Shown: piece by piece, positions 1 through 45,048 of the stretch
How positions within the stretch are numbered: the first letter of the stretch is position 1
Layout of the letters: each line of letters opens with the position of its first letter
The notes under the pieces: generated by a model
What the model saw: only the letters and a program-made list of their open reading frames with translations
Databases searched by the model: none
What the model was told of the DNA's origin: nothing
DNA from: Planctomycetota bacterium
GTDB lineage: Bacteria; Planctomycetota; Phycisphaerae; Sedimentisphaerales; Anaerohalosphaeraceae
Assembly (NCBI GenBank): GCA_023143375.1
Contig: JAGLHQ010000027.1
Span: forward strand, 1-45,048
Reading direction: 5' to 3'
Length of the DNA: 45,048 bases
Position numbers and translations under genes: made by a program

Positions 1-2
1 TG

Positions 3-380
3 ATGATGCTGTTTGCTGCGGAGGACCCTCTGTGGTGTTTGTGTGCTATCGTTATCTTCGGGTTGCCGATACTCGATACTGCGGTTGCATTTGCAAGGAG
101 AGGGATAAATAAAAGACCTTTGTTCGTTTCGGATAGAGGACATGTGTATGACCAGATGATGGACCGAGGTAATTCGTTAAGGAAAACGGTAAAGATGTGT
201 TATGGAATATCTGCGGTGTACGCTGCTTGCGGGATAATAATGAGCCAACTTAGACCGATGTGGACGATAATATCATTTGCCGTCATTGTCATCGCTTCTG
301 CGATTATCGTCTGGAAAAAGGGATTCCTAAAAATGGAAGGCCTGCGCGGAGCGATACAAAACGACGCATCAAATCAATAA
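3..380 (+). CDS. C-terminal fragment of a polytopic MraY/WecA-family polyprenyl-phosphate HexNAc-1-phosphate transferase (5' end outside window)
   Basis: The frame is open to the window edge. Hydrophobic helices plus 'VSDRGHVYDQMMDRG' resemble the C-terminal D-R-x-H region of WecA/MraY-type transferases. It is convergent with the minus-strand cluster. Confidence 0.5.
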   Translation: MMLFAAEDPLWCLCAIVIFGLPILDTAVAFARRGINKRPLFVSDRGHVYDQMMDRGNSLRKTVKMCYGISAVYAACGIIMSQLRPMWTIISFAVIVIASAIIVWKKGFLKMEGLRGAIQNDASNQ

Positions 381-434
381 GCCTCCGGCTCTGTAAGGCT
401 AAGGAATCAATGGGATTGATATTGGCGCAAATGA

Positions 435-2291
435 CTACCGAATCATATTACCTGTAACAGGATTGGTTGAGAAGCCGGCTTTGACAAACTTTATAAGGTA
501 ATCTATTATTTCAAAGATAAACGGTACAGGATCCTTTAGACTAAAATCGTCGTGATGGCATTTTTCAAACTTCATTATCTTGATGGCATCTACAAATCTT
601 GCCCGTTTTACTAACTCAAAAAATGCCAGACAATCTCCTATCAACCATCTGCTTTTTGCTTTGCGATCAACCAGATGACTTCCAATGTCATTTAGTTTCC
701 CTACCGCTGATAAATACCAGTAGTATGGGAAATCAACACCTGCAACGACTGAGAGCGACAATGCCCCCCATAATCTTGGGTTTATCTCTATAAGTTTGAA
801 AACTCCGTCTTTATCAGCAACGAAATCCAGATGAGCTACTCCATGCCATTGCAGTCTATCCATTACTGCGATAGCGTGATCTATCAGTTCTTTATTTTCA
901 AAAACTTCCCTTAAAGTGGATGTTCCAAACCTGTTCGGCTCTTTACATCTGAGATACCTTTCTGCAAATGACACCTTGCACTGTCCGTGTTCATACAAAA
1001 GGCATACACCAACCGCTTCGCCGGGAAGGAATTCCTGAATGACGGGCCACCTTGACTCAGAAAGGTTGAAGGTTTGAACCAGGTCATCAAATTTCTCAAG
1101 AAAGTCCTTTTTATTATCAGCTAGTCTGACGCCCTTGGCACTATTACCTGTTCTGGTTTTGATCACAACCGGGAAATCTTCGACTTGCAGCGATTTTAAT
1201 TCTGCATCAGAGCTGACTTCAAGTGTATTTGGATAAGGACATCCGGACTCTTCAGCTATTTTCAGAAATTTATATTTATCTTCTGCAAGATCGTAGGTTT
1301 CACTATTGGGAACTGCCACACATACATCATCCGGCAAAAGATGTCGATTGTGTGTGAATATCCCCACATCTTCGTGGCACGGCAAAAGGACTTTGGCACC
1401 AGTTTCGCGTAGAGCCTGGCAAACCGATTCGAGATATTTATCCGGCTCAAGAAAGAAATCTGGTAATTTAGTAAATGACTTACAATAACGTGAATAACGA
1501 CTCATCGCAAACGTAGACGCATCGCCAACATGAACATCAATACCTCTTTTGCCTAAAGATTGCACCGCAGCATATGAGCTTCTGCACCACCCGTAAGTTA
1601 TAAAGACTGATGATCGCTGTAAATCTGTAATTGTTAATTCCAGCGGATCATTTTCAACTTTTTCATATAAGGTGTCTTTGCAGATATCGGAATCTACTAC
1701 ATAAATATTGCTTGATACTCCGTGATTATCGATCTGCTTTACAAATTCAAACCCATACTTTACATAAAATTTATTAGCCGGTATGTTTTCGGAACCGACT
1801 AATACCTTAACCTTTTCAATTTTTCTTTCTAGGCACTCCTGAACACCTCGATATACAAGATTCGTTGCCAGTCCGCTGGAACGCATATCCGGGTCGATCG
1901 ATATTGAAAGAAGTTCAGCCGAGGGCAAATCCAATTTCTTGATTCGTTTGGGATAGAAAAGAGTCTCAGAGACTTTTCTAATAGTATCTAACGAAAACAT
2001 CTTACGAGCTAAAACGAATGATAGTTTCAAACCACGTTTGCGAATCACTGATTTGTAAAGAGCGCCGACATTTGTCGTAAAAGCGACATACCCAACAACT
2101 CTACTTTCCTTTACAGCAACAAAACCGAATCCTGACTCGGTAGTGGCTATGGCCTCATATAGAGCAGTTACAAAGCCCAAACCTAAAGAACTTATAAATC
2201 CTGTATGTATGCCCGAAATATGCAATTTTGCAACATCTTCGGCATGAGAAGGTAATAGTTTTGTGATTTTCATGTCGTCAGTCATTTCCAT
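435..2291 (-). CDS. GNAT N-acyltransferase / ATP-grasp ligase fusion protein
   Basis: 618 aa with an ATG start. The N-terminal ~200 aa are GNAT-like ('LLSISIDPDMRSSGLATNLV', 'ANKFYVKYGFEF'). The C-terminal ~400 aa are ATP-grasp (COG3919-like): 'FPVVIKTRTGNSAKGV', 'VIQEFLPGE', 'LIEINPRLWG'. Confidence 0.75.
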   Translation of the reverse strand: MEMTDDMKITKLLPSHAEDVAKLHISGIHTGFISSLGLGFVTALYEAIATTESGFGFVAVKESRVVGYVAFTTNVGALYKSVIRKRGLKLSFVLARKMFSLDTIRKVSETLFYPKRIKKLDLPSAELLSISIDPDMRSSGLATNLVYRGVQECLERKIEKVKVLVGSENIPANKFYVKYGFEFVKQIDNHGVSSNIYVVDSDICKDTLYEKVENDPLELTITDLQRSSVFITYGWCRSSYAAVQSLGKRGIDVHVGDASTFAMSRYSRYCKSFTKLPDFFLEPDKYLESVCQALRETGAKVLLPCHEDVGIFTHNRHLLPDDVCVAVPNSETYDLAEDKYKFLKIAEESGCPYPNTLEVSSDAELKSLQVEDFPVVIKTRTGNSAKGVRLADNKKDFLEKFDDLVQTFNLSESRWPVIQEFLPGEAVGVCLLYEHGQCKVSFAERYLRCKEPNRFGTSTLREVFENKELIDHAIAVMDRLQWHGVAHLDFVADKDGVFKLIEINPRLWGALSLSVVAGVDFPYYWYLSAVGKLNDIGSHLVDRKAKSRWLIGDCLAFFELVKRARFVDAIKIMKFEKCHHDDFSLKDPVPFIFEIIDYLIKFVKAGFSTNPVTGNMIR

Positions 2292-2302
2292 TCAGCTTGT
2301 AG

Positions 2303-3535
2303 TTATTTGCCTACAATGAAACAAACGTTAGTAGTTGCTGTCCCACCGATATTCAATGTTGCAACCTTACTTGCTCCTTCGACCTGATAGTCACCAGCAG
2401 TTCCAGTTACCTGCTTATAAGCATCAAGCAATTGTCTTGCACCTGTTGCTCCGACAGGGTGGCCGCATCCTATAAGACCGCCTGATGGATTGATCGGTAA
2501 TTTCCCGTCCATTGTTATCGTGCCGTCTTCGATAGCTTTCCATGATTGGCCCGGCTTGGTCAGGCCGAAGTGATCTATCGCCATGTACTCACTCGTTGTA
2601 AAGCAGTCATGAGTCTCTATCGCGTCAAGCTGCCAGCAGTCCTTAATCCCTGCACGACTGTAAGCATCCGTAATTGCCTTTCGTGTTACCGGCAAAACGT
2701 ATTGGCTCTCGGCAGAATCTGCAACCTTAGAAGCAAACTCTATCTTAGCGGTGGTATGCCCCCAGCCGAGTATGCCTGGAATATCAGAAAGACTGATACC
2801 TTTTTGTTTGGCATACTTTTTAGCGTATTTCTCCGATGCCAAATACATACACACTGCGCCATCGGTAACCTGGGAACAATCTGCTATCTTTATCTTGCCT
2901 TCAATACACGTATTATATTTACCTTCATTCAAGGCATGATCGAAATTCATAAACCATTCGCGAGTCTGTGCGTTCGGATTATTCCTGGCATTGGCATAAT
3001 TTATTGCTGAGATATGTGCGAGATGTTCATCCTTAAGACCATACCTTTTATCGTACTCATCGCCAAGCTTCCCAAAAAGCTTAGGAAATGGAAACTCTAT
3101 CCCATCGGCTTCTTTTTCAAAAAATGCGGCTGCCCCTAAAAACTCACCGCCTTTTGCAGGATCAACAGTCTTCATCTGCTCTACGCCTACAAGACAGACC
3201 AGATCATACATGCCTGCCTTTATATATGCCATCGCCGCCATGGCAGCTACGGCACTGGATGCACAGGCTGCCTCAAAACGAGTTGTAGGGATACCGGCAA
3301 AACTCGGATCAAAATCTATAAAGAATGCTCCAAGGTGACCTTGCTTACAATACAACTCACCAGCGAAGTTACCGATCAAAGCCGTATCAATATCACTTGG
3401 TTTAATGTCCGTAGCTTCTAAGCTTCCCTGATAAGCCTCACGCATCATCGCTGCGATGTGCTTATTTTCCCTGCTCCAGTTACGAGCAAAGTCTGTTTGG
3501 TATCCGCCTAAAATATAAACTTTTTCATCTTTCAT
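2303..3535 (-). CDS. SCP2-type thiolase (acetyl-CoA C-acyl/acetyltransferase family)
   Basis: 410 aa. The nucleophile Cys lies in 'FEAACASSAVA'. An 'ETHDCFT' (HDCF) loop is characteristic of SCP2-type thiolases. 'CGHPVGATGARQ' is the His motif. Confidence 0.8.
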   Translation of the reverse strand: MKDEKVYILGGYQTDFARNWSRENKHIAAMMREAYQGSLEATDIKPSDIDTALIGNFAGELYCKQGHLGAFFIDFDPSFAGIPTTRFEAACASSAVAAMAAMAYIKAGMYDLVCLVGVEQMKTVDPAKGGEFLGAAAFFEKEADGIEFPFPKLFGKLGDEYDKRYGLKDEHLAHISAINYANARNNPNAQTREWFMNFDHALNEGKYNTCIEGKIKIADCSQVTDGAVCMYLASEKYAKKYAKQKGISLSDIPGILGWGHTTAKIEFASKVADSAESQYVLPVTRKAITDAYSRAGIKDCWQLDAIETHDCFTTSEYMAIDHFGLTKPGQSWKAIEDGTITMDGKLPINPSGGLIGCGHPVGATGARQLLDAYKQVTGTAGDYQVEGASKVATLNIGGTATTNVCFIVGK

Positions 3536-3555
3536 TGAAAACTCCGGTTATTGAA

Positions 3556-4842
3556 CTAACGGGCCAGAAAATGCTTCCCATAGCCAGTTGCCATTTTTTC
3601 ATTCGAAATATCCATCAGCCCCGCTGGAATCTGGAAACCATTTTTATCAAGCAGTTGCATCGCGCAATCCCTACCACCTAACATTTCAACAATATGACTT
3701 GGAGATGCCCAGTTGAATCCATACGACATCACCTTGTCTATACCCTCGATGCCGTCTTCGAGTTCGGCGACCTCTCCGATGCGCCCATAAGAATATGCTA
3801 TATAAACACAAAGTATGTCCTTAACGATCTCCGCTTCTTTCGAGTGGGCCGTGAGTATCGTCTCGAATGCTTCTCTGTACATACCCATATGGATCTGATA
3901 TTTTGCTTTTTCAACAAATGCAACATGAGGAGATATGGCCGGGATATAGTCGCATGTCTCCGGGTCGAGATATACAAACTTGCCGCTTGGCAGTTTTTTA
4001 TAGAACCCGCCGTTGTCACGCGTCTTGTTACCAAGCATATTTTTGTCGATCATACTATTGATATAATCGGGAAGCACGAGCGAATGGTGCATCTCGTCAT
4101 TAGTATTTTCGTTTAGACTATCTATGATCGCCCTATGAATATCAAGACCAACAAGATCAAGCGTTGCAAGCGGAGGCATCAACCTGCCGGTATAGGGACC
4201 GATAAGGTAATCCATCATTTCAACACCATACTCGGCAGCAAGAGATGTAATTCTGTTAAACAGCAAAAAAGCTATCCTGTTACCGGCAAAACCTGCTACT
4301 GCCTTCGTTGGAATAACTACACGCCTGAGCTTCTTTTCAAGAAAAGTTTTGACGAAATTATAAACACTCTTATCGGTATCGCATGTCGAAGCGATCTCGC
4401 AGGCAAGCATTTTGCCGGGGGGATTATAAAAATGTGTTGACATGAAACGCTTTTTAAAACTTTCGCTTCTGCCGACCGGCAGCGAATCAAGCGGCAGCGA
4501 GGATGTCGTAGTTCCGATTATTGCATCGTCACGCCTGTGGGCGTCTATCATCTCATAGACCTGCTGCTTTATCTGAATATCCTCGGCAACACTTTCAATA
4601 ATAAGATCGGCTTTGCCAAGGGCTTCTGCGAGCATGGTGTCATAGTCGCCGCAAGTAATATTGTTTGCGATGACTTCGGAACGAGCCTGCTTAACAGCGC
4701 GATTTAAACCTCTCTCGGCGCTAGCCTTTGTCCTGCTGAGAAAATATACATCCAAACCCTGCTGGGCACACAGACCGCCGGTCAAACTTCCGACTGTCCC
4801 GCCGGAACCCAGAACCGCTACTGTTTTAATTCTTTCTGCCAT
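3556..4842 (-). CDS. NAD-dependent 3-hydroxyacyl-CoA dehydrogenase (long form)
   Basis: 428 aa. Rossmann motif 'VAVLGSGGTVGS'. HADH core 'IIESVAEDIQIK', 'TTSSL', 'THFYNPP...ACEI', 'GFAGNRI'. Confidence 0.8.
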   Translation of the reverse strand: MAERIKTVAVLGSGGTVGSLTGGLCAQQGLDVYFLSRTKASAERGLNRAVKQARSEVIANNITCGDYDTMLAEALGKADLIIESVAEDIQIKQQVYEMIDAHRRDDAIIGTTTSSLPLDSLPVGRSESFKKRFMSTHFYNPPGKMLACEIASTCDTDKSVYNFVKTFLEKKLRRVVIPTKAVAGFAGNRIAFLLFNRITSLAAEYGVEMMDYLIGPYTGRLMPPLATLDLVGLDIHRAIIDSLNENTNDEMHHSLVLPDYINSMIDKNMLGNKTRDNGGFYKKLPSGKFVYLDPETCDYIPAISPHVAFVEKAKYQIHMGMYREAFETILTAHSKEAEIVKDILCVYIAYSYGRIGEVAELEDGIEGIDKVMSYGFNWASPSHIVEMLGGRDCAMQLLDKNGFQIPAGLMDISNEKMATGYGKHFLAR

Positions 4843-4845
4843 ATA

Positions 4846-5406
4846 CTATTGCCCTTTCGCAACTACCTTATACGATTTGTGACAAGATATAAACTCACTT
4901 TTAAGAACACCGATCCTGTGAAGGTCTATCATCTTACCATTAATACATTTATCTTCTCTCAGTGTTCCTTCTATCTTAAACCCAAGTTTTTCTACGATCT
5001 TAATGATTGCAGTATTATTTGTATAAATCACTGCCCATATTTTATTTAGCCCCAGTTCTTCGAACGAATATTTAAGCAGCAATGAGTGAACAACCGAGCC
5101 TATCCCTTTACCCCAAAAGTCTTTTTCGCCAATAACACAAATACATTCGGCATTGCGATGCTTTTGGCTGATGCTAAGCAGGCCTATAATACCTATCGGT
5201 TCCCCTTCTGTGGTCTCAATTACAAAATCCCTTCTTGAGCTATCATCCTTTGCCTTTTCAAACCATTTAAGACTCTTTTCAAGTTCCAATGGCTCGTCGA
5301 TGATCAACGTTTTATTAACGACAGGGTCGTTATACCACTTGACCTTAAGCGGCATGTCAGCCTTTTCCATGGCCCTCAATCGGATGCCGTCGCCTTCAAT
5401 AATCAT
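4846..5406 (-). CDS. GNAT family N-acyltransferase (RimJ/RimL-like)
   Basis: 186 aa. 'IRLRAMEKADMP...WYNDP' N-terminus and a 'FWGKGIGS' acyl-CoA pyrophosphate-binding loop. It starts 3 nt after the dehydrogenase stop. Confidence 0.7.
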   Translation of the reverse strand: MIIEGDGIRLRAMEKADMPLKVKWYNDPVVNKTLIIDEPLELEKSLKWFEKAKDDSSRRDFVIETTEGEPIGIIGLLSISQKHRNAECICVIGEKDFWGKGIGSVVHSLLLKYSFEELGLNKIWAVIYTNNTAIIKIVEKLGFKIEGTLREDKCINGKMIDLHRIGVLKSEFISCHKSYKVVAKGQ

Positions 5407-5418
5407 TAAACAATTCCT

Positions 5419-6663
5419 TTAACCTTCAAAAAGATAGTCCTTGAAAACATCCTCTGCCTTTTGCCGGTTCCTTATCAGTTTATAATCGCTGCCGTCTGCA
5501 ACTACTATTGCAGGAGCAACATTAATAAACGGCGGAGTGAAAACATTCGTATAAGCACCGACATTGTCAAACTGAATATAATCGTCTCTCTCAAGTTTTT
5601 TATTCGTCACCTCGGTCAGCATAACATCTTTTTCCATACAAGTCGAACCTACGACATTGTAGACTGCTGTTTGGTCGGTGTCGGCCTGCTTTATGATATA
5701 GTGCGGCATGTTATAACTATGAAAAGTCGGCTTGGTGTTAAAGGCACTGCCGTCAACTGTCACAAACGTTTTACCTCTTACGGCTTTTACGCTTATGACC
5801 TTGGTAATAAAGCTAAGGGCGTTAGATGCCATCGATATACCCGGCTCAAGCACGAGGAAGGGTTTTTGTTTGACGGCCCACTGATCGTTATTTAGCACCT
5901 TAGCAACATCTGCTGCGTAGTCGTCAAAGGATGGCGTCTCGGCAAACCTAAACTCCGGCGGGATGTAACCATATATGCCGCCGCCAATATTTATGTAACG
6001 AATAGTATCAGGCCAATGCTTAACAGCAATATCGCAAAGCGTCTGGGCAATCGTTTTATAACACCATGTGCTGCGATCTATCGAAGTGGTATGGCCGTGC
6101 AGACTGATAACCTTTACGTTATCAGGCAGCGACTCAAGTAATCTCACCATCTGCGATTCTTCAGTTGAAAAACCAAACCGCCCTATCTTAATATCGCCAT
6201 GAACACGAGAAGCACCGCTATCATCGGATAAATTCATATTGACTCTTATGCCAACCTCAATAGACTTGTCAGGATTAGCAGCGGCATACTTGCTAACATG
6301 ATCGATCTCAGGAAAACAGTCAAGATTAACGATGCTCTGGTTATCGAGAGCAAGCTCAATATCCTCGTAATGTTTCATCGGACCATTGAAAATGATATTT
6401 TTCGGGTCGAATCCTATCTTTAACGCCAGATCATACTCCATCCGCGAAACAACCTCAGCAAAGCCGCCCTTCTTCCGGATAATATTGCACATGTACGGAA
6501 TATAGTTGGTCTTAAAAGAATAACCGATAACAAACTTTTCATATCTCGAACCAAAAGCCTTTGTAATATTATCAAAATTATTAACAAACTCTTTTTCGTT
6601 AAATATATAGAATGGCGAACCTGCAACCACTTCTATTTTTTTAATTTCATCATACGTCTTCAT
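5419..6663 (-). CDS. Fold-type III PLP-dependent decarboxylase (Orn/DAP/Arg decarboxylase family)
   Basis: PLP-Lys context 'GYSFKTNY'. 'SLHGHTTS', 'NIGGGIYG', 'LEPGISM', catalytic Cys 'GSTCMEKD' and 'NVGAYT' are all present. The track start at 6666 is TTG; the ATG at 6663 overlaps the upstream stop as TGATG. Confidence 0.8.
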   Translation of the reverse strand: MKTYDEIKKIEVVAGSPFYIFNEKEFVNNFDNITKAFGSRYEKFVIGYSFKTNYIPYMCNIIRKKGGFAEVVSRMEYDLALKIGFDPKNIIFNGPMKHYEDIELALDNQSIVNLDCFPEIDHVSKYAAANPDKSIEVGIRVNMNLSDDSGASRVHGDIKIGRFGFSTEESQMVRLLESLPDNVKVISLHGHTTSIDRSTWCYKTIAQTLCDIAVKHWPDTIRYINIGGGIYGYIPPEFRFAETPSFDDYAADVAKVLNNDQWAVKQKPFLVLEPGISMASNALSFITKVISVKAVRGKTFVTVDGSAFNTKPTFHSYNMPHYIIKQADTDQTAVYNVVGSTCMEKDVMLTEVTNKKLERDDYIQFDNVGAYTNVFTPPFINVAPAIVVADGSDYKLIRNRQKAEDVFKDYLFEG

Positions 6664-7316
6664 CAAGTACCTTTGGTAATATCTTTATTGGAAGATTCTT
6701 TTTGCTCGGTTCCCCAGAATTGCTCAATAGTAGCTGAGCCTTCCTCGGTAATACCATGTCTTTTGAAAACTAATGCAACTGTCTTGAAAAGTATTTTAAT
6801 ATCTATCCACACATTCCAGTTGTCAACGTACCACACATCCAGCTTAAACCTGTCTTCCCATGAGATAGCATTCCTGCCATTAACCTGTGCCCATCCGGTT
6901 ATGCCGGGCCTGGCCTCATGCCTGCGAAGCTGCTCTGGGGTATAACGCGGCAAATACTTCATCATCAATGGACGCGGACCAACAAGGCTCATGTCACCCT
7001 TTAACACACATAAAAGCTCCGGCAGTTCGTCAAGGCTTGTGCTTCGCAACAATTTACCAAAAGGCGGTAACCGTTTTTCGTCATGCAATAGGTTCCCCTG
7101 CTCATCACGCTGATCGGTCATTGTGCGAAACTTGTACATAAAGAAGGGCTCGCTGTTTAAACCAGGACGCTCTTGCTTAAAAAGTACCGGGCTGCCAAGC
7201 TTTAAACGGACTATTAGTGCTGTAATTAGCAACACCGGCGAAAGCAATAACAGACCTACAAGTGAAGCTGCAATATCAATGAATCTTTTTAATATATGTT
7301 TCATTTGAAACTTCAT
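6663..7316 (-). CDS. Monotopic phosphoglycosyl transferase (bacterial sugar transferase, PglC / WbaP C-terminal type)
   Basis: One N-terminal hydrophobic helix, 'YKFRTM', 'SLDELPELLCVLKGDMSLVGPRP'. The track start (7322) is TTG-GTG; the first ATG is at 7316. Confidence 0.85.
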   Translation of the reverse strand: MKFQMKHILKRFIDIAASLVGLLLLSPVLLITALIVRLKLGSPVLFKQERPGLNSEPFFMYKFRTMTDQRDEQGNLLHDEKRLPPFGKLLRSTSLDELPELLCVLKGDMSLVGPRPLMMKYLPRYTPEQLRRHEARPGITGWAQVNGRNAISWEDRFKLDVWYVDNWNVWIDIKILFKTVALVFKRHGITEEGSATIEQFWGTEQKESSNKDITKGT

Positions 7317-7322
7317 CACCAA

Positions 7323-8378
7323 TCAATGTTCAGGAATAGGCCAAATATTCAGTTTCTTACCCTGCCTAAGATCGGACGCTGCGATACTGCTTGAGTCCGG
7401 CGAAAAAACTATGGGCCCGGGCAAATTTGGCGATGGACGTTGAGAATGAATTTCTATTTTATTTTTATGATCGAAAACATACATTTCAAAACCATATATA
7501 TAAGCGATCATCGAATCGTCGGGGCTGATCGCAATATTTTGAATAGAAATGGTATCATGGGCAGCCGATGCTTCTTTTTTAAATTTAAACTGATCTATGA
7601 CCCTGCCGTCTGAGGTCTGAATATAATATACCGATCCATCGCTGCCCCCAGCATAAATGGTCTTACCGTCAAAAGAGAAAACAACAGCACCGAATCCATC
7701 TGGACTGGCATAAGTTTTGTCCCACGTCACACGTCCCCGCGTAATATCAACCAGCACCAGCCGAGCCTTATGATCCTGCTCACCGGCGGCTGTGACAAAC
7801 CCGCCGTCATCTGAAACCGCAAAATCCGTCAACTGTATCAAAGAGTTGTCATCACTTACTTGAGTTATCCTTGATGAACGTTTTCTTTCAAGATCAATGT
7901 TATAAAATTTATAATCAGTTAAGTCTTTAGAATCTGACGAAACAGCTAATACCGCAACAAGAGCGTTTCGATCACGGCTGCTGATTATCGTACCTAAGTC
8001 GGTATCAGAGCTAAGCCGAATCTCTTTTTCGATCTTTTCACCCTGCACGCTCGATACAACAACAGCTGAGGAGCGACCTTGCTTTATTGAAACAACAGAA
8101 TCGGCATCAAGCAGCAACGCCTGACCAAAAGCCGACGTTCCGTTTATAGCCTTTTGATCTAAGCTATTCCAATCCCAGAGAAATGTTTTACCATCGGATG
8201 CAACCGCCAACAATCTATTATCATACGTTGACAGAGACCGTATACCTTCATTGCGAGGCATCTCAAGGACCACTTCAACATCCTTGCTTTGATTAGCAAT
8301 AAGCATCACAACAATGATCACAATAAAACCGCCGACAAACAGCAACGCCGGCTTTTTGTTTTGCTTTGTTTTAGACAT
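7323..8378 (-). CDS. Membrane-anchored WD40-like beta-propeller repeat protein
   Basis: N-terminal signal anchor 'ALLFVGGFIVIIVVMLIA'. Blade-like repeats recur ('FSFDGKTIYAGGSDGSVYY', 'ISPDDSMIAY', 'FSPDSSSIAASD'). Its stop abuts the transferase start region. Confidence 0.55.
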   Translation of the reverse strand: MSKTKQNKKPALLFVGGFIVIIVVMLIANQSKDVEVVLEMPRNEGIRSLSTYDNRLLAVASDGKTFLWDWNSLDQKAINGTSAFGQALLLDADSVVSIKQGRSSAVVVSSVQGEKIEKEIRLSSDTDLGTIISSRDRNALVAVLAVSSDSKDLTDYKFYNIDLERKRSSRITQVSDDNSLIQLTDFAVSDDGGFVTAAGEQDHKARLVLVDITRGRVTWDKTYASPDGFGAVVFSFDGKTIYAGGSDGSVYYIQTSDGRVIDQFKFKKEASAAHDTISIQNIAISPDDSMIAYIYGFEMYVFDHKNKIEIHSQRPSPNLPGPIVFSPDSSSIAASDLRQGKKLNIWPIPEH

Positions 8379-8450
8379 GACATCTCTCCTGCCATAACGA
8401 GGTAGTGTGTCTTTTAAAATGTCCCAATGGAACTGCTGTAAACGCCATAG

Positions 8451-9677
8451 CTATTTGCGTTTAACACTTTCAAATATTTCTATATAACGCTGCGAAGCAA
8501 ATTCAAAAGAAAGATTTTTGTCGTAGTAATCCATTCCATTATCACCCATTTCCTGCAAGTCTCCTCTGTCCATTTCATAAAACTTCAGGACTTTTTCAGC
8601 AATATCCTTGCTGTTTTCCGGCTCACATCTCAATCCGGCTTTTGCATCTTCTACGAGTTTCGATGCATCTCCTTTTACTCCCATCAAGACCGGTCGTCCA
8701 GTAGCCAAATAGGCCTGGGTTTTTGACGGCACTGTTATTCTAAATAACGGATCGTCACGTAAATGCACCAACAGCACATCTGCGATCCTCAGTATCGAAC
8801 CTATCTCGGAAATCGGTTTTAGAGGATGAAATATTACATTGCTCAACGATAGTTCTGCAACTCTCTGCTTAAGGCTTTCGACCTCTACGCCGCTGCCAAT
8901 AAAAACAAACTGTATGTCAGGTTTATCTTTTTCCAATAACCTCGCAGCTTCTATAACAGAACCAATTGCCTGAGCCTTGCCCATGCCTCCAGCAAAAAGA
9001 ATGTTGAATTTCCCATCCATCCCAAGCTCTCTGGCCAGTTCCTGATTCGGCTCTTCTCGGCATATTAGCGATGAATCACACCAGTTGTAGACTACCTCTA
9101 TTTTTTCCTCCGGAACCCCCCTTTCGATTAGGATTTGCTTCATGCCGGGAGAAATAGCCACGATCATAGATGCACGTTTATAAACAAAGTTACACCACGT
9201 ATTGACAATTTTAAGCAAAGCTTTGTTGTTAAGCATTCCCGTACTGGCCAACGAGTCAGGCCAAAGATCCATAATATTGTATACGAAAGGAATTCTGCGG
9301 AACAGCTTATGCACTATAGCAGGCAAGCCTATTGTCGCCGGGCCCTGTGAAACGAAAGCAACATCGGCATCCTTAACTGCAAACGGGCCGATCAAAGACT
9401 GCGAAAGCGACAAACTGGTATAGCTTAAAATGCGTTTGATCGAAGATTTGTTATGACTCGGATAAATGGGAAGACGAATTACAGGAACACCGTCCATGGT
9501 TTCACGCTGCATAAACTTAACTTTGTAACCATCGTAGATCTTACCGCCCGGATAATTCGGAAAGCCTGTTAAAACCTGAACCTCATGCCCGGCATCCATA
9601 AGTGCCTTTGCAAAAGGTAAACCCACAAAAAAATTAGGCTCGGGTTGAAAGTAATGTTCGATAAATAAAATCTTCAT
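8451..9677 (-). CDS. wbuB: GT4 glycosyltransferase, WbuB-like (putative L-FucNAc transferase)
   Basis: 'MKILFIEHYFQPEPN...TGFPNYPGGKIYDGY' is the typical WbuB-type N-terminus. C-terminal GT-B motif 'PSKTQAYLATGRPVL'. It sits in the same cassette as fnlABC. Confidence 0.7.
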   Translation of the reverse strand: MKILFIEHYFQPEPNFFVGLPFAKALMDAGHEVQVLTGFPNYPGGKIYDGYKVKFMQRETMDGVPVIRLPIYPSHNKSSIKRILSYTSLSLSQSLIGPFAVKDADVAFVSQGPATIGLPAIVHKLFRRIPFVYNIMDLWPDSLASTGMLNNKALLKIVNTWCNFVYKRASMIVAISPGMKQILIERGVPEEKIEVVYNWCDSSLICREEPNQELARELGMDGKFNILFAGGMGKAQAIGSVIEAARLLEKDKPDIQFVFIGSGVEVESLKQRVAELSLSNVIFHPLKPISEIGSILRIADVLLVHLRDDPLFRITVPSKTQAYLATGRPVLMGVKGDASKLVEDAKAGLRCEPENSKDIAEKVLKFYEMDRGDLQEMGDNGMDYYDKNLSFEFASQRYIEIFESVKRK

Positions 9678-9804
9678 AAATTAGAGACTTTTGAAAAATG
9701 CGATGTTTTTGGTTAATCGACTTGTTTTGATTTTCATTCTGGGTTTCGAACGAACATTTATTGTCGCGATGTAAATAGAATAGTTTTTCAAGGGTTCCGA
9801 TCTG

Positions 9805-10188
9805 CTACTTAAGCTGCCATCCATCGGGACAATAATCCATCCAGTGATTGACAAAATCGCTAAAATCGACATTGTCAACTTTATTGTTACCGTCAAGATC
9901 GGCAGGTATACCTTGTCCTGAATCTAACCAATAAGACATAAAGTTGGACAGGTCGGTCAGACTGACGATACAGTAATAATTACCAGGCCAGAAGCCGCCG
10001 CTAAGAACATAATCACTACCCATAGCGACTGTATCTGCATCGGGCGATCCTATCGTTGCTGTTAATGTATAGCTGCCGCCTGTGCTTGTACTGCCGCCGG
10101 CGTCTATCTTGTGCCAAGTGATAGAGTAGTCCGCAAGAGCTACCGATACAACAATCCCAAACATGCATATAAAGAATAATTGTTTCAT
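9805..10188 (-). CDS. Small secreted protein with a C-terminal dockerin/EF-hand-like repeat
   Basis: Signal peptide 'FFICMFGIVVSVALA'. 'YVLSGGFW' motif. 'DLDGNNKVDNVDFSDFVNHW' is a Ca-binding dockerin-like loop. Confidence 0.5.
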   Translation of the reverse strand: MKQLFFICMFGIVVSVALADYSITWHKIDAGGSTSTGGSYTLTATIGSPDADTVAMGSDYVLSGGFWPGNYYCIVSLTDLSNFMSYWLDSGQGIPADLDGNNKVDNVDFSDFVNHWMDYCPDGWQLK

Positions 10189-10283
10189 TATGAGTCTCGT
10201 TTAGCCGCTAATCTTTGTATACTTTCAAGGTGACTTCTTTTCCAATTTCCGTTTAGAATCTGCACAACAACTGTACCCTCAAT

Positions 10284-12326
10284 CTATGGAACAGGTATCT
10301 TAACCCAGGATGTTTTAGTTGTGCCCACCGATTGCCATAGTGCACCGCCGGTTCCATCGGTCTGTCTGTAAAGGGTGCCTGCTTCACCAGGCACAACTCT
10401 ATCATATGGTGAACCTGCCCCAATCAAGGCACCTGTTGCCTTTGTGATATTCGACCAATCAAATATTGCCTCTCCCGCTATAATCGTATTAGTATTGTCC
10501 CAGGCGAGCCACCCGACAGGATTATTCAGATAATCTTTTGTAATATAAACGGCATAGCCTCCAGGGGCGTTAAAAGTGTTCGCAGAAAATTTGAGATAAG
10601 ACATGCCTCTAAGCGTACAGGCATAAAATGTTGGTATAGAATGTTCAAATGTATTTCCAATGACAGACCATTTCGAGTCTTTAGCGTCTCCGGTACAAAT
10701 CAACCCAAATCCATTTGGACTTGTAATCTGGTTACCGGAAATAACAACGTTCCCATTGTTATCATACACCCGAATGCCGTGCTCAGTTCCGATGGCACCA
10801 TCTGAAGCTCCACAAATAACATTGTCGGAAATCATCATATCTGTTACATTCCCTGCAATTACCCCATAACCACCATTACGTAAAATGTTATTTGAAATAA
10901 TAACACTGTCAGCATAGCTTGTTTTTATACCACTGACAGTAATGCACGCCTGTTTTCCAACGCCCGTCTGGCCGCCTGGAGTATCTACAATGTTATTTGA
11001 AATAATAGCTCTGGGACGATAGTTGCTTCCAGCTTGATACCCCGGAACATAGCTAATTGCGCCCTCTGTAGCTATATTCTTTGTAGTTGTTTGTCCATTA
11101 CAAATAAAATTATCAGTACACACAAAATTTTTCACACTTTTTGCCGAAATTGCACAAAAACCGCATTGTTCAAAATAATTTCCTATTATCCGAGCGCCGT
11201 TTAAAGTTGGATAACAATGTACAGGAGAAATATCACTAACTCCATAATGTTGGCCGATACCATAGAAATAACACCCGCTAACTTCTAGTGTTGTCATATT
11301 ATCATCTACGTTAATAAACATTCCTCCCGGAGAAGCACCGTCTGCATGTGCAGGAACCTTGGCGACAAAGTCACAGTTAGTGACACGAATTACGCCTCCA
11401 ACATTAGCTTGCCCGCTTACTACTATAATGGCACAAGTTGAATCTCCCTCCAAATTAACGCATTCAGCCATGTTAGTAAACTTACAGCCGTCAATGACGA
11501 AATTGCCGCCAAAATTCTGCATATAGAATGCGGATCTAACCGTGTTGACGAACTTTACGTCATAAATCTCAACGCTCTTTCCCGACTCGATCGGACCAGC
11601 GAAAAGCACGGGCCATTTGAGCTGATTGTCTTTATTGCCATCAAATGTTCCGCCGCGAATTGTCAGGCTGTTAGCTTGAAAATCGACCATTTGCACACTA
11701 TTTCCTGCCTTGTGCTTGATCGTAGCTGCAGGGTCTAAGTTCCAATATGAATCGATAGTGAGATCAAGGTTACCAATAACATACGTCCCTGGCGGAACAT
11801 GCATTTGTTCACCTGATGCAGCTGCAATTGCTGCTGAAAAGGCGGCTGTATCATCCGTGATCCCGTCGCCCTTGGCTCCATAATCCTTAACATTAACAAA
11901 AAGGCTCTCATTAGTCTTGCCAGCCGTTTCCGCATAAAGGACATATGGCACAGCTGTAATCCGCTGACGAGGTAACAGTTGCGTATAAGTGTTAGGATCT
12001 TCAAGTTCACCAGGTCGGACAGCAACTTCTAACCAGCGAGCATTGCCATCAAACGCAACACTTCCGAAATCCAACAACACTGTAAAGTAACCATCAACAA
12101 CATCAATATCCACCCGGCTGAGATCGCTTCCGATCTGACCGCCTCCAGTTCCGGCACCGAAAAGTTTAAACTGAAAGTCAAAGGAACCGTCAGCTGCGCT
12201 TCCGGCATCAGAAAGACGCCCCTGATACGTAAAGGCGGTTCCTAGAGGCTCAGCAATAATGTTGGAAGTTATGGATAGTGCGACCAGCAAGATCGCAACA
12301 TATAATGAAAACTTCAAAAACCTCAT
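10284..12326 (-). CDS. Secreted right-handed beta-helix (pectate-lyase-fold) protein, glycanase/tailspike-like
   Basis: Signal peptide. 'VKDYGAKGDGITDDTAAF' (pectate_lyase_3-type N-cap). There are many '(I/V)-x-x-N-x-(I/V)' coils ('ISNNIV', 'ISNNIL', 'ISDNVI', 'ISGNQI'). Confidence 0.7.
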   Translation of the reverse strand: MRFLKFSLYVAILLVALSITSNIIAEPLGTAFTYQGRLSDAGSAADGSFDFQFKLFGAGTGGGQIGSDLSRVDIDVVDGYFTVLLDFGSVAFDGNARWLEVAVRPGELEDPNTYTQLLPRQRITAVPYVLYAETAGKTNESLFVNVKDYGAKGDGITDDTAAFSAAIAAASGEQMHVPPGTYVIGNLDLTIDSYWNLDPAATIKHKAGNSVQMVDFQANSLTIRGGTFDGNKDNQLKWPVLFAGPIESGKSVEIYDVKFVNTVRSAFYMQNFGGNFVIDGCKFTNMAECVNLEGDSTCAIIVVSGQANVGGVIRVTNCDFVAKVPAHADGASPGGMFINVDDNMTTLEVSGCYFYGIGQHYGVSDISPVHCYPTLNGARIIGNYFEQCGFCAISAKSVKNFVCTDNFICNGQTTTKNIATEGAISYVPGYQAGSNYRPRAIISNNIVDTPGGQTGVGKQACITVSGIKTSYADSVIISNNILRNGGYGVIAGNVTDMMISDNVICGASDGAIGTEHGIRVYDNNGNVVISGNQITSPNGFGLICTGDAKDSKWSVIGNTFEHSIPTFYACTLRGMSYLKFSANTFNAPGGYAVYITKDYLNNPVGWLAWDNTNTIIAGEAIFDWSNITKATGALIGAGSPYDRVVPGEAGTLYRQTDGTGGALWQSVGTTKTSWVKIPVP

Positions 12327-12507
12327 TACACCCTCCTGCGTTAAATTTCATTCCGAGACCGTAGTGTCTCATCCCAAAGCTGACTTCATATTAGCCTGAA
12401 GCATTATACCAAATTTCGCCTAATTATTAAATCATAATCTTGGAAATTTCTTTCATCTTGAACAAAAACCATGCCAATTCCTCAAAATATAGATTGTTCG
12501 AGCCGCA

Positions 12508-13641
12508 TTATCCTAAATCATTATATTTAGTTCCACTCCACAGATTGCTTAATTTTGCCATACCAAGGATCAATTTGACAACCCGAACGGAAGTATTACC
12601 GATATTGTAATCATTCGGAACGCACATTCCCTTTTGAAGAATATCGTCAGACACCTGTAATTTAATTGCATTCAATATCACTTCAGGATCGGTGCCGGTG
12701 ACAACAATTGAACCTGTATCCATTGCTTCAGGACGCTCAATAGCATTTCGCACAGTTATCGCAGGAAAATCTAACATCGAAGATTCCTCGCAAATCGTCC
12801 CGCTGTCACTGATAACACAAAGTGCTTTCATCTGTAACTTTACATAATCAAAAAACCCAAATGGCTTCATGAATTTAATATTTTCATTTATATCCTTTTT
12901 GCCCAAAGCCTCCAGGCGTTTTCTTGTTCGCGGATGCGTTGAAACAACTACCGGCATATCGTATTCCGCAGCAATTTTTTCTAACGCTTCAAGCAATTGC
13001 GTAAGGCTGTCACGCCTGTCTACATTTTCTTCGCGATGAATGCTTGCAAGGAAATATTTTTTTTCTTTAAGACCAAGCTTTTCAACGGCATCGGACGCCT
13101 TAATCTTTTCAATGTGATCGTTCAAAACTTCACGCATTGGAGAGCCCGTAACATAAATTCTTCTATGTGGAAGCCCTTCGCTTATCAAATGCCTTCTGGC
13201 ATGTTCTGTATAACAAAGGTTGAAATCGCTGATGTGATCGATTATCCGTCTGTTGGTTTCCTCGGGAACATTCTCGTCGTAACTGCGGTTACCAGCCTCC
13301 ATATGGAAAATAGGGATCTTCAATCGTTTGGCAATAATAGCTGCTATGGAACTATTTGTATCTCCAAGAATTAAAACCGCGTCCGGCTGTTCTTTTCGCA
13401 ATATCTCTTCTGCTTTGATCATTATGCCGCCATAAACATGACCAAGGCTTGAAGTGTCAATGTTCATAAAATAATCGGGTTTCTTTACGCCAAGTTCTTC
13501 AAAGAAAACTTCGTTTAGTTCGTAATCATAGTTTTGACCAGTATGAACCAGAACATGCTCGACATGTTTTTCAAGCAACGCCAGCACTGATGATATTCTG
13601 ATGATCTCAGGACGTGTCCCTAATATAGTTACCACTTTCAT
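12508..13641 (-). CDS. fnlC: UDP-GlcNAc 2-epimerase family, FnlC/CapG-like (last step to UDP-L-FucNAc)
   Basis: 'ILGTRPEIIR', 'HMEAGNRS', 'SDSGTICEE'. It lies immediately downstream of the fnlA/fnlB homologues. Confidence 0.8.
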   Translation of the reverse strand: MKVVTILGTRPEIIRISSVLALLEKHVEHVLVHTGQNYDYELNEVFFEELGVKKPDYFMNIDTSSLGHVYGGIMIKAEEILRKEQPDAVLILGDTNSSIAAIIAKRLKIPIFHMEAGNRSYDENVPEETNRRIIDHISDFNLCYTEHARRHLISEGLPHRRIYVTGSPMREVLNDHIEKIKASDAVEKLGLKEKKYFLASIHREENVDRRDSLTQLLEALEKIAAEYDMPVVVSTHPRTRKRLEALGKKDINENIKFMKPFGFFDYVKLQMKALCVISDSGTICEESSMLDFPAITVRNAIERPEAMDTGSIVVTGTDPEVILNAIKLQVSDDILQKGMCVPNDYNIGNTSVRVVKLILGMAKLSNLWSGTKYNDLG

Positions 13642-13644
13642 CGT

Positions 13645-14763
13645 TTAAACCTCTTCATAAAAAGTATCCGGATCTTCGGAATTGAAATGTTCATTAATCC
13701 AAAACAGGGTTACCAGTTCCGTGTCACCACTATTCGTAATATTATGCGTATAGTAAATGGGCATCTCAACCCATGATGGTTTGTCACCGGAGACTTTGTA
13801 TTCGAGGACCTTATCGGTACCGATCCGCCTCAGTTTAATCGAGGCCTGACCACTGACCACGCAAAACTTTTCATTCTTGCGAACATGGTAATGGTTGCCG
13901 CGGGTAATGCCGGGTCTGGTCGTCGAAAAGGAAACCTGACCGCCTTTTTCCAGCTTAAACACTTCAACAAAACTGCCGCGATCATCGGTATTGAGCGTCA
14001 GATTTCGCTCCCAGTCCGCGGCATCCATATACGTCATAAATGTATTGTATAAATCCCGCTCAAAATCAGAAGCGATGGAGGGAACCATACCGCTGCCGAA
14101 ATAAAAATCTTTGAACTTGTTTAATAAGGCAAGAACTTCGGACACCTTGACATCAACTCTGGGCTTTAAAGACTCCACACGATAGCCGTCAACCGGATTA
14201 TCGATCAAGTTAACAATATCTTCGAGTAAATCGTTAATATAGATCATGCTCATCTGTCCATCTTTGATAATGGTCGGCTGTTCGCCGTGAGTGATCTGAT
14301 GGCAGAAGGTTGCAACGACGGAATTATAAAAGGGTCTGCCGTTATCACCAAAAACATTGGGAACCACCATTGACACTGTAGATGCCTCTGTTTTTCGTGT
14401 CCACTCTTCAAGCAATTCCATCGCCCGCTTCTTACCTCGTCCGTATTCATTGTCTCGCTCAACTTGCGTGCTGGACGAAAAAAGGATCGCAGGCTTGTTG
14501 CCGGATGCATCAACATATTCCAACAGCTTTTGCATCAACTCAATGTTTTTCTGATAGATCACTTCCGGCTCGTCACGGTTAACGCCTGCCAGATGAATAA
14601 TGACATCAGCCTTTTTGGCAAACTCGATAAACGCTTCCGGGTTCTCATAGTAGCTGTCTTCAAACGGCAATACCTCAAACCGTTCTTCCCTTGAAAGGCG
14701 ATCTCGCAAATGTGAACCAACGAACCCTGCCATGCCGGTAATTCCGATTTGAAATTTACTCAT
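13645..14763 (-). CDS. fnlB: FnlB/CapF-like bifunctional reductase/epimerase (SDR N-domain plus C-terminal cupin)
   Basis: 'GITGMAGFVGSH' Rossmann motif. The C-terminal cupin signature is 'TRGNHYHVRKNEKFCVVSG'. 372 aa, as in CapF. Confidence 0.8.
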   Translation of the reverse strand: MSKFQIGITGMAGFVGSHLRDRLSREERFEVLPFEDSYYENPEAFIEFAKKADVIIHLAGVNRDEPEVIYQKNIELMQKLLEYVDASGNKPAILFSSSTQVERDNEYGRGKKRAMELLEEWTRKTEASTVSMVVPNVFGDNGRPFYNSVVATFCHQITHGEQPTIIKDGQMSMIYINDLLEDIVNLIDNPVDGYRVESLKPRVDVKVSEVLALLNKFKDFYFGSGMVPSIASDFERDLYNTFMTYMDAADWERNLTLNTDDRGSFVEVFKLEKGGQVSFSTTRPGITRGNHYHVRKNEKFCVVSGQASIKLRRIGTDKVLEYKVSGDKPSWVEMPIYYTHNITNSGDTELVTLFWINEHFNSEDPDTFYEEV

Positions 14764-14786
14764 TATATAACTCCCACTTCTATTTA

Positions 14787-15803
14787 TTAAAGTTCTGCCG
14801 TCACTTCCGGTAGACTAAGCAGCAACTCTTCGACCTGCTTAACGTTTAGCTGTTCCGTATTATGAGATGTATAGTCGTCTATCAGGACTTCTTCGGTATC
14901 GCCTTCAGTGAAATACTTCGTATAGTTAAGATCGCGATCGTCAAGTATCACGCGATAATATTCTCCCATATCCTCGCATCTCCGCAACTCTTCGCGGGTA
15001 CACAGGGTTTCGTATATCTTTTCTGAGTGGCGTATCCCGATAACCTTGACCGGAGCCTCAGATTTAAACAGGTTCTTTACCGCTGTTGCCAGATCTATAA
15101 TCGTAGACGCCGGTGCTTTCTTTACGAACAAATCACCCTGATTGGCATTTTCAAATGCAAACAACACCAGATCCACGGCATTTCTAAGAGGAAGCAAAAA
15201 CCGTGTCATCTCGGGAACGGTAACCGTCAAAGGCTTACCTTCTTTGATCTGCCTGATAAACAACGGTATCACCGACCCCCTTGAACACATAACATTTCCA
15301 TAACGAACTGAAGAAATGACCGTGTTTTCTGAGGTCTCTCTACGAGCTGCCGCCTGAGCAACCTTTTCCATCACCGCCTTGGTCATGCCCATCGTATTGA
15401 TCGGATAAACCGCCTTATCTGTGCCGAGGCACACAACCCTTGAAACACCATGAGCGATTGCAGACTCGATCACATTATTACTTCCGACTATGTTAGTCAA
15501 AACCGCCTGCATTGGAAAAAACTCACAAGATGGAACCTGCTTCAGTGCTGCTGCGTGGAAAATATAGTCAACGCTATCCATAGCCTTATTAACGCTGTCT
15601 ATATCGCGAACGTCACCGATATGAAACTTGAGTTTATCGTTGCTAAGGGCTATCCGCATCTCTTCCTGCTTTAATTCGTCCCTGCTGAATATGCGAATCT
15701 CTTTGACACCCACATCTTCTTTAAGTAAACGTTTTACCACCGATTTACCGAAAGAACCCGTACCACCTGTTATTAAAATTGTTTTGTTAGATAACTTGTC
15801 CAT
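14787..15803 (-). CDS. fnlA: UDP-GlcNAc 4,6-dehydratase/5-epimerase (FnlA/CapE/WbjB type)
   Basis: 'ILITGGTGSFGK'. 'MGMTKAVMEK' is the M-x-x-x-K variant of the SDR catalytic motif typical of CapE/FnlA. Confidence 0.85.
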   Translation of the reverse strand: MDKLSNKTILITGGTGSFGKSVVKRLLKEDVGVKEIRIFSRDELKQEEMRIALSNDKLKFHIGDVRDIDSVNKAMDSVDYIFHAAALKQVPSCEFFPMQAVLTNIVGSNNVIESAIAHGVSRVVCLGTDKAVYPINTMGMTKAVMEKVAQAAARRETSENTVISSVRYGNVMCSRGSVIPLFIRQIKEGKPLTVTVPEMTRFLLPLRNAVDLVLFAFENANQGDLFVKKAPASTIIDLATAVKNLFKSEAPVKVIGIRHSEKIYETLCTREELRRCEDMGEYYRVILDDRDLNYTKYFTEGDTEEVLIDDYTSHNTEQLNVKQVEELLLSLPEVTAEL

Positions 15804-16077
15804 TATTTACTCCTATTAGTCAATTTACACTGACGATTCATTTCCTATAAACCTTCAAAACTACTCGATACTTTTCCCCAACCAGAACATTTGGTGAAAT
15901 TACTCTGAATGTCTCTCGCGACATATTCGTACATAACTATTTGTTTAGCTCCCTGACGTTCCTACGTAAATCTTTACTACCTTTACGGGCCTTTTCAAAT
16001 AAATCTCGCGTCGTTTTTCCCATACCACGATTGTGGTCATGGGGAATTATCAAAATAGGCATTGTCTGTGGAAAATA

Positions 16078-17193
16078 TTAATCGCCTTGTTCACCTAAAA
16101 CCGTTGCTATTTTATCGGCACTGTGGCCATCACCGTATAGATCGGATACATCGCAGGCAAAGCCTTGGGCCGCCTCATTCTCGGCTTTTTCCACAGCATC
16201 CATTATCGCAGACGTATCCGAACCCACCACTCGATTACACCCCGCCGTTACAAGTTCTGTCCACTCGGTCTCGTCACGCAAAGTAACACATGGAACATTG
16301 GCCCAGTAAGCCTCCTTCTGAACGCCTCCCGAATCAGTCAATATTACTCGCGAGTTCTTTTCCAGAATCAGCATATCCAAATAAGAAACCGGATCGATTA
16401 TCTTTATCCTTGACCCGAGTTTATCTATCTCCGCTCCAAGAGTATTCTTTGTTCGCGGATGTATAGGCAGCAATATTGGCATGTCAATTTGGCTTAACGC
16501 ATTCAAAATACCATCCATTCTATCTTTATCGTCGGTATTTTCCGCCCGATGGATCGTCGCCAGATAGAATGACTTTTCTTTCAAGCCCAACTGATCCATT
16601 ATCGTGCTGGATTGTTCTGCCAGAGTCATATTAAATAAAACCGAATCATACATTACATCACCAACTTGATGTACACCTTTGGTAATTCCCTCGTTAGCGA
16701 GATTCTCAACAGCTGTATCTGTTGGGCAGAGCAATTTCTCTGAAATATGATCGGCAACAACACGGTTTATTTCTTCCGGCATCCGACGGTTAAAACTTCG
16801 TAAACCGGATTCAACATGTGCGACAGGGATATGAATTTTTACAGCTGCAAGAGCTGCTGCAAGCGTTGAATTCGTATCACCGTAGATCAACGTCCAATCG
16901 GGCTTGTTCTCCAGTAATATGCTTTCGATCTTTTCAAGCATAAGGCCGCTTTGACGACCATGAGAGCCCGAGCCAACCTCAAGATTAACAGAGGGATGTG
17001 GGATTTTCAGCTGATCGAAAAACACCTTAGACATGTTCTCATCATAATGCTGGCCGGTATGCACTATTTGTTCTTCAAAGCATACGTCGTCACTCTGTTT
17101 GTTAAACTCAGCAAACGCTCTGCTCACCGCAGCCGCTTTGATAAACTGAGGACGTGCGCCTACAACTGTTACTATTTTCAAAATCTTTTTCAT
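16078..17193 (-). CDS. wbpI: UDP-GlcNAc 2-epimerase family, WbpI-like (UDP-2,3-diacetamido-2,3-dideoxy-glucuronate 2-epimerase type)
   Basis: 'VVGARPQFIK', 'HTGQHYDENMS', 'HVESGLRSFN', 'TDSGGVQKEA'. It is adjacent to the WbpB-like gene. The track start is TTG; ATG is at 17193. Confidence 0.7.
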   Translation of the reverse strand: MKKILKIVTVVGARPQFIKAAAVSRAFAEFNKQSDDVCFEEQIVHTGQHYDENMSKVFFDQLKIPHPSVNLEVGSGSHGRQSGLMLEKIESILLENKPDWTLIYGDTNSTLAAALAAVKIHIPVAHVESGLRSFNRRMPEEINRVVADHISEKLLCPTDTAVENLANEGITKGVHQVGDVMYDSVLFNMTLAEQSSTIMDQLGLKEKSFYLATIHRAENTDDKDRMDGILNALSQIDMPILLPIHPRTKNTLGAEIDKLGSRIKIIDPVSYLDMLILEKNSRVILTDSGGVQKEAYWANVPCVTLRDETEWTELVTAGCNRVVGSDTSAIMDAVEKAENEAAQGFACDVSDLYGDGHSADKIATVLGEQGD

Positions 17194-17261
17194 CAAATGT
17201 CTCTCTTAGTCCAAAAACTCAAGAATATGCTCAGCTATGCAAACTACCATATTAAAACATT

Positions 17262-18209
17262 TTATTTATCCTTCTTCATAAAATTATGACACTCGCCTTT
17301 TACGCCGACAACTTCGGCATTACGAATGTGCGATACGATCTCAAGAGAAGGCGCAACATCGTCCATCCCAAAACCATCCCCAGCCAATATCCTCTTATAG
17401 CTTTCGGTGTGCAGATCTGTAAAACCTCCTGAAAACTCGATCTCTTCGCCATCAACTGTGATCGAACGATAAGTCATAGGTTTATCAGGCTCAGGTTTAA
17501 ACGGAAGATCATTCCGGTCAAGAGAAAGGAACCATTTCACCTTAGCCTTTTCCAGTTCAAGAAAACCGCCAGCCTTTCGAGACTCGCGAACATGAACCAC
17601 GTTTTGCTTGACCGAGCCAAAAATCCACGACAGCATATCAAAGAAATGGACGCCGATATTGGTTGCCACCCCGCCGGACTTGCTTATGTCACCTTTCCAC
17701 GATCTCATATACCAATTCCCGCGAGAAGTGATATACGTAAGGTCTATCTCATGGATCTTATCGTCAGGTGAGTTGTCGATCTTTTCTTTTAGTGCAACTA
17801 TCGAAGGGTGCAGCCGAAGCTGTAAAATAGTGTTAACTTTTCTACCGACTTCGTTTGCTATTTCAGTAAGAGATGTGACATTCCACGGATTAACCACAAG
17901 AGGCTTTTCGCAGATCACATCGGCTCCGATACGAAGCCCAAATCGCACATGAGCATCGTGAAGATAGTTCGGTGAACATATCGTGACATAATCGACTGCA
18001 TGACCATCTTTGCGGCGAAGTTTTTCCAGATGCCTGTCAAACCGCTCAAACTCCGTAAAAAAGTCCGCATCGGGGAAATAGGAATCGATGATCCCCACAG
18101 AATCATGCTTATCCAGAGCAGCCACAAGAACATTGCCCGTATCTTTTATCGCCCGCAAATGCCGTGGAGCGATATAACCACCAACACCTATTAAAGCAAA
18201 TTTTTTCAT
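17262..18209 (-). CDS. wbpB: Gfo/Idh/MocA oxidoreductase, WbpB-like (UDP-GlcNAcA 3-dehydrogenase type)
   Basis: 'MKKFALIGVGGYIAPRHLRAIKDTGNVLVAALDKHDSVGIIDSYFP..FFTEFERFDRH' closely follows the WbpB N-terminus as I recall it. The track start 18218 is GTG; ATG is at 18209. Confidence 0.75.
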   Translation of the reverse strand: MKKFALIGVGGYIAPRHLRAIKDTGNVLVAALDKHDSVGIIDSYFPDADFFTEFERFDRHLEKLRRKDGHAVDYVTICSPNYLHDAHVRFGLRIGADVICEKPLVVNPWNVTSLTEIANEVGRKVNTILQLRLHPSIVALKEKIDNSPDDKIHEIDLTYITSRGNWYMRSWKGDISKSGGVATNIGVHFFDMLSWIFGSVKQNVVHVRESRKAGGFLELEKAKVKWFLSLDRNDLPFKPEPDKPMTYRSITVDGEEIEFSGGFTDLHTESYKRILAGDGFGMDDVAPSLEIVSHIRNAEVVGVKGECHNFMKKDK

Positions 18210-18339
18210 CCATCGCACCTTTATGTTAATTAAAAATCGAATGCAGCTATGACCAGAAAGCCGAAGTAAGCAAAATAATAATCGAGTCTATTTCATGCTA
18301 TTGCTTCTACAGGCAAAAAACAAACTGTTTAAACAGACA

Positions 18340-19551
18340 TTACATGTCTTCGCAAAAAACACTGCCAAGCATTTTATCCCAACCGGCATATGAAAAAAAC
18401 TGGCTGTCATCAGGATCGATCACATACTCATAAAGCAATTTAAGATTAGCCTTCTGCTTATCCCATGTGAAATTATCCACATATGTCTGTCGTCCTTTTT
18501 GGGCGGCTATTTCGATTTTCCTAGGATCGATAAGTAATTCAGACACAAGTTCAATCAGCGCCTCTGAGTCCCCATAAGGTACCGCCCAACCTATTCCATA
18601 ACGCTCTGCGGTAATACCAGGGAATCCACCCTTACTGGCAATGTAAGGACGTGACATCATCATCGCCTCAAACATCTTATTAGGAGTGGAGATAACAGCG
18701 ATTTCCGTGCTTGTATCATACATAATGGAAATGAGATTAGCTTTTTGCAATAACTCCATCGCCTGGTCAAGAGGAAGTCGTCCATATAATTTGATGTTAT
18801 CATAAGACTCCAAAGCTTCTTGAAGACTTTTATCACCAATCTCACCCACTATATCCACATCCACCTCGGGCTTACAGGCAGCGAGGTCTATAATCGCCTG
18901 AGCATTACGAACATAAGAGATATGACCGCTGAAATTGATGCGGATTTTTTTTGTGTCAGCAGGACAATAAGTTCCAGCGTGATCTTTGCCGGGGACATTA
19001 AGAACCTGCACACTTGGAACCCTCTTGCAAACTTTATCGCCAAAGTATTTGGCCAAAATATCCAATGTCGCCGGGCATAAAACCATCCCGTCAACACGGG
19101 CTGAACCCCATTTTTCCATAGCCTTAAGAGTACGTATAATTAAGTTGCTTGTTTCCTGATGCATCATTCCCCAAAGATCGCGAATATCTAAAACCAACGC
19201 AAACTTTCGGAACTTTTTAACCAGCAAACACGGAACGATGGATTCCAGATTCGAGGCCTGTATCAAGTCATATTTCTCGCGATAAATTTGACGGATAACC
19301 CACACCCACCAACATACCCAGGCCCATAAAAACGACAATTTATTCCCCGGCTTATACTTATGGTAATGCCAAATTATCCTCCACCCATTAGCATTTTCAT
19401 TTTCTGGTCTTTCACCTGTTTGATCCAATGACAGAATTGTTACATCATATCCCATCTCCTGCAACGTCGCAGCTGCACGCGGAACCGCCTGAGTAACATT
19501 ATATTCACCCATGCGAATTAACAGGGCTTTTCGTTTAGAAGTCAAAAACAC
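18340..19551 (-). CDS. GT-B glycosyltransferase (GT4/GT1-like)
   Basis: 403 aa. C-terminal 'PNKMFEAMMMSRPYIASKGG' is an E-x7-E-like motif. The start is non-ATG (GTG at 19551 or TTG two codons in), preceded by GGAGG. Confidence 0.65.
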   Translation of the reverse strand: MFLTSKRKALLIRMGEYNVTQAVPRAAATLQEMGYDVTILSLDQTGERPENENANGWRIIWHYHKYKPGNKLSFLWAWVCWWVWVIRQIYREKYDLIQASNLESIVPCLLVKKFRKFALVLDIRDLWGMMHQETSNLIIRTLKAMEKWGSARVDGMVLCPATLDILAKYFGDKVCKRVPSVQVLNVPGKDHAGTYCPADTKKIRINFSGHISYVRNAQAIIDLAACKPEVDVDIVGEIGDKSLQEALESYDNIKLYGRLPLDQAMELLQKANLISIMYDTSTEIAVISTPNKMFEAMMMSRPYIASKGGFPGITAERYGIGWAVPYGDSEALIELVSELLIDPRKIEIAAQKGRQTYVDNFTWDKQKANLKLLYEYVIDPDDSQFFSYAGWDKMLGSVFCEDM

Positions 19552-19613
19552 CTCCGTGAAAATTATTTAATTTCTCTTTTGCTAACAATATCCAAAGCAC
19601 CTGTTTGTCCTCA

Positions 19614-20867
19614 CTAACTTTTTTTCAGGAAAAGCCTAATACACGCGGCACTCCATAACAGACCCGTAATAAAGTTTGTAATAACAATCGCCCAGGCAGC
19701 ACCAGATGCCTTATGATCGGGTATCAATAAAAATGCAAAAATGAACGTTGCTACAAAAGTTGCAGCATTGACAATTGGTATTGTAATGATAGAACCAAAT
19801 TTACAGACAAGCGGCCGAGCAATAAAAGATAAAGAAACCGCTGGGACCATCCAAATTAAGATATCAAGCAATTCTATACACTCTTGACCAAAGTTCGGAT
19901 AAAGAGTTTTAATGATCAAAGGACCACAGAAATATAATATCGCAGGGACTACTATCATTCCGCATAACAACATCACGATACAATACATCTTACCTTTCAA
20001 TGAAAGCTGCTTTATCGAAGTATATTTTGACACTATACTCAGGATCAAACCGCCGAAGCACATCACAGGCCCGAGAAACATGAAAGCTATACTAGATGCC
20101 GCCACAAGATCCGCCACCTCTTCATATGAATGATAAAAGCTAAGAAGAAGTCGATTAATATACGGACATGAAACAATTAGTATACCAGCTATGGTTATCT
20201 GAAGCCAAGCCGACTTGAGAATAGCAGCCATCTCCTTGTTATAAGTTTTCTGGCACTGGTAGTTACAACGAAACCTAAGCAGTGCATAAACCGCCATAGT
20301 TCCGATCATATACCCCCACGCCAATCCGATCTCATCCCAAATGATCGCTCCGACAATCCCAAGGATTATCGCTGCAACTGACCGAAATGAGGTCCACATC
20401 GCCTGATGATGAAACAAACGCAGGTATCGCTTCTCAGTAAGGAGCAGCATGGACAAGTTTTCCGGATACAGAGAAATAAGCAACGGGATCAGGCAATTAA
20501 GTAATCTCCACGAAGCGAGTTTTGTCATACCCGCTATAAATATACCTATTAGACCAATGACAATAATAATCATCATTGCAGGCCGGCACAGCCTCACAGC
20601 GGTCCCGAAAAACTCTTCCCTTTTATCCTCAGGGTAATCAGATAAATGTCTTAGTAAGCCGGTACCTAAACCATTCTGCGGCTGGTATCCCAGAATCAAA
20701 GTCACACTCAATGCCGTAGCAAAAACACCAAAACCTTCCTTGCCGATGATGTACGCAGCCAAAGGAAAAAGCAGCAAACGCGGCAAAGCAAGAAAGGCTA
20801 CCTGTTCGAATAGCACCCAAAAAACATATCCTAGATCACGTTTTAACCATTTGAGTTGAGTGCGCAT
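19614..20867 (-). CDS. wzx: Wzx-type polysaccharide flippase (MOP/PST family)
   Basis: 417 aa with about 12 hydrophobic segments. Typical PST N-terminus 'LKRDLGYVFWVLFEQVAFLALPRLLLFPLAAYIIGKEGFG'. It is adjacent to the wzy candidate. Confidence 0.75.
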   Translation of the reverse strand: MRTQLKWLKRDLGYVFWVLFEQVAFLALPRLLLFPLAAYIIGKEGFGVFATALSVTLILGYQPQNGLGTGLLRHLSDYPEDKREEFFGTAVRLCRPAMMIIIVIGLIGIFIAGMTKLASWRLLNCLIPLLISLYPENLSMLLLTEKRYLRLFHHQAMWTSFRSVAAIILGIVGAIIWDEIGLAWGYMIGTMAVYALLRFRCNYQCQKTYNKEMAAILKSAWLQITIAGILIVSCPYINRLLLSFYHSYEEVADLVAASSIAFMFLGPVMCFGGLILSIVSKYTSIKQLSLKGKMYCIVMLLCGMIVVPAILYFCGPLIIKTLYPNFGQECIELLDILIWMVPAVSLSFIARPLVCKFGSIITIPIVNAATFVATFIFAFLLIPDHKASGAAWAIVITNFITGLLWSAACIRLFLKKS

Positions 20868-20901
20868 AAATACAAAATCCGACTAGCCTTGAAAAAAAGT
20901 T

Positions 20902-22269
20902 CTATTCCACATGCTCTTGATAATATTGTTCTTGATATGATTCTTGCGGCAACTCAGAGACAGAATACTCATCATATTCCGTTTCTTCAGAATAGATTAC
21001 CTTTGTGTTCCGAAGAATAAACCAAGAGATCAACATATACAATGCGATGGTGGAAGTATTAACGCCAAGGAAACCTGTCCTTACAAGCAAGTATGTCCAC
21101 TGGCAGATAACAGCGACAAAACAAGCTTTAAAGAGACTATCATGCGATATCATATACACATAAAGTTTGTAGCATATTAAAGCCCAGAGAATACCATAAA
21201 CAAACGGACCTAAACGACCATATAACATATGGGCCTCAGACAAACAACCGAATGTAGATGTGTGATAATAGACCGTGTTCGGTTCGAACGTCGGGCGGAA
21301 GTATTGGCTCCAGAGACCTTTTGAAGGTTTGTTTTTCCATATTGCCCTTGGGATAGGAGAAATAAAAGTATCGGCAATGACATCAGATAGAACTTTTGGC
21401 GACCATGGAAATGCCTCTGTCACAAGCGGCAGATAGTATGCCTCTTTCAGGTATCCCACAATTCCTGAAATAGCATCACCTATGCCAGTTACCTCCCCAG
21501 AAGCACCCCATAGTGCAAAACTGAGGATTACGACAGCGACAACAAGAACACCGATCAATATGGTTTTACGAAACTTCTGAAAAACACTTCGATACTGCCA
21601 CGATATTTTTTGCCATACAACAACAGAAACAATAACTGGCAAAACAAACGAGGCTTTGGTACCGCCTATTAGTGTCACACCTACGCACATCATGAAAAAT
21701 ATGATAGAAAAAAAAGACTTGCCAGATGCGAAAACCATAACAGTTGCCAATGTGATCAATACATACTTTAAGCCCAAATGAATATGAAACAGCGGCCCTA
21801 AGCCTGCCCTGACTTCTGTGTACTCTCTTGGATTGATCGCCCTGTCCATCATCGCAGCAGGTGAAAAACCAACTCCAATGCCAAGTTTAATTATCACAAC
21901 AAAACAGAATACAACAAAAAGCGTTACCCCTTTTGTCCTGATCTGCTGTGGATCGAATACTGCAACTCTTGGCTGCATTTTCGACGCTCTAAACAGTAGT
22001 GGAATTACCACGAGGCAAAATGTATAAAGAAAACATCGCAAAAGGTAAAATGACAATGCGAATTGCTTATAACTCAGCTGAGACATAAAATAGTTTGGAG
22101 CCATATTAAACTGTGCAATATAGGGCATGGCGTACAGGTAAAAAGTAGCAACACAAAATATGGTCAATGGAGAAAATATCCGATAATTCTCGCGCATGAT
22201 CATCATTTCCAAAAACGGCAGGAATATCAATATGAATACTATGTCACCATAAAAAGGATGATCAGACAA
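20902..22269 (-). CDS. wzy: Putative Wzy-type repeat-unit polymerase (polytopic membrane protein)
   Basis: 455 aa with at least 10 hydrophobic segments and one large loop. The call rests on its position between wzx and a secreted beta-helix protein, not on a motif. The start is uncertain (TTG at 22269, ATGs near 22206). Confidence 0.5.
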   Translation of the reverse strand: MSDHPFYGDIVFILIFLPFLEMMIMRENYRIFSPLTIFCVATFYLYAMPYIAQFNMAPNYFMSQLSYKQFALSFYLLRCFLYTFCLVVIPLLFRASKMQPRVAVFDPQQIRTKGVTLFVVFCFVVIIKLGIGVGFSPAAMMDRAINPREYTEVRAGLGPLFHIHLGLKYVLITLATVMVFASGKSFFSIIFFMMCVGVTLIGGTKASFVLPVIVSVVVWQKISWQYRSVFQKFRKTILIGVLVVAVVILSFALWGASGEVTGIGDAISGIVGYLKEAYYLPLVTEAFPWSPKVLSDVIADTFISPIPRAIWKNKPSKGLWSQYFRPTFEPNTVYYHTSTFGCLSEAHMLYGRLGPFVYGILWALICYKLYVYMISHDSLFKACFVAVICQWTYLLVRTGFLGVNTSTIALYMLISWFILRNTKVIYSEETEYDEYSVSELPQESYQEQYYQEHVE

Positions 22270-22281
22270 TTAGTTTCTCAC

Positions 22282-23649
22282 TTAATGAATGTCATTATTT
22301 CCCTGGGAAACGATTCTCCCGTTTGAAACAACAGGGCCAAGCAGCCGGTTATTGTAATAACGGCCAAGAGTAACGTCGACACCTTGATAAACGCCAAACA
22401 ACGGTTGCCCCTTACCCCGATACATCTGATTATTTTCAAGATCAACTGTTCCATTACCTGACAGAAAAATCCCGCATCGCTTATAAATATCGCCGTCAGT
22501 AACATGGACGGGGTCTTTGATCACATTGTCAACAATAGCAACTTTCGACTTTTTTATAACATTGCAAAAAATACCGGACCATTTTGTTGTCGTAATAACA
22601 TTATCACGGATATAACCGCTACAGGGCACCGCCAAAATGCCATACGTAGTATCGACAAGCTCATTATTCTGTATATTAACCTTTTTAGCGTAATTGACTT
22701 GTATCCCATAATCAAATCGATCTACCCGATTGTTTTCAATGTGTACACCTTCCCAGTAAACGCCTTTTGCAGGCCCCTCAGGTTTAGCGGATCCAACAGC
22801 AATGCCCGCCTGCCCGGGACTGTTTGTCTCTTCCACTGTACAGATATTATTCGTTATACGGATATCTGTTTCAGTTTCCTTGTGCCCGTTATTCATTTGC
22901 AATTTTATGCCAAGATAACGGATGTTTGTTAATTTATTATTGTAAATATTTACATGTGAAGACGCATTTAAATACATCCCATGCTGCCCTCGTATATCCA
23001 TAAAAGTATTATCATGAATATCGAGATGATCGTGTCCCATGTACAGGATCAAACCCATGGCAGTTTTGTAAAAAAGACAATTCTTTATTTCCCAATTACT
23101 ACACTTGGTACCGTAACTCCATATACCGCTATTAAACGCATCGCCGGCTTTTACTGCAACTGTCTCAGCGCTGAAAAGGCACTGGTCAAAAGTTATATTT
23201 GATACGTTGTGAGCCTTAAACCCGGCTGTTCCATGGTCATAAAACTTCACTTTTTCAAGTAGGTGCTGCCCTGTACAACGCTGCATCGAAACACCCAAAC
23301 CATCCGTACCCTTGAATGGTTTATAAGAGGAGGGATCGCCCACCAATACAATATCCCTGATTGTCACATTATTGCAATCTACTATTTTTATTATGACAGC
23401 ATTTCGTTTTAATTGAGTTATAGTTTGACCATGTCCATCAATCGTAATATTTGATTTCCCCTTAAAAACCACTGTCCCATCTATCTTCGATGAGCCGGAC
23501 AACGCAAATGTCCCACCGTTTTCTAAACGATCCGCTTGATTCTGCAACACGCGGAGTGACTGATTTGAAAATGCTGTTGATGAAAACATCACTAAAACAA
23601 CAAGCATAAAGAAAACACAACTATTTCTTTTCAATAATGAATCAAACAC
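22282..23649 (-). CDS. Secreted parallel beta-helix (PbH1) repeat protein
   Basis: Signal peptide 'CVFFMLVVLVMFSSTAFS'. Coil signatures recur: 'IHDNTF', 'IYNNKL', 'ITNNIC', 'IENNRV', 'IQNNEL', 'IRDNVI', 'VDNVI', 'LENNQM'. GTG start behind AGGGAG. Confidence 0.7.
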   Translation of the reverse strand: MFDSLLKRNSCVFFMLVVLVMFSSTAFSNQSLRVLQNQADRLENGGTFALSGSSKIDGTVVFKGKSNITIDGHGQTITQLKRNAVIIKIVDCNNVTIRDIVLVGDPSSYKPFKGTDGLGVSMQRCTGQHLLEKVKFYDHGTAGFKAHNVSNITFDQCLFSAETVAVKAGDAFNSGIWSYGTKCSNWEIKNCLFYKTAMGLILYMGHDHLDIHDNTFMDIRGQHGMYLNASSHVNIYNNKLTNIRYLGIKLQMNNGHKETETDIRITNNICTVEETNSPGQAGIAVGSAKPEGPAKGVYWEGVHIENNRVDRFDYGIQVNYAKKVNIQNNELVDTTYGILAVPCSGYIRDNVITTTKWSGIFCNVIKKSKVAIVDNVIKDPVHVTDGDIYKRCGIFLSGNGTVDLENNQMYRGKGQPLFGVYQGVDVTLGRYYNNRLLGPVVSNGRIVSQGNNDIH

Positions 23650-23702
23650 CGCGTCTCCCTTGCACTGTTCTTCATTTCAAAACAATACACTGCGTTCTGC
23701 TT

Positions 23703-23882
23703 TCATTTAATAGTTATTTGATTTGGTGCCACCGCTATGAACAAGTGATTATACATCAGACCACAAATAAATGCGGCCAAAGAAAAGGACGCTAAGCGGC
23801 GAAATACCAGATAAGTATCCTGTTCGGCAAACACCCGAAATGTATAGCCGATATTACGCTTTACCAATCTAAGTTTTTTCAT
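23703..23882 (-). pseudogene. Relic of a second wzx flippase (N-terminal ~45 codons only)
   Basis: 'LRLVKRNIGYTFRVFAEQDTYLVFRRLASFSLAAFICG' aligns by eye with Wzx residues 5-42, 'LKWLKRDLGYVFWVLFEQVAFLALPRLLLFPLAAYIIG'. That is 18 of 38 identical. The frame then diverges and stops after 59 codons. Confidence 0.6.
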
Positions 23883-23905
23883 AATTGCTATTTGGGATAT
23901 TTCCA

Positions 23906-24565
23906 CTACCCACCGCCCTTGCTAACATCAATATCGATCGCTATCGGGGCGGATACTTTATGGCCGAGGCGGGCGGCTTGAAGTCTTTGTAACTCGTGCA
24001 ATGCCTTATAAAGCGTTCGGTCGATGTGCGCCTCATAACGGCGGAACTTGCCTAGCGTGTTTGGCCCGGCGAAATCTGCGTGAACCGCCTGGCCCAGCGA
24101 CATTTTATTCGGCGGGGCATCTTTACTATCTGAGGCTGCCTTTGCCTTTGATGAACCGCCCGAAGTGACAACCTCGGTCCTGCCGCCTTCATAGTTTTTT
24201 ATGATCTTCATACGAGGTATATCATCACTGCTGCGTTTGCCATCAAGTTTTCTTGACTGAAAAGAAGACATGTTATCCAGAAGCTCGATCTCAATTTTGC
24301 CAACCCGTTTCAATCGCCAAAAAGACGCGATTATCCGATCTGCAAGAAGTTGCTCCAACTCACCTACCGGGGCAAGTTCTGAACACAACCGCCGGCGAAA
24401 CTCGGCGAACTCGATACCGCTTTCATCTTTTATAACAATATCGCCTGAGAGCAAGCCATGCTTTACGGAGTTTTTCGAACCGGTAAGCTTACCGGCAGCA
24501 GTCCGCGGGCCGGTAGAGTTTTGAGCGTTTCTTTGGTTTGCCTTGATCTGTTTTCCGGAAGTCAT
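23906..24565 (-). CDS. Conserved hypothetical protein (basic N-terminal 'ANQRNAQNSTGPRT..GK..S..N..KHGL' motif)
   Basis: 219 aa, ATG start, soluble. I recognise the N-terminal motif as a recurrent uncharacterised family but cannot assign a function. Confidence 0.5.
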   Translation of the reverse strand: MTSGKQIKANQRNAQNSTGPRTAAGKLTGSKNSVKHGLLSGDIVIKDESGIEFAEFRRRLCSELAPVGELEQLLADRIIASFWRLKRVGKIEIELLDNMSSFQSRKLDGKRSSDDIPRMKIIKNYEGGRTEVVTSGGSSKAKAASDSKDAPPNKMSLGQAVHADFAGPNTLGKFRRYEAHIDRTLYKALHELQRLQAARLGHKVSAPIAIDIDVSKGGG

Positions 24566-24661
24566 GTTAATTTGTTTTTATCCACTGATTTCACAAATGA
24601 CACAGATTAAAAAAAGATTAAAGGGCTTTTAGTCACAAAATACCAAAAAAAATCTAAGACT

Positions 24662-24698
24662 GGAACCACGAATGGACACGAATAGACGCCGATACTAA
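24662..24698 (+). repeat. Family A repeat, copy A1 (GGAACCACGAATG-ACAC-AAT core)
   Basis: GGAACCACGAATGGACACGAATAGACGCCGATACTAAT. It carries the mini-ORF ATG GAC ACG AAT AGA CGC CGA TAC TAA. Confidence 0.85.
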
Positions 24699-24898
24699 TT
24701 CAAGTTTAAAATATCCAATATCATCATGGTTAAATCGTGGATTCCTATTTTGGCTGGAATGATAAGTCGTATCAGTCAAAATGGGTTCGTTTCGTAATTT
24801 TCAGTTTGCAAAGCATCTTTGCGGCTAAATGTTGATAAACTCCGTCCCTGTCGGGTGCTAAACCATCCGAGAACAGACGCTACCCTTAAGGAAATCTC

Positions 24899-24924
24899 TG
24901 AAAAAATTAGCCGGCTACGCCGGC
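24899..24924 (-). terminator. Rho-independent terminator candidate downstream of wecB
   Basis: The minus strand reads GCCGGC-GTA-GCCGGC followed by TAATTTTTTC, about 57 nt after the wecB stop. Confidence 0.55.
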
Positions 24925-24980
24925 ATAAATCCGTTCTGCAAAACCACTTACGTATACATCGGCAGTTTGTCACGATGACT

Positions 24981-26075
24981 TCATGCCCTTGCAATTATAT
25001 CTGCAATACGCTCGGCGGCAGAACCGTCCCATAATTGCGGGATTTTTCCGCCGACATCACCGCCTGCATCCTTTATGGCCCGATAATGCTTCAAAATATC
25101 ATCGGTAGTAACATGCACTAGCCGATTGGTCCCCTCGGTTATCGTCACCGGCCGTTCCGTATTTTCCCGAAGCGTCATACATGGAACACCTAAAATAGTC
25201 GTCTCCTCCTGGATACCCCCGGAATCGGTCATAACCAAAGAAGCATTGCTCATTGGCCACAAAAAGTCCAGATACCCCACCGGATCAAGCAATATAAGCC
25301 CTTCCATCGCCTCAACACGCTTGCCAATATCTGTACCCTTGATATTGTTACGTGTTCGCGGATGAATCGGAAAAACTAGCTTAATATCTTTCTGTATCTC
25401 TTCAAAGGCTGTGATGATCTGGGCAAACGTTTCCATGTCATCGACATTACTCGGACGATGCAGCGTTATCACCACATACCCCTTTGCATCAAGTCCGAGT
25501 CTCCCCAGCACATCCGAGGCTTCAGCTTTTTTGCGATTGGCAACCAGCGTATCGATCATGACATTACCGACAAAGTGAACCCGCGCAGGATCGACGCCTT
25601 CATTATTAAGATTATCAACACCGGATTGTTCGGTAACAAAGAGCATGTCAGTTATGCTGTCAGTCAGCATACGATTGATCTCTTCAGGCATCTGCCTGTC
25701 AAAACTGCGAAGGCCTGCCTCGACATGTATGAGCTTAACCCCGAGCTTAACAGCTACAAGTCCGCAGGCGATAGTGCTGTTAACGTCGCCAACAACTAAA
25801 CAATAGTCAGCCTCTTTATCAATAACAACTTTCTCAAACCGTTTCATGATCTCTGCCGTCTGAACCGCATGGCTGCCGGAACCAACTTCAAGATTTATGT
25901 CCGGCTTAGGTATGCCGAGCTCGTCAAAGAAAAGCGTGCTCATTTTCCTGTCATAATGTTGACCGGTGTGAACAAGCGTTGATTCAAAACAGTCCTTCTC
26001 CTTTAACGCCCGCATGATAGGGGCGATCTTCATAAAATTAGGTCTGGCACCGCAAACACAAATAATCTTAATCAA
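24981..26075 (-). CDS. wecB: UDP-N-acetylglucosamine 2-epimerase (non-hydrolysing, WecB type)
   Basis: 'VCGARPNFMK', 'HTGQHYD', 'HVEAGLRSFD', 'TDSGGIQEE'. TTG start (no in-frame ATG nearby). Confidence 0.85.
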   Translation of the reverse strand: MIKIICVCGARPNFMKIAPIMRALKEKDCFESTLVHTGQHYDRKMSTLFFDELGIPKPDINLEVGSGSHAVQTAEIMKRFEKVVIDKEADYCLVVGDVNSTIACGLVAVKLGVKLIHVEAGLRSFDRQMPEEINRMLTDSITDMLFVTEQSGVDNLNNEGVDPARVHFVGNVMIDTLVANRKKAEASDVLGRLGLDAKGYVVITLHRPSNVDDMETFAQIITAFEEIQKDIKLVFPIHPRTRNNIKGTDIGKRVEAMEGLILLDPVGYLDFLWPMSNASLVMTDSGGIQEETTILGVPCMTLRENTERPVTITEGTNRLVHVTTDDILKHYRAIKDAGGDVGGKIPQLWDGSAAERIADIIARA

Positions 26076-26109
26076 AACATCGTCCTAAAATTAAAGTCCA
26101 AAACCTTTA

Positions 26110-27045
26110 CTATAAATTTTCCTTATACCAGTCGATTGCCTTGCGAATTCCCTCGTCAAAAGTAACCAAAGGCTCATAACCGATAACCTCCTTTGCCCTG
26201 CTTACATCAGCCAGCGAATGCTTGATATCCCCAAAACGAGGCGGCAGATACTTCGGAGCAATATCCTTACCAAGCAACTCGGCGATGGTACTTACAACCG
26301 TGTTTACAGTTACCGCATCCTTCGTAGAAATATTAAGAGCCTCGCCGTGCGTCTCTTTCGCATTAGCAGCGAGCCAGTTGGCGTTCATGACATTATCGAT
26401 ATAAGTAAACCCGCGGGACTGCTCGCCGTCATCGAATATCCCCGGCTGTTGATCTCGCATAAGCGCCGAAACAAACAAAGGGATCGCGGCTGCATACTGG
26501 CTGTTAGGATCCTGACGCGGACCGAAAACATTATAATAACGAAGGCACACGGTTTCAAACTTGTACGTTTGGTAATACGCTCTGAAATATATCTCGGCTA
26601 TCGCCTTAGTCGCACCATAAGGGCTGATAGGTGCTATGGGTAACTCCTCATGCTGAGGCAGAACAGGACACTCACCGTAGATCGCTGAGCTCGACGCGAA
26701 AACCAGACGCCTTACCCCAGCCGCCCTGCAAGCCTCAAGCACATTGAAAGTGCCGTCAACATTTACCTCATGCGTCGTCTTAGGATCGTCTATCGAACGT
26801 GGAACAGAACCTAAAGCCGCAAGGTGATAAACAACATCTACGCCTTTAACAGCTTTGGCAACAACCGCCTCATCGCGTATATCGCCTTCGATGATCTCAA
26901 TATCGGCCTTGATCTCTTCAAGATTCTCATGCTTACCCGTCTCGAAATTATCGAGCACACGAACCGTCTCGCCTTTGTCCAGCAGAAATCGTATCATATT
27001 ACTGCCGATAAATCCCGCTCCGCCTGTCACCAGTGATAGACCCAT
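26110..27045 (-). CDS. Extended-SDR NAD-dependent 4-epimerase (GalE/WbpP-like)
   Basis: 'VTGGAGFIGSN', 'ASSSAIYG', 'YGATK' (Y-x-x-x-K), 'RYYNVFGPRQ'. Confidence 0.7.
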   Translation of the reverse strand: MGLSLVTGGAGFIGSNMIRFLLDKGETVRVLDNFETGKHENLEEIKADIEIIEGDIRDEAVVAKAVKGVDVVYHLAALGSVPRSIDDPKTTHEVNVDGTFNVLEACRAAGVRRLVFASSSAIYGECPVLPQHEELPIAPISPYGATKAIAEIYFRAYYQTYKFETVCLRYYNVFGPRQDPNSQYAAAIPLFVSALMRDQQPGIFDDGEQSRGFTYIDNVMNANWLAANAKETHGEALNISTKDAVTVNTVVSTIAELLGKDIAPKYLPPRFGDIKHSLADVSRAKEVIGYEPLVTFDEGIRKAIDWYKENL

Positions 27046-27097
27046 AATCTTGACACCTTTCTAATCTAAAAAACTTAGTAAACGTTCAAACTTCAGA

Positions 27098-27133
27098 GAA
27101 CCACGAATGCACACGAATAGACACTAATACTAA
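27098..27133 (+). repeat. Family A repeat, copy A2 (left inverted arm of the GxxExxY cassette)
   Basis: GAACCACGAATGCACACGAATAGACACTAATACTAA. 26 of 31 nt are identical to the reverse complement of A3. Confidence 0.85.
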
Positions 27134-27162
27134 ACTTTCGTTTCATTTGCAGCCTATACTTT

Positions 27163-27546
27163 TTAACACACTACTCTTTTCCATTCCAATTTAGCACGCT
27201 TGAAATTCAGAATAACCCCAACTTTCAAGCCCGTGATTTTCAAGTAGTTCATCATTTGGCCCATTTCGTGGTTTGTAATTTCTCGAATCACCTTTGTGTC
27301 CACAACCAATTTCCCATGAGTGATCAAATCCGGCACATATTCACCGACTTGTACGCCTTTATACATAACTTCATATCGAGATTGCTGCTCAACCGAAACA
27401 TTTTTCAGTCCAAATTCAACAACTAAAGCATTTTCGTACGGCTTCTCCAACAAACCTTGTCCAAGCTCGTTTAGGACCTCCATAGCGCATCCAACAACCT
27501 CAAAAACCTCTTCTTTAAGAATCAATTCGTGTTCATTAGTGTTCAT
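27163..27546 (-). CDS. GxxExxY protein (PD-(D/E)XK nuclease-fold family)
   Basis: 'GQGLLEKPYENAL' contains G-x-x-E-x-x-Y, followed by 'VPDLI' and 'VVDTKV' core strands. The ATG at 27546 lies inside repeat A3 (MNTNEHE...). The track start 27576 is TTG. Confidence 0.75.
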   Translation of the reverse strand: MNTNEHELILKEEVFEVVGCAMEVLNELGQGLLEKPYENALVVEFGLKNVSVEQQSRYEVMYKGVQVGEYVPDLITHGKLVVDTKVIREITNHEMGQMMNYLKITGLKVGVILNFKRAKLEWKRVVC

Positions 27547-27556
27547 TCGTGGTTCC
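27526..27556 (-). repeat. Family A repeat, copy A3 (right inverted arm; supplies the SD, ATG and MNTNEHE of the GxxExxY gene)
   Basis: The minus strand reads GGAACCACGAATGAACACTAATGAACACGAA. Confidence 0.85.
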
Positions 27557-27577
27557 TTTTTCGTCAGCGGCTGCAAA

Positions 27578-28678
27578 CTAACTCAAAAACGCAAGCAGCG
27601 TATCCGCCGTAAAATCTTTCATCTCATCGGTCAGTTCAGGATAGACCGGCAATGCGATCACTTCCTTGCAAGCCTTCTCTGTTTCCGGCATATCGCCTTG
27701 CTTATATCCAAGATATTCAAAACACTTCTGCATATGAAGCCCAAGCGGATAATAAACACAACAACCGATATTATTCTCACGCAGATGCGCGAGCACCTCG
27801 TCACGCTTCGGCACACGAACCACATACTGGTTATAGATCGAAACACAATCCGCCTCGATATAAGGCGTCTCTACAACCGAACCGGCAAACTTTTTATTAT
27901 AATACGCCGCGTTGTCCCTGCGACCCTGCGACCACTCGTCAAGATATTGCAGCTTAACGAGCAACCCCGCAGCCTGCAGTGCATCAAGCCGGAAGTTACC
28001 GCCGACAACCTCATTAAAATATTTATGCCCGCCGCCGTGGTTCCGCATTATCAAAAGGTCTTTCTTAACTTCTTCGTCATTGGTAACCGTCATGCCGCCG
28101 TCACCGATACCGCCAAGATTTTTGCTCGGATAAAAACTAAAACACCCGATCATCCCGAAGCTGCCCGCCTTCTTACCCTTGTAGCTGCTGGTAACAGACT
28201 GCGCCGCATCTTCGATAACATACAAGTTGTGCTTCTTGGCGATCGCCATAATAGCATCCATATCCGCCATCTGGCCAAAAAGGTGAACCGGCAAGATAGC
28301 CTTGGTCTTATCGGTTATCGCCGCCTCTATCTTCGACGGATCAATGTTATATGTCTTAGGATCGATGTCCACAAACACAGCCTTTGCTCCCGACCTGTGA
28401 ATACATCCCGCTGTCGCAAAAAACGTAAACGGCGTCGTAATAACCTCGTCGCCTGCGCCGATACCAAGAGCCATCAAACTCATCAAGATAGCATCGGTAC
28501 CGCTCGACGCGCCAACCCCGTATTTACAATCGCTCGACGCCGCGATCTTTTCTTCAAGCTCGACAACCCGCGGGCCGTTGATACATATCTGAGAATCAAG
28601 AACCTCAGTTACCGCTGCCAACATCTCGTCCCTGATCTTCGCGTACTGCGCCTTTAGATCCAATAATGGTACTTGCAT
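27578..28678 (-). CDS. DegT/DnrJ/EryC1-family PLP sugar aminotransferase (WbpE-like)
   Basis: 'GTDAILMSL', 'VIEDAAQS', PLP-Lys 'SFYPSKNLGGIGDGG', 'MRNHG'. Confidence 0.85.
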   Translation of the reverse strand: MQVPLLDLKAQYAKIRDEMLAAVTEVLDSQICINGPRVVELEEKIAASSDCKYGVGASSGTDAILMSLMALGIGAGDEVITTPFTFFATAGCIHRSGAKAVFVDIDPKTYNIDPSKIEAAITDKTKAILPVHLFGQMADMDAIMAIAKKHNLYVIEDAAQSVTSSYKGKKAGSFGMIGCFSFYPSKNLGGIGDGGMTVTNDEEVKKDLLIMRNHGGGHKYFNEVVGGNFRLDALQAAGLLVKLQYLDEWSQGRRDNAAYYNKKFAGSVVETPYIEADCVSIYNQYVVRVPKRDEVLAHLRENNIGCCVYYPLGLHMQKCFEYLGYKQGDMPETEKACKEVIALPVYPELTDEMKDFTADTLLAFLS

Positions 28679-28826
28679 TCCAAATTACTCCGTTCCTTTT
28701 TTAAACTTATTGTATGTTTTTTGGCCTGCCGATTCGTCCGCAAACACTTCTGCGTCTTCACCGGCCTTGAGACATCCCAATGCCCCGCCCCATTAACTTA
28801 TCCATCACTCTATTCTGACGCAGTCA

Positions 28827-28897
28827 GAATAGTTTTGGTCATTTGAATTTCCGTATTAGTATTTGTTTAGAATTTCGAATTTAGTGCTTAGAATTTG
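28827..28897 (+). repeat. Family E repeat, copy E1
   Basis: The blocks aatagtttt...agtatttgtttagaattt...agt... are shared with E2. It is preceded by the hairpin ATTCTGAC-GCA-GTCAGAAT (28812-28830). Confidence 0.75.
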
Positions 28898-28913
28898 GGT
28901 AAATAGCCCATGG

Positions 28914-29918
28914 CTATTTTCCATGATCCTTCAATATCTTCTCGCGTTCTGCGATCACCATATCCGTATCCGTCATCATCTCAGCAAGCTGCTTAAACGA
29001 AACCTTAGGCTCCCATCCAAGCACCTTTTTCGCCTTAGTCGCATCTCCCAGCAAAAGGTCAACCTCAGTCGGACGGTAATAACGCGGATCGATCTCGACA
29101 TACTTTTCCCAGTCAAGATCGAGATGCCCGAACACCTCATCAAGAAACTCGCGAACAGAATAAGTATGCCCTGTAGCGACTACATAATCGTCAGGCTTGT
29201 CCTGTTGAAGCATCAACCACATCGCCTCGACATAATCGCCCGCAAACCCCCAGTCACGTTTAGCGTCAAGATTACCCAGAAAAAGCTTCTCTTGAAGACC
29301 AAGCTTAATCCGCGTCGCCGCACGCGTTATCTTACGAGTAACAAAAGTCTCACCCCGACGAGGCGACTCATGATTGAACAGTATCCCGCAACACGCAAAC
29401 AGATCGTACGCCTCACGATAATTAATCGTCTGCCAATGGCTATAAACCTTGCAACAGCCGTAAGGACTCCGCGGATAAAAACCCGTCGTCTCAGTCTGAG
29501 GCGTTTCGAGAACCTTACCGTACATCTCACTGCTCGATGCCTGATAAAACCTCGGCGGCGTCTTCATCGTCCTGATCGCCTCAAGAACCCTTAACGTCCC
29601 AAGCGCATCGGTGTCAGCCGTGTAGATCGGCATATCGAAACTAACCCGAACATGGCTCTGTGCACCGAGGTTATAAACCTCGTCCGGTTTAATATCATGG
29701 ATCACTTTCGAAAGATCGCCGCCGTCGGTCAGATCGCCATAGATCAGTTTCAGCTTAGGCTGATCGTGAGGATCCTTATACAAATGATCGATCCTCCCCG
29801 TATGAAACGACGAGCTGCGTCGAATTATCCCATAAACCTCATAACCCTTATCAAGAAGAAGCTCTGTAAGATAAGATCCGTCCTGACCCGTAATCCCTGT
29901 TATCAATGCCTTTTTCAT
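28914..29918 (-). CDS. gmd: GDP-mannose 4,6-dehydratase
   Basis: '[22 protein letters not shown]', 'QASSSEMYG', '[10 protein letters not shown]', '[10 protein letters not shown]'. The ATG at 29918 gives the canonical N-terminus; the 17 extra track codons lie in repeat C1. Confidence 0.9.
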
Positions 29919-29964
29919 ATCCGTCCTTAATATTCCATATATTATCAAAAATACATTACATCTT

Positions 29965-30027
29965 GTCATTCCAGCGAAAGTCGTAGATGCCTTAGTTTAC
30001 GCCCAAGGTGGTGCTGGAATCCATTTT
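29965..30027 (+). repeat. Family C repeat, copy C1 (long-loop hairpin upstream of gmd)
   Basis: gtcattccagcgaaagtcgtagat...gctggaatccattt. The ATTCCAGC/GCTGGAAT stem encloses a loop of about 38 nt. Confidence 0.8.
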
Positions 30028-30091
30028 TACATTTGTAACTTGTATCACCCAGCCAAATCAGCCGTAGGGTGTGCTTTAGCACACGCGGAAA

Positions 30092-31039
30092 CTAAACAAC
30101 ACCAAATATTTTCTCTTTATACCAATCAACTTCCGCTTTCACGCCGTCGACAAGCTTTGTCTTAGGATCATACCCCAACAACCGTCTTGCCTTATCGATA
30201 TTAGCAAACGTTCTGAGCTGATCCCCTTGCCTCGGCGACGTCAGCTTATACTTGCCCTTCTTACCCAATGCATCCTCGACAGCCTTGATCCCGTCAGCGG
30301 TACTCCGCTCCTGGTCCCAGCCGATATTTATTATCTCTCCGACGCAACTTTCCATGTTCTCAAGCACCGCGACAAACCCGTCGACAATATCGTCAACATA
30401 AGTAAAACTCCGAAGATGCTTTTTGCTCCCCTCGTAAAGCGGAAACTCCGTATCTTCAAGAATACTCTTGATAAGCTTCGGATAAAGTTTCTCGGGCCGT
30501 TCCCTTGGGCCGTAAACAGAAAACAATCGCAGCGAACAAACCGGCATGTCGTTTTCGGCCCCAAAGGTAAGCGCCATTCGCTCTGCCGCTAATTTCGTAA
30601 CCCCATAAAAAGATGCGGGCTCCGGAACAGTCTCTTCGCTCTCGGTGGCATACTTACCGTAAACAGAAGACGTAGACACATTGACAAACATCTTCAAACA
30701 CGACGACCCCTTCAAGGCATCCAGCAATCTATGCGTTGCCGTTATATTATTTCGTTTATAATCCTCAAAACTCGTCGCATCGCTTATCCCCGGCTGAGCA
30801 GCACAATGATAAACAACCTCGACACCTTTAACAGATTCGCAAAGATCGGACTCCGCAAGATCAAGCTCAAATATCCGAGCACCGCTTTTCTTTACATCAG
30901 CCGCATTAAGATCCTTAAGGCTCCGCGCATAATAATCGCTAAAACAATCCAGACCGATCACCTCGTGCCCCGTCTTAGCCAATCGCTCAGACAAATGAGA
31001 ACCGATAAACCCCGCTGCACCCGTAACAAGTATCTTCAT
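30092..31039 (-). CDS. Extended-SDR NAD-dependent epimerase/dehydratase (possibly UDP-glucuronate 4-epimerase-like)
   Basis: 'VTGAAGFIGSHL', 'STSSVYG', 'YGVTK', 'LRLFSVYGPRERP'. The substrate is not determinable from sequence alone. Confidence 0.65.
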   Translation of the reverse strand: MKILVTGAAGFIGSHLSERLAKTGHEVIGLDCFSDYYARSLKDLNAADVKKSGARIFELDLAESDLCESVKGVEVVYHCAAQPGISDATSFEDYKRNNITATHRLLDALKGSSCLKMFVNVSTSSVYGKYATESEETVPEPASFYGVTKLAAERMALTFGAENDMPVCSLRLFSVYGPRERPEKLYPKLIKSILEDTEFPLYEGSKKHLRSFTYVDDIVDGFVAVLENMESCVGEIINIGWDQERSTADGIKAVEDALGKKGKYKLTSPRQGDQLRTFANIDKARRLLGYDPKTKLVDGVKAEVDWYKEKIFGVV

Positions 31040-31308
31040 AAATTAACCTATAACCTTCACGATAAAATCTTTTAAATCAGTGAAATCAGTGGATAGACCT
31101 GTAACAAGCCCCAGCCGAAGGCTGGCTCCATATTTCTTTCCTCTGCGTCCTCTGTGCTCTCTTTTTCCGTGTTGAGCGTAGCGAAATCCAGCGCAGCTGG
31201 AGTGAAACTCGCCGAAAGAGAGCCTCTGGCGGATGGCAAAAACAACCACTGTTACATTTCTACTGTTCGCTGTCTGCGTAAGCAGCAACTAATTTAAACG
31301 CAAAACCT

Positions 31309-31339
31309 TTTTATTTAATTAGTGTCTATTAGTGTTCAT
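31309..31339 (-). repeat. Family A repeat, copy A4 (orphan)
   Basis: The minus strand reads GGAACCACGAATGAACACTAATAGACACTAA, giving the mini-ORF M-N-T-N-R-H-stop. It lies 18 nt after the ugd stop. Confidence 0.85.
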
Positions 31340-31356
31340 TCGTGGTTCCTTTTCCA

Positions 31357-32658
31357 CTACCCACGACCAATGCTATGATACTCAATTCCCTGCTTGCGAA
31401 CATACGCCGGCTCGTAAAGATTTCGACCGTCAAAAATAACCGCCTTATTTAATTTCTCTGCGATCACATCGAAGTCCGGAGTCCGGAACTCCTGCCACTC
31501 TGTAAATATCACCAACGCATCGGCACCGTCCAGCACGTCATAGCTCTTTTCGACTGTTGTTATAGCACCGTCAAGCTCTTCGCTCGCTTCCTTCATCGCC
31601 TCAGGATCATAAGCAACCACTTCCATGCCAGCCGCCAAAAATTTCCGTATACAACGTATCGAAGGAGCCTCACGTACATCGTCGGTCCTGGCCTTGAACG
31701 CAAGCCCCCAAACCGCAAGCTTTTTACCCGATGCATCATCGCCAAAATAATCCAGCACCCTCTGTGCGAATTTATCCTGCTGCCTGTAATTAACATGCTG
31801 AACAGCCTGAGCTATCGTCATCGGATACCCAACAGCATCGCCCATAAACTCCAGAGCCTTTACATCCTTAGGAAAACAGCTTCCGCCGTATCCGACGCCG
31901 GGAAACAAAAACGAACTGCCGATACGCGAATCGCTACCGATACCCGCTCGTACATTCTCAATATCTGCGCCGTACTTCTCGCACAATCCGCTAAGCTCAT
32001 TCATAAACGATATCCGAGTCGCAAGCATAGTATTCGCTGCATACTTGCTCATCTCAGCACTGGCAGTGTCCATAAAAAGTATCCGGCTGCTCTTACGCAT
32101 AAACGGAGCGTACAACTGACGCATGATCTCTCTGACCTCTTCTTTTTCGTTACCGATGATGATCCTGTCAGGCTTCATAAAATCATCGACCGCAGAACCC
32201 TCTTTCAAAAACTCAGGGTTGCTAACATAATCGAACTTTTGTTTCGTCTTAGAACTCATCACGTCGGCCACCTTTTTGCCCGTGCCCACAGGAACAGTGC
32301 TTTTGGTAACCACTATCCTGTAACCGTCCATGCACTCGGCGATCTTACCGGCAACATCCAGCACCGCCGATATATCCGCCGACCCGTCCGCAGAGCTTGG
32401 TGTTCCAACGCCGATAAAGATAACCTTAGAGTTATTAACTCCCTCGCTAATATCCGTCGTAAAGACTAGCCGTCCGTCGGACTCGTTCTTTTTAACGATC
32501 TCGGTAAGCCCCGGCTCATAGATCGGGATCACGCCTTTTTTAAGTGCGTCGATCTTCTTCTTATCGTTGTCAATACAGATAACATGATTACCGCCCTCTG
32601 CCAGACAACCCGCCGCCACAAGACCTACATATCCTATTCCGACTACTGCTATCTTCAT
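31357..32658 (-). CDS. ugd: UDP-glucose 6-dehydrogenase
   Basis: 'KIAVVGIGYVGLV', catalytic Cys 'GGSCFPKDV', 433 aa. Its ATG overlaps the upstream stop (ATGA). Confidence 0.85.
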   Translation of the reverse strand: MKIAVVGIGYVGLVAAGCLAEGGNHVICIDNDKKKIDALKKGVIPIYEPGLTEIVKKNESDGRLVFTTDISEGVNNSKVIFIGVGTPSSADGSADISAVLDVAGKIAECMDGYRIVVTKSTVPVGTGKKVADVMSSKTKQKFDYVSNPEFLKEGSAVDDFMKPDRIIIGNEKEEVREIMRQLYAPFMRKSSRILFMDTASAEMSKYAANTMLATRISFMNELSGLCEKYGADIENVRAGIGSDSRIGSSFLFPGVGYGGSCFPKDVKALEFMGDAVGYPMTIAQAVQHVNYRQQDKFAQRVLDYFGDDASGKKLAVWGLAFKARTDDVREAPSIRCIRKFLAAGMEVVAYDPEAMKEASEELDGAITTVEKSYDVLDGADALVIFTEWQEFRTPDFDVIAEKLNKAVIFDGRNLYEPAYVRKQGIEYHSIGRG

Positions 32659-33623
32659 TTGTCTCTACCTTTCAAGTCTTCGATTATTATTTCAAGCATC
32701 TCTTCGAGGCTCGTCTTTGGTTGATAACCTATCGCTTCTTTTATCCTCTCAAGACACGGCACACGCCGCTGCATATCGTCAAACGCCACACCATAAGCCT
32801 TTTCGTAAGAGATGCGATCTTTACCACTCTTGCTGGAAGTCATTTTTATCACAAGGTCAGCCAGCTCATTAATGCTGATCTCTCTATCCGAACCGATATT
32901 TAAAACCTTGCCAATTGCATCTTCGCTTACCGCAAGTTTGCCTATAGCCTCAACAACATCCCCAACATACGTAAAACTCCGGCTCTGCTTGCCGTCACCG
33001 TACACCTGGATCGTTTCGTTCTTCAACGCCTTCTCAACAAACCGAGGAACAACCATCCCGTAATGACCAACCTGCCTTGGCCCGATAGTATTGAACAGCC
33101 GGCACACAACAACCTCAAGCCCGTATTGCTTGTGATACGCAAACGCCAAAAACTCGTCTATCGCCTTGCTGCACGCATACGACCAACGCGAAAACATCGT
33201 ACTGCCTAAAATCGTATCGTCGTCTTCATGGAAAGGAACATTTTCGCTCTTTCCATAGACCTCGCTCGTCGATGTGATAAGTACCTTCTTCGAATACTTA
33301 TTCGCATACTCAAGCACGATCTCGGTCCCGTGAATATTAGTCTCGATAGTATGCACAGGCCTGTCAACGATAAGCTGAACACCGACCGCCGCCGCAAGAT
33401 GAAAAACAACATCGCACTTTTCAATAAGCGGCTCGATAATAACTCTGTTCCGAACGCTGTCTTCGACGAACTCAATTTGTCCACTGTCCAGAAGATGCGC
33501 AATGTTCGAAAGTCTGCCCGTGCTAAGATCGTCGATCACACAAACTTCGTACCCGCCTCCCAAAAGACGCTCACAAAGATGCGACCCGATAAACCCCGCA
33601 CCGCCCGTAACCAATGCCTTCAT
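32655..33623 (-). CDS. Extended-SDR, UDP-glucuronate decarboxylase (UXS/ArnA C-domain)-like
   Basis: 'VTGGAGFIGSHL', 'STSEVYG', 'YACSK'. It is translationally coupled to ugd. Confidence 0.65.
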   Translation of the reverse strand: MKALVTGGAGFIGSHLCERLLGGGYEVCVIDDLSTGRLSNIAHLLDSGQIEFVEDSVRNRVIIEPLIEKCDVVFHLAAAVGVQLIVDRPVHTIETNIHGTEIVLEYANKYSKKVLITSTSEVYGKSENVPFHEDDDTILGSTMFSRWSYACSKAIDEFLAFAYHKQYGLEVVVCRLFNTIGPRQVGHYGMVVPRFVEKALKNETIQVYGDGKQSRSFTYVGDVVEAIGKLAVSEDAIGKVLNIGSDREISINELADLVIKMTSSKSGKDRISYEKAYGVAFDDMQRRVPCLERIKEAIGYQPKTSLEEMLEIIIEDLKGRDK

Positions 33624-33664
33624 AAATTACCGCCAAAAAGATAAAAAACAAATCACAAATCAAA

Positions 33665-33765
33665 CCCTAAACTGACCGCAGGTCAGTACCGCCAACCTGC
33701 TCCGAACTCGCCAAGGGGAGGCGGAACGAGTCACGATTCACAGCCCCAAACTGACCGAAGGTCAG
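33665..33765 (+). repeat. Duplicated hairpin unit CCC(T/C)AAACTGACCG(C/A)AGGTCAG (33665-33686 and 33744-33765)
   Basis: There are two copies 79 nt apart. Each contains a CTGACC-G(C/A)A-GGTCAG hairpin. A third hairpin, GATGGCT-TT-AGCCATC, is at 33767-33782. Confidence 0.8.
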
Positions 33766-34034
33766 CGATGGCTTTAGCCATCCTCGAATCACGAATCACC
33801 AGTCACGAATCACTACCAAGACACACTCCGCCCCCGTCGGTTGCATCAAACCAACGCGCACACCGCTACCACTATATATACAGAGCAATAAGATAGCACA
33901 TTCATACATGATTTCACAGATAAATAACCGAATTAAAACCACACCAAAGAATTGACATAAAGACTTGCAAAACAACAACATACACACACAGAAAAATGGT
34001 ATTAATCACCACGCCAACAACAAAAACATCAATT

Positions 34035-34841
34035 TCACCAGATCATGTCGTAATACGGGCTATACATGGGCAATATAAGGAACATAACCAAGGCCAAAGA
34101 TGATGCCAAAACGTTCGCAAAAACAACCTCTCCCCAACTTACTGTTTTGGTTTCTTCAACCCTAAACAAACGGATCTTACGCTGCGCAATACCTGATAAT
34201 AGTGATAATACAAAGATCATAACAACCGAAAGACCTATTGTCATTAGCCAACGATTTAGGTCATCGTCGTTACACTTAACGTGGTATACTAACATCGAAA
34301 CTAGATAGGGGCCTATACCTCCGGAAAGCACCAAAAATCTATACCAAACTCCGTCATTGGAATCAAAACCAAGCATGTTAAAGCATTCTATCGCGAAAAA
34401 TGCCCCGCCAACAAACAACAATAAACCAAACGATATCACTAACGCTTCCGGCACACCATCTCCGATCAACGCTACCGCATCACCTCGGTTATTGGCAACA
34501 GAGTTGAGATAATAGAATCCATCCTTCAAAATCATGAACACAGCGCCGGTATACAACACTGTCACATAATACTTCCGCCACCGCCAAACGCTCAAAACCA
34601 CAAGCACCCCAACAATCGCCGTTAACGCAGAACCGGCAAAGGTTACAAATATTTCTGAAGAAGAACCTATACAAAATGCTTGCGACCATGAAAAAGGATG
34701 AAAATATATCCGAAGAACCTTACCGCCCGTCATCAAGGCTCCGATAGCATGACCGTGTTCATGTATAAAAAGGGGAAAGCAACGACCAAACACTATCGAA
34801 CCAAGACAAAGAAGCATTGACTTTAATAGCTTGATCCCCAT
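34035..34841 (-). CDS. Polytopic membrane protein with an HExxH motif (peptidase M50B-like)
   Basis: 'FIHEHGHAIGALMTGG' sits at the end of the first hydrophobic segment. There are about 7 TM segments. Confidence 0.55.
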   Translation of the reverse strand: MGIKLLKSMLLCLGSIVFGRCFPLFIHEHGHAIGALMTGGKVLRIYFHPFSWSQAFCIGSSSEIFVTFAGSALTAIVGVLVVLSVWRWRKYYVTVLYTGAVFMILKDGFYYLNSVANNRGDAVALIGDGVPEALVISFGLLLFVGGAFFAIECFNMLGFDSNDGVWYRFLVLSGGIGPYLVSMLVYHVKCNDDDLNRWLMTIGLSVVMIFVLSLLSGIAQRKIRLFRVEETKTVSWGEVVFANVLASSLALVMFLILPMYSPYYDMIW

Positions 34842-34907
34842 ACCAACCTTTATGTTGTAAATATTGTTGTCGTTAGTTGTAATTCCATTTTTTTTCGTTT
34901 AGATCAT

Positions 34908-34950
34908 TAGTATTTTAAAATCCGCGTAATCTGCGTAATCTGCGGTTGCT
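34908..34950 (+). repeat. Family D repeat, copy D1
   Basis: tagtattttaaaatccgcgtaatctgcgtaatctgcggttgc. It lies downstream of the PTPS-like gene. Confidence 0.8.
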
Positions 34951-34971
34951 TTATGTTTTTTACATTTGATT

Positions 34972-35772
34972 TTAGCCTTTATAAGTGCAGTACGCCCGGT
35001 CGGTTTCCCAGATAGTAATGCTCTCAAGCTCCGCCCCAGTAAACTTGCCCTTTAGCTGTTCCCATGCGAACGAAGTAATATTCTCGACCGTCGGATTCTT
35101 ACCCTTTAGCCCAGCCACATCTTCGTTCAAATTTTTATGATCGACGACATTGATAAAGTTATCATCGACGACCCTTTCAAATTTTCCGCCCCAGCCGACC
35201 CCCTCTTCGCTGCCTGCCCGTTTAACCGTAACCTCAACATGATAGTTGTGACCGTGCCCGTTAGGATTTGCACACTTACCGAAATGATCGTAGTTTTCCT
35301 GCTCGCTAAACTTCTCGTTCCAGAGCCGGTGCATCGCCGCAAACTCAAACTTCTCACTAAAATAAAACACGCTGCTATCCTCCGAATCTATCGAAAGTTT
35401 TCTAAACGGATTAACCGACAAAACCAGCTTGCTGAGTTTACTATCCACAAACTCACCGCCGATAGGCCCCCAGCTCTTTTTAAGCAACCGGTAAAGATCG
35501 AAGTAACTAACGCTCTTACCATTACCGAAATTTTCACGCACCTTACTCTCGAACACAGGCACAGCCTTGGCACGTATCGCCTTATCGATCTCGGCAACGT
35601 TAACCACAAACCCCGTATCGCCATCGACCGTACCCTCAAGCTCTGCCATCAATCCAAAATAAATACTTAATCCGTCCCCGCAAGGCTTAGACGTATACGA
35701 ATTGGCCCCAACAACACTTTCACTGCTGAAAGGTTCGACACAAAAACGAACTTCTCTTGCCAACTTATGCAT
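34972..35772 (-). CDS. 6-pyruvoyl-tetrahydropterin synthase family protein, tandem T-fold (degenerate N-half, animal-type C-half)
   Basis: The C-half has 'FEFAAMHRL...FGKCANPNGHGHNYHVEVTV...VDHKNLNEDV...IWETDRAYCTYKG'. The N-half lacks the Cys/His motif. The ATG at 35772 is preferred over the TTG at 35820. Confidence 0.75.
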   Translation of the reverse strand: MHKLAREVRFCVEPFSSESVVGANSYTSKPCGDGLSIYFGLMAELEGTVDGDTGFVVNVAEIDKAIRAKAVPVFESKVRENFGNGKSVSYFDLYRLLKKSWGPIGGEFVDSKLSKLVLSVNPFRKLSIDSEDSSVFYFSEKFEFAAMHRLWNEKFSEQENYDHFGKCANPNGHGHNYHVEVTVKRAGSEEGVGWGGKFERVVDDNFINVVDHKNLNEDVAGLKGKNPTVENITSFAWEQLKGKFTGAELESITIWETDRAYCTYKG

Positions 35773-35930
35773 ATAAAAAAACGCCGGCTCAACCGGCCTC
35801 CACACGACAAGAATGACCAAAGGTTATTCTTGTCGCCTCGCGAAGCGACCCCGAAAGGGGCAAAAAACTCTTTTCATTTTCTTTCTCTGCGGCCTCTGTG
35901 GCCAAAAAAACCTTAATTCGGTGTAAGCCG

Positions 35931-35989
35931 AAATAGTTTTAGTATTTGTTTTTTTGAAATTTGTATTTGTTTAGAATTTAGTATTTTTT
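35931..35989 (+). repeat. Family E repeat, copy E2
   Basis: aaatagttttagtatttgttt...tatttgtttagaatttagtatt. It is preceded by the hairpin TTCGG-TGTAAG-CCGAA (35917-35932). Confidence 0.75.
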
Positions 35990-36021
35990 TTAATCTGTGT
36001 AATCTGCGAAATCCGCGGTTT
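35979..36021 (+). repeat. Family D repeat, copy D2
   Basis: tagtattttttttaatctgtgtaatctgcgaaatccgcggttt. It lies downstream of folE. Confidence 0.8.
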
Positions 36022-36038
36022 CTTTTACACGCTCCACG

Positions 36039-36623
36039 CTATCTATCTATATTCATCAAACCAAGAACCTCGCTGCGGCTTCTCGGATCACGGATAAATA
36101 TACCACGCAACGCAGATGTCACCATCGCAGACCCAGGCTTCTTTATACCGCGGATCGTCATGCAGCTATGCGACGCTTCGATAACAACCGCAACGCCCTT
36201 AGGCATAAGGCTCTCCATCAGAAAATCCGCGATCTGGCTGGTCATCCGCTCCTGAACCTGCAGCCGACGAGCAAAACAATCCAGGATACGCGCAAGCTTG
36301 CTGATACCAAGAACCTTACCGTCAGGAAGATACGCAATATGAGCCTTACCCATAAAAGGCATCATGTGATGCTCGCAAACACTGTAAAAAGGAATATCAC
36401 GCAGCAGAACAACCTCGTCATAATCCTCATGGAAGACACTGGTTATATGATCCTTAGGATCGTGGCTCATACCCGCAAGCAGTTCCTGATACATACGAGC
36501 AACACGCCCCGGAGTATCACGCAATCCCTCTCTACTGGGATCTTCGCCAACAGCGATCAATATCTCACCAACAGCCTTCTCAATACGTTCCAGATCAACC
36601 TTTCGTTCCGGTTCCTGACTCAT
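36039..36623 (-). CDS. folE: GTP cyclohydrolase I
   Basis: '[18 protein letters not shown]', '[12 protein letters not shown]', '[11 protein letters not shown]'. The ATG at 36623 is preceded by AGAGG. Confidence 0.9.
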
Positions 36624-36660
36624 AACAACCTCTTTCAAAATTACTTTTGTTCTACAATTT

Positions 36661-36712
36661 GTCATCCCAGCGAAAGTTGTAAATCCGCCTTTGGAGGGCT
36701 GGGATCCATTTG
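36661..36712 (+). repeat. Family C repeat, copy C2 (long-loop hairpin upstream of folE)
   Basis: gtcatcccagcgaaagttgtaaat...gctgggatccattt. The flanks match C1 and the loop is shorter. Confidence 0.8.
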
Positions 36713-36768
36713 TTCAATAAAAACTTGTCTCATCGTAGGATGGGCAAATTTTTTGCCCATGCGGTTCT

Positions 36769-36957
36769 TTATCTTTTTTTCTTGATTATATATATAAAGC
36801 CCGCCGCTATCACAGTCAAACATCCAATACCAAAAAGGATAGGATGCTTATCAAGGATAGGTACGAAAGGGGCTATCATAATTGTAATGACGGGCATAAA
36901 AAGAATGATGATTATCAAACCGATAACATCCTTTTTGCCGCTCCAACTTAAGCCCAT
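36769..36957 (-). CDS. Small two-TM membrane protein (hypothetical)
   Basis: 62 aa with two hydrophobic helices and a KKKR tail. ATG is preceded by AGGGAG at about -8. No family was recognised. Confidence 0.4.
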   Translation of the reverse strand: MGLSWSGKKDVIGLIIIILFMPVITIMIAPFVPILDKHPILFGIGCLTVIAAGFIYIIKKKR

Positions 36958-36980
36958 TCTGTATCTCCCTTTTATCTTTT

Positions 36981-37052
36981 AAATCTCTGTGTTCTCTATG
37001 CCCTCTTTTTCCTCTGTGGCAAAAATACCTTTTTATCCAGCCGAAGGCTGGA
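36981..37052 (+). repeat. Family B repeat, copy B2 (3' flank of pepA)
   Basis: aaatctctgtgttctctatgccctctttttcctctgtggcaaaaatacctttttatccagccgaaggctgg. Roughly 90% identical by eye to B3. Confidence 0.85.
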
Positions 37053-37096
37053 ATTACCGTCTCATTCGTGCCTTTTTGTGTTAATTCGTGGCTGAA

Positions 37097-38623
37097 TTAT
37101 TTCTTCGCCTCGTTCAATACAAAATTCGTCAGCAGCCGAACGCCAAACCCCGTCGAACCGACACTGCCGAACTCGCTGGCACTATCGAACATATCAACGC
37201 CCGCCATGTCGATATGAGCCCACTTCGTATCACCGACAAACTCGCGAAGGAACGACCCTGCCGTACTCGCTCCGCCCCACCTGCTGCCGATATTTTTAAG
37301 GTCGGCGATCTTGCTCTTGATCTCCTTACTATACTCATCGCCGCAAGGAAGATGCCAAACTTTTTCGCCGCTCTGCTCGGATGCCTTTTGCAGCTTCTTA
37401 ACAAGCTCGTCATCGTTGCTCATAAGCCCCGCCATATACTTACCAAGCGCAACCATACACGCACCCGTCAGCGTCGCCATGTCAACGATACAATCGCACT
37501 TCTGCTGCACCGCATAATGCAAGCCGTCACAAAGGATCAAACGGCCCTCGGCATCGGTGTTCTGCACCTCGATAGTCTTACCGCTATACGACGTAATAAT
37601 ATCCCCAGGCCGGCAAGCCGCTCCCGAAGGCATATTCTCCGCCGATGGAATGATACCGATAACATTAACCGCAGGCTTAAGCTCAGCGATAGCCTTCATC
37701 GCACCAAGCACTCCAACCCCGCCGGACTTATCGAACTTCATATCCTGCATGCCCGCAGATGGCTTAATGCTTATCCCGCCGGAGTCGAATGTGATCGCCT
37801 TACCAACAAGCCCGATCTTTTTAGACGTTTTCTTTTTCGAAGTATACTTTAGAACGATCATCCGAGGCTTATTCGACGAACCGGCACCGACTGCCAGTAT
37901 ACCGCCCATCTTTTTCTGTTTAAGCTGCTTATCATCGAACACCGTACAGCTAAGCCCCGGCGTGCCCCTGGCAACCTTTTTCGCGATCTCCGCAAGCCCC
38001 TTCGGATTAATAACATTGCCAGGCCGATTCGCTATCGTCCTCGCAAAGCTCTGCACCTGACCGATGATGACCCCGGCCTTTACGCCCTTAGATATCTGCC
38101 TTGCCTTCGCCGCATCGCCATCGACGATGCTCGCTTTCAAGCTGCCAAGTCTATCGTCATCGCCTTTACCGACAAACTCGTCATAACGATAGCTGCCGAA
38201 ATATGCCCCTTCCGCCATCACCTGACCAGCCGTCTCGCCGTCGATCTTCTTACCCACAGCCTCGCTGATCGCGATCACTATTGTTTTCGCCTTAAGACCC
38301 ACTGCCTTGCTGACGCTCATCGCCGCCGCGTTGCGAACATCGCCTGCCTTAAGCTCTTTCTTTTTGCCGAGCCCCACCAGCAAAACACGCTTAGCCGCAA
38401 TTTTGCCGTCGCCATAGATTATCGCAGTCTCTTTCACACCAGCCTTAAAGTCGCCAAGCTTCTTAAGCTTTTCTATCGCACCGCCAACCTTTTTATCGAT
38501 CGCCTTGCAAAGCTTGTTCGTCTTATCGTCGCTAAAAACCCCAACCGCAAGCACGTCAGCCTTAACCTCGATCGCATTAGCCTTCCTCGCCGTAACCGTT
38601 ACATTAATAATCTCTTTAGCCAT
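37097..38623 (-). CDS. pepA: Leucyl aminopeptidase (M17)
   Basis: 'VGKAITFDSGGISIKP', 'NTDAEGRL', 'ATLTGAC'. 508 aa. Confidence 0.9.
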   Translation of the reverse strand: MAKEIINVTVTARKANAIEVKADVLAVGVFSDDKTNKLCKAIDKKVGGAIEKLKKLGDFKAGVKETAIIYGDGKIAAKRVLLVGLGKKKELKAGDVRNAAAMSVSKAVGLKAKTIVIAISEAVGKKIDGETAGQVMAEGAYFGSYRYDEFVGKGDDDRLGSLKASIVDGDAAKARQISKGVKAGVIIGQVQSFARTIANRPGNVINPKGLAEIAKKVARGTPGLSCTVFDDKQLKQKKMGGILAVGAGSSNKPRMIVLKYTSKKKTSKKIGLVGKAITFDSGGISIKPSAGMQDMKFDKSGGVGVLGAMKAIAELKPAVNVIGIIPSAENMPSGAACRPGDIITSYSGKTIEVQNTDAEGRLILCDGLHYAVQQKCDCIVDMATLTGACMVALGKYMAGLMSNDDELVKKLQKASEQSGEKVWHLPCGDEYSKEIKSKIADLKNIGSRWGGASTAGSFLREFVGDTKWAHIDMAGVDMFDSASEFGSVGSTGFGVRLLTNFVLNEAKK

Positions 38624-38695
38624 CTCTATTCCCTTAAAATATTTTAAATCGTCTCCGCGTTAGCGGATTCCATAATTTTACTTTCTATCTCTTTT

Positions 38696-38766
38696 AAAAC
38701 TCTGTGCTCTCTGTGCTCTCTTTTTCCTCTGTGGCAAAAATAACCTTTTATTCAGCCGAAGGCTGA
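38696..38766 (+). repeat. Family B repeat, copy B3 (5' flank of pepA)
   Basis: aaaactctgtgctctctgtgctctctttttcctctgtggcaaaaataaccttttattcagccgaaggctga. Shorter relatives occur at 31141-31170 and 35881-35910. Confidence 0.85.
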
Positions 38767-38897
38767 AACAATTCGTGCTTTCTCCGTCCTTAAAAACTTA
38801 TGGAGTCTTGTTCGCGGCATTGCTCAGACAGCCAAAGTAATAGATTGATTATCTGCCTATTAGGCAGTTCGTGACCAAATCTGTTTTTATTCTTTAA

Positions 38898-40011
38898 TTA
38901 CTTGCTCTTTGCACTAGACCGAAAGCGAAGATAGCTTTCGATAAACCCTTCTATATCACCATCCAGCACATTGTCAACATTTCCCTTTTGAAAATCTGTG
39001 CGATGGTCCTTTATCATCTGATATGGCTGCAAAACATAGCTGCGAATCTGGTTACCCCATGCGATCTCGCCCTTATTACCATACAGTTTGGCCGTCTCAG
39101 CATCGCGTTTTTGCTGCTCAAGCATACGAAGTCTGCCTTTAAGCATCTTCATCGCCTGCGCCTTATTCTTATGCTGGCTCCGATCGTTTTGACACTGCAC
39201 AACGATATTTGTCGGCAGATGTGTTATTCTAACTGCAGAACTTGTCTTGTTAACATGCTGGCCGCCGGCTCCGCTGGCCCTGTAAAAATCGAACCGAAGA
39301 TCGTCATCGTTTATCTCCGTCTCGACATCGTCTTCGTATTCAGGAACAACATCGACCGCCGCAAAGCTCGTATGTCGTCTCTTCTGCGAATCGAACGGGC
39401 TTATCCGCACAAGCCGATGCACCCCGCTCTCGCATGAAAGCTTACCGAACGCAAAATCGCCGCTAACACGCATTGTGATCGAACGAATCCCCGCCTCCTC
39501 GCCCGGCGTAATATCAAGCTCCTCATACTTATACTTGTTCCGCTCGAAATATCGCGTGTACATTCGCAGCAGCATACTCGCCCAGTCGCAGCTCTCGGTA
39601 CCACCCGCTCCGGCATGAATGCTCAAAAAGCACCCACGCATATCGTCCTCACCGCTAAGCATACCCGCAACTTCGATCTTATCGCACTTGGCAGAGACCG
39701 TTTTTATATCCGCTTCGATGCTCGACAGAGTCTCGGCATCCTTTTCTTCCTCTGCAAGTTCCATAAGCTCGGCCAGATCCGTTCCCGCAAAGGCTATCTC
39801 GTTAACAGGAACCGTGATGCTCTTAACCGCGCTAAGCTGAGCGACAACTTTACGCGCTGAATCAGGATTATCCCAGAAACCGACCGCAGCGATCTTAGAC
39901 TCTAATTCGTTTTGGAGGGCTGTTTTGGCAGGTAAGTCAAAGCCAGTCCCGGATCGTTGATATCCGGGCCGTCAACTCGCTTATAGATGTCTTTAATTCG
40001 TAAATTTCCAT
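38898..40011 (-). CDS. prfB: Peptide chain release factor 2, made via a programmed +1 frameshift
   Basis: ORF0 (40011..39940) encodes MEIYELKTSISELTARISTIRDWL and is followed by TGA. The +1 frame from 39938 runs in phase into the 38898..39764 ORF. 'RISPFDS' (SPF) and 'SGAGGQHVN' (GGQ) are present. Confidence 0.9.
39936..39942 (-). promoter_or_regulatory. prfB autoregulatory recoding site CTT TGA C
   Basis: The minus strand reads ...CGG GAC TGG CTT TGA C..., identical to the canonical RF2 slippery/stop heptamer. Only a weak SD-like GGGA lies upstream. Confidence 0.85.
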
Positions 40012-40084
40012 GTATCGTCTCCTTTGCCGTCTGAATGCCATACGATACAATAAAAATAGTAAATATGAAATAATAAATTGAAAA

Positions 40085-40120
40085 TAAAAAAAGGGCTGTA
40101 AGCTTCCCAACTTACAGCCC
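40085..40120 (-). terminator. Rho-independent terminator after the PEP-CTERM gene
   Basis: The minus strand reads GGGCTGTAAG-ttgggaag-CTTACAGCCC followed by TTTTTTTATTTT. The stem is 10 bp. Confidence 0.8.
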
Positions 40121-40177
40121 GCACAACATGAAGTTTTTCTCTACTAATCTCCGCTTCTTCGCTTTACTAATTTACTG

Positions 40178-40888
40178 TTATTGTTCGCACCTTCGTCTGC
40201 GTAACACAAACCCGCCAAGACCAAGCAACAGCATACTCGCAGGCTCTGGAACAGGTTTGACTGACTCTACCATTACCACAAAGTCATCGTAGTTTGCGCC
40301 GCCCGCTAATTCATCTTCCCACGCAAGGACATATTCGCCAGTGCCCCATACGCCCGGAGCCCATGGACCTATCTGCACTTGATCGGTGTCGGGACCCTGA
40401 TATGCCATCATGTGATCGACGCTGTCTGCGTTTAAACTCGTATCGCTATGCCACAGTCCGTCACCGGTTTGCAAATAGTAACCGAACGAAGTTCCGCCAA
40501 GGTTTATTGGTGTAGGCTGTAAATTTAACCAAACATCTCCGGCAGCAGTTATAGACAACAGAGCCTGACCGCCGGAGATCATTGAACCTTCAAACAGTTC
40601 GACATACTGATTACCGGAATAAATTCCGAAACCGCTGCCTATTACAGGACTCGACAATTCGAAGATCAAACTGGAAACCGATCCGCCGGTAGCACCGATC
40701 TCCCAATATGAATCACCTGCATCGCCAATATAATCGTTCGCTACGTCAACCGAAGAGTTACCGCCTATGGTAACAACGTCAAGAATGCCTTGCAGCGCCG
40801 CACCGCCATCACTGAATACCGTTGTTGCAGATACTACACCGGAAACAAACAGCAAACATAAGCTCATGATTAAAACTTTTCTTTTCAT
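40178..40888 (-). CDS. PEP-CTERM-anchored secreted protein with a DUF4114-like domain
   Basis: Signal peptide. 'FGYYL...WHSDTSLNADSVDHM' and 'LAWEDELAGGANYDDFVVMV' are DUF4114-like. The C-terminal sorting signal is 'VPEPASMLLLGLGGFVLRRRR'. The ATG at 40888 sits behind AAGGTG; the track start is GTG. Confidence 0.8.
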   Translation of the reverse strand: MKRKVLIMSLCLLFVSGVVSATTVFSDGGAALQGILDVVTIGGNSSVDVANDYIGDAGDSYWEIGATGGSVSSLIFELSSPVIGSGFGIYSGNQYVELFEGSMISGGQALLSITAAGDVWLNLQPTPINLGGTSFGYYLQTGDGLWHSDTSLNADSVDHMMAYQGPDTDQVQIGPWAPGVWGTGEYVLAWEDELAGGANYDDFVVMVESVKPVPEPASMLLLGLGGFVLRRRRCEQ

Positions 40889-41501
40889 CTTCTTCACCTT
40901 TCAAATCGTCGCACCCAACCGCTCTTACATAAAAGCGCAATTCGCGCGCACACTCTCCGTACTGATTTTGATAGGTCGTTTGAATTTGTTTGCATCGAAA
41001 CGCCAGGTCCGCGCACAATCACCGCACGAAAGTCGTTGTATGCAAACAGTTACGAAACTTCTGCACAATCAAACGAAAAAACACAAATAAATTATGCAGG
41101 CAAGACATGATAAAATCACGAGCGCACAAAAACCGGCACAAAATCTTGCCCATTTTTCCGCCTCATCTCCAGGTAGTTTCCAAACCCCCGTCCCAATGAT
41201 ATGCAGTAGAACTAAAAACAACGTCCCACTGATAAATACAATATAACCAAATCGATACCAATTGTCAAGGAAAAAATTCTATTTTAAAACTTTTATTTGC
41301 ATCCAAAAAAAAAATTGAAAATAGCATCGTCAAACGCATTTGCATATTTGCACAGAGAAGCCGTTTTCTACCGCACTAATTAACAAAAAAAACGCTAAAG
41401 TGTCTGCGTATTATTGCCGAATACAGATATATGGTTTTACTGTCACTACATAGGTCACTTTCGCCGAAGAACAACGTCCCATAACTCTAAGGGGAGCTAA
41501 T

Positions 41502-41930
41502 ATGTTAAAAATTAAAAACATAATGCAAACAGATCTGGTAATCGTCAGGAAGAACACGCCCGTCACCGAGGCCCTTGAACTGATTGTCAAGCACAAGATT
41601 ACCGGACTGCCGGTCGTGGAAAAAAATATGGAACTGGTGGGCATAGTTTCAGAAAAGGACCTCTTATGCATCGCATACCAATTAATAACAGGAACACCAA
41701 CCGAGATGCAGAACAAAACAGTTGAAGCGTTCATGTCAAAAAACATCACGGCTTTCAGGCCCGACGACAATCTCGCAGACACATGCCAGTGCTTTATAGA
41801 AAACCCTTTCAGAAGAGTGCCCATCGTTGACGGCAGAAAACTTGTAGGGCTAATAACAAGAAAAGACGTCATCATCTCTGCGATCGGAAAAGACAGGCTC
41901 GTAGCAAGAGCCAACGCCTTCTCGAACTAA
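41502..41930 (+). CDS. CBS-domain pair protein
   Basis: 142 aa with two CBS repeats ('VTEALELIVKHKITGLPVV', 'FRRVPIVDGRKLVGLITRKDV'). Strong SD AAGGGGAG. Confidence 0.8.
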   Translation: MLKIKNIMQTDLVIVRKNTPVTEALELIVKHKITGLPVVEKNMELVGIVSEKDLLCIAYQLITGTPTEMQNKTVEAFMSKNITAFRPDDNLADTCQCFIENPFRRVPIVDGRKLVGLITRKDVIISAIGKDRLVARANAFSN

Positions 41931-41970
41931 CAAGGCGATTCGCCCAAATACAAATAACTATTTTCTTTCT

Positions 41971-41992
41971 AAGCCAAAAAACGTTGGCTTTT
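41971..41992 (+). terminator. Weak hairpin/terminator candidate after the first CBS gene
   Basis: AAGCCAA-aaaacg-TTGGCTT followed by TT. The stem is AT-rich and the U-tract is short. Confidence 0.3.
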
Positions 41993-42062
41993 CCACTATC
42001 CATCTCTATCATATACAATTGATAGAATATGAATTCATGCTCTCGATCTAAGTGGAGACAAA

Positions 42063-42548
42063 ATGAGCGAATCCAAATCACCCAGCCAAAGCGCCGTAGA
42101 ATCAAGATACCTCGTTATGCCAGACCAGGCAAACCCCTCAGGAACCGCCTTCGGAGGAGTCATCATGGGCTGGATAGACATGGTCGCTTCGCTCGCCGCA
42201 CAAAGACACAGCAAAACAAACATCGTCACCGTAGGCATCGACTCGATAAACTTTAGACATCCGATCTATATCGGCGATCATGTACTGCTTAAAGCATGCG
42301 TAAACTATGTCTCACGAACATCGATGGAAGTAGGTGTCCAGGTCATAAAAGAAAACCCGCTAACGGGAAAAACTGCAAGAGCAACCACCGCACACCTCAC
42401 TTTTGTGGCGCTCGATGAAAACAGAAAACCAACACCCGTAATACCCGTCCTGCCGGAAACCGACGATGAAAAAAGAAGGTACGAAAATGCAAAGCTGCGG
42501 GTCAAAACAAGAAAAGAACTCTTAAAGAAAATAAGGACCGCCGACTAA
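42063..42548 (+). CDS. Hotdog-fold acyl-CoA thioesterase (YciA/acyl-CoA hydrolase type)
   Basis: 'VMPDQANPSGTAFGGVIMGWIDMVASLAA', 161 aa. SD GTGGAG. Confidence 0.8.
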   Translation: MSESKSPSQSAVESRYLVMPDQANPSGTAFGGVIMGWIDMVASLAAQRHSKTNIVTVGIDSINFRHPIYIGDHVLLKACVNYVSRTSMEVGVQVIKENPLTGKTARATTAHLTFVALDENRKPTPVIPVLPETDDEKRRYENAKLRVKTRKELLKKIRTAD

Positions 42549-42691
42549 AACCCGCTGGCACGATAAACGCTTTTTTATGGGACGAACACAAAACAAGCTT
42601 GATCCATTGGTGAAAAATATAGTAAAGTCCGTAGCAATATTGACCGAAAAACTATTATAAAAGCAACAGAACTGCCGTTAAGGAATATGCA

Positions 42692-43102
42692 ATGAGATGG
42701 ATCAATGACATTATGATAGCGGACGTAGTGACCGTCGAAAAGGGAACATCTGTCACCGAAGCCATTGAGAAACTGGTAAAGTCTAACATAACGGGCCTGC
42801 CGGTTGTAAACAACAACGACGAGGTCATTGGGATCATTTCTGAGAAGGATGTTTTGGCACTTGCGATTCAAATCCAGGAAGGAACTTGCCCGTCACAAGG
42901 TGAAGGCATGCTCGTCGAAGATTTCATGACAAAGGACGTAGTGACCATAGAAGCCACAGAATCCATGACCGCCCTTTGCTCGTGTCTCATAAAAAACGAG
43001 TTCAGAAGGCTCCCGGTCATGTTAAATGGCAAGCTGGTAGGCATAGTAACAAGAAGGGATGTCATCTCGTACATCTTCGATATACACCGCGAAAACCAGT
43101 AG
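42692..43102 (+). CDS. CBS-domain pair protein (paralogue of 41502..41930)
   Basis: 136 aa. 'VTEAIEKLVKSNITGLPVV' and 'FRRLPVMLNGKLVGIVTRRDV' parallel the first CBS protein. Confidence 0.8.
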   Translation: MRWINDIMIADVVTVEKGTSVTEAIEKLVKSNITGLPVVNNNDEVIGIISEKDVLALAIQIQEGTCPSQGEGMLVEDFMTKDVVTIEATESMTALCSCLIKNEFRRLPVMLNGKLVGIVTRRDVISYIFDIHRENQ

Positions 43103-43236
43103 TCAAACGCCTAATTCATCTCTTTTCCTTTGTTTTACTCTTTTTCCTTCATGGTTCACCATAGCTTTAGAGACGGCTGTAACGCTCAGCCCTTTTTCTG
43201 TCGCCTGCCTGGCAAAATCTTTCTTCCCGGCAGGCT

Positions 43237-43425
43237 TTAGAAGTTTTTTTCTATAAGTTCCTTAAGAACATTATTTTCCAGAGACAAGTCCGCATACATC
43301 TGTTTGAGTTTTTTGTTTTCTTCTTCGAGATTACGCATGCGTCTGATCTCACTAACCGTCATACCAGCCTCGGCTTCTTTGAGGATCGCCAGCATCTTCG
43401 TTTCATTAAATTTTGACCTTTTCAT
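43237..43425 (-). pseudogene. IS3-family orfA (transposase helper) relic with an internal deletion
   Basis: 'MKRSKFNETKMLAILKEAEAGMTVSEI' joins directly to the leucine-zipper part 'RRMRNLEEENKKLKQMYADLSLENNVLKELI'. The ~25-aa HTH recognition segment normally between them is missing. There is no orfB and I found no IS ends. Confidence 0.6.
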
Positions 43426-43578
43426 AAAGAGTTCCTTTCATAATGCAACACAATATTATATCAGAACTCTCCAGTTAACAATGTTCAATTATATGGGGTA
43501 CCTACCTACACAGTCTAAATCAGCACAAGGCACGCTTCCCCTGAGAAATGAACGCAGAAGATGCTTTTAATTCGCGGA

Positions 43579-44820
43579 TTATTCATCAGCAATGCTATCA
43601 AGGGAAAACGTTCCGTCACCACCAAGTAACTTTCCGCCAGCTAAACCCTCGATCTCTCCACGCATCTCAGCAGCATTCTCGATCACAACTGTTATCTGCT
43701 TCTCACGTTTCTTCCATATCTTAAGCATCGACCGTTTCTCACTCTCAAGGTCTGCCTGCATTTGAACATACGCACCGGCAATGCGCTTGATACGACGCCC
43801 AAACTCAGGCCCAGTGACATACTTATATACAAAATCCTTCATGTCTTCCTGCCCTGCCACAACAATACGCTCCCTCGCAACATTGATCAGGTTATGACGT
43901 AAAGAAGTACAAAGCCCGATAGCACACTTATAATTCGTCACCCAAACATCATTATGATAATCGAAATCCCGAACCTCACGAGGCATCGCAACTGTCATAA
44001 GTATCGCAACCTCCGCCCCGGCATCTGCCTGATCCTTCTTAAGCTTCTCAATCCAAGCCTTGCTATATTCCTTAGTATTCTTCGACTCCCACAATATCTT
44101 ACCGCAAATCTTACCGCTTGGCCCATGCACGATCTGAATAATATCCGCTCCCCGCTTACCTTTTAGTACATCTTCGAATTTGTCAAACGGAAAAGTACGT
44201 TCTAGCAACTCTTTAAGCTCTTCCTCAAGCATCTCCCCTTGTCGCTCCTGAGACCCTTGCTCCATCTTTCTACGCATATCTTCAAGCTGACCCTTTAGCG
44301 AAACTACAAGATCGTCTTTTTCACGGATCTTAAGTTTCTGCTCTTCCTCTACTCGAAGCCTTTCCTCAGCAATAATTTTCTTACGCCCCTCACTCAACTT
44401 TCGCTCAACCTCAAGCTCAAGACGCCCCGCCTTCTCTTCGAGTTCTTTTTTCTCCTTAAGGAACGCAAGCTCTTTAGCCTCTGCCGCCTTAACTGCCTCG
44501 GTCTTCGCAGCAAGCTCAGCTAATATGCTCTTTGTTTTAGCTTCCACCTCACCCGCAGCTTTTGCAAACTGCTCTTTGCTAACTTTTTCAACCTCAACAG
44601 CCAGCCGCTTATTAACCTCATCTGCCAATTCACGGGTCTGTTTAGCGATCGCACGCTCACGCCCTGCCAACTCATCCTGACGTTTAGCAAGCTCAGCCTC
44701 TTGCTTACGAGTACCCGCCTCAACCTCTAAACGCAAGCTCTCACGAATACCACCGGTAAGTGCAGCCGATAGCTCTATCTCTTCACCACACTTAGGACAC
44801 TTGATCGTCTGTTCAGACAT
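43579..44820 (-). CDS. DUF2130-family protein (zinc ribbon, long coiled coil, C-terminal PD-(D/E)XK-like domain)
   Basis: 'KCPKCGEEIEL', then ~170 aa of E/K/A-rich coiled coil, then 'KGKRGADIIQIV...GKILWESKNTKEYSKAWIEKLKKDQ'. Confidence 0.7.
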   Translation of the reverse strand: MSEQTIKCPKCGEEIELSAALTGGIRESLRLEVEAGTRKQEAELAKRQDELAGRERAIAKQTRELADEVNKRLAVEVEKVSKEQFAKAAGEVEAKTKSILAELAAKTEAVKAAEAKELAFLKEKKELEEKAGRLELEVERKLSEGRKKIIAEERLRVEEEQKLKIREKDDLVVSLKGQLEDMRRKMEQGSQERQGEMLEEELKELLERTFPFDKFEDVLKGKRGADIIQIVHGPSGKICGKILWESKNTKEYSKAWIEKLKKDQADAGAEVAILMTVAMPREVRDFDYHNDVWVTNYKCAIGLCTSLRHNLINVARERIVVAGQEDMKDFVYKYVTGPEFGRRIKRIAGAYVQMQADLESEKRSMLKIWKKREKQITVVIENAAEMRGEIEGLAGGKLLGGDGTFSLDSIADE

Positions 44821-44909
44821 CTATAAACCCTCGTTTTCTCATAAAAATATCAAACTTAAAAAAGCCGCTCCTCTGTACCGACAAAATATCACAACGCATA
44901 CAAAACAAC

Positions 44910-45048
44910 AAGGCGGTTTTCTCAAACCCAAGCAGAAATTGCCGCAAAAACGCAAGGTGCTTTTCTCAAACCCAAACAGAAACACCGCAAAATCCCAAAA
45001 ACGCTAAGGTGCTTTTATTGAATCCAAGCAGAAACGCCATAACGCCTA
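44910..45048 (+). repeat. Imperfect tandem repeat (3 units, running off the window edge)
   Basis: Units start at 44910, 44954 and 45006: AAGG(C/T)G(G/C)TTTT(C/A)T(C/T)(A/G)AA(C/T)CCAA(G/A)CAGAAA. The core is ~28 nt and the periods are 44 and 52 nt. Confidence 0.75.

Follow-up and report, generated by a model that had tools for sequence, protein, structure and literature searches.

An ATP-grasp enzyme linked to a phosphoglycosyl transferase (PGT) makes a 4-glyceramido sugar (PMC11130364, PMC6959607). A PGT-adjacent acyltransferase puts 3-hydroxybutyryl on UDP-QuiNAc4N, and Psb5 acylates a UDP-4-amino altrose intermediate (PMC3628348, PMC9676051). An ATP-dependent amidoligase has also been described (PMC11800379). 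Here we analyzed six genes at the 3' end of a ∼33 kb surface-polysaccharide operon from an uncultured planctomycete MAG; the whole 45,048-nt stretch is called the window below. The operon is most likely of the Wzx/Wzy type. The parts of the six-gene block have close precedents in QhbA/C, WeeI and Psb5, in Neisseria PglB2, and in BtrK and FslC. A first-pass annotation had named no characterized pathway with this gene combination, which holds for the combination but not for its parts.

We propose, with a probability of roughly 55%, that the block is a three-module cassette for non-acetyl N-acyl decoration, most likely of the amino sugar attached to undecaprenyl phosphate by the PGT. The polymer's first sugar would most likely bear 3-hydroxybutyryl as well as a group derived from an amino acid. 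The general claim of a modular acyl/aminoacyl decoration cassette for a glycan, with 3-hydroxybutyryl-CoA supplied within the locus, is quite probable; the specific roles given to the decarboxylase, to each of the two GNATs and to the acceptor are only tentatively assigned. The analysis establishes gene order, domain identities, co-occurrence of the modules and equivalence of slots; the substrates, the step order and the acceptor sugar given below are all inferred. Overall, the interpretation given in the first-pass annotation was partly supported.

Gene Order and Surroundings of the Block

All six ORFs were confirmed as co-directional on the minus strand at 435..7322 (Table 1), with intergenic gaps of 12, 3, 20, and 11 nt and with the PGT stop overlapping the decarboxylase start (ACT TGATG AAG; decarboxylase ATG at 6663), in agreement with the packed arrangement (gaps of 3-20 nt) and the domains annotated before. 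The gene caller placed the PGT start at 7316, giving a protein of 217 aa. Every Pfam assignment in the six proteins scored above the gathering score, and promoter-like sites within the block were not more frequent than in shuffled sequence. The identical gene order was found at 53-83% protein identity on no fewer than 10 independent contigs from MAGs or metagenomes, a recurrence indicating that the block order is more than chance.

TABLE 1. Coordinates of the block genes and of the neighboring genes discussed in the text.
Feature	Position	Strand	Evidence
Glycos_transf_4 (WecA/MraY-like), C-terminal end, convergent, bounds operon	3..380	+	PF00953 in L001
Fusion, C-terminal ATP-grasp carboxylate-amine ligase domain (∼residues 221-618)	435..1631	-	ATP-grasp_3 + ATPgrasp_Ter
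Fusion, N-terminal RimI-like GNAT domain (∼residues 1-215)	1647..2291	-	Acetyltransf_1
SCP2-type thiolase, acetyl-CoA acetyltransferase family PRK06289	2303..3535	-	Thiolase_N + Thiolase_C_1
HADH, 3-hydroxyacyl-CoA dehydrogenase, 428 aa	3556..4842	-	3HCDH_N 103 bits, 3HCDH 39 bits
GNAT2, predicted N-acyltransferase, PseH/SpeG-like	4846..5406	-	Acetyltransf_3 PF13302, 87.5 bits
Fold-III PLP decarboxylase, LysA-like subfamily	5419..6666	-	PF02784 + PF00278 (Orn_Arg_deC_N + Orn_DAP_Arg_deC)
PGT, small monotopic, PglC-like, Bac_transf	6663..7322	-	PF02397, 220 bits
Predicted membrane-anchored WD40-like beta-propeller protein	7323..8378	-	weak WD40/beta-propeller matches
GT4 glycosyltransferase, WcaI/WbuB-like	8451..9677	-	order FnlABC-GT4-WD40-PGT repeated in other loci
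DegT-family sugar aminotransferase	27578..28678	-	Pfam DegT, 397 bits
Gmd, adjoins DegT	29969..28914		535 bits vs cut-off 415

Catalytic motifs, reported earlier as intact, are readable in all six translations: DE and PRP in the PGT; K52 within YSFKTNY, HGH, GGG, C343, and GAY in the decarboxylase; GxGxxG and the His...Glu of HFYNP...E in the HADH; the ACAS cysteine, HDCF loop, and GHP in the thiolase; and R/QxxGxG/A in both GNAT2 and the GNAT domain of the fusion (ORF 2291..435). The exception is the decarboxylase, in which the Arg of EPGR is Ile.

The WD40-like gene immediately precedes the PGT and is a conserved companion, present in 13/13 informative loci of the window's lineage, and an FnlA/B/C-type set is found upstream of the GT4 gene; the order FnlABC-GT4-WD40-PGT is repeated in three other loci (L015, L021, and L089). 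The convergent Glycos_transf_4 gene is complete (380 aa) in L001 and has convergent copies in L085, L173, and L174. We considered whether the thiolase/HADH pair, or even all of the block, serves lipid or amino-acid catabolism or makes a small molecule (siderophore-like, polyamine) and simply abuts the glycan locus. Taken one by one, none of the five proteins other than the PGT is a sugar-nucleotide enzyme by its Pfam domains, and the decarboxylase has the siderophore enzyme FslC among its closest relatives. Such an origin is nevertheless very improbable given the 3-20 nt gaps and the PGT/decarboxylase overlap. In related loci the block genes always lie between GT4/WD40/PGT and the convergent Glycos_transf_4 gene, and no gene for an enoyl-CoA hydratase, acyl-CoA dehydrogenase, NIS synthetase, or transporter is present. 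All relatives found across ∼165 sampled loci, including every HADH and thiolase relative, are inside glycan loci, as the earlier assignment to a glycan locus had implied.

Thiolase and HADH as a Probable Acyl-Donor Pair

With the NCBIfam equivalog model NF004936 the thiolase scores 605 bits, above the cut-off of 375, and it is matched by SCP2-thiolase-like structures (E = 1e-54). The HADH has a second C-terminal domain, like FadB-type enzymes, and its nearest structures are 3-hydroxybutyryl-CoA dehydrogenases (E = 2e-19). The thiolase would convert two acetyl-CoA to acetoacetyl-CoA, from which the 3HCDH-family HADH would form (S)-3-hydroxybutyryl-CoA. The two genes were inseparable wherever a contig covers both positions, and a GNAT was always beside them, either GNAT2 upstream or the "G218" GNAT downstream. 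In sister loci, the thiolase and HADH are replaced or accompanied by other acyl-donor sets in the same position: an FkbH domain (340 bits vs 147), ACP, a methyltransferase, and an epimerase-like protein, or a 2-hydroxyacyl-CoA dehydratase-like pair with activase (229 vs 125), FkbH, and ACP. These alternatives support the 3-hydroxybutyryl-CoA reading, and the sequence comparisons support the earlier proposal that thiolase and HADH probably form an acyl-donor cassette serving the neighboring GNAT.

Three Separable Modules

Neighborhoods were compared in ∼165 related loci, 80 of them decarboxylase-anchored; 25 long loci were used for ±10 kb neighbors. The five-gene block, previously taken as a co-occurring unit, came apart into a mosaic of three separable modules. 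The core module in the window's lineage is PGT, decarboxylase, and GNAT2. In this lineage (≥50% identity bin) GNAT2 adjoins the decarboxylase on its downstream side in 10/10 loci and ATP-grasp in 0/10, whereas in the 38-46% bin the decarboxylase is adjoined by ATP-grasp in 25/28 loci and by GNAT2 in 0/28. The claimed ATP-grasp/decarboxylase pairing thus holds for the more distant lineage, where a PylC-like ATP-grasp stands in the place of GNAT2, and independently for L063/L064, but not for the window's own lineage. ATP-grasp genes were absent altogether from four loci (L085, L086, L089, and L105). The PylC-like ATP-grasp of the 38-46% lineage occupies the PglD slot and in one locus the PseH slot: in L109/L126 the order is PGT-(SDR)-decarboxylase-ATP-grasp-DegT, and in L130 decarboxylase and ATP-grasp are inside a PseB-PseC-cytidylyltransferase-...-NeuB cluster in which neither a GNAT2/PseH-like gene nor a uronic acid gene was detected.

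The gene immediately preceding the decarboxylase is the PGT in 12/13 informative loci of the window's lineage (≥50% bin) and in 19/35 loci of the 38-46%-identical lineage. We concluded that PGT plus decarboxylase is a widespread cassette, which bears out the suggested coupling of the two genes; literature searches found no description of a PGT with this unusual decarboxylase.

The ATP-grasp family is present in glycan loci of at least six phyla, often adjoining PGT or DegT genes. The AlphaFold model of the ATP-grasp domain (pLDDT 93) was matched by Foldseek to biotin carboxylases, L-amino-acid ligase, and PylC. Among homologs, the N-terminal Acetyltransf_1 (GNAT) domain is swapped for Formyl_trans_N or Acetyltransf_6 (FemAB-like), or is absent. 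This optional module may join a free carboxylate, most likely that of an amino acid, to an amine; the model for this role is Neisseria PglB2, whose ATP-grasp domain is proposed to ligate glycerate. The fused GNAT domain, which co-travels with ATP-grasp and not with HADH/thiolase (L008), might then cap the amine that the ligation creates. In L026 an ATP-grasp of the window type is found alongside a PglD-like acetyltransferase, so that there it is not a simple replacement.

The Decarboxylase, GNAT2, and Their Substrate

The best family model for the decarboxylase is lysA, with a score of 181 under the cut-off of 298. Its nearest solved structures are DAP decarboxylase, FslC (titled N-citrylornithine decarboxylase), and BtrK (titled L-glutamyl-[BtrI ACP] decarboxylase). 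The EPGR Arg is kept in all solved relatives aligned, while the relatives of the block enzyme have EPG followed by I, V, S, or T. Signature residues are common to relatives spanning 33-83% identity, and one residue signature unites the ≥50% and 38-46% groups; on this basis we assign the decarboxylase to a distinct LysA-like subfamily. BtrK and FslC, the characterized non-LysA members of the clade, act on an amino acid already conjugated through its side chain. Given this chemistry and the LysA-like clade, the decarboxylase is proposed to act on a conjugated amino-acid moiety, from which it would strip the alpha-carboxylate to leave a terminal primary amine. The exposed amine could be acylated by the neighboring amide-forming enzyme, GNAT2 in the window's lineage and the PylC-like ATP-grasp elsewhere. 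The missing EPGR arginine, which could affect cofactor or substrate binding, counts against this role, and so does locus L105, discussed below.

GNAT2 scored 82.1 with the PseH model, just under the cut-off of 93.1, and 83.6 with the SpeG model, far under the cut-off of 218. We infer by analogy that it is an N-acyltransferase taking thioester donors and filling the slot of PglD, QhbA/C, and PseH/Psb5. It may move 3-hydroxybutyryl onto an amine; this donor is provisionally given to GNAT2, over the fusion GNAT, on co-occurrence. Its sub-threshold PseH score and its polyamine acetyltransferase relatives count against the assignment.

The same relatives suggest a different route, in which the decarboxylase starts from an unconjugated basic or diamino acid such as DAP, lysine, or ornithine and yields a diamine or lysine, SpeG-like GNAT2 mono-acylates the product with 3-hydroxybutyryl-CoA, and the other amine is joined to the glycan, by ATP-grasp where present. 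The best solved relatives of GNAT2 are SpeG spermidine/diamine N-acetyltransferases (E = 2e-20), lysA is the best model for the decarboxylase, and the alternative partner is PylC-like; PylC acylates the epsilon-amine of lysine. L105 has decarboxylase, PGT, and GNAT2 with no ATP-grasp, ACP, or FkbH found within ±10 kb. This locus, with no nearby enzyme to attach an amino acid, fits a substrate needing no prior conjugation, and the decarboxylase may act there on a free amino acid. We regard this route as rather unlikely: loci lacking ATP-grasp would have no enzyme attaching the amine, uronic-acid genes do not co-occur, the PglD/PseH slot equivalence points to a sugar amine as acceptor, and GNAT2 is much closer to the PseH cut-off than to that of SpeG.

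The Acceptor Sugar

We return to the preferred reading, decoration of an amino sugar. The window contains a single DegT-family sugar aminotransferase, 21 kb from the block, and this enzyme is the candidate for supplying the amine of the acceptor. Its best NCBIfam match is PseC (249 bits vs cut-off 423). The earlier WbpE-like label is doubtful: the gene adjoins a bona fide Gmd, with the WbpB-like gene 9 kb away, making a perosamine-type or PseC-type role at least as likely. With DegT so far away and beside Gmd, GDP-perosamine is a possible acceptor, or else the sugar that starts the chain may not be a 4-amino sugar.

The first-pass annotation had suggested uronic acceptors, with ATP-grasp and decarboxylase amidating a uronic carboxylate in the style of the Campylobacter glucuronamide genes (Cj1436-1438) and a GNAT adding 3-hydroxybutanoyl to a 3-amino uronic sugar made by WbpB/WbpE-like enzymes. 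The window does have the UDP-glucose-6-dehydrogenase-like gene (ugd) noted earlier, a TviC-like UDP-GlcNAcA 4-epimerase, WecB-like epimerases, and a GFO/IDH/MocA oxidoreductase. As also noted, WbpD is missing, and no further recognizable acyltransferase was found across the ∼33 kb locus. An HAD hydrolase between two ATP-grasp genes in L045 recalls the Campylobacter phosphatase, and the amidoligase cited above provides a precedent. The Campylobacter decarboxylase, however, belongs to fold type I and uses serine phosphate as its substrate, whereas the block enzyme is fold III. In the window's lineage the decarboxylase and the ATP-grasp do not travel together, the ligase being missing from some loci. 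The ugd gene overlaps a UXS/ArnA-like SDR that may consume its product, the DegT gene neighbors Gmd and not the WbpB-like gene, and the L130 pair is in a Pse-type cluster free of uronic acid genes. Uronic amidation is therefore unlikely, somewhat more so than the free amino acid route. Within ±10 kb of the decarboxylase, DegT was present in 13/25 long loci (only 1/4 in the window's own lineage) and UDP-sugar 6-dehydrogenase in 0/25, which makes an initiating 4-amino sugar a likelier acceptor than a uronic carboxylate.

Gene content and operon position of the block

The block comprises minus-strand genes for a small PglC-like phosphoglycosyl transferase (PGT), a LysA-like fold-III PLP decarboxylase, an Acetyltransf_3-type GNAT (GNAT2), a 3-hydroxyacyl-CoA dehydrogenase (HADH), a thiolase (THL) and a GNAT/ATP-grasp fusion. 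The tightly packed six-gene arrangement described in the first-pass annotation was confirmed: the ORFs are present, the intergenic gaps within the block are 12, 3, 20 and 11 nt, one base is common to the PGT stop codon and the decarboxylase ATG (ACT TGATG AAG), and the Pfam domains of all block proteins score above the gathering thresholds. The catalytic motifs can be read in the translations, the exception being the EPGR arginine of the decarboxylase. Only 54 nt separate the stop codon of the fusion from the end of a convergent Glycos_transf_4 gene, and the block is therefore the 3' end of its operon. A promoter/terminator scan of the block was uninformative; promoter-like sites were no commoner than in shuffled sequence.

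Coordinates of the block genes and of other features (nucleotides of the window unless another locus is named)
Feature	Sequence	Coordinates	Strand	Remark
WecA/MraY-like Glycos_transf_4 protein	window	3-380	+	convergent with the block
GNAT/ATP-grasp fusion	window	2291..435	-	sixth gene in transcription order
THL	window	3535..2303	-	fifth gene
HADH	window	4842..3556	-	fourth gene
GNAT2	window	5406..4846	-	third gene
Fold-III PLP decarboxylase	window	6666/6663..5419	-	second gene
PGT (Bac_transf)	window	7322/7316..6663	-	first gene
Predicted membrane-anchored WD40-like beta-propeller protein	window	7323-8378	-	directly 5' of PGT
Right-handed beta-helix protein	window	10284-12326	-	680 aa
Right-handed beta-helix protein	window	22282-23649	-	455 aa
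PD-(D/E)XK_3 ORF	window	27163-27576	-	137 aa, directly 3' of DegT
UDP-glucose-6-dehydrogenase-like gene and UXS/ArnA-like SDR	window	31357-33623	-	4-nt overlap
Release factor 2	window	38898-40010	-	split by +1 frameshift
PEP-CTERM protein	window	40178-40897	-	~7 kb past the glycan locus
2-Hydroxyacyl-CoA-dehydratase-like pair, ATP-dependent activase, FkbH, ACP	L089	8832-13917		also in L091 and L104
PylC-like ATP-grasp between small PGT and MBOAT (DltB-like) protein	L171/L172	8326-11471		no decarboxylase

A glycan locus of ~33 kb lies upstream of the block on the same strand. It encodes the WD40-like membrane protein, a WbuB/WcaI-like GT4 and further GT4s, FnlA/FnlB/FnlC-like proteins, WecB-like epimerases, a GFO/IDH/MocA oxidoreductase, a TviC-like epimerase, SDRs and two polytopic proteins without a Pfam match. 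The window's sole DegT aminotransferase is found 21 kb upstream of the PGT, adjoining a bona fide Gmd (535 bits vs a cut-off of 415), and the FnlA-like gene is the only one of UDP-GlcNAc 4,6-dehydratase type in the window. No acyltransferase besides the two GNAT domains of the block was recognisable anywhere in the ~33-kb locus. The fusion protein has an identical copy on contig DAOVIA010000004.1 (MAG GCA_030671605.1), and its homologues are labelled Planctomycetota, Sedimentisphaerales, Anaerohalosphaeraceae or Phycisphaerae. The MAG represents an uncultured organism, and the literature searches yielded no structure of its glycan.

Two initiating-type transferases, the PGT and the WecA/MraY-like protein, are thus encoded at this end of the locus; the latter is 380 aa in the related locus L001, and the pairing with a PGT is seen again in L085, L173 and L174. 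The WD40-like gene was present in 13 of 13 informative loci of the window's lineage (decarboxylases at least 50% identical to that of the window) and absent from loci with more distant decarboxylases; its product may belong to the glycan machinery specifically in this lineage.

The block consists of three modules

We compared the block with two samples of related loci, one of 80 genome loci collected around the ATP-grasp protein and the other of 80 metagenome loci collected around the decarboxylase and thus unbiased as to its partners; several Pfam-annotated contigs were added and every locus was scored for each block protein. The full order PGT-decarboxylase-GNAT2-HADH-THL-(GNAT)ATP-grasp recurred in L005, L009, L045, L099 and L102/L174 at 53-79% identity. 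Loci L011, L012, L014, L015, L020 and L021 have the order WD40-HADH-THL-GNAT-...-ATP-grasp without PGT, decarboxylase or GNAT2, and L008 and L173 carry PGT-decarboxylase-GNAT2 and an ATP-grasp gene without HADH/THL. The ATP-grasp protein was absent, even by profile search, from the PGT-decarboxylase-GNAT2 loci L085-L089 and L105. HADH/THL, decarboxylase/GNAT2 and ATP-grasp are each found without the others, and we concluded that the block is three modules rather than one unit. The first-pass interpretation is supported in part: the context favours a 3-hydroxybutyryl supply, whereas co-inheritance of the five genes as one unit is rejected. The alternative of a catabolic operon, or one merely abutting the glycan locus, is essentially excluded by the synteny of related loci.

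The immediate neighbours of the decarboxylase differ by lineage. In the window's lineage the PGT is adjacent in 12/13 loci and GNAT2 in 10/10, and the ATP-grasp gene is adjacent in 0/10 and present anywhere in 3/10. In the second lineage (38-46% identical), GNAT2 is adjacent in 0/28 and a 335-aa PylC-like ATP-grasp in 25/28. Adjacency of decarboxylase and ATP-grasp ligase, the pairing proposed earlier, is common in the second lineage and was not seen in the window's own.

Thiolase and HADH as a putative acyl-donor supply

THL scored 605.5 bits against NF004936 (cut-off 375), a curated NCBIfam model for SCP2-type acetyl-CoA acetyltransferase (PRK06289), and its best solved relatives are SCP2-thiolase-like proteins (E = 1e-54). 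The translation contains the nucleophilic cysteine (FEAACASS), the GHP histidine (GCGHPVG) and the cysteine of the HDCF loop, an element of the SCP2-type family (ETHDCFTT). HADH matched PF02737 (103.4 vs gathering 22) and PF00725 (39.3 vs 22.1) and has a His-Glu dyad with the two residues 12 apart (HFYNPPGKMLACE). It reached no NCBIfam equivalog cut-off, so its chain-length specificity is not fixed by the models. A thiolase and a dehydrogenase of the 3HCDH family convert acetyl-CoA to (S)-3-hydroxybutyryl-CoA.

HADH and THL were always found together wherever both positions lie on the contig, and always beside a GNAT, either GNAT2 upstream or a third type (G218) downstream. The slot after GNAT2 is filled in sister loci by a methylmalonyl-CoA-epimerase-like protein with an FkbH-domain protein (340 bits vs 147), a methyltransferase and an ACP, or by two 2-hydroxyacyl-CoA-dehydratase-like subunits with an activase (229 vs 125), FkbH and ACP; L006 and L010 contain both the FkbH set and HADH/THL. 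The first-pass idea of 3-hydroxybutyryl formation is the best-supported part of that interpretation, given the HADH/THL pairing, the GNAT beside it and the alternative donor sets. From this context, HADH and THL would supply 3-hydroxybutyryl-CoA for the glycan. The 2-hydroxyacyl-CoA dehydratases are oxygen-sensitive radical enzymes and unexpected in a glycan locus.

Amino sugars bearing an N-(3-hydroxybutanoyl) group are well known, and the acyltransferase gene either adjoins the PGT (QhbA/QhbC, WeeI) or sits in the Pse set (Psb5, PsaG/H) (PMC3628348, PMC9676051). In E. coli O123 and Salmonella O58, Qui4N even bears an N-(3-hydroxybutanoyl)-D-alanyl group (works cited in PMC7685785). Literature searches covering O-antigen and capsule loci found no report of a glycan locus with its own thiolase/HADH pair; a Legionella match was just an entry in the best-match column of a table.

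A decarboxylase subfamily flanked by amide-forming enzymes

The decarboxylase falls in the same LysA-like clade as FslC (E = 9e-30) and BtrK (E = 9e-20), and the BtrK-type structures 2j66 and 7ru7 match it over the full length (E about 1e-19). It retains the PLP lysine, the HGH motif, the cysteine and the tyrosine. The EPGR arginine, conserved in all solved relatives that were aligned, LysA and FslC among them, is replaced by isoleucine (EPGI) in the window and by I/V/S/T/L across the subfamily. The subfamily signature consists of EPG[I/V/S/T/L], C-M-E-x-D, R141 and R163, with D305, K312 and H316 kept down to ~38% identity. The family has 1,433 relatives at E <= 1e-20, and at least 540 metagenome matches were confirmed. 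A housekeeping LysA was rejected: the protein scored 181.2 bits against TIGR01048, below the curated cut-off of 297.9, it is missing the EPGR arginine, and its genes are always in glycan loci. Its relationship to the exosortase-A-associated decarboxylase family is remote (105 bits vs 478). The decarboxylases of L051, L063 and L064 were not counted in the subfamily as they keep EPGR and are only 24-25% identical; they represent an independent instance of decarboxylase-ATP-grasp adjacency.

The PGT is the constant neighbour of the decarboxylase. An amide-forming enzyme flanks the decarboxylase in nearly all loci, and on its 3' side lies either GNAT2 or the PylC-like ATP-grasp, two types that exclude each other. 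FslC and BtrK, the nearest characterised relatives other than LysA, decarboxylate an amino acid already conjugated through its side chain, which suggests the same role for the window enzyme. In loci of the L105 type no ligase, ACP or FkbH is encoded near the decarboxylase, which leaves room for a free amino acid as the substrate; a version of the pathway with a free diamine has a lower probability than the main reading. The block contains no dedicated acyl carrier protein gene, its gaps of 3-20 nt being too small for such an ORF, and PP-binding genes are confined to those sister loci that have FkbH cassettes.

GNAT2 and the acceptor sugar

GNAT2, encoded one gene away from the PGT, narrowly missed the PseH model TIGR03585 (82.1 bits, cut-off 93.1; PseH structure, E = 8e-10) and scored well below the cut-off of the SpeG model NF011709 (83.6 vs 218), although SpeG structures are its best PDB matches (E = 2e-20). 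In the second lineage the order GT4-PGT-(SDR)-decarboxylase-ATP-grasp-DegT was found in L109, L126 and L170; by analogy of gene order, decarboxylase and ATP-grasp would take the place of PglD in PglC/D/E/F-type cassettes. Locus L130 has PseB-like, PseC-like, cytidylyltransferase, unknown, decarboxylase, ATP-grasp and NeuB genes in that order, and no PseH-like gene was detected in this cluster.

The first-pass annotation had offered a uronic carboxylate as one acceptor. In the long loci, within 10 kb on either side of the decarboxylase, a DegT gene was present in 13/25 and a UDP-sugar 6-dehydrogenase in 0/25, which argues against a uronic-acid supply beside the ligase and decarboxylase; the 6-dehydrogenase of the window is 24 kb from the decarboxylase. 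In Neisseria PglB2 the PGT is fused to an ATP-grasp domain in place of the acetyltransferase domain, giving a glyceramido-acetamido-trideoxyhexose with the 4-glyceramido group on the initiating sugar (PMC11130364, PMC6959607). This precedent, together with the slot equivalence and the DegT and 6-dehydrogenase counts, favours decoration of the initiating sugar at its 4-amino group over decoration of a uronic carboxylate. A uronamide of the Campylobacter kind is possible, with lower probability. The overlap of the UDP-glucose-6-dehydrogenase-like gene with the UXS/ArnA-like SDR gene suggests that glucuronate may become a pentose or 4-keto-pentose rather than an incorporated uronic acid.

The ATP-grasp fusion and the PylC-like ATP-grasp proteins

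The ATP-grasp domain of the fusion (Pfam ATP-grasp_3) is modelled with confidence (pLDDT 93.4; Foldseek probability 1.0 to ATP-grasp enzymes) as a generic carboxylate-amine ligase; its Foldseek neighbours are generic ATP-grasp enzymes only and give no clue to the substrate. Members of the family are encoded in the glycan loci of Planctomycetota, Opitutaceae, Gammaproteobacteria (Luteimonas, Halomonas, Spiribacter), Cyanobacteria (Microcoleus), Desulfobacterota and others, and often adjoins PGT, DegT and PglF-like genes. ATP-grasp genes lie beside PGT/DegT in L026 (alongside an LbH acetyltransferase), L037, L043, L109, L126, L170, L171 and L176; in the window the ATP-grasp is four genes away from the PGT. 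The N-terminal partner of the domain is a RimI-like GNAT in the window, a formyltransferase in L173, a FemAB-like Acetyltransf_6 domain in L174, a double GNAT in L020/L021, or nothing. Free amines are the target of every one of these partners, so the ligase probably leaves an exposed amine on its product for later capping, which would fit the ligation of an amino acid. Glycan decoration by ATP-grasp enzymes has genetic precedents, among them Shewanella SfmE, C. difficile CDR20291_0245 and Campylobacter Cj1438.

The PylC-like ATP-grasp proteins have at least 6,750 relatives. The PGT-decarboxylase-PylC-like trio had no match in the plasmid or phage collections, and a literature search on the PGT/decarboxylase/ATP-grasp cassette found nothing specific. 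The layout in L171/L172, with a PylC-like ATP-grasp gene between small PGT and MBOAT genes, is a further undescribed PGT-linked ligase arrangement.

A proposed decoration pathway and its relation to known systems

On the most likely reading, the block would be a modular system that decorates the sugar of the PGT with N-acyl groups. In this scheme HADH/THL would provide 3-hydroxybutyryl-CoA, the PGT-coupled decarboxylase would create or unmask an amine, GNAT2 would act as an acyltransferase dependent on thioester donors, and the optional ATP-grasp/GNAT protein would add an aminoacyl group and then cap it. We further propose, tentatively and with a probability of roughly 0.3, that the PGT, the EPG[I/V/S] decarboxylase and an interchangeable amide former (a GNAT using thioesters or a PylC-like ATP-grasp using free acids) constitute a widespread uncharacterised pathway. 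The initiating sugar would receive a decarboxylated amino-acid arm (omega-aminoacyl or diamine), and its terminal amine would be capped by varied acyl groups, 3-hydroxybutanoyl here and glyceroyl-type or other groups elsewhere.

The antigenicity and charge of bacterial surface glycans, their recognition by phages and their immune modulation are determined by non-carbohydrate substituents. To our knowledge, the genes for many of them are still unknown. If the proposal is correct, the decarboxylated arm would represent a novel class of glycan substituent and also a novel type of substrate for fold-III decarboxylases; the pathway would be found in Planctomycetota and on many metagenome contigs from other lineages, including one with a koala-derived label. 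A 3-hydroxybutyryl-CoA supply within the glycan locus would then be one of several plug-in acyl-donor cassettes, which would provide a simple genomic rule to predict N-acyl diversity. The cassette is testable, with small, soluble enzymes and with candidate substrates that can be obtained through known Pgl/Pse enzymes.

The individual parts have precedents. The Acinetobacter ItrA-QhbA/QhbC-QhbB-Gdr (WeeI/J/K) pathway leads to UDP-D-QuiNAc4N(3-hydroxybutanoyl), and Psb5/PsaG-H of Shigella boydii O7 and A. baumannii to Pse5Ac7(3-hydroxybutanoyl); the predicted role of the N-acyltransferase, encoded beside the PGT or within the Pse set, is to 3-hydroxybutanoylate the 4-amino group of a UDP-4-amino-4,6-dideoxy-HexNAc destined for the glycan (PMC3628348, PMC9676051). 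By gene position the window resembles these systems in its PGT-proximal GNAT and adds enzymes for making the acyl donor; in the literature found, the Qhb/Wee/Psb loci have no thiolase/HADH pair, decarboxylase or ATP-grasp, and the aminotransferase of the window, unlike theirs, is distant from the PGT. The physical link of ATP-grasp to PGT in PglB2 is matched in gene arrangement by the related loci with ATP-grasp beside PGT/DegT, whereas the ATP-grasp of the window is fused to a GNAT rather than the PGT and is accompanied by a decarboxylase.

In butirosin (BtrJ/BtrK) and rhizoferrin (FslA/FslC) biosynthesis an amide is formed on the amino-acid side chain before fold-III decarboxylation. The window decarboxylase shares the clade and the amide-forming neighbour, but it has no carrier protein or NIS synthetase, its partner is a GNAT and not an ATP-dependent ligase, the EPGR arginine of FslC and LysA is lost, and the setting is a glycan locus rather than an antibiotic or siderophore cluster. 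The decarboxylase of the C. jejuni HS:2 glucuronamide system is of a different fold type and acts on serine phosphate. The enzymes of that system, Cj1435-Cj1438, also combine an ATP-dependent amidoligase and a PLP decarboxylase in a surface-polysaccharide locus (PMC11800379), and a HAD hydrolase is likewise found in L045; however, the Campylobacter ligase is part of a large glycosyltransferase protein, and uronic-acid dehydrogenase genes do not accompany the decarboxylase here. The literature searches turned up no description of the combination, of an acyl-CoA supply inside the locus or of the PGT-linked EPG[I/V/S] decarboxylase cassette, and the cassette appears to be unstudied so far.

Other features of the window

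The PD-(D/E)XK_3 ORF lies within the sugar-nucleotide part of the operon. The two beta-helix proteins of the locus (Pect-lyase_RHGA_epim/NosD-like) could be polymer-level epimerases or lyases. The PEP-CTERM protein implies an exosortase system in the organism. The release factor 2 gene carries a classic programmed +1 frameshift: the first frame begins with the ATG at 40010 and stops at ...CTT TGA C (39942-39936), and the main ORF runs to 38898, so the short 288-aa ORF is not a truncation.

Follow-up and report, generated by a model that had tools for sequence, protein, structure and literature searches.

A short frame in a polysaccharide locus of an uncultured planctomycete is the nonfunctional 5′ remnant of a flippase gene (wzx) that once led the variable part of the locus. 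We hold it highly probable that this relic was created by an illegitimate junction inside wzx, and we lean, with modest confidence, toward a two-step route in which a second flippase gene would have been gained before the old wzx was removed by deletion. The frame occupies 23703–23906 on the minus strand of the window (the whole 45,048-nt stretch of DNA that was analyzed) and was confirmed as an ORF of 67 codons from a GTG at 23906 or 59 codons from an ATG at 23882. Its product reads MKKLRLVKRNIGYTFRVFAEQDTYLVFRRLASFSLAAFICG and then LMYNHLFIAVAPNQITIK. The relic proper (23760–23882, minus strand; 41 codons) corresponds, within a Wzx subfamily, to the cytoplasmic start and the greater part of transmembrane helix 1. 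The remainder (23703–23759, minus strand) is a tail out of context, 18 codons (LMYNHLFIAVAPNQITIK) and a TGA stop, that starts at the junction 23759/23760.

Homology of the Stub to Wzx

A sequence-only reading of the window had counted, by eye, 18 of 38 residues shared between the frame and the N-terminus of the intact Wzx and had interpreted the frame as a decapitated second wzx. BLASTP with compositional adjustment gives nearly the same count, with 18 of 39 positions identical (46%; stub residues 3–41 vs. Wzx residues 4–42) between the 59-aa product and the 417-aa protein at 38.9 bits and E = 1e-9. None of 2,000 composition-preserving shuffles of the stub reached the observed Smith–Waterman score; the corresponding z-scores are 13.1 (resident Wzx) and 20.7 (best relative). 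Wzy and M50B, the other multi-pass membrane proteins of the window, were at background as controls in these comparisons, and transmembrane-helix composition is therefore not the cause of the match; the concern that correcting for such composition would abolish significance did not materialize. Searched with a 29-member family profile, the stub gives 25.5 bits (E = 2.9e-10; profile positions 3–43), and about 29 of the 31 homologues align with it at their very N-terminus, the top identity being 60% over 40 aa (protein P0004). The resemblance extends to DNA, where 23809–23879 and the wzx 5′ end of the related locus L007 share 74.6% identity. The frame is a genuine 5′ relic, neither a chance match nor a conserved small gene.

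The stub has lost residues on which the family agrees. At W17, P29, and P35 (positions as in the 417-aa Wzx), which are invariant or nearly so in the 29 members, the stub has R, R, and S, respectively. The invariant W has become R (CGG from TGG), the nearly invariant P has become R, and the invariant P has become S, each by a single-base change. Relaxed constraint after truncation predicts such changes. The relic is like PF01943 Wzx proteins of the MOP superfamily in that its 41 residues align to the subfamily N-terminus, and family membership by homology extends over those N-terminal residues only. It is unlike them in that it retains about 10% of a Wzx protein, lacks the full-length multi-pass architecture (about 400–480 aa, about 12 membrane helices), has one hydrophobic segment (Kyte–Doolittle 19-residue maximum of 1.77 at residues 33–51), and has lost the three conserved residues. 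We class the stub as derived from a Wzx and not as itself a Wzx; a single-helix fragment of this kind is predicted to be unable to act as a flippase.

Two large protein collections were searched with the stub. A word-indexed search of 5.8 billion proteins for a homologous small protein recovered only the stub itself, and an exhaustive phmmer search of 1.84 billion representatives recovered the stub and one weak multi-stretch match that was judged spurious. Matches in both searches are copies from the same population, and conservation as an independent small gene is absent, contrary to what would be expected if the frame were a gene in its own right. The search for a full-length ancestor that had been proposed was equally negative, as neither collection contained a closer full-length parent.

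The 67-aa called protein occurs on seven contigs with identical gene order in all. These comprise one metagenome-assembled genome (GCA_030671605.1) and several independent assemblies from the same sample series, and the presence of the junction in contigs from separate assemblies excludes a chimeric assembly. The six population contigs that were fetched (L001–L006) have no SNPs anywhere in 23458–24088, an absence that the ORF shares with the sequence around it. One population variant carries a nonsynonymous change, M43I, in the stub tail. The GTG of the stub overlaps the TAG stop of the upstream 219-aa gene (TAGTG), and no Shine–Dalgarno-like motif precedes the ATG in the sequence read directly. 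A scan for promoters and terminators around the junction identified no such element close to the stub on the coding strand, and an Rfam scan of the whole window returned no family at gathering score.

The Break Within wzx

All BLASTP, tblastn, and HMM matches of the stub stop at residue 41, corresponding to base 23760, and a TGA follows after 18 more codons, in agreement with the earlier description of a frame that diverges and then terminates. The GK.xFG motif, which is invariant and comes next in every family member, is not encoded past 23760 in any of the three frames. The interval between the break and the next gene is only about 110 bp, which, together with the lack of the motif in any frame, rules out a frameshifted pseudogene. 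When members of the wzx family were compared with the rest of the window, no other wzx fragment matched.

The sequence past the break has no discernible source. The 3′ ends of wzx, the acyltransferase genes, and the spacers of relatives have no similarity to the frame tail, and no remains of the lost 3′ part of wzx or of an acyltransferase gene were found in the 110–150 bp past the junction or elsewhere in the window. The segment of about 110 bp between the junction and the gene for a beta-helix protein gave chance-level matches only against all fetched loci and the window, and with no match it is not demonstrably the old spacer between acyltransferase and beta-helix genes. Its last 53 bp (23650–23702, minus strand) form the spacer that carries a Shine–Dalgarno-like AGGGAG at 23655–23660, 5 nt before the beta-helix GTG. 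The junction bears no trace of a mobile element, whether of an IS or of an H-repeat. Had wzx undergone a homologous crossover, the product would be a chimeric gene of full length; the finding of a stub instead, joined abruptly to sequence without matches, shows that the junction is illegitimate.

Organization of the Locus and Its Relatives

The polysaccharide region lies nearly all on the minus strand, and the stub is situated mid-locus between precursor genes and processing/transferase genes. In the direction of transcription, genes for a uxs-like epimerase, ugd, an epimerase, gmd, and an aminotransferase are followed by those for a GxxExxY protein, a TviC-like epimerase, and wecB2. Next are p219 (encoding the 219-aa protein) and the stub, and after these the genes for a secreted beta-helix protein, a Wzy-like polymerase, and the 417-aa Wzx. 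A GT4 gene, a GFO-family oxidoreductase gene, wecB1, and fnlA/B/C-like genes come next, and the region ends with genes for a second beta-helix protein, a 127-aa ORF, a GT4, a WD40 protein, and an initiating sugar transferase.

The genes on both sides of the stub have counterparts in related loci. wecB2 (24981–26075, minus strand), encoding a UDP-GlcNAc 2-epimerase (TIGR00236, 323 bits), closes the series of conserved sugar-precursor genes ahead of the flippase position. It is 72–77% identical to the wecB that precedes wzx in relatives, and 72–75% in the comparison in which the relatives are 70–80% identical among themselves. The first intact gene past the relic (22282–23649, minus strand) encodes a secreted right-handed beta-helix protein of 455 aa (PF13229), and its GTG start yields a signal peptide with a K/R n-region. 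Having its own Shine–Dalgarno-like AGGGAG, this gene is independent of the stub. Its product is 58–64% identical to the counterpart located two genes past the wzx of relatives with the canonical layout (L007/L011, L017, L101, and L106), and it is no more diverged than these proteins are among themselves (55–64%). The Wzy-like repeat-unit polymerase (20902–22269, minus strand; 455 aa), which scores 38.3 bits to TIGR04370, just below the cutoff of 40, is 50–54% identical to its counterpart in L011, L101, and L102. Both it and the 417-aa Wzx are somewhat more diverged from relatives than are the beta-helix protein and WecB2. The GT4 glycosyltransferase gene (18340–19551, minus strand; Pfam GT4 domains), which in relatives is directly 3′ of wzy, encodes a protein 61–67% identical to the GT4 of L009, L011, L016, L101, and L102. 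In locus L011, a 5′ stub of a GT4 gene is followed by two extra genes and then by an intact GT4 gene 80% identical to the stub; 5′ stubs beside inserted genes are present for wzx in the window and for GT4 in L011.

Five related Planctomycetota loci share the order wecB–wzx–hexapeptide acyltransferase–beta-helix, and these represent five organisms (L007/L011/L103, L017/L018, L101, L106, and the contig encoding P0008). On the P0008 contig, Pfam identifies wzx and the acyltransferase gene only, the flanking genes being assigned by position and size, and wzx follows an uncharacterized partial upstream gene. The housekeeping flank of L007/L011/L103 (prfB–pepA–folE–PTPS) also matches the window. Like the window, L101 and L102 continue with wzy–GT4–fnlABC–GT4(–WD40), and the flippase that accompanies this backbone in L102 is an unrelated one. 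Relatives as a rule have cassettes led by a flippase gene. The metagenome-assembled genomes from which the flippase relatives derive are Planctomycetota labeled as Pirellulales, Sedimentisphaerales, Anaerohalosphaeraceae, and Phycisphaerales.

Relative to this canonical layout, the stub occupies the position of wzx, which is directly after wecB in L007/L011, L017, L101, and L106. What is missing from the window is the 3′ part of wzx and the hexapeptide acyltransferase gene, and no homologue of the canonical acyltransferase is present anywhere in the window. Additional genes in the window are p219, located before the stub; the gene for the 417-aa Wzx, located between wzy and GT4; and the GFO-family gene and wecB1, both ahead of fnlA.

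Boundary of the Variable Region

p219 (23906–24565, minus strand) is an insertion relative to the canonical wecB–wzx junction, being absent between wecB and wzx in L007, L017, L101, and L106. Its product had no match in Pfam, NCBIfam, PHROG, PADLOC, or PDB sequences. A cluster look-up of the 219-aa protein located two loci, L104 and L105, that are the closest to the window in this flank. They keep only the 3′ 56 codons of p219 (95% identity in protein, 85% in DNA), their wecB is 84–86% identical in protein, and their intergenic region has the same interspersed repeats. The window and L104/L105 are 85% identical in DNA up to about 23923, after which the stop codon alone is shared, the homology fading in the last ∼6 codons of p219, 24–40 bp upstream of the stub ATG. 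In L104/L105, an intact, unrelated PF01943 Wzx gene (39.4 bits vs. the cutoff of 28.2) follows 48 bp later. A metagenome scan with wecB2 yielded 80 loci, none of them above 79% identity and none with this Wzx family beside wecB.

We place the boundary between flank and variable region at 23906–23925, where homology to the closest relative's locus ends. By this alignment, the variable region starts 24–40 bp upstream of the stub ATG in the window and in L104/L105 alike, and it is flippase-led in both. Aligning related loci, as had been suggested, did map a boundary, just outside wzx and not within it.

Composition and repeats agree with the boundary mapped against L104/L105. GC content is 0.505 in p219 and 0.47–0.49 in flank genes, and falls to 0.41 for the stub and 0.40 for the two genes that follow, as expected from the earlier description of the stub as lying at the edge between AT-rich and GC-richer DNA. 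GC3 is 0.48–0.57 in flank genes (0.52 in p219) and 0.38–0.43 across the stub and the three genes that follow (0.39 in the stub). The step in composition sits at the start of the stub and not at the breakpoint inside it. Copies of the interspersed repeat GAACCACGAATG.ACAC.AATAGAC are found only at positions of at least 24663 and none below, so the contrast drawn previously between a repeat-laden flank and a repeat-free cassette holds as well. A 25-nt repeat (23900–23924 and 31351–31375) was considered and dropped, as a rough estimate puts it at about chance level in 45 kb.

The Resident Flippase and Parentage of the Stub

The 417-aa Wzx-like flippase is encoded by an intact gene (19614–20867, minus strand) in a noncanonical position after wzy, and the window encodes no other candidate flippase. 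Scanned against Pfam and NCBIfam, the protein gave no match at E ≤ 0.01, and a profile search of PDB sequences gave nothing. The putative assignment is through homologues, of which there are 31 at 39–61% identity; 13 of the 31, at 45–61% identity, carry PF01943 (Polysacc_synt), and several bear the label O-antigen/teichoic acid export protein in their source records. Related proteins pass the PF01943 gathering score of 28.2, with the clade A member of L101 at 36.6 bits and the protein of L104 at 39.4 bits.

In a neighbor-joining tree, the wzx genes with canonical context form clade A at 100% bootstrap support. The resident Wzx is outside this clade, and its placement beside P0002, P0003, and P0005 is weakly supported (45%); the cassettes of those three have different polymerases and lack a beta-helix gene. 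The stub is identical to the resident Wzx at 17 of 36 positions, the lowest among the closer members, and to eight others at 19–23 of 36; it is most similar to P0007 and P0004 of clade A (23 of 36). N-terminal HMMs score the stub at 51.7 bits for clade A and 47.4–49.6 bits for clade B, and the preference for clade A over clade B amounts to 2–4 bits and three diagnostic residues. Similarity thus only weakly favors clade A as the parent, and the gene neighborhood offers the stronger argument for clade A parentage.

Origin of the Relic

The ancestral layout is the one kept by relatives, wecB–wzx–hexapeptide acyltransferase–beta-helix, followed by wzy–GT4–fnlABC where the contig extends. In the first step of the route that we slightly favor, the locus would have gained a second, divergent (clade B) flippase gene between wzy and GT4, making the original clade A wzx dispensable. 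In the second step, one illegitimate deletion of about 1.8–2 kb would have removed wzx from codon 42 onward together with the acyltransferase gene, and the truncated stub would then have drifted. This route uses only gene sets present in relatives, and an intact gene predicted to be able to supply flippase function, encoding the 417-aa Wzx-like protein, is present. We infer the parent sequence and the deleted segment rather than observe them, as no close intact relative is present in the collections searched. Loss of the acyltransferase and change of flippase would probably have altered the repeat unit.

The earlier reading instead held that an older flippase-led cassette was overwritten by recombination with a breakpoint inside wzx. 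The relic does lie at the boundary between flank and variable region, as that reading had it, but the break in wzx is not the join between cassette and flank. The genes past the break, for the beta-helix protein and then Wzy, also follow wzx of the relic's type in those relatives whose sequence extends far enough, and the breakpoint is therefore not where a foreign cassette meets the flank. An overwrite in one step would require that an imported block, with one end about 110 bp ahead of the beta-helix gene and taking in wzy, the 417-aa wzx, GT4, and sequence beyond, replaced everything past codon 41 of the resident wzx, with an illegitimate left end inside wzx and a right crossover in a conserved downstream gene, for example GT4 or fnlA (homology-facilitated illegitimate recombination). 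We view this as possible but doubtful. The stub is 24–40 bp from the boundary defined by L104/L105, and the different Wzx-led cassette that follows at the same site in those loci indicates that cassette exchange has occurred in this lineage group. The fall in GC3 from 0.52 to about 0.39 at this point, the greater divergence of Wzy and the 417-aa Wzx from relatives relative to the beta-helix protein and WecB2, and a parallel signature in the GT4 stub, extra genes, and intact GT4 of L011 are also consistent with it. However, the donor would already have to be a mosaic, with a beta-helix gene and wzy of the clade A type, a clade B wzx, and no acyltransferase gene, and none was found; the genes straight after the junction are canonical partners; and the composition step is at the stub start and not at the internal breakpoint. 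A deletion in place, following gain of the second flippase, would explain the data at least as well as wholesale overwrite.

The other readings fare worse. That the frame of 59 or 67 codons now functions as a small gene, for example as a single-pass membrane peptide, or as a translational coupler, is improbable. It is open, has one hydrophobic segment, overlaps the upstream stop through TAGTG, and has no SNPs among L001–L006. Nevertheless, the absence of SNPs is shared with the whole of 23458–24088, the tail has a nonsynonymous variant, residues that the parent family keeps invariant or nearly so are gone, no Shine–Dalgarno-like motif precedes the ATG, and the searches of 5.8 billion and 1.84 billion proteins recovered no homologues besides copies from the same study. 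A wider conjecture, that the stub is kept open as a 59–67-aa peptide or as a coupler for the beta-helix gene, wzy, and wzx, and that 5′ stubs beside inserted genes mark a regular, mechanism-specific mode of remodeling of polysaccharide loci in Planctomycetota, is one to which we give little credence. Origin as a partial duplicate of the resident wzx by local rearrangement would fit the same locus, the same strand, and 46% identity over 39 residues, but the resident Wzx is the least stub-like of the closer members (17 of 36 vs. 19–23 of 36 in eight others), which excludes a recent partial duplication; neutral decay of a copy would not converge on residues of other members. The stub also has the position of intact wzx in relatives, and we judge a duplicate very improbable. 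The match is short (about 40 residues) and its source is a metagenome-assembled genome, yet a chance match of transmembrane composition or an assembly artifact has next to no probability given z-scores of 13–21, no shuffle of 2,000 at the observed score, membrane controls at background, alignment specifically to the N-terminus of about 29 homologues, a match to L007 wzx in DNA, and the same junction in seven contigs from separate assemblies.

Comparison With Known Systems and Significance

Similar histories have been described in Salmonella enterica. For groups B1 and D1, the authors deduce that a new wzy was gained and that the old wzy was inactivated and underwent serial deletions (Reeves et al. 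2013, PMC3715488), which is a precedent for the two-step route favored here for wzx. The window is alike in that a processing gene of a Wzx/Wzy-dependent cluster is left as a fragment in its original position and an intact, different gene elsewhere takes over the function, putatively so in the window. It is unlike in that the remnant is of wzx and not of wzy, the replacement is in the same cluster, two genes downstream, and not at a separate locus, and the organism is an uncultured planctomycete. Group D2 arose by recombination of D1 and E clusters and has an H-repeat remnant at the junction (PMC3715488). The window is likewise a mosaic of two cassette types, with the beta-helix gene and wzy of the clade A type and wzx of the clade B type. 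However, the parents of D2 are known, whereas those of the window are deduced from relatives at 50–65% identity, and its junction has no mobile-element trace.

Wzx proteins have been described as favoring their cognate repeat unit (PMC6436433). On that basis, the loss of the acyltransferase together with a new flippase suggests that the polysaccharide changed. The locus of this uncultured organism has been remodeled, and remodeling probably changed its polysaccharide; the description of the relic as direct evidence for serotype switching overreaches.

The relic is an ordinary footprint of gene-cluster remodeling; remnants of this kind are well known, and the phylum is poorly studied. It opens no new biological question and is useful for reconstructing the history of the locus. 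For annotation, it provides a conserved layout for these Planctomycetota (wecB–wzx–acyltransferase–beta-helix–wzy–GT4–fnlABC), fixes the left edge of the variable region, and allows the frame to be flagged as a pseudogene fragment and not as a hypothetical protein. The footprint is that of the rebuilding of a Wzx/Wzy-dependent locus in a phylum in which such loci are essentially unstudied. As we read it, the locus lost its original flippase and acyltransferase and came to use a flippase from a different clade, a pattern that matches O-antigen clusters of Salmonella.

A 219-aa Protein and Its Surroundings

The stretch between wecB2 and the flippase site encodes a 219-aa protein, p219 (23906-24565, minus strand; N-terminus MTSGKQIKANQRNAQNSTGPRTAAGK..KHGLL), at a position where relatives have a spacer of 20-60 bp. 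No match to p219 was found in Pfam, NCBIfam, PHROGs, PADLOC, or PDB sequences. In the closest relative of the flank, the gene is reduced to a 3' relic consisting of just its last 56 codons (L104:1371-1580; L105:1182-1391). Just past wecB2, inside the 415-bp intergenic region, there is a hairpin resembling a terminator, GCCGGCGTAGCCGGC with a T-run after it (24910-24924, minus strand), and the variable region may have a fresh transcription start downstream of it.

The gene for p219 also varies within the population. One variant contig, L004, has 24 SNPs packed into a 200-bp part of the gene's 5' half (24323-24519), resulting in six amino-acid changes, and none in the adjoining 630 bp; the pattern suggests a short tract of recombination or gene conversion. 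Across 29485-32481, the deposited MAG contig (L001) differs from the window at nine positions, seven of which are grouped in 32284-32481, within ugd.

Repeats and Paralogues

Within the window, an interspersed intergenic repeat family, GAACCACGAATG.ACAC.AATAGAC..., is confined to the GC-richer flank, with copies at 24663-24698, 27098-27133, 27524-27560 (reverse complement), 31317-31353 (reverse complement), and, weakly, 37063-37099; it is also present in an intergenic region of the closest relative (L104:910-1133). Two oppositely oriented copies flank a small GxxExxY/PDDEXK_3 gene (27163-27576) and, because of this bracketing, the gene may be a mobile insertion. Members of a second family, CTCTGTG.TCTCTGTGCTCTCTTTTTCC..., are located at 36975-37053, 38690-38768, and 31141-31168, and the leucyl aminopeptidase gene has a 79-nt copy on each side (90% identity). 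At the end of the window, upstream of a DUF2130 gene, a 38-nt unit is tandemly repeated in three copies spaced 44-52 nt apart (44901-45034).

Three UDP-GlcNAc 2-epimerase paralogues (12508-13641, 16078-17196, and 24981-26075) are in one locus, together with two secreted beta-helix proteins (10284-12326 and 22282-23649); wecB1 and wecB2 are 41% identical. The release-factor ORF (PCRF/RF-1 domain; 38898-39764, minus strand) encodes 288 aa, versus 349 aa for the gene of a relative, and its match begins at profile position 58. Its shortness may reflect the usual prfB programmed frameshift or a miscalled start.

A Second Stub in a Related Locus

In the related Planctomycetota locus L011/L007, a 5' relic of a GT4 glycosyltransferase gene, ~44-65 codons long, directly follows wzy (L011:16389-16574, equal to L007:14876-15061). 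The order in L011 is wzy, the GT4 relic, two extra genes (one wecB-like and one encoding a glycosyltransferase), and an intact GT4; over 44 aa, the intact copy and the relic share 80% identity. This arrangement of stub, inserted genes, and intact copy is the same one that the window shows.

Follow-up and report, generated by a model that had tools for sequence, protein, structure and literature searches.

Organization of the Locus

The window (the whole stretch of 45,048 nucleotides from a Planctomycetota contig that was analysed) contains a glycan locus in which a small gene for a GxxExxY protein lies between genes for an aminotransferase and an epimerase and is enclosed by two 31-nt arms (Table 1). 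An inverted-repeat search found these arms to be 84% complementary (26/31), with 396 nt between them, whereas in a shuffle control of the 900-nt region (n = 200), the best 31-nt inverted match never exceeded 24/31. The sequence-only reading had reported the same 26 of 31 matches but placed the right arm one base off, at 27526-27556, so that the unit (27098-27555) is 458 bp long and not the 459 bp that had been given. It correctly recognized that the arms face each other as terminal inverted repeats with a common outer end, GAACCACGAATG at both, and that the 127-aa ORF is the sole content of the unit. Its placement of the unit between the 4-epimerase and aminotransferase genes also stands, but the distance from the arm to the aminotransferase stop is 22 nt rather than 21. 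On the other side, the outer end of the 3′ arm lies 65 nt past the stop of the GxxExxY gene and 52 nt ahead of the epimerase ATG.

Table 1. Positions of the unit, its neighbours and other arms of the same family in the window.
Feature	Position	Strand	Remarks
NAD-dependent epimerase/dehydratase	26110..27045	-	neighbour of the unit
3′ arm (inverted copy)	27098..27128	+	plus-strand sequence GAACCACGAATGCACACGAATAGACACTAAT
34-nt spacer, gene stop to 3′ arm	27129..27162	-	gene-strand sequence AAAGTATAGGCTGCAAATGAAACGAAAGTTTAGT
GxxExxY protein gene	27163..27546	-	127 aa + stop; only ORF in the unit
5′ arm	27525..27555	-	gene-strand sequence GAACCACGAATGAACACTAATGAACACGAAT
DegT/DnrJ/EryC1 aminotransferase	27578..28678	-	neighbour of the unit
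Gene-less arm, same family	24663..24693	+	25/25 core positions; spacer downstream of UDP-GlcNAc 2-epimerase gene
Gene-less arm, same family	31318..31348	-	25/25 core positions
Degenerate arm, same family	37064..37094	-	21/25 core positions

The arm starts with GAACC and is made of three 10-bp direct units with the core CRCNRAT, which in the 5′ arm read CACGAAT, CACTAAT and CACGAAT. A point overlooked in the sequence-only reading is that the GxxExxY gene starts at the ATG of GAACCACGA-ATG in the right arm: the start codon (27546-27544) and codons 1 to 7 lie inside the 5′ arm, and the arm therefore encodes the peptide MNTNEHE. The AAGGA immediately outside this arm is likely to be the ribosome-binding site. 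At the other end of the gene, the 34-nt spacer may be a decayed additional plus-oriented arm, a low-confidence assignment made by eye; a form in which the gene is followed by a full hairpin was found in around 20 relatives.

Of the gene-less arms in the window, the one following the dehydrogenase gene begins 8 nt past the stop of this UDP-glucose/GDP-mannose dehydrogenase-family gene (31357..32658) and is 94% complementary to the 3′ arm of the unit, while the one behind the 2-epimerase gene may have a decayed partner at around 24722-24749. Cousin repeats are also present in nearby spacers of the window.

The Encoded Protein

The ORF matches the TIGR04256 GxxExxY profile (2.1e-36, 124.8 bits against a cutoff of 35) over positions 3-116 of 116 and PF13366, PDDEXK_3 (9.5e-34, 116.7 bits against a cutoff of 22), with no further Pfam domain. 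The motif that names the family is G31-L-L-E34-K-P-Y37, in which G31, E34 and Y37 are invariant among 44 homologues; the PD-(D/E)XK signature consists of E34, P72-D73 and D83-T-K85; its catalytic E34, D73 and K85 show no variation, and conservation of D83 is 90% or higher. Residues 1-10 are predicted to be disordered, and it is the 5′ arm that supplies the disordered MNTNEHE terminus. An AF2 model of moderate confidence (pLDDT 68) has the order H-H-E-E-E-E-H-E-E, and its best Foldseek matches in the PDB are Cas4 SSO0001, lambda exonuclease and ACE1, all weak (E = 4e-3 to 5e-2, TM 0.4-0.5); a sequence search of the PDB gave only noise. No HMM of the PADLOC defence families or PHROGs matched the protein, and there is no second GxxExxY gene in the window. 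The PF13366/TIGR04256 family is large (9266 representatives at 50% clustering and 7476 clusters at 90%), and its function has been given as "Unknown" (PMC3424549). The nuclease activity of the GxxExxY protein is an inference, the searched literature containing no biochemistry on it.

Recurrence of the Unit and Its Gene-Less Relatives

The recurrence of the unit was examined in 60 related genes from more than 12 phyla, chosen by their ATG lying in an arm. An inverted copy of the gene's own arm variant was found at most 400 nt after the stop in 58 of the 60, which corresponds to 0.97 own-arm inverted matches after the stop versus 0.054 per 400 nt elsewhere in the same loci; in 24 of the recurrent loci, the outer end of the 3′ arm is no more than 40 nt past the stop. 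The window bracket is therefore no local accident, and the architecture does recur with other GxxExxY genes that start in an arm, which is what the sequence-only reading had proposed to check. A genome dense in this repeat might have placed two copies around an unrelated gene by chance, and the two further full arms and the cousin repeats in the nearby spacers of the window could be invoked in its favour. General repeat density, however, does not account for 58 of 60 independent loci being bracketed against 0.054 expected per locus, nor for a start codon that is always within the arm, nor for an empty site (described below for locus L208) that lacks both arms and gene. We regard the chance reading as refuted by the recurrence over background and by this empty site, and practically no likelihood is left to it.

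Across phyla, the proteins of these units are 65-89% identical, and cultured carriers include Luteolibacter algae, Mariprofundus sp. KV and Verrucomicrobiaceae E54. The GC3 of the gene body follows the GC of the host (r = 0.70), while the arms stay conserved, nearly unchanged from Planctomycetota to Acidobacteriota and Gammaproteobacteria. The arm-encoded peptide start, M[ND][TA][ND], is present in 40 of the best 150 representatives of the 50% clusters. The association with arms extends through the GxxExxY family down to around 34-40% identity: a Bacteroides finegoldii member, 34% identical, lies between inverted copies of a 30-nt cousin repeat built from 9-nt units of the CACAGAG type. Decayed forms also exist, namely an internally deleted gene remnant between intact arms (L110) and a GxxExxY pseudogene (L041). 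Two copies that share one genome (L192, L206) are not each other's closest relatives, which means that much of the cross-phylum spread may ride on the transfer of whole defence or glycan operons.

Gene-less pairs, in which an arm is followed by a short spacer and an inverted arm, are several-fold more numerous than the gene-bearing units, and most have no trace of a GxxExxY gene and are not deletion derivatives. Loci selected for arms contained 239 single arms versus none in shuffles, with neighbouring arms convergent in 64 cases and divergent in 7, and the gene-less pairs lay after genes in 30 cases and between divergent genes in only 3. Some loci have a hairpin-ORF-hairpin layout in place of arm-ORF-arm, and some contain tandem hairpin arrays. 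A CRISPR-like reading of these arrays was rejected: the "spacers" of L172 are identical copies, and the arrays are therefore tandem duplications.

Neighbouring Genes and the Empty Site

The closest relative found for the locus, L208 (Sedimentisphaerales), has flanking proteins 85%, 79% and 88% identical and keeps the order aminotransferase, 4-epimerase, 2-epimerase, with a 65-nt spacer that contains neither arm nor gene. This junction was placed by eye, as a MAFFT alignment of the window with L208 put the gap wrongly. It is the one empty site found in relatives, and none of 80 loci of aminotransferase relatives had a cassette at the aminotransferase-epimerase junction. Since there is only one such site and the flanking proteins are only 79-88% identical, insertion and precise loss cannot be told apart. 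Homologous BREX operons also differ in the junction occupied by the cassette, as read from the list of neighbours.

Cassettes are mostly co-directional with the neighbouring genes and fit tightly between them. The upstream gene ends at or within the 5′ arm, often at arm positions 11-13 (an ATGA overlap) or 21-23, and the 5′ arm carries stops in the other two frames; the next gene starts 10-25 nt past the 3′ arm. On the selfish-cassette reading taken up below, the function of the operon is preserved despite the insert, and the window ORF has no role in glycan synthesis and should not be counted as a pathway gene of the glycan locus. The copy in the window gives the impression of being intact and of having reached fixation in its population. 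Operons of restriction-modification, BREX or SbcCD-like systems contain around half of the cassettes; the HsdM, BrxL, DNA methylase, RhuM and SbcC/D-like neighbours were verified with Pfam, and the remaining neighbours were read from their N-termini.

Direct signs of movement were not obtained. Target-site duplications, which the sequence-only reading had raised, did not appear: direct repeats of 2-5 nt at offsets of -2 to +1 showed no excess over permuted partners. Proteins identical to P0021 (14 contigs) and P0108 (13 contigs) occur in one context each, as do the contigs with the exact window protein and those with both its neighbours, so that no recent jump was seen in these sets. The only ORF of the unit encodes the 127-aa PD-(D/E)XK protein, and no known transposase domain is present. 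Such a nuclease alone cannot join strands, which counts against the selfish-cassette reading taken up below. The IMG/VR viral contigs contain no relative of the window protein, and plasmid relatives are only 28-36% identical, all on non-mobilizable records; a plasmid or phage vehicle is therefore unsupported. In the literature searched (on GxxExxY/PF13366, the arm sequence, IVS proteins and MITEs in PVC bacteria), the architecture is not described.

DNA Sites or an RNA Stem

An important question is whether the arms act as DNA or as RNA. In the latter case, they would pair in the polycistronic mRNA into a long stem, with the GxxExxY ORF in the loop, that either masks the start codon or serves as a substrate of RNase III, in the manner of the ORF-bearing intervening sequences of 23S rRNA; the stem would control the expression of the gene and separate the flanking messages, and the gene-less pairs would be hairpins for operon punctuation or stability. 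The predicted MFE and centroid folds do both have the arms paired (-128.5 kcal/mol, z = -2.95), the start codon is within the 5′ arm, the upstream stops described above suit translational coupling, and both the co-directional placing of the cassettes and the preference of gene-less pairs for positions after genes are as this explanation would have it. However, the pairing itself is not maintained: variable arm positions are complementary in only 20-31 of 58 gene-bearing pairs and in 12-27 of 47 gene-less ones, and G:U pairs on the sense strand (54) are not in excess over A:C (68). Moreover, Rfam 15 gave no match in the window (at the gathering score), in 24500-31500 (E up to 1) or in nine hairpin loci, and near-identical arms in phyla that differ in GC would not be expected of a stem processed by the host. 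We consider an RNA-level explanation unlikely, though not to be discarded.

Complementarity spans exactly positions 1-31, with sharp boundaries, in the 58 loci. At the purine (R) positions of the core, an element's arms match each other in 364 of 406 cases, versus 263 ± 10 with permuted partners, while free positions agree in 166 of 348, versus 156 ± 7, so that at the latter partner arms are no more alike than random ones. Agreement at the R positions but not at the adjacent free ones is better explained by a factor that recognizes the sequence than by base pairing or copying. The motif variant is common to the arms of one element, even to neighbouring gene-less pairs, and tracks the clade of the protein; this concordance is inflated by shared ancestry. 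Two orthologous regions, L134 and L136, differ sharply, with 7 of 8 arms of the CGC type in one and 8 of 8 of the CAC type in the other, while their proteins are 93% identical. GC pressure as the sole cause of this switch was set aside on inspection, the spacers and other A positions being unshifted, and gene conversion between arms was rejected as the cause of the concordance because the free positions are not homogenized.

If the arms are DNA sites, they may still have nothing to do with the protein. They could be MITE-like, mobilized by an unlinked enzyme or recombined by the host, with the GxxExxY gene as the commonest cargo having its own cellular job, for example as an accessory nuclease of defence islands. 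The frequency of cassettes in restriction-modification, BREX or SbcCD-like operons is in keeping with such a job, and the lack of a gene trace in most gene-less pairs with such arms, as are the other cargo found between arms, a 70-aa zinc-ribbon-like ORF (L048) and a conserved non-coding module, and the single arm at the head of a RhuM-like gene (L082). On the other hand, neither PADLOC nor PHROGs recognizes the protein, no protein family other than GxxExxY is recurrent between arms, and the motif variant follows the protein clade. A passive cargo is, above all, hard to reconcile with an arm association that reaches around 34-40% identity. This reading, too, remains improbable in our judgement.

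A third reading, in which the arm pairs are attC-type sites for a tyrosine recombinase as in integrons, has in its favour the promoterless small ORFs bracketed by imperfect hairpin sites, as well as the hairpin-ORF-hairpin loci and tandem arrays. By inspection, however, the outer ends (..AAGGAACC / GGTTCAAA..) are GGAACC / GGTTC followed by an A-rich flank, which is at odds with RYYYAAC / GTTRRRY core sites, and the arms are direct triplets of one unit instead of R and L boxes. The cassettes stand singly between large operon genes and are not arrayed beside an integrase; the gene lists around the window copy and in two other populations contain operon genes only. An integron-like origin is thus very hard to credit, and the resemblances of the arms to attC, dif/Xer and DnaA-box sequences were dropped on inspection.

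A Possible Selfish Cassette

The recurrence of the unit in more than 12 phyla, together with the many gene-less pairs, makes it look like an undescribed selfish DNA element. We give about an even chance (around 0.5) to the reading that the window unit is a selfish cassette of a REPIN/RAYT-like or homing-like kind, with a nuclease that recognizes the arms. Our confidence is limited by the absence of target duplications, recent jumps and biochemistry; the lone empty site, the gene-less pairs that do not derive from the gene, the other cargo between arms, the hairpin-ORF-hairpin loci and the weak fold matches also count against it. The earlier proposal, that the unit is a nuclease-fold element, mobile now or in the past, and not a glycan gene, agrees with the recurrence, the empty site and the above-background brackets, and none of its three refuting conditions was fulfilled; movement, its mechanism and the action of the nuclease on the arms are all inferred.

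In this selfish-cassette reading, the arms would be DNA recognition sites, with three sites at each end that face the same side of the helix. A sequence-specific factor passed on together with the arms would recognize them, and the encoded nuclease suggests itself as that factor. It might cut at or between the arms. The unit could then spread by being excised and inserted elsewhere, or through repair of the break, in which the gene would be copied into gene-less pairs and the 31-bp arms would serve as homology. Gene-less pairs would be its non-autonomous partners, as REPINs are to RAYTs. A stronger version, for now tentative and somewhat doubtful, is that of a new selfish class, in which a PD-(D/E)XK nuclease of around 125 aa, as the sole enzyme, recognizes six 10-bp arm sites and propagates itself and the gene-less pairs across more than 12 phyla, with the specificities of protein and site co-evolving.

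A family of unknown function is now tied to a defined cis element, the 31-bp three-unit arm. If the link holds, it would account for short hypothetical ORFs of the "MNTNEHE..." and "IRVHSW..." types, for N-terminal extensions of neighbouring genes and for assembly breaks at arms, and it would provide a second, horizontally spreading counterpart of REPIN-RAYT with a different nuclease fold. Were the new-class version true, a function would be found for thousands of uncharacterized proteins.

Comparison with Known Systems

The REPIN-RAYT system combines REP doublets with a REP-associated tyrosine transposase (Bertels & Rainey, PMC3337134). It resembles the present unit in having a small nuclease-type gene flanked by inverted repeat copies, many dispersed gene-less doublets that form intergenic hairpins, a repeat variant linked with the protein clade and the possibility of several families per genome. 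The enzymes differ, however, being PD-(D/E)XK in the cassette and HUH/Y1 (IS200-like) in RAYTs. REP units are short palindromes, imperfect and headed by GTAG or CGTC (PMC3733652), whereas the arms are three direct 10-bp units that are not self-palindromic. Moreover, RAYTs are single-copy and vertically inherited, while the cassette gene is multi-copy and found in more than 12 phyla at 65-89% identity, and its 5′ arm holds the start codon.

MITEs and insertion sequences with terminal inverted repeats share with the cassette the sharp-ended 31-bp repeats, the many short gene-less derivatives, the internally deleted copy (L110) and the empty site. In contrast to them, the cassette has no target-site duplication and no DDE, serine or tyrosine transposase, most of its gene-less pairs are not deletion derivatives, and no recent jumps were seen.

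PD-(D/E)XK is one of the known folds of homing endonucleases (I-Ssp6803I). Free-standing homing endonuclease genes are also small nuclease genes wedged between undisrupted host genes, with a patchy distribution across lineages and with pseudogenes and remnants. Unlike the cassette, they are not known to have conserved inverted-repeat bounds; the cassette would have dispersed repeat pairs, and no cognate allele, as its presumed target, and no cleavage site is known.

The ORF-bearing intervening sequences of 23S rRNA encode the four-helix-bundle "IVS protein" (TIGR02436) and are likewise small ORFs from scattered paralogous families, bracketed by inverted repeats inside a transcribed unit. The cassette differs from them in lying in an mRNA operon, in encoding a protein of another family and in the absence of compensatory change in the pairing of its arms. 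Finally, the pdif modules of Acinetobacter plasmids are genes flanked by inverted Xer sites and, like the cassette, are modules bounded by short inverted recombination sites in varied contexts. The arms, though, do not have the layout of XerC and XerD half-sites with a 6-bp spacer, and the cassettes are chromosomal, with only distant relatives on plasmids.

The cassette in its operon

The GxxExxY gene of the window is enclosed by two 31-nt inverted arms (27098-27128 and 27525-27555) that are complementary at 26 of 31 positions, whereas no 31-nt inverted match exceeded 24 when the 900-nt surroundings were shuffled 200 times. A sequence-only reading had placed facing arms with this same match around a unit whose sole content was the GxxExxY ORF; the match and the single ORF, which exceeds both family cutoffs, stand, and the right arm had been misplaced by one base. 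All the surrounding genes are co-stranded with the ORF: upstream is a DegT-type aminotransferase gene, whose stop is 22 nt from the arm; downstream is an NAD-dependent epimerase gene, whose ATG is 52 nt past the other arm; and the wider surroundings contain GDP-mannose 4,6-dehydratase and UDP-GlcNAc 2-epimerase genes.

Each arm is built of three 10-nt units with GAAC ahead of them, and each unit is made of a 7-nt core, CRCNRAT (CACGAAT, CACTAAT and similar), and three free bases. In gene-strand orientation, the upstream arm reads GAACCACGA-ATG-AACACTAATGAACACGAAT, and since this ATG is the GxxExxY start codon, the arm itself codes for MNTNEHE. The arms of the window, four full and one weak, are all intergenic, and no second GxxExxY gene is present in the window.

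On the gene strand, the order of the full arms is arm+, arm+, gene, arm-, arm-. The outer two (24663-24693 and 31318-31348) are also convergent (92% over 26 nt) and enclose around 6.7 kb, with five sugar-nucleotide genes and the nested cassette; the 27098 arm resembles the 31348 arm (94%) more than its own partner (84%). A strong terminator-like hairpin past the UDP-GlcNAc 2-epimerase gene means that the operon probably ends before the 24663 arm. Cousin arms have the same design and a different head (..ATCCACTGATTTCACAAATGACACAGAT), and their 10-nt spaced units (CACTGAT, CACAAAT and CACAGAT) are consistent with CRCNRAT. Features of the window and of loci fetched from other genomes or contigs (L numbers) are collected in the table.

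Features of the window and of comparison loci
Feature	Location	Strand	Remark
GxxExxY ORF, 127 aa	window 27163-27546	-	far above curated cutoffs of TIGR04256 (GxxExxY) and PF13366 (PDDEXK_3)
Arms, 25/25 constrained positions intact	window 24663, 27098, 27555, 31348	+, +, -, -	n=4
Weak arm	window 37064-37094		
Cousin arms	window 24579-24608, 31066-31095, 35985-36018	+, -, -	mutually 80-85% complementary
Third spacer repeat	window 31141-31168, 36985-37012, 38700-38727		CTCTGTG / CACAGAG-type units
79-nt copies of third repeat	window 36975-37053, 38690-38768		90% identical
38-nt tandem unit CAAAACAACAAGGCGGTTTTCTCAAACCCAAGCAGAAA	window end, 44901-45034		three copies, 74-84% identical, spacing 44 and 52 nt
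Terminator-like hairpin	window 24910-24924	-	GCCGGCGTAGCCGGC, then T-run
219-aa ORF	window 23906-24565	-	no Pfam match; just past glycan operon; position conserved across other contigs of the window's population
Intact GxxExxY gene between arms	L037, L060, L079		
GxxExxY pseudogene between arms	L041		
C-terminal GxxExxY remnant between arms	L110		arms intact
70-aa zinc-ribbon-like ORF between arms	L048 76-390		
Conserved arm-enclosed module, 130-330 nt	L034 2162-2510, L038 1912-2291, L073 532-924, L081 3078-3278, L100 5123-5315, L109 5330-5678		Versatilivorator and Terriglobia
Tandem whole-hairpin arrays (arm, loop, arm, spacer)	L172 2441-2920, L154 2600-3631, L180 2710-3746		adjoin GxxExxY gene; periods 108, 174, 141 nt
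Gene-less CACGGAT pair / CGCGAAT-armed gene	L138 2678-2753 / 2992-3771		two arm variants in one region
Extended inverted repeat	L207 ~2980-3440		Terriglobia chromosome OX638355.1
RhuM-like ORF, 356 aa	L082 ~3094	-	starts MNTNEHEF at arm; no partner arm downstream
Contig start inside 3' arm	L126 1-32		short-read (Logan) contig of the window's population

Recurrence of the bracket

The window protein has 7476 relatives at E ≤1e-5. The best 120 of these are 75-89% identical to it, carry the source labels Planctomycetota, Phycisphaerae, Lentisphaeria, Verrucomicrobiota, Kiritimatiellia and Victivallales, and begin with the arm-encoded M-N/D-T/A-N-x-H/R-E, some of them behind an extension called upstream (EPRM...). 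Among species genomes, 402 stretches code for a relative, and the bracket was sought in the best 80 of them (65-87% identical). The ATG lies within an arm at 60 of these 80 loci, and at 58 of the 60 the stop is followed, at no more than 400 nt, by an inverted copy of the arm variant of that very locus; the two others comprise a contig end and a true absence. The arrangement of repeat, gene and inverted repeat, proposed from the sequence alone as that of a mobile or formerly mobile element, is a recurrent, sharply bounded unit. Elsewhere in these loci, own-arm inverted matches occur at only 0.054 per 400 nt, so that flanking of the gene by repeats through chance is effectively excluded. An integron-type cassette is effectively excluded as well.

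The outer end of the 3' arm is at most 40 nt past the stop in 24 loci (the arm starting 2-5 nt after the stop) and 41-100 nt past it in 27, including the window copy (65 nt), often because an extra plus-oriented arm completes a hairpin after the gene. At least 10 of the 20 loci without an ATG in an arm have significant flanking repeats of a like kind, some as hairpin-ORF-hairpin. A cultured member only 34% identical, from Bacteroides finegoldii, lies between radA and the gene of an FAD protein in a 30-nt inverted repeat of CACAGAG, CGCAGAG and CACGGAG units, stretching from 2 nt past the upstream stop to 5 nt ahead of the next ATG. Together with the M[ND][TA][ND] start of 40 of the best 150 representatives of 50% clusters, the extension of the bracket from close relatives to B. 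finegoldii indicates that the association with arms is family-wide rather than a quirk of one clade. The units of the window's third spacer repeat are of the B. finegoldii type.

Constraint on the arms

The main rival at the level of RNA is a stem formed by the two arms, which the predicted RNA fold and the location of the start codon inside an arm support. The absence of compensatory changes weakens it. Complementarity is confined to positions 1-31, with background levels outside; constrained core positions form Watson-Crick pairs almost without exception, whereas free positions (12, 13, 18, 22, 23 and 28) are paired in just 20-39 of 58 gene-bearing units, with similar numbers in 47 gene-less pairs (two arms around a short spacer). 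Sense-strand mismatches show no excess of G:U (54) over A:C (68). The variants (CAC/CGC, GAAT/GGAT/AGAT) are defined by purine positions, and at these an element's two arms match in 364 of 406 cases (permuted partners, 263 +/- 10), whereas at free positions agreement (166/348) is no better than in permuted partners (156 +/- 7). Shared ancestry inflates these statistics; what is robust in them is that the two classes of position differ. In two orthologous regions, L134 and L136, with proteins 93% identical and eight arms each at matching places, the arm type is CAC in 8/8 (L136) and CGC in 7/8 (L134), without a shift in the spacers or the remainder of the arm. This pattern argues against both base-pair maintenance and wholesale copying from arm to arm, and is what a sequence-specific factor travelling with the element would produce.

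Arms without the gene

The exact pattern GAACCACGAATGNACACNAAT matched at least 120 loci in contigs from one genome per species. Carriers among the matches listed are Verrucomicrobiota, Planctomycetota, Lentisphaerota, Kiritimatiellota, Hydrogenedentota, Acidobacteriota, Chloroflexota, Armatimonadota, Desulfobacterota, Nitrospinota, Bacteroidota and several proteobacterial classes; Desulforhopalus vacuolatus DSM 9700 and two Opitutaceae isolates are cultured. A 25-position arm model found 239 arms in these loci and 0 in shuffled sequence. Neighbouring arms at most 1 kb apart are convergent in 64 cases (GAACC ends outward, gaps of 6 to 405 nt), direct in 36 and divergent in 7. The majority of arm pairs at these loci are gene-less, so that such pairs outnumber gene-bearing units, and the motif variants are element-specific. 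The other main rival is that the GxxExxY gene is carried passively by a repeat that something else moves.

The ORF in L048, with two CxxC pairs (MKCPNCNAEL...CSDCETAV), is a second protein-coding cargo, a zinc ribbon by appearance. The Versatilivorator and Terriglobia module, in which a spurious ORF reads MNTNRHEYGWTSFNDKRR..., lacks both a convincing ORF and a match in Rfam, and could be non-coding cargo or an RNA. A CRISPR-like interpretation of the hairpin arrays was rejected, since the spacers of L172 are identical and the arrays are thus tandem duplications. The mixed variants of L138 resemble several repeat families within one genome. In L207, the inverted repeat reaches 12 nt past both arms (aagatgaacggc|GAACC ... 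GGTTC|gccgttcatctt), an extension noticed at no other locus.

An empty junction in a relative, and genomic contexts

Among 80 loci coding for aminotransferase relatives, the nearest is L208, from a Sedimentisphaerales MAG, in which the aminotransferase (85%), 4-epimerase (79%) and 2-epimerase (88%) have the same gene order as in the window. Its orthologous junction is the empty site looked for in relatives: a 65-nt spacer with neither arm nor GxxExxY gene, the downstream portion of which can be aligned to the window. At the remaining 79 loci, too, the aminotransferase gene has no cassette next to it. The cassette is fixed in the window's own population; the contig L126 suggests that assemblies are prone to break at arms. 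Across cassettes, gene-body GC3 tracks host GC (r = 0.70, slope 1.43), which indicates residence long enough for amelioration, with the arms held meanwhile.

Cassettes sit between co-directional operon genes (same strand upstream in 44/57, downstream in 35/55). The upstream ORF often stops within the 5' arm, at the TGA of ATGA (arm positions 11-13) in 5 loci and at a TAA, TAG or TGA at positions 21-23 in 12; the start of the following gene is usually 10-25 nt past the 3' arm. Pfam-verified contexts include SbcD-like | SbcC-like, HsdM, DNA methylase, BrxL, RhuM and TrpE | TrpG, and others are SppA | PFK and RhuM | type III Res. From N-termini read by eye, about half of the cassettes belong to restriction-modification or BREX operons, the others occupying metabolic operons such as the one in the window. 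RhuM-family genes accompany the cassette in restriction-modification operons (L298-L307, L136, L140, L170, L197).

The protein and a possible mechanism

Invariant residues are E34 (GxxExxY motif), D73 (PD) and K85; D83 (DxK) is nearly invariant. The AF2 model is of moderate quality (pLDDT 68), with the order helix-helix-four strands-helix-two strands and with the arm-encoded residues 1-10 disordered; the top Foldseek ranks, all weak, are Cas4 SSO0001, lambda exonuclease and a Cas4-family protein. No sequence match was found in PDB, PADLOC or PHROGs. The only published classification found gives the family's function as 'unknown' and its history as 'multiple transfers, mixed clades' (PMC3424549).

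We infer, with a probability of about 0.5, that the encoded nuclease has its DNA sites in the arms and that the unit is a selfish cassette. The unit might be cut out and then reinserted; another possibility is that the nuclease would break a gene-less pair, and repair of the break would draw on a gene-bearing copy, the 31-bp arms providing the homology. A simple transposon is weakened as an explanation: target-site duplications, a further trace of mobility to be looked for, were not found at the cassettes; the cassette lacks a strand-transfer enzyme; identical proteins occur in a single genomic context only; and paralogues within a genome are not each other's closest kin. Whole-operon transfer may thus account for much of the spread across phyla.

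We found neither the arms nor the bracket described in the literature that we searched, although database family notes or other journals may hold one. The arms differ from the published REP super-families, which are GTAG- or CGTC-headed palindromes (PMC3733652). The likeness that we propose is to the REPIN-RAYT system (PMC3337134), in which REP doublets accompany a REP-associated tyrosine transposase: gene-less pairs would be to the GxxExxY cassette as REPINs are to RAYTs. On this inference, we rate the cassette as a repeat-bounded selfish nuclease unit with non-autonomous partners, in which the nuclease fold and the repeat design differ from those of REPIN-RAYT systems.
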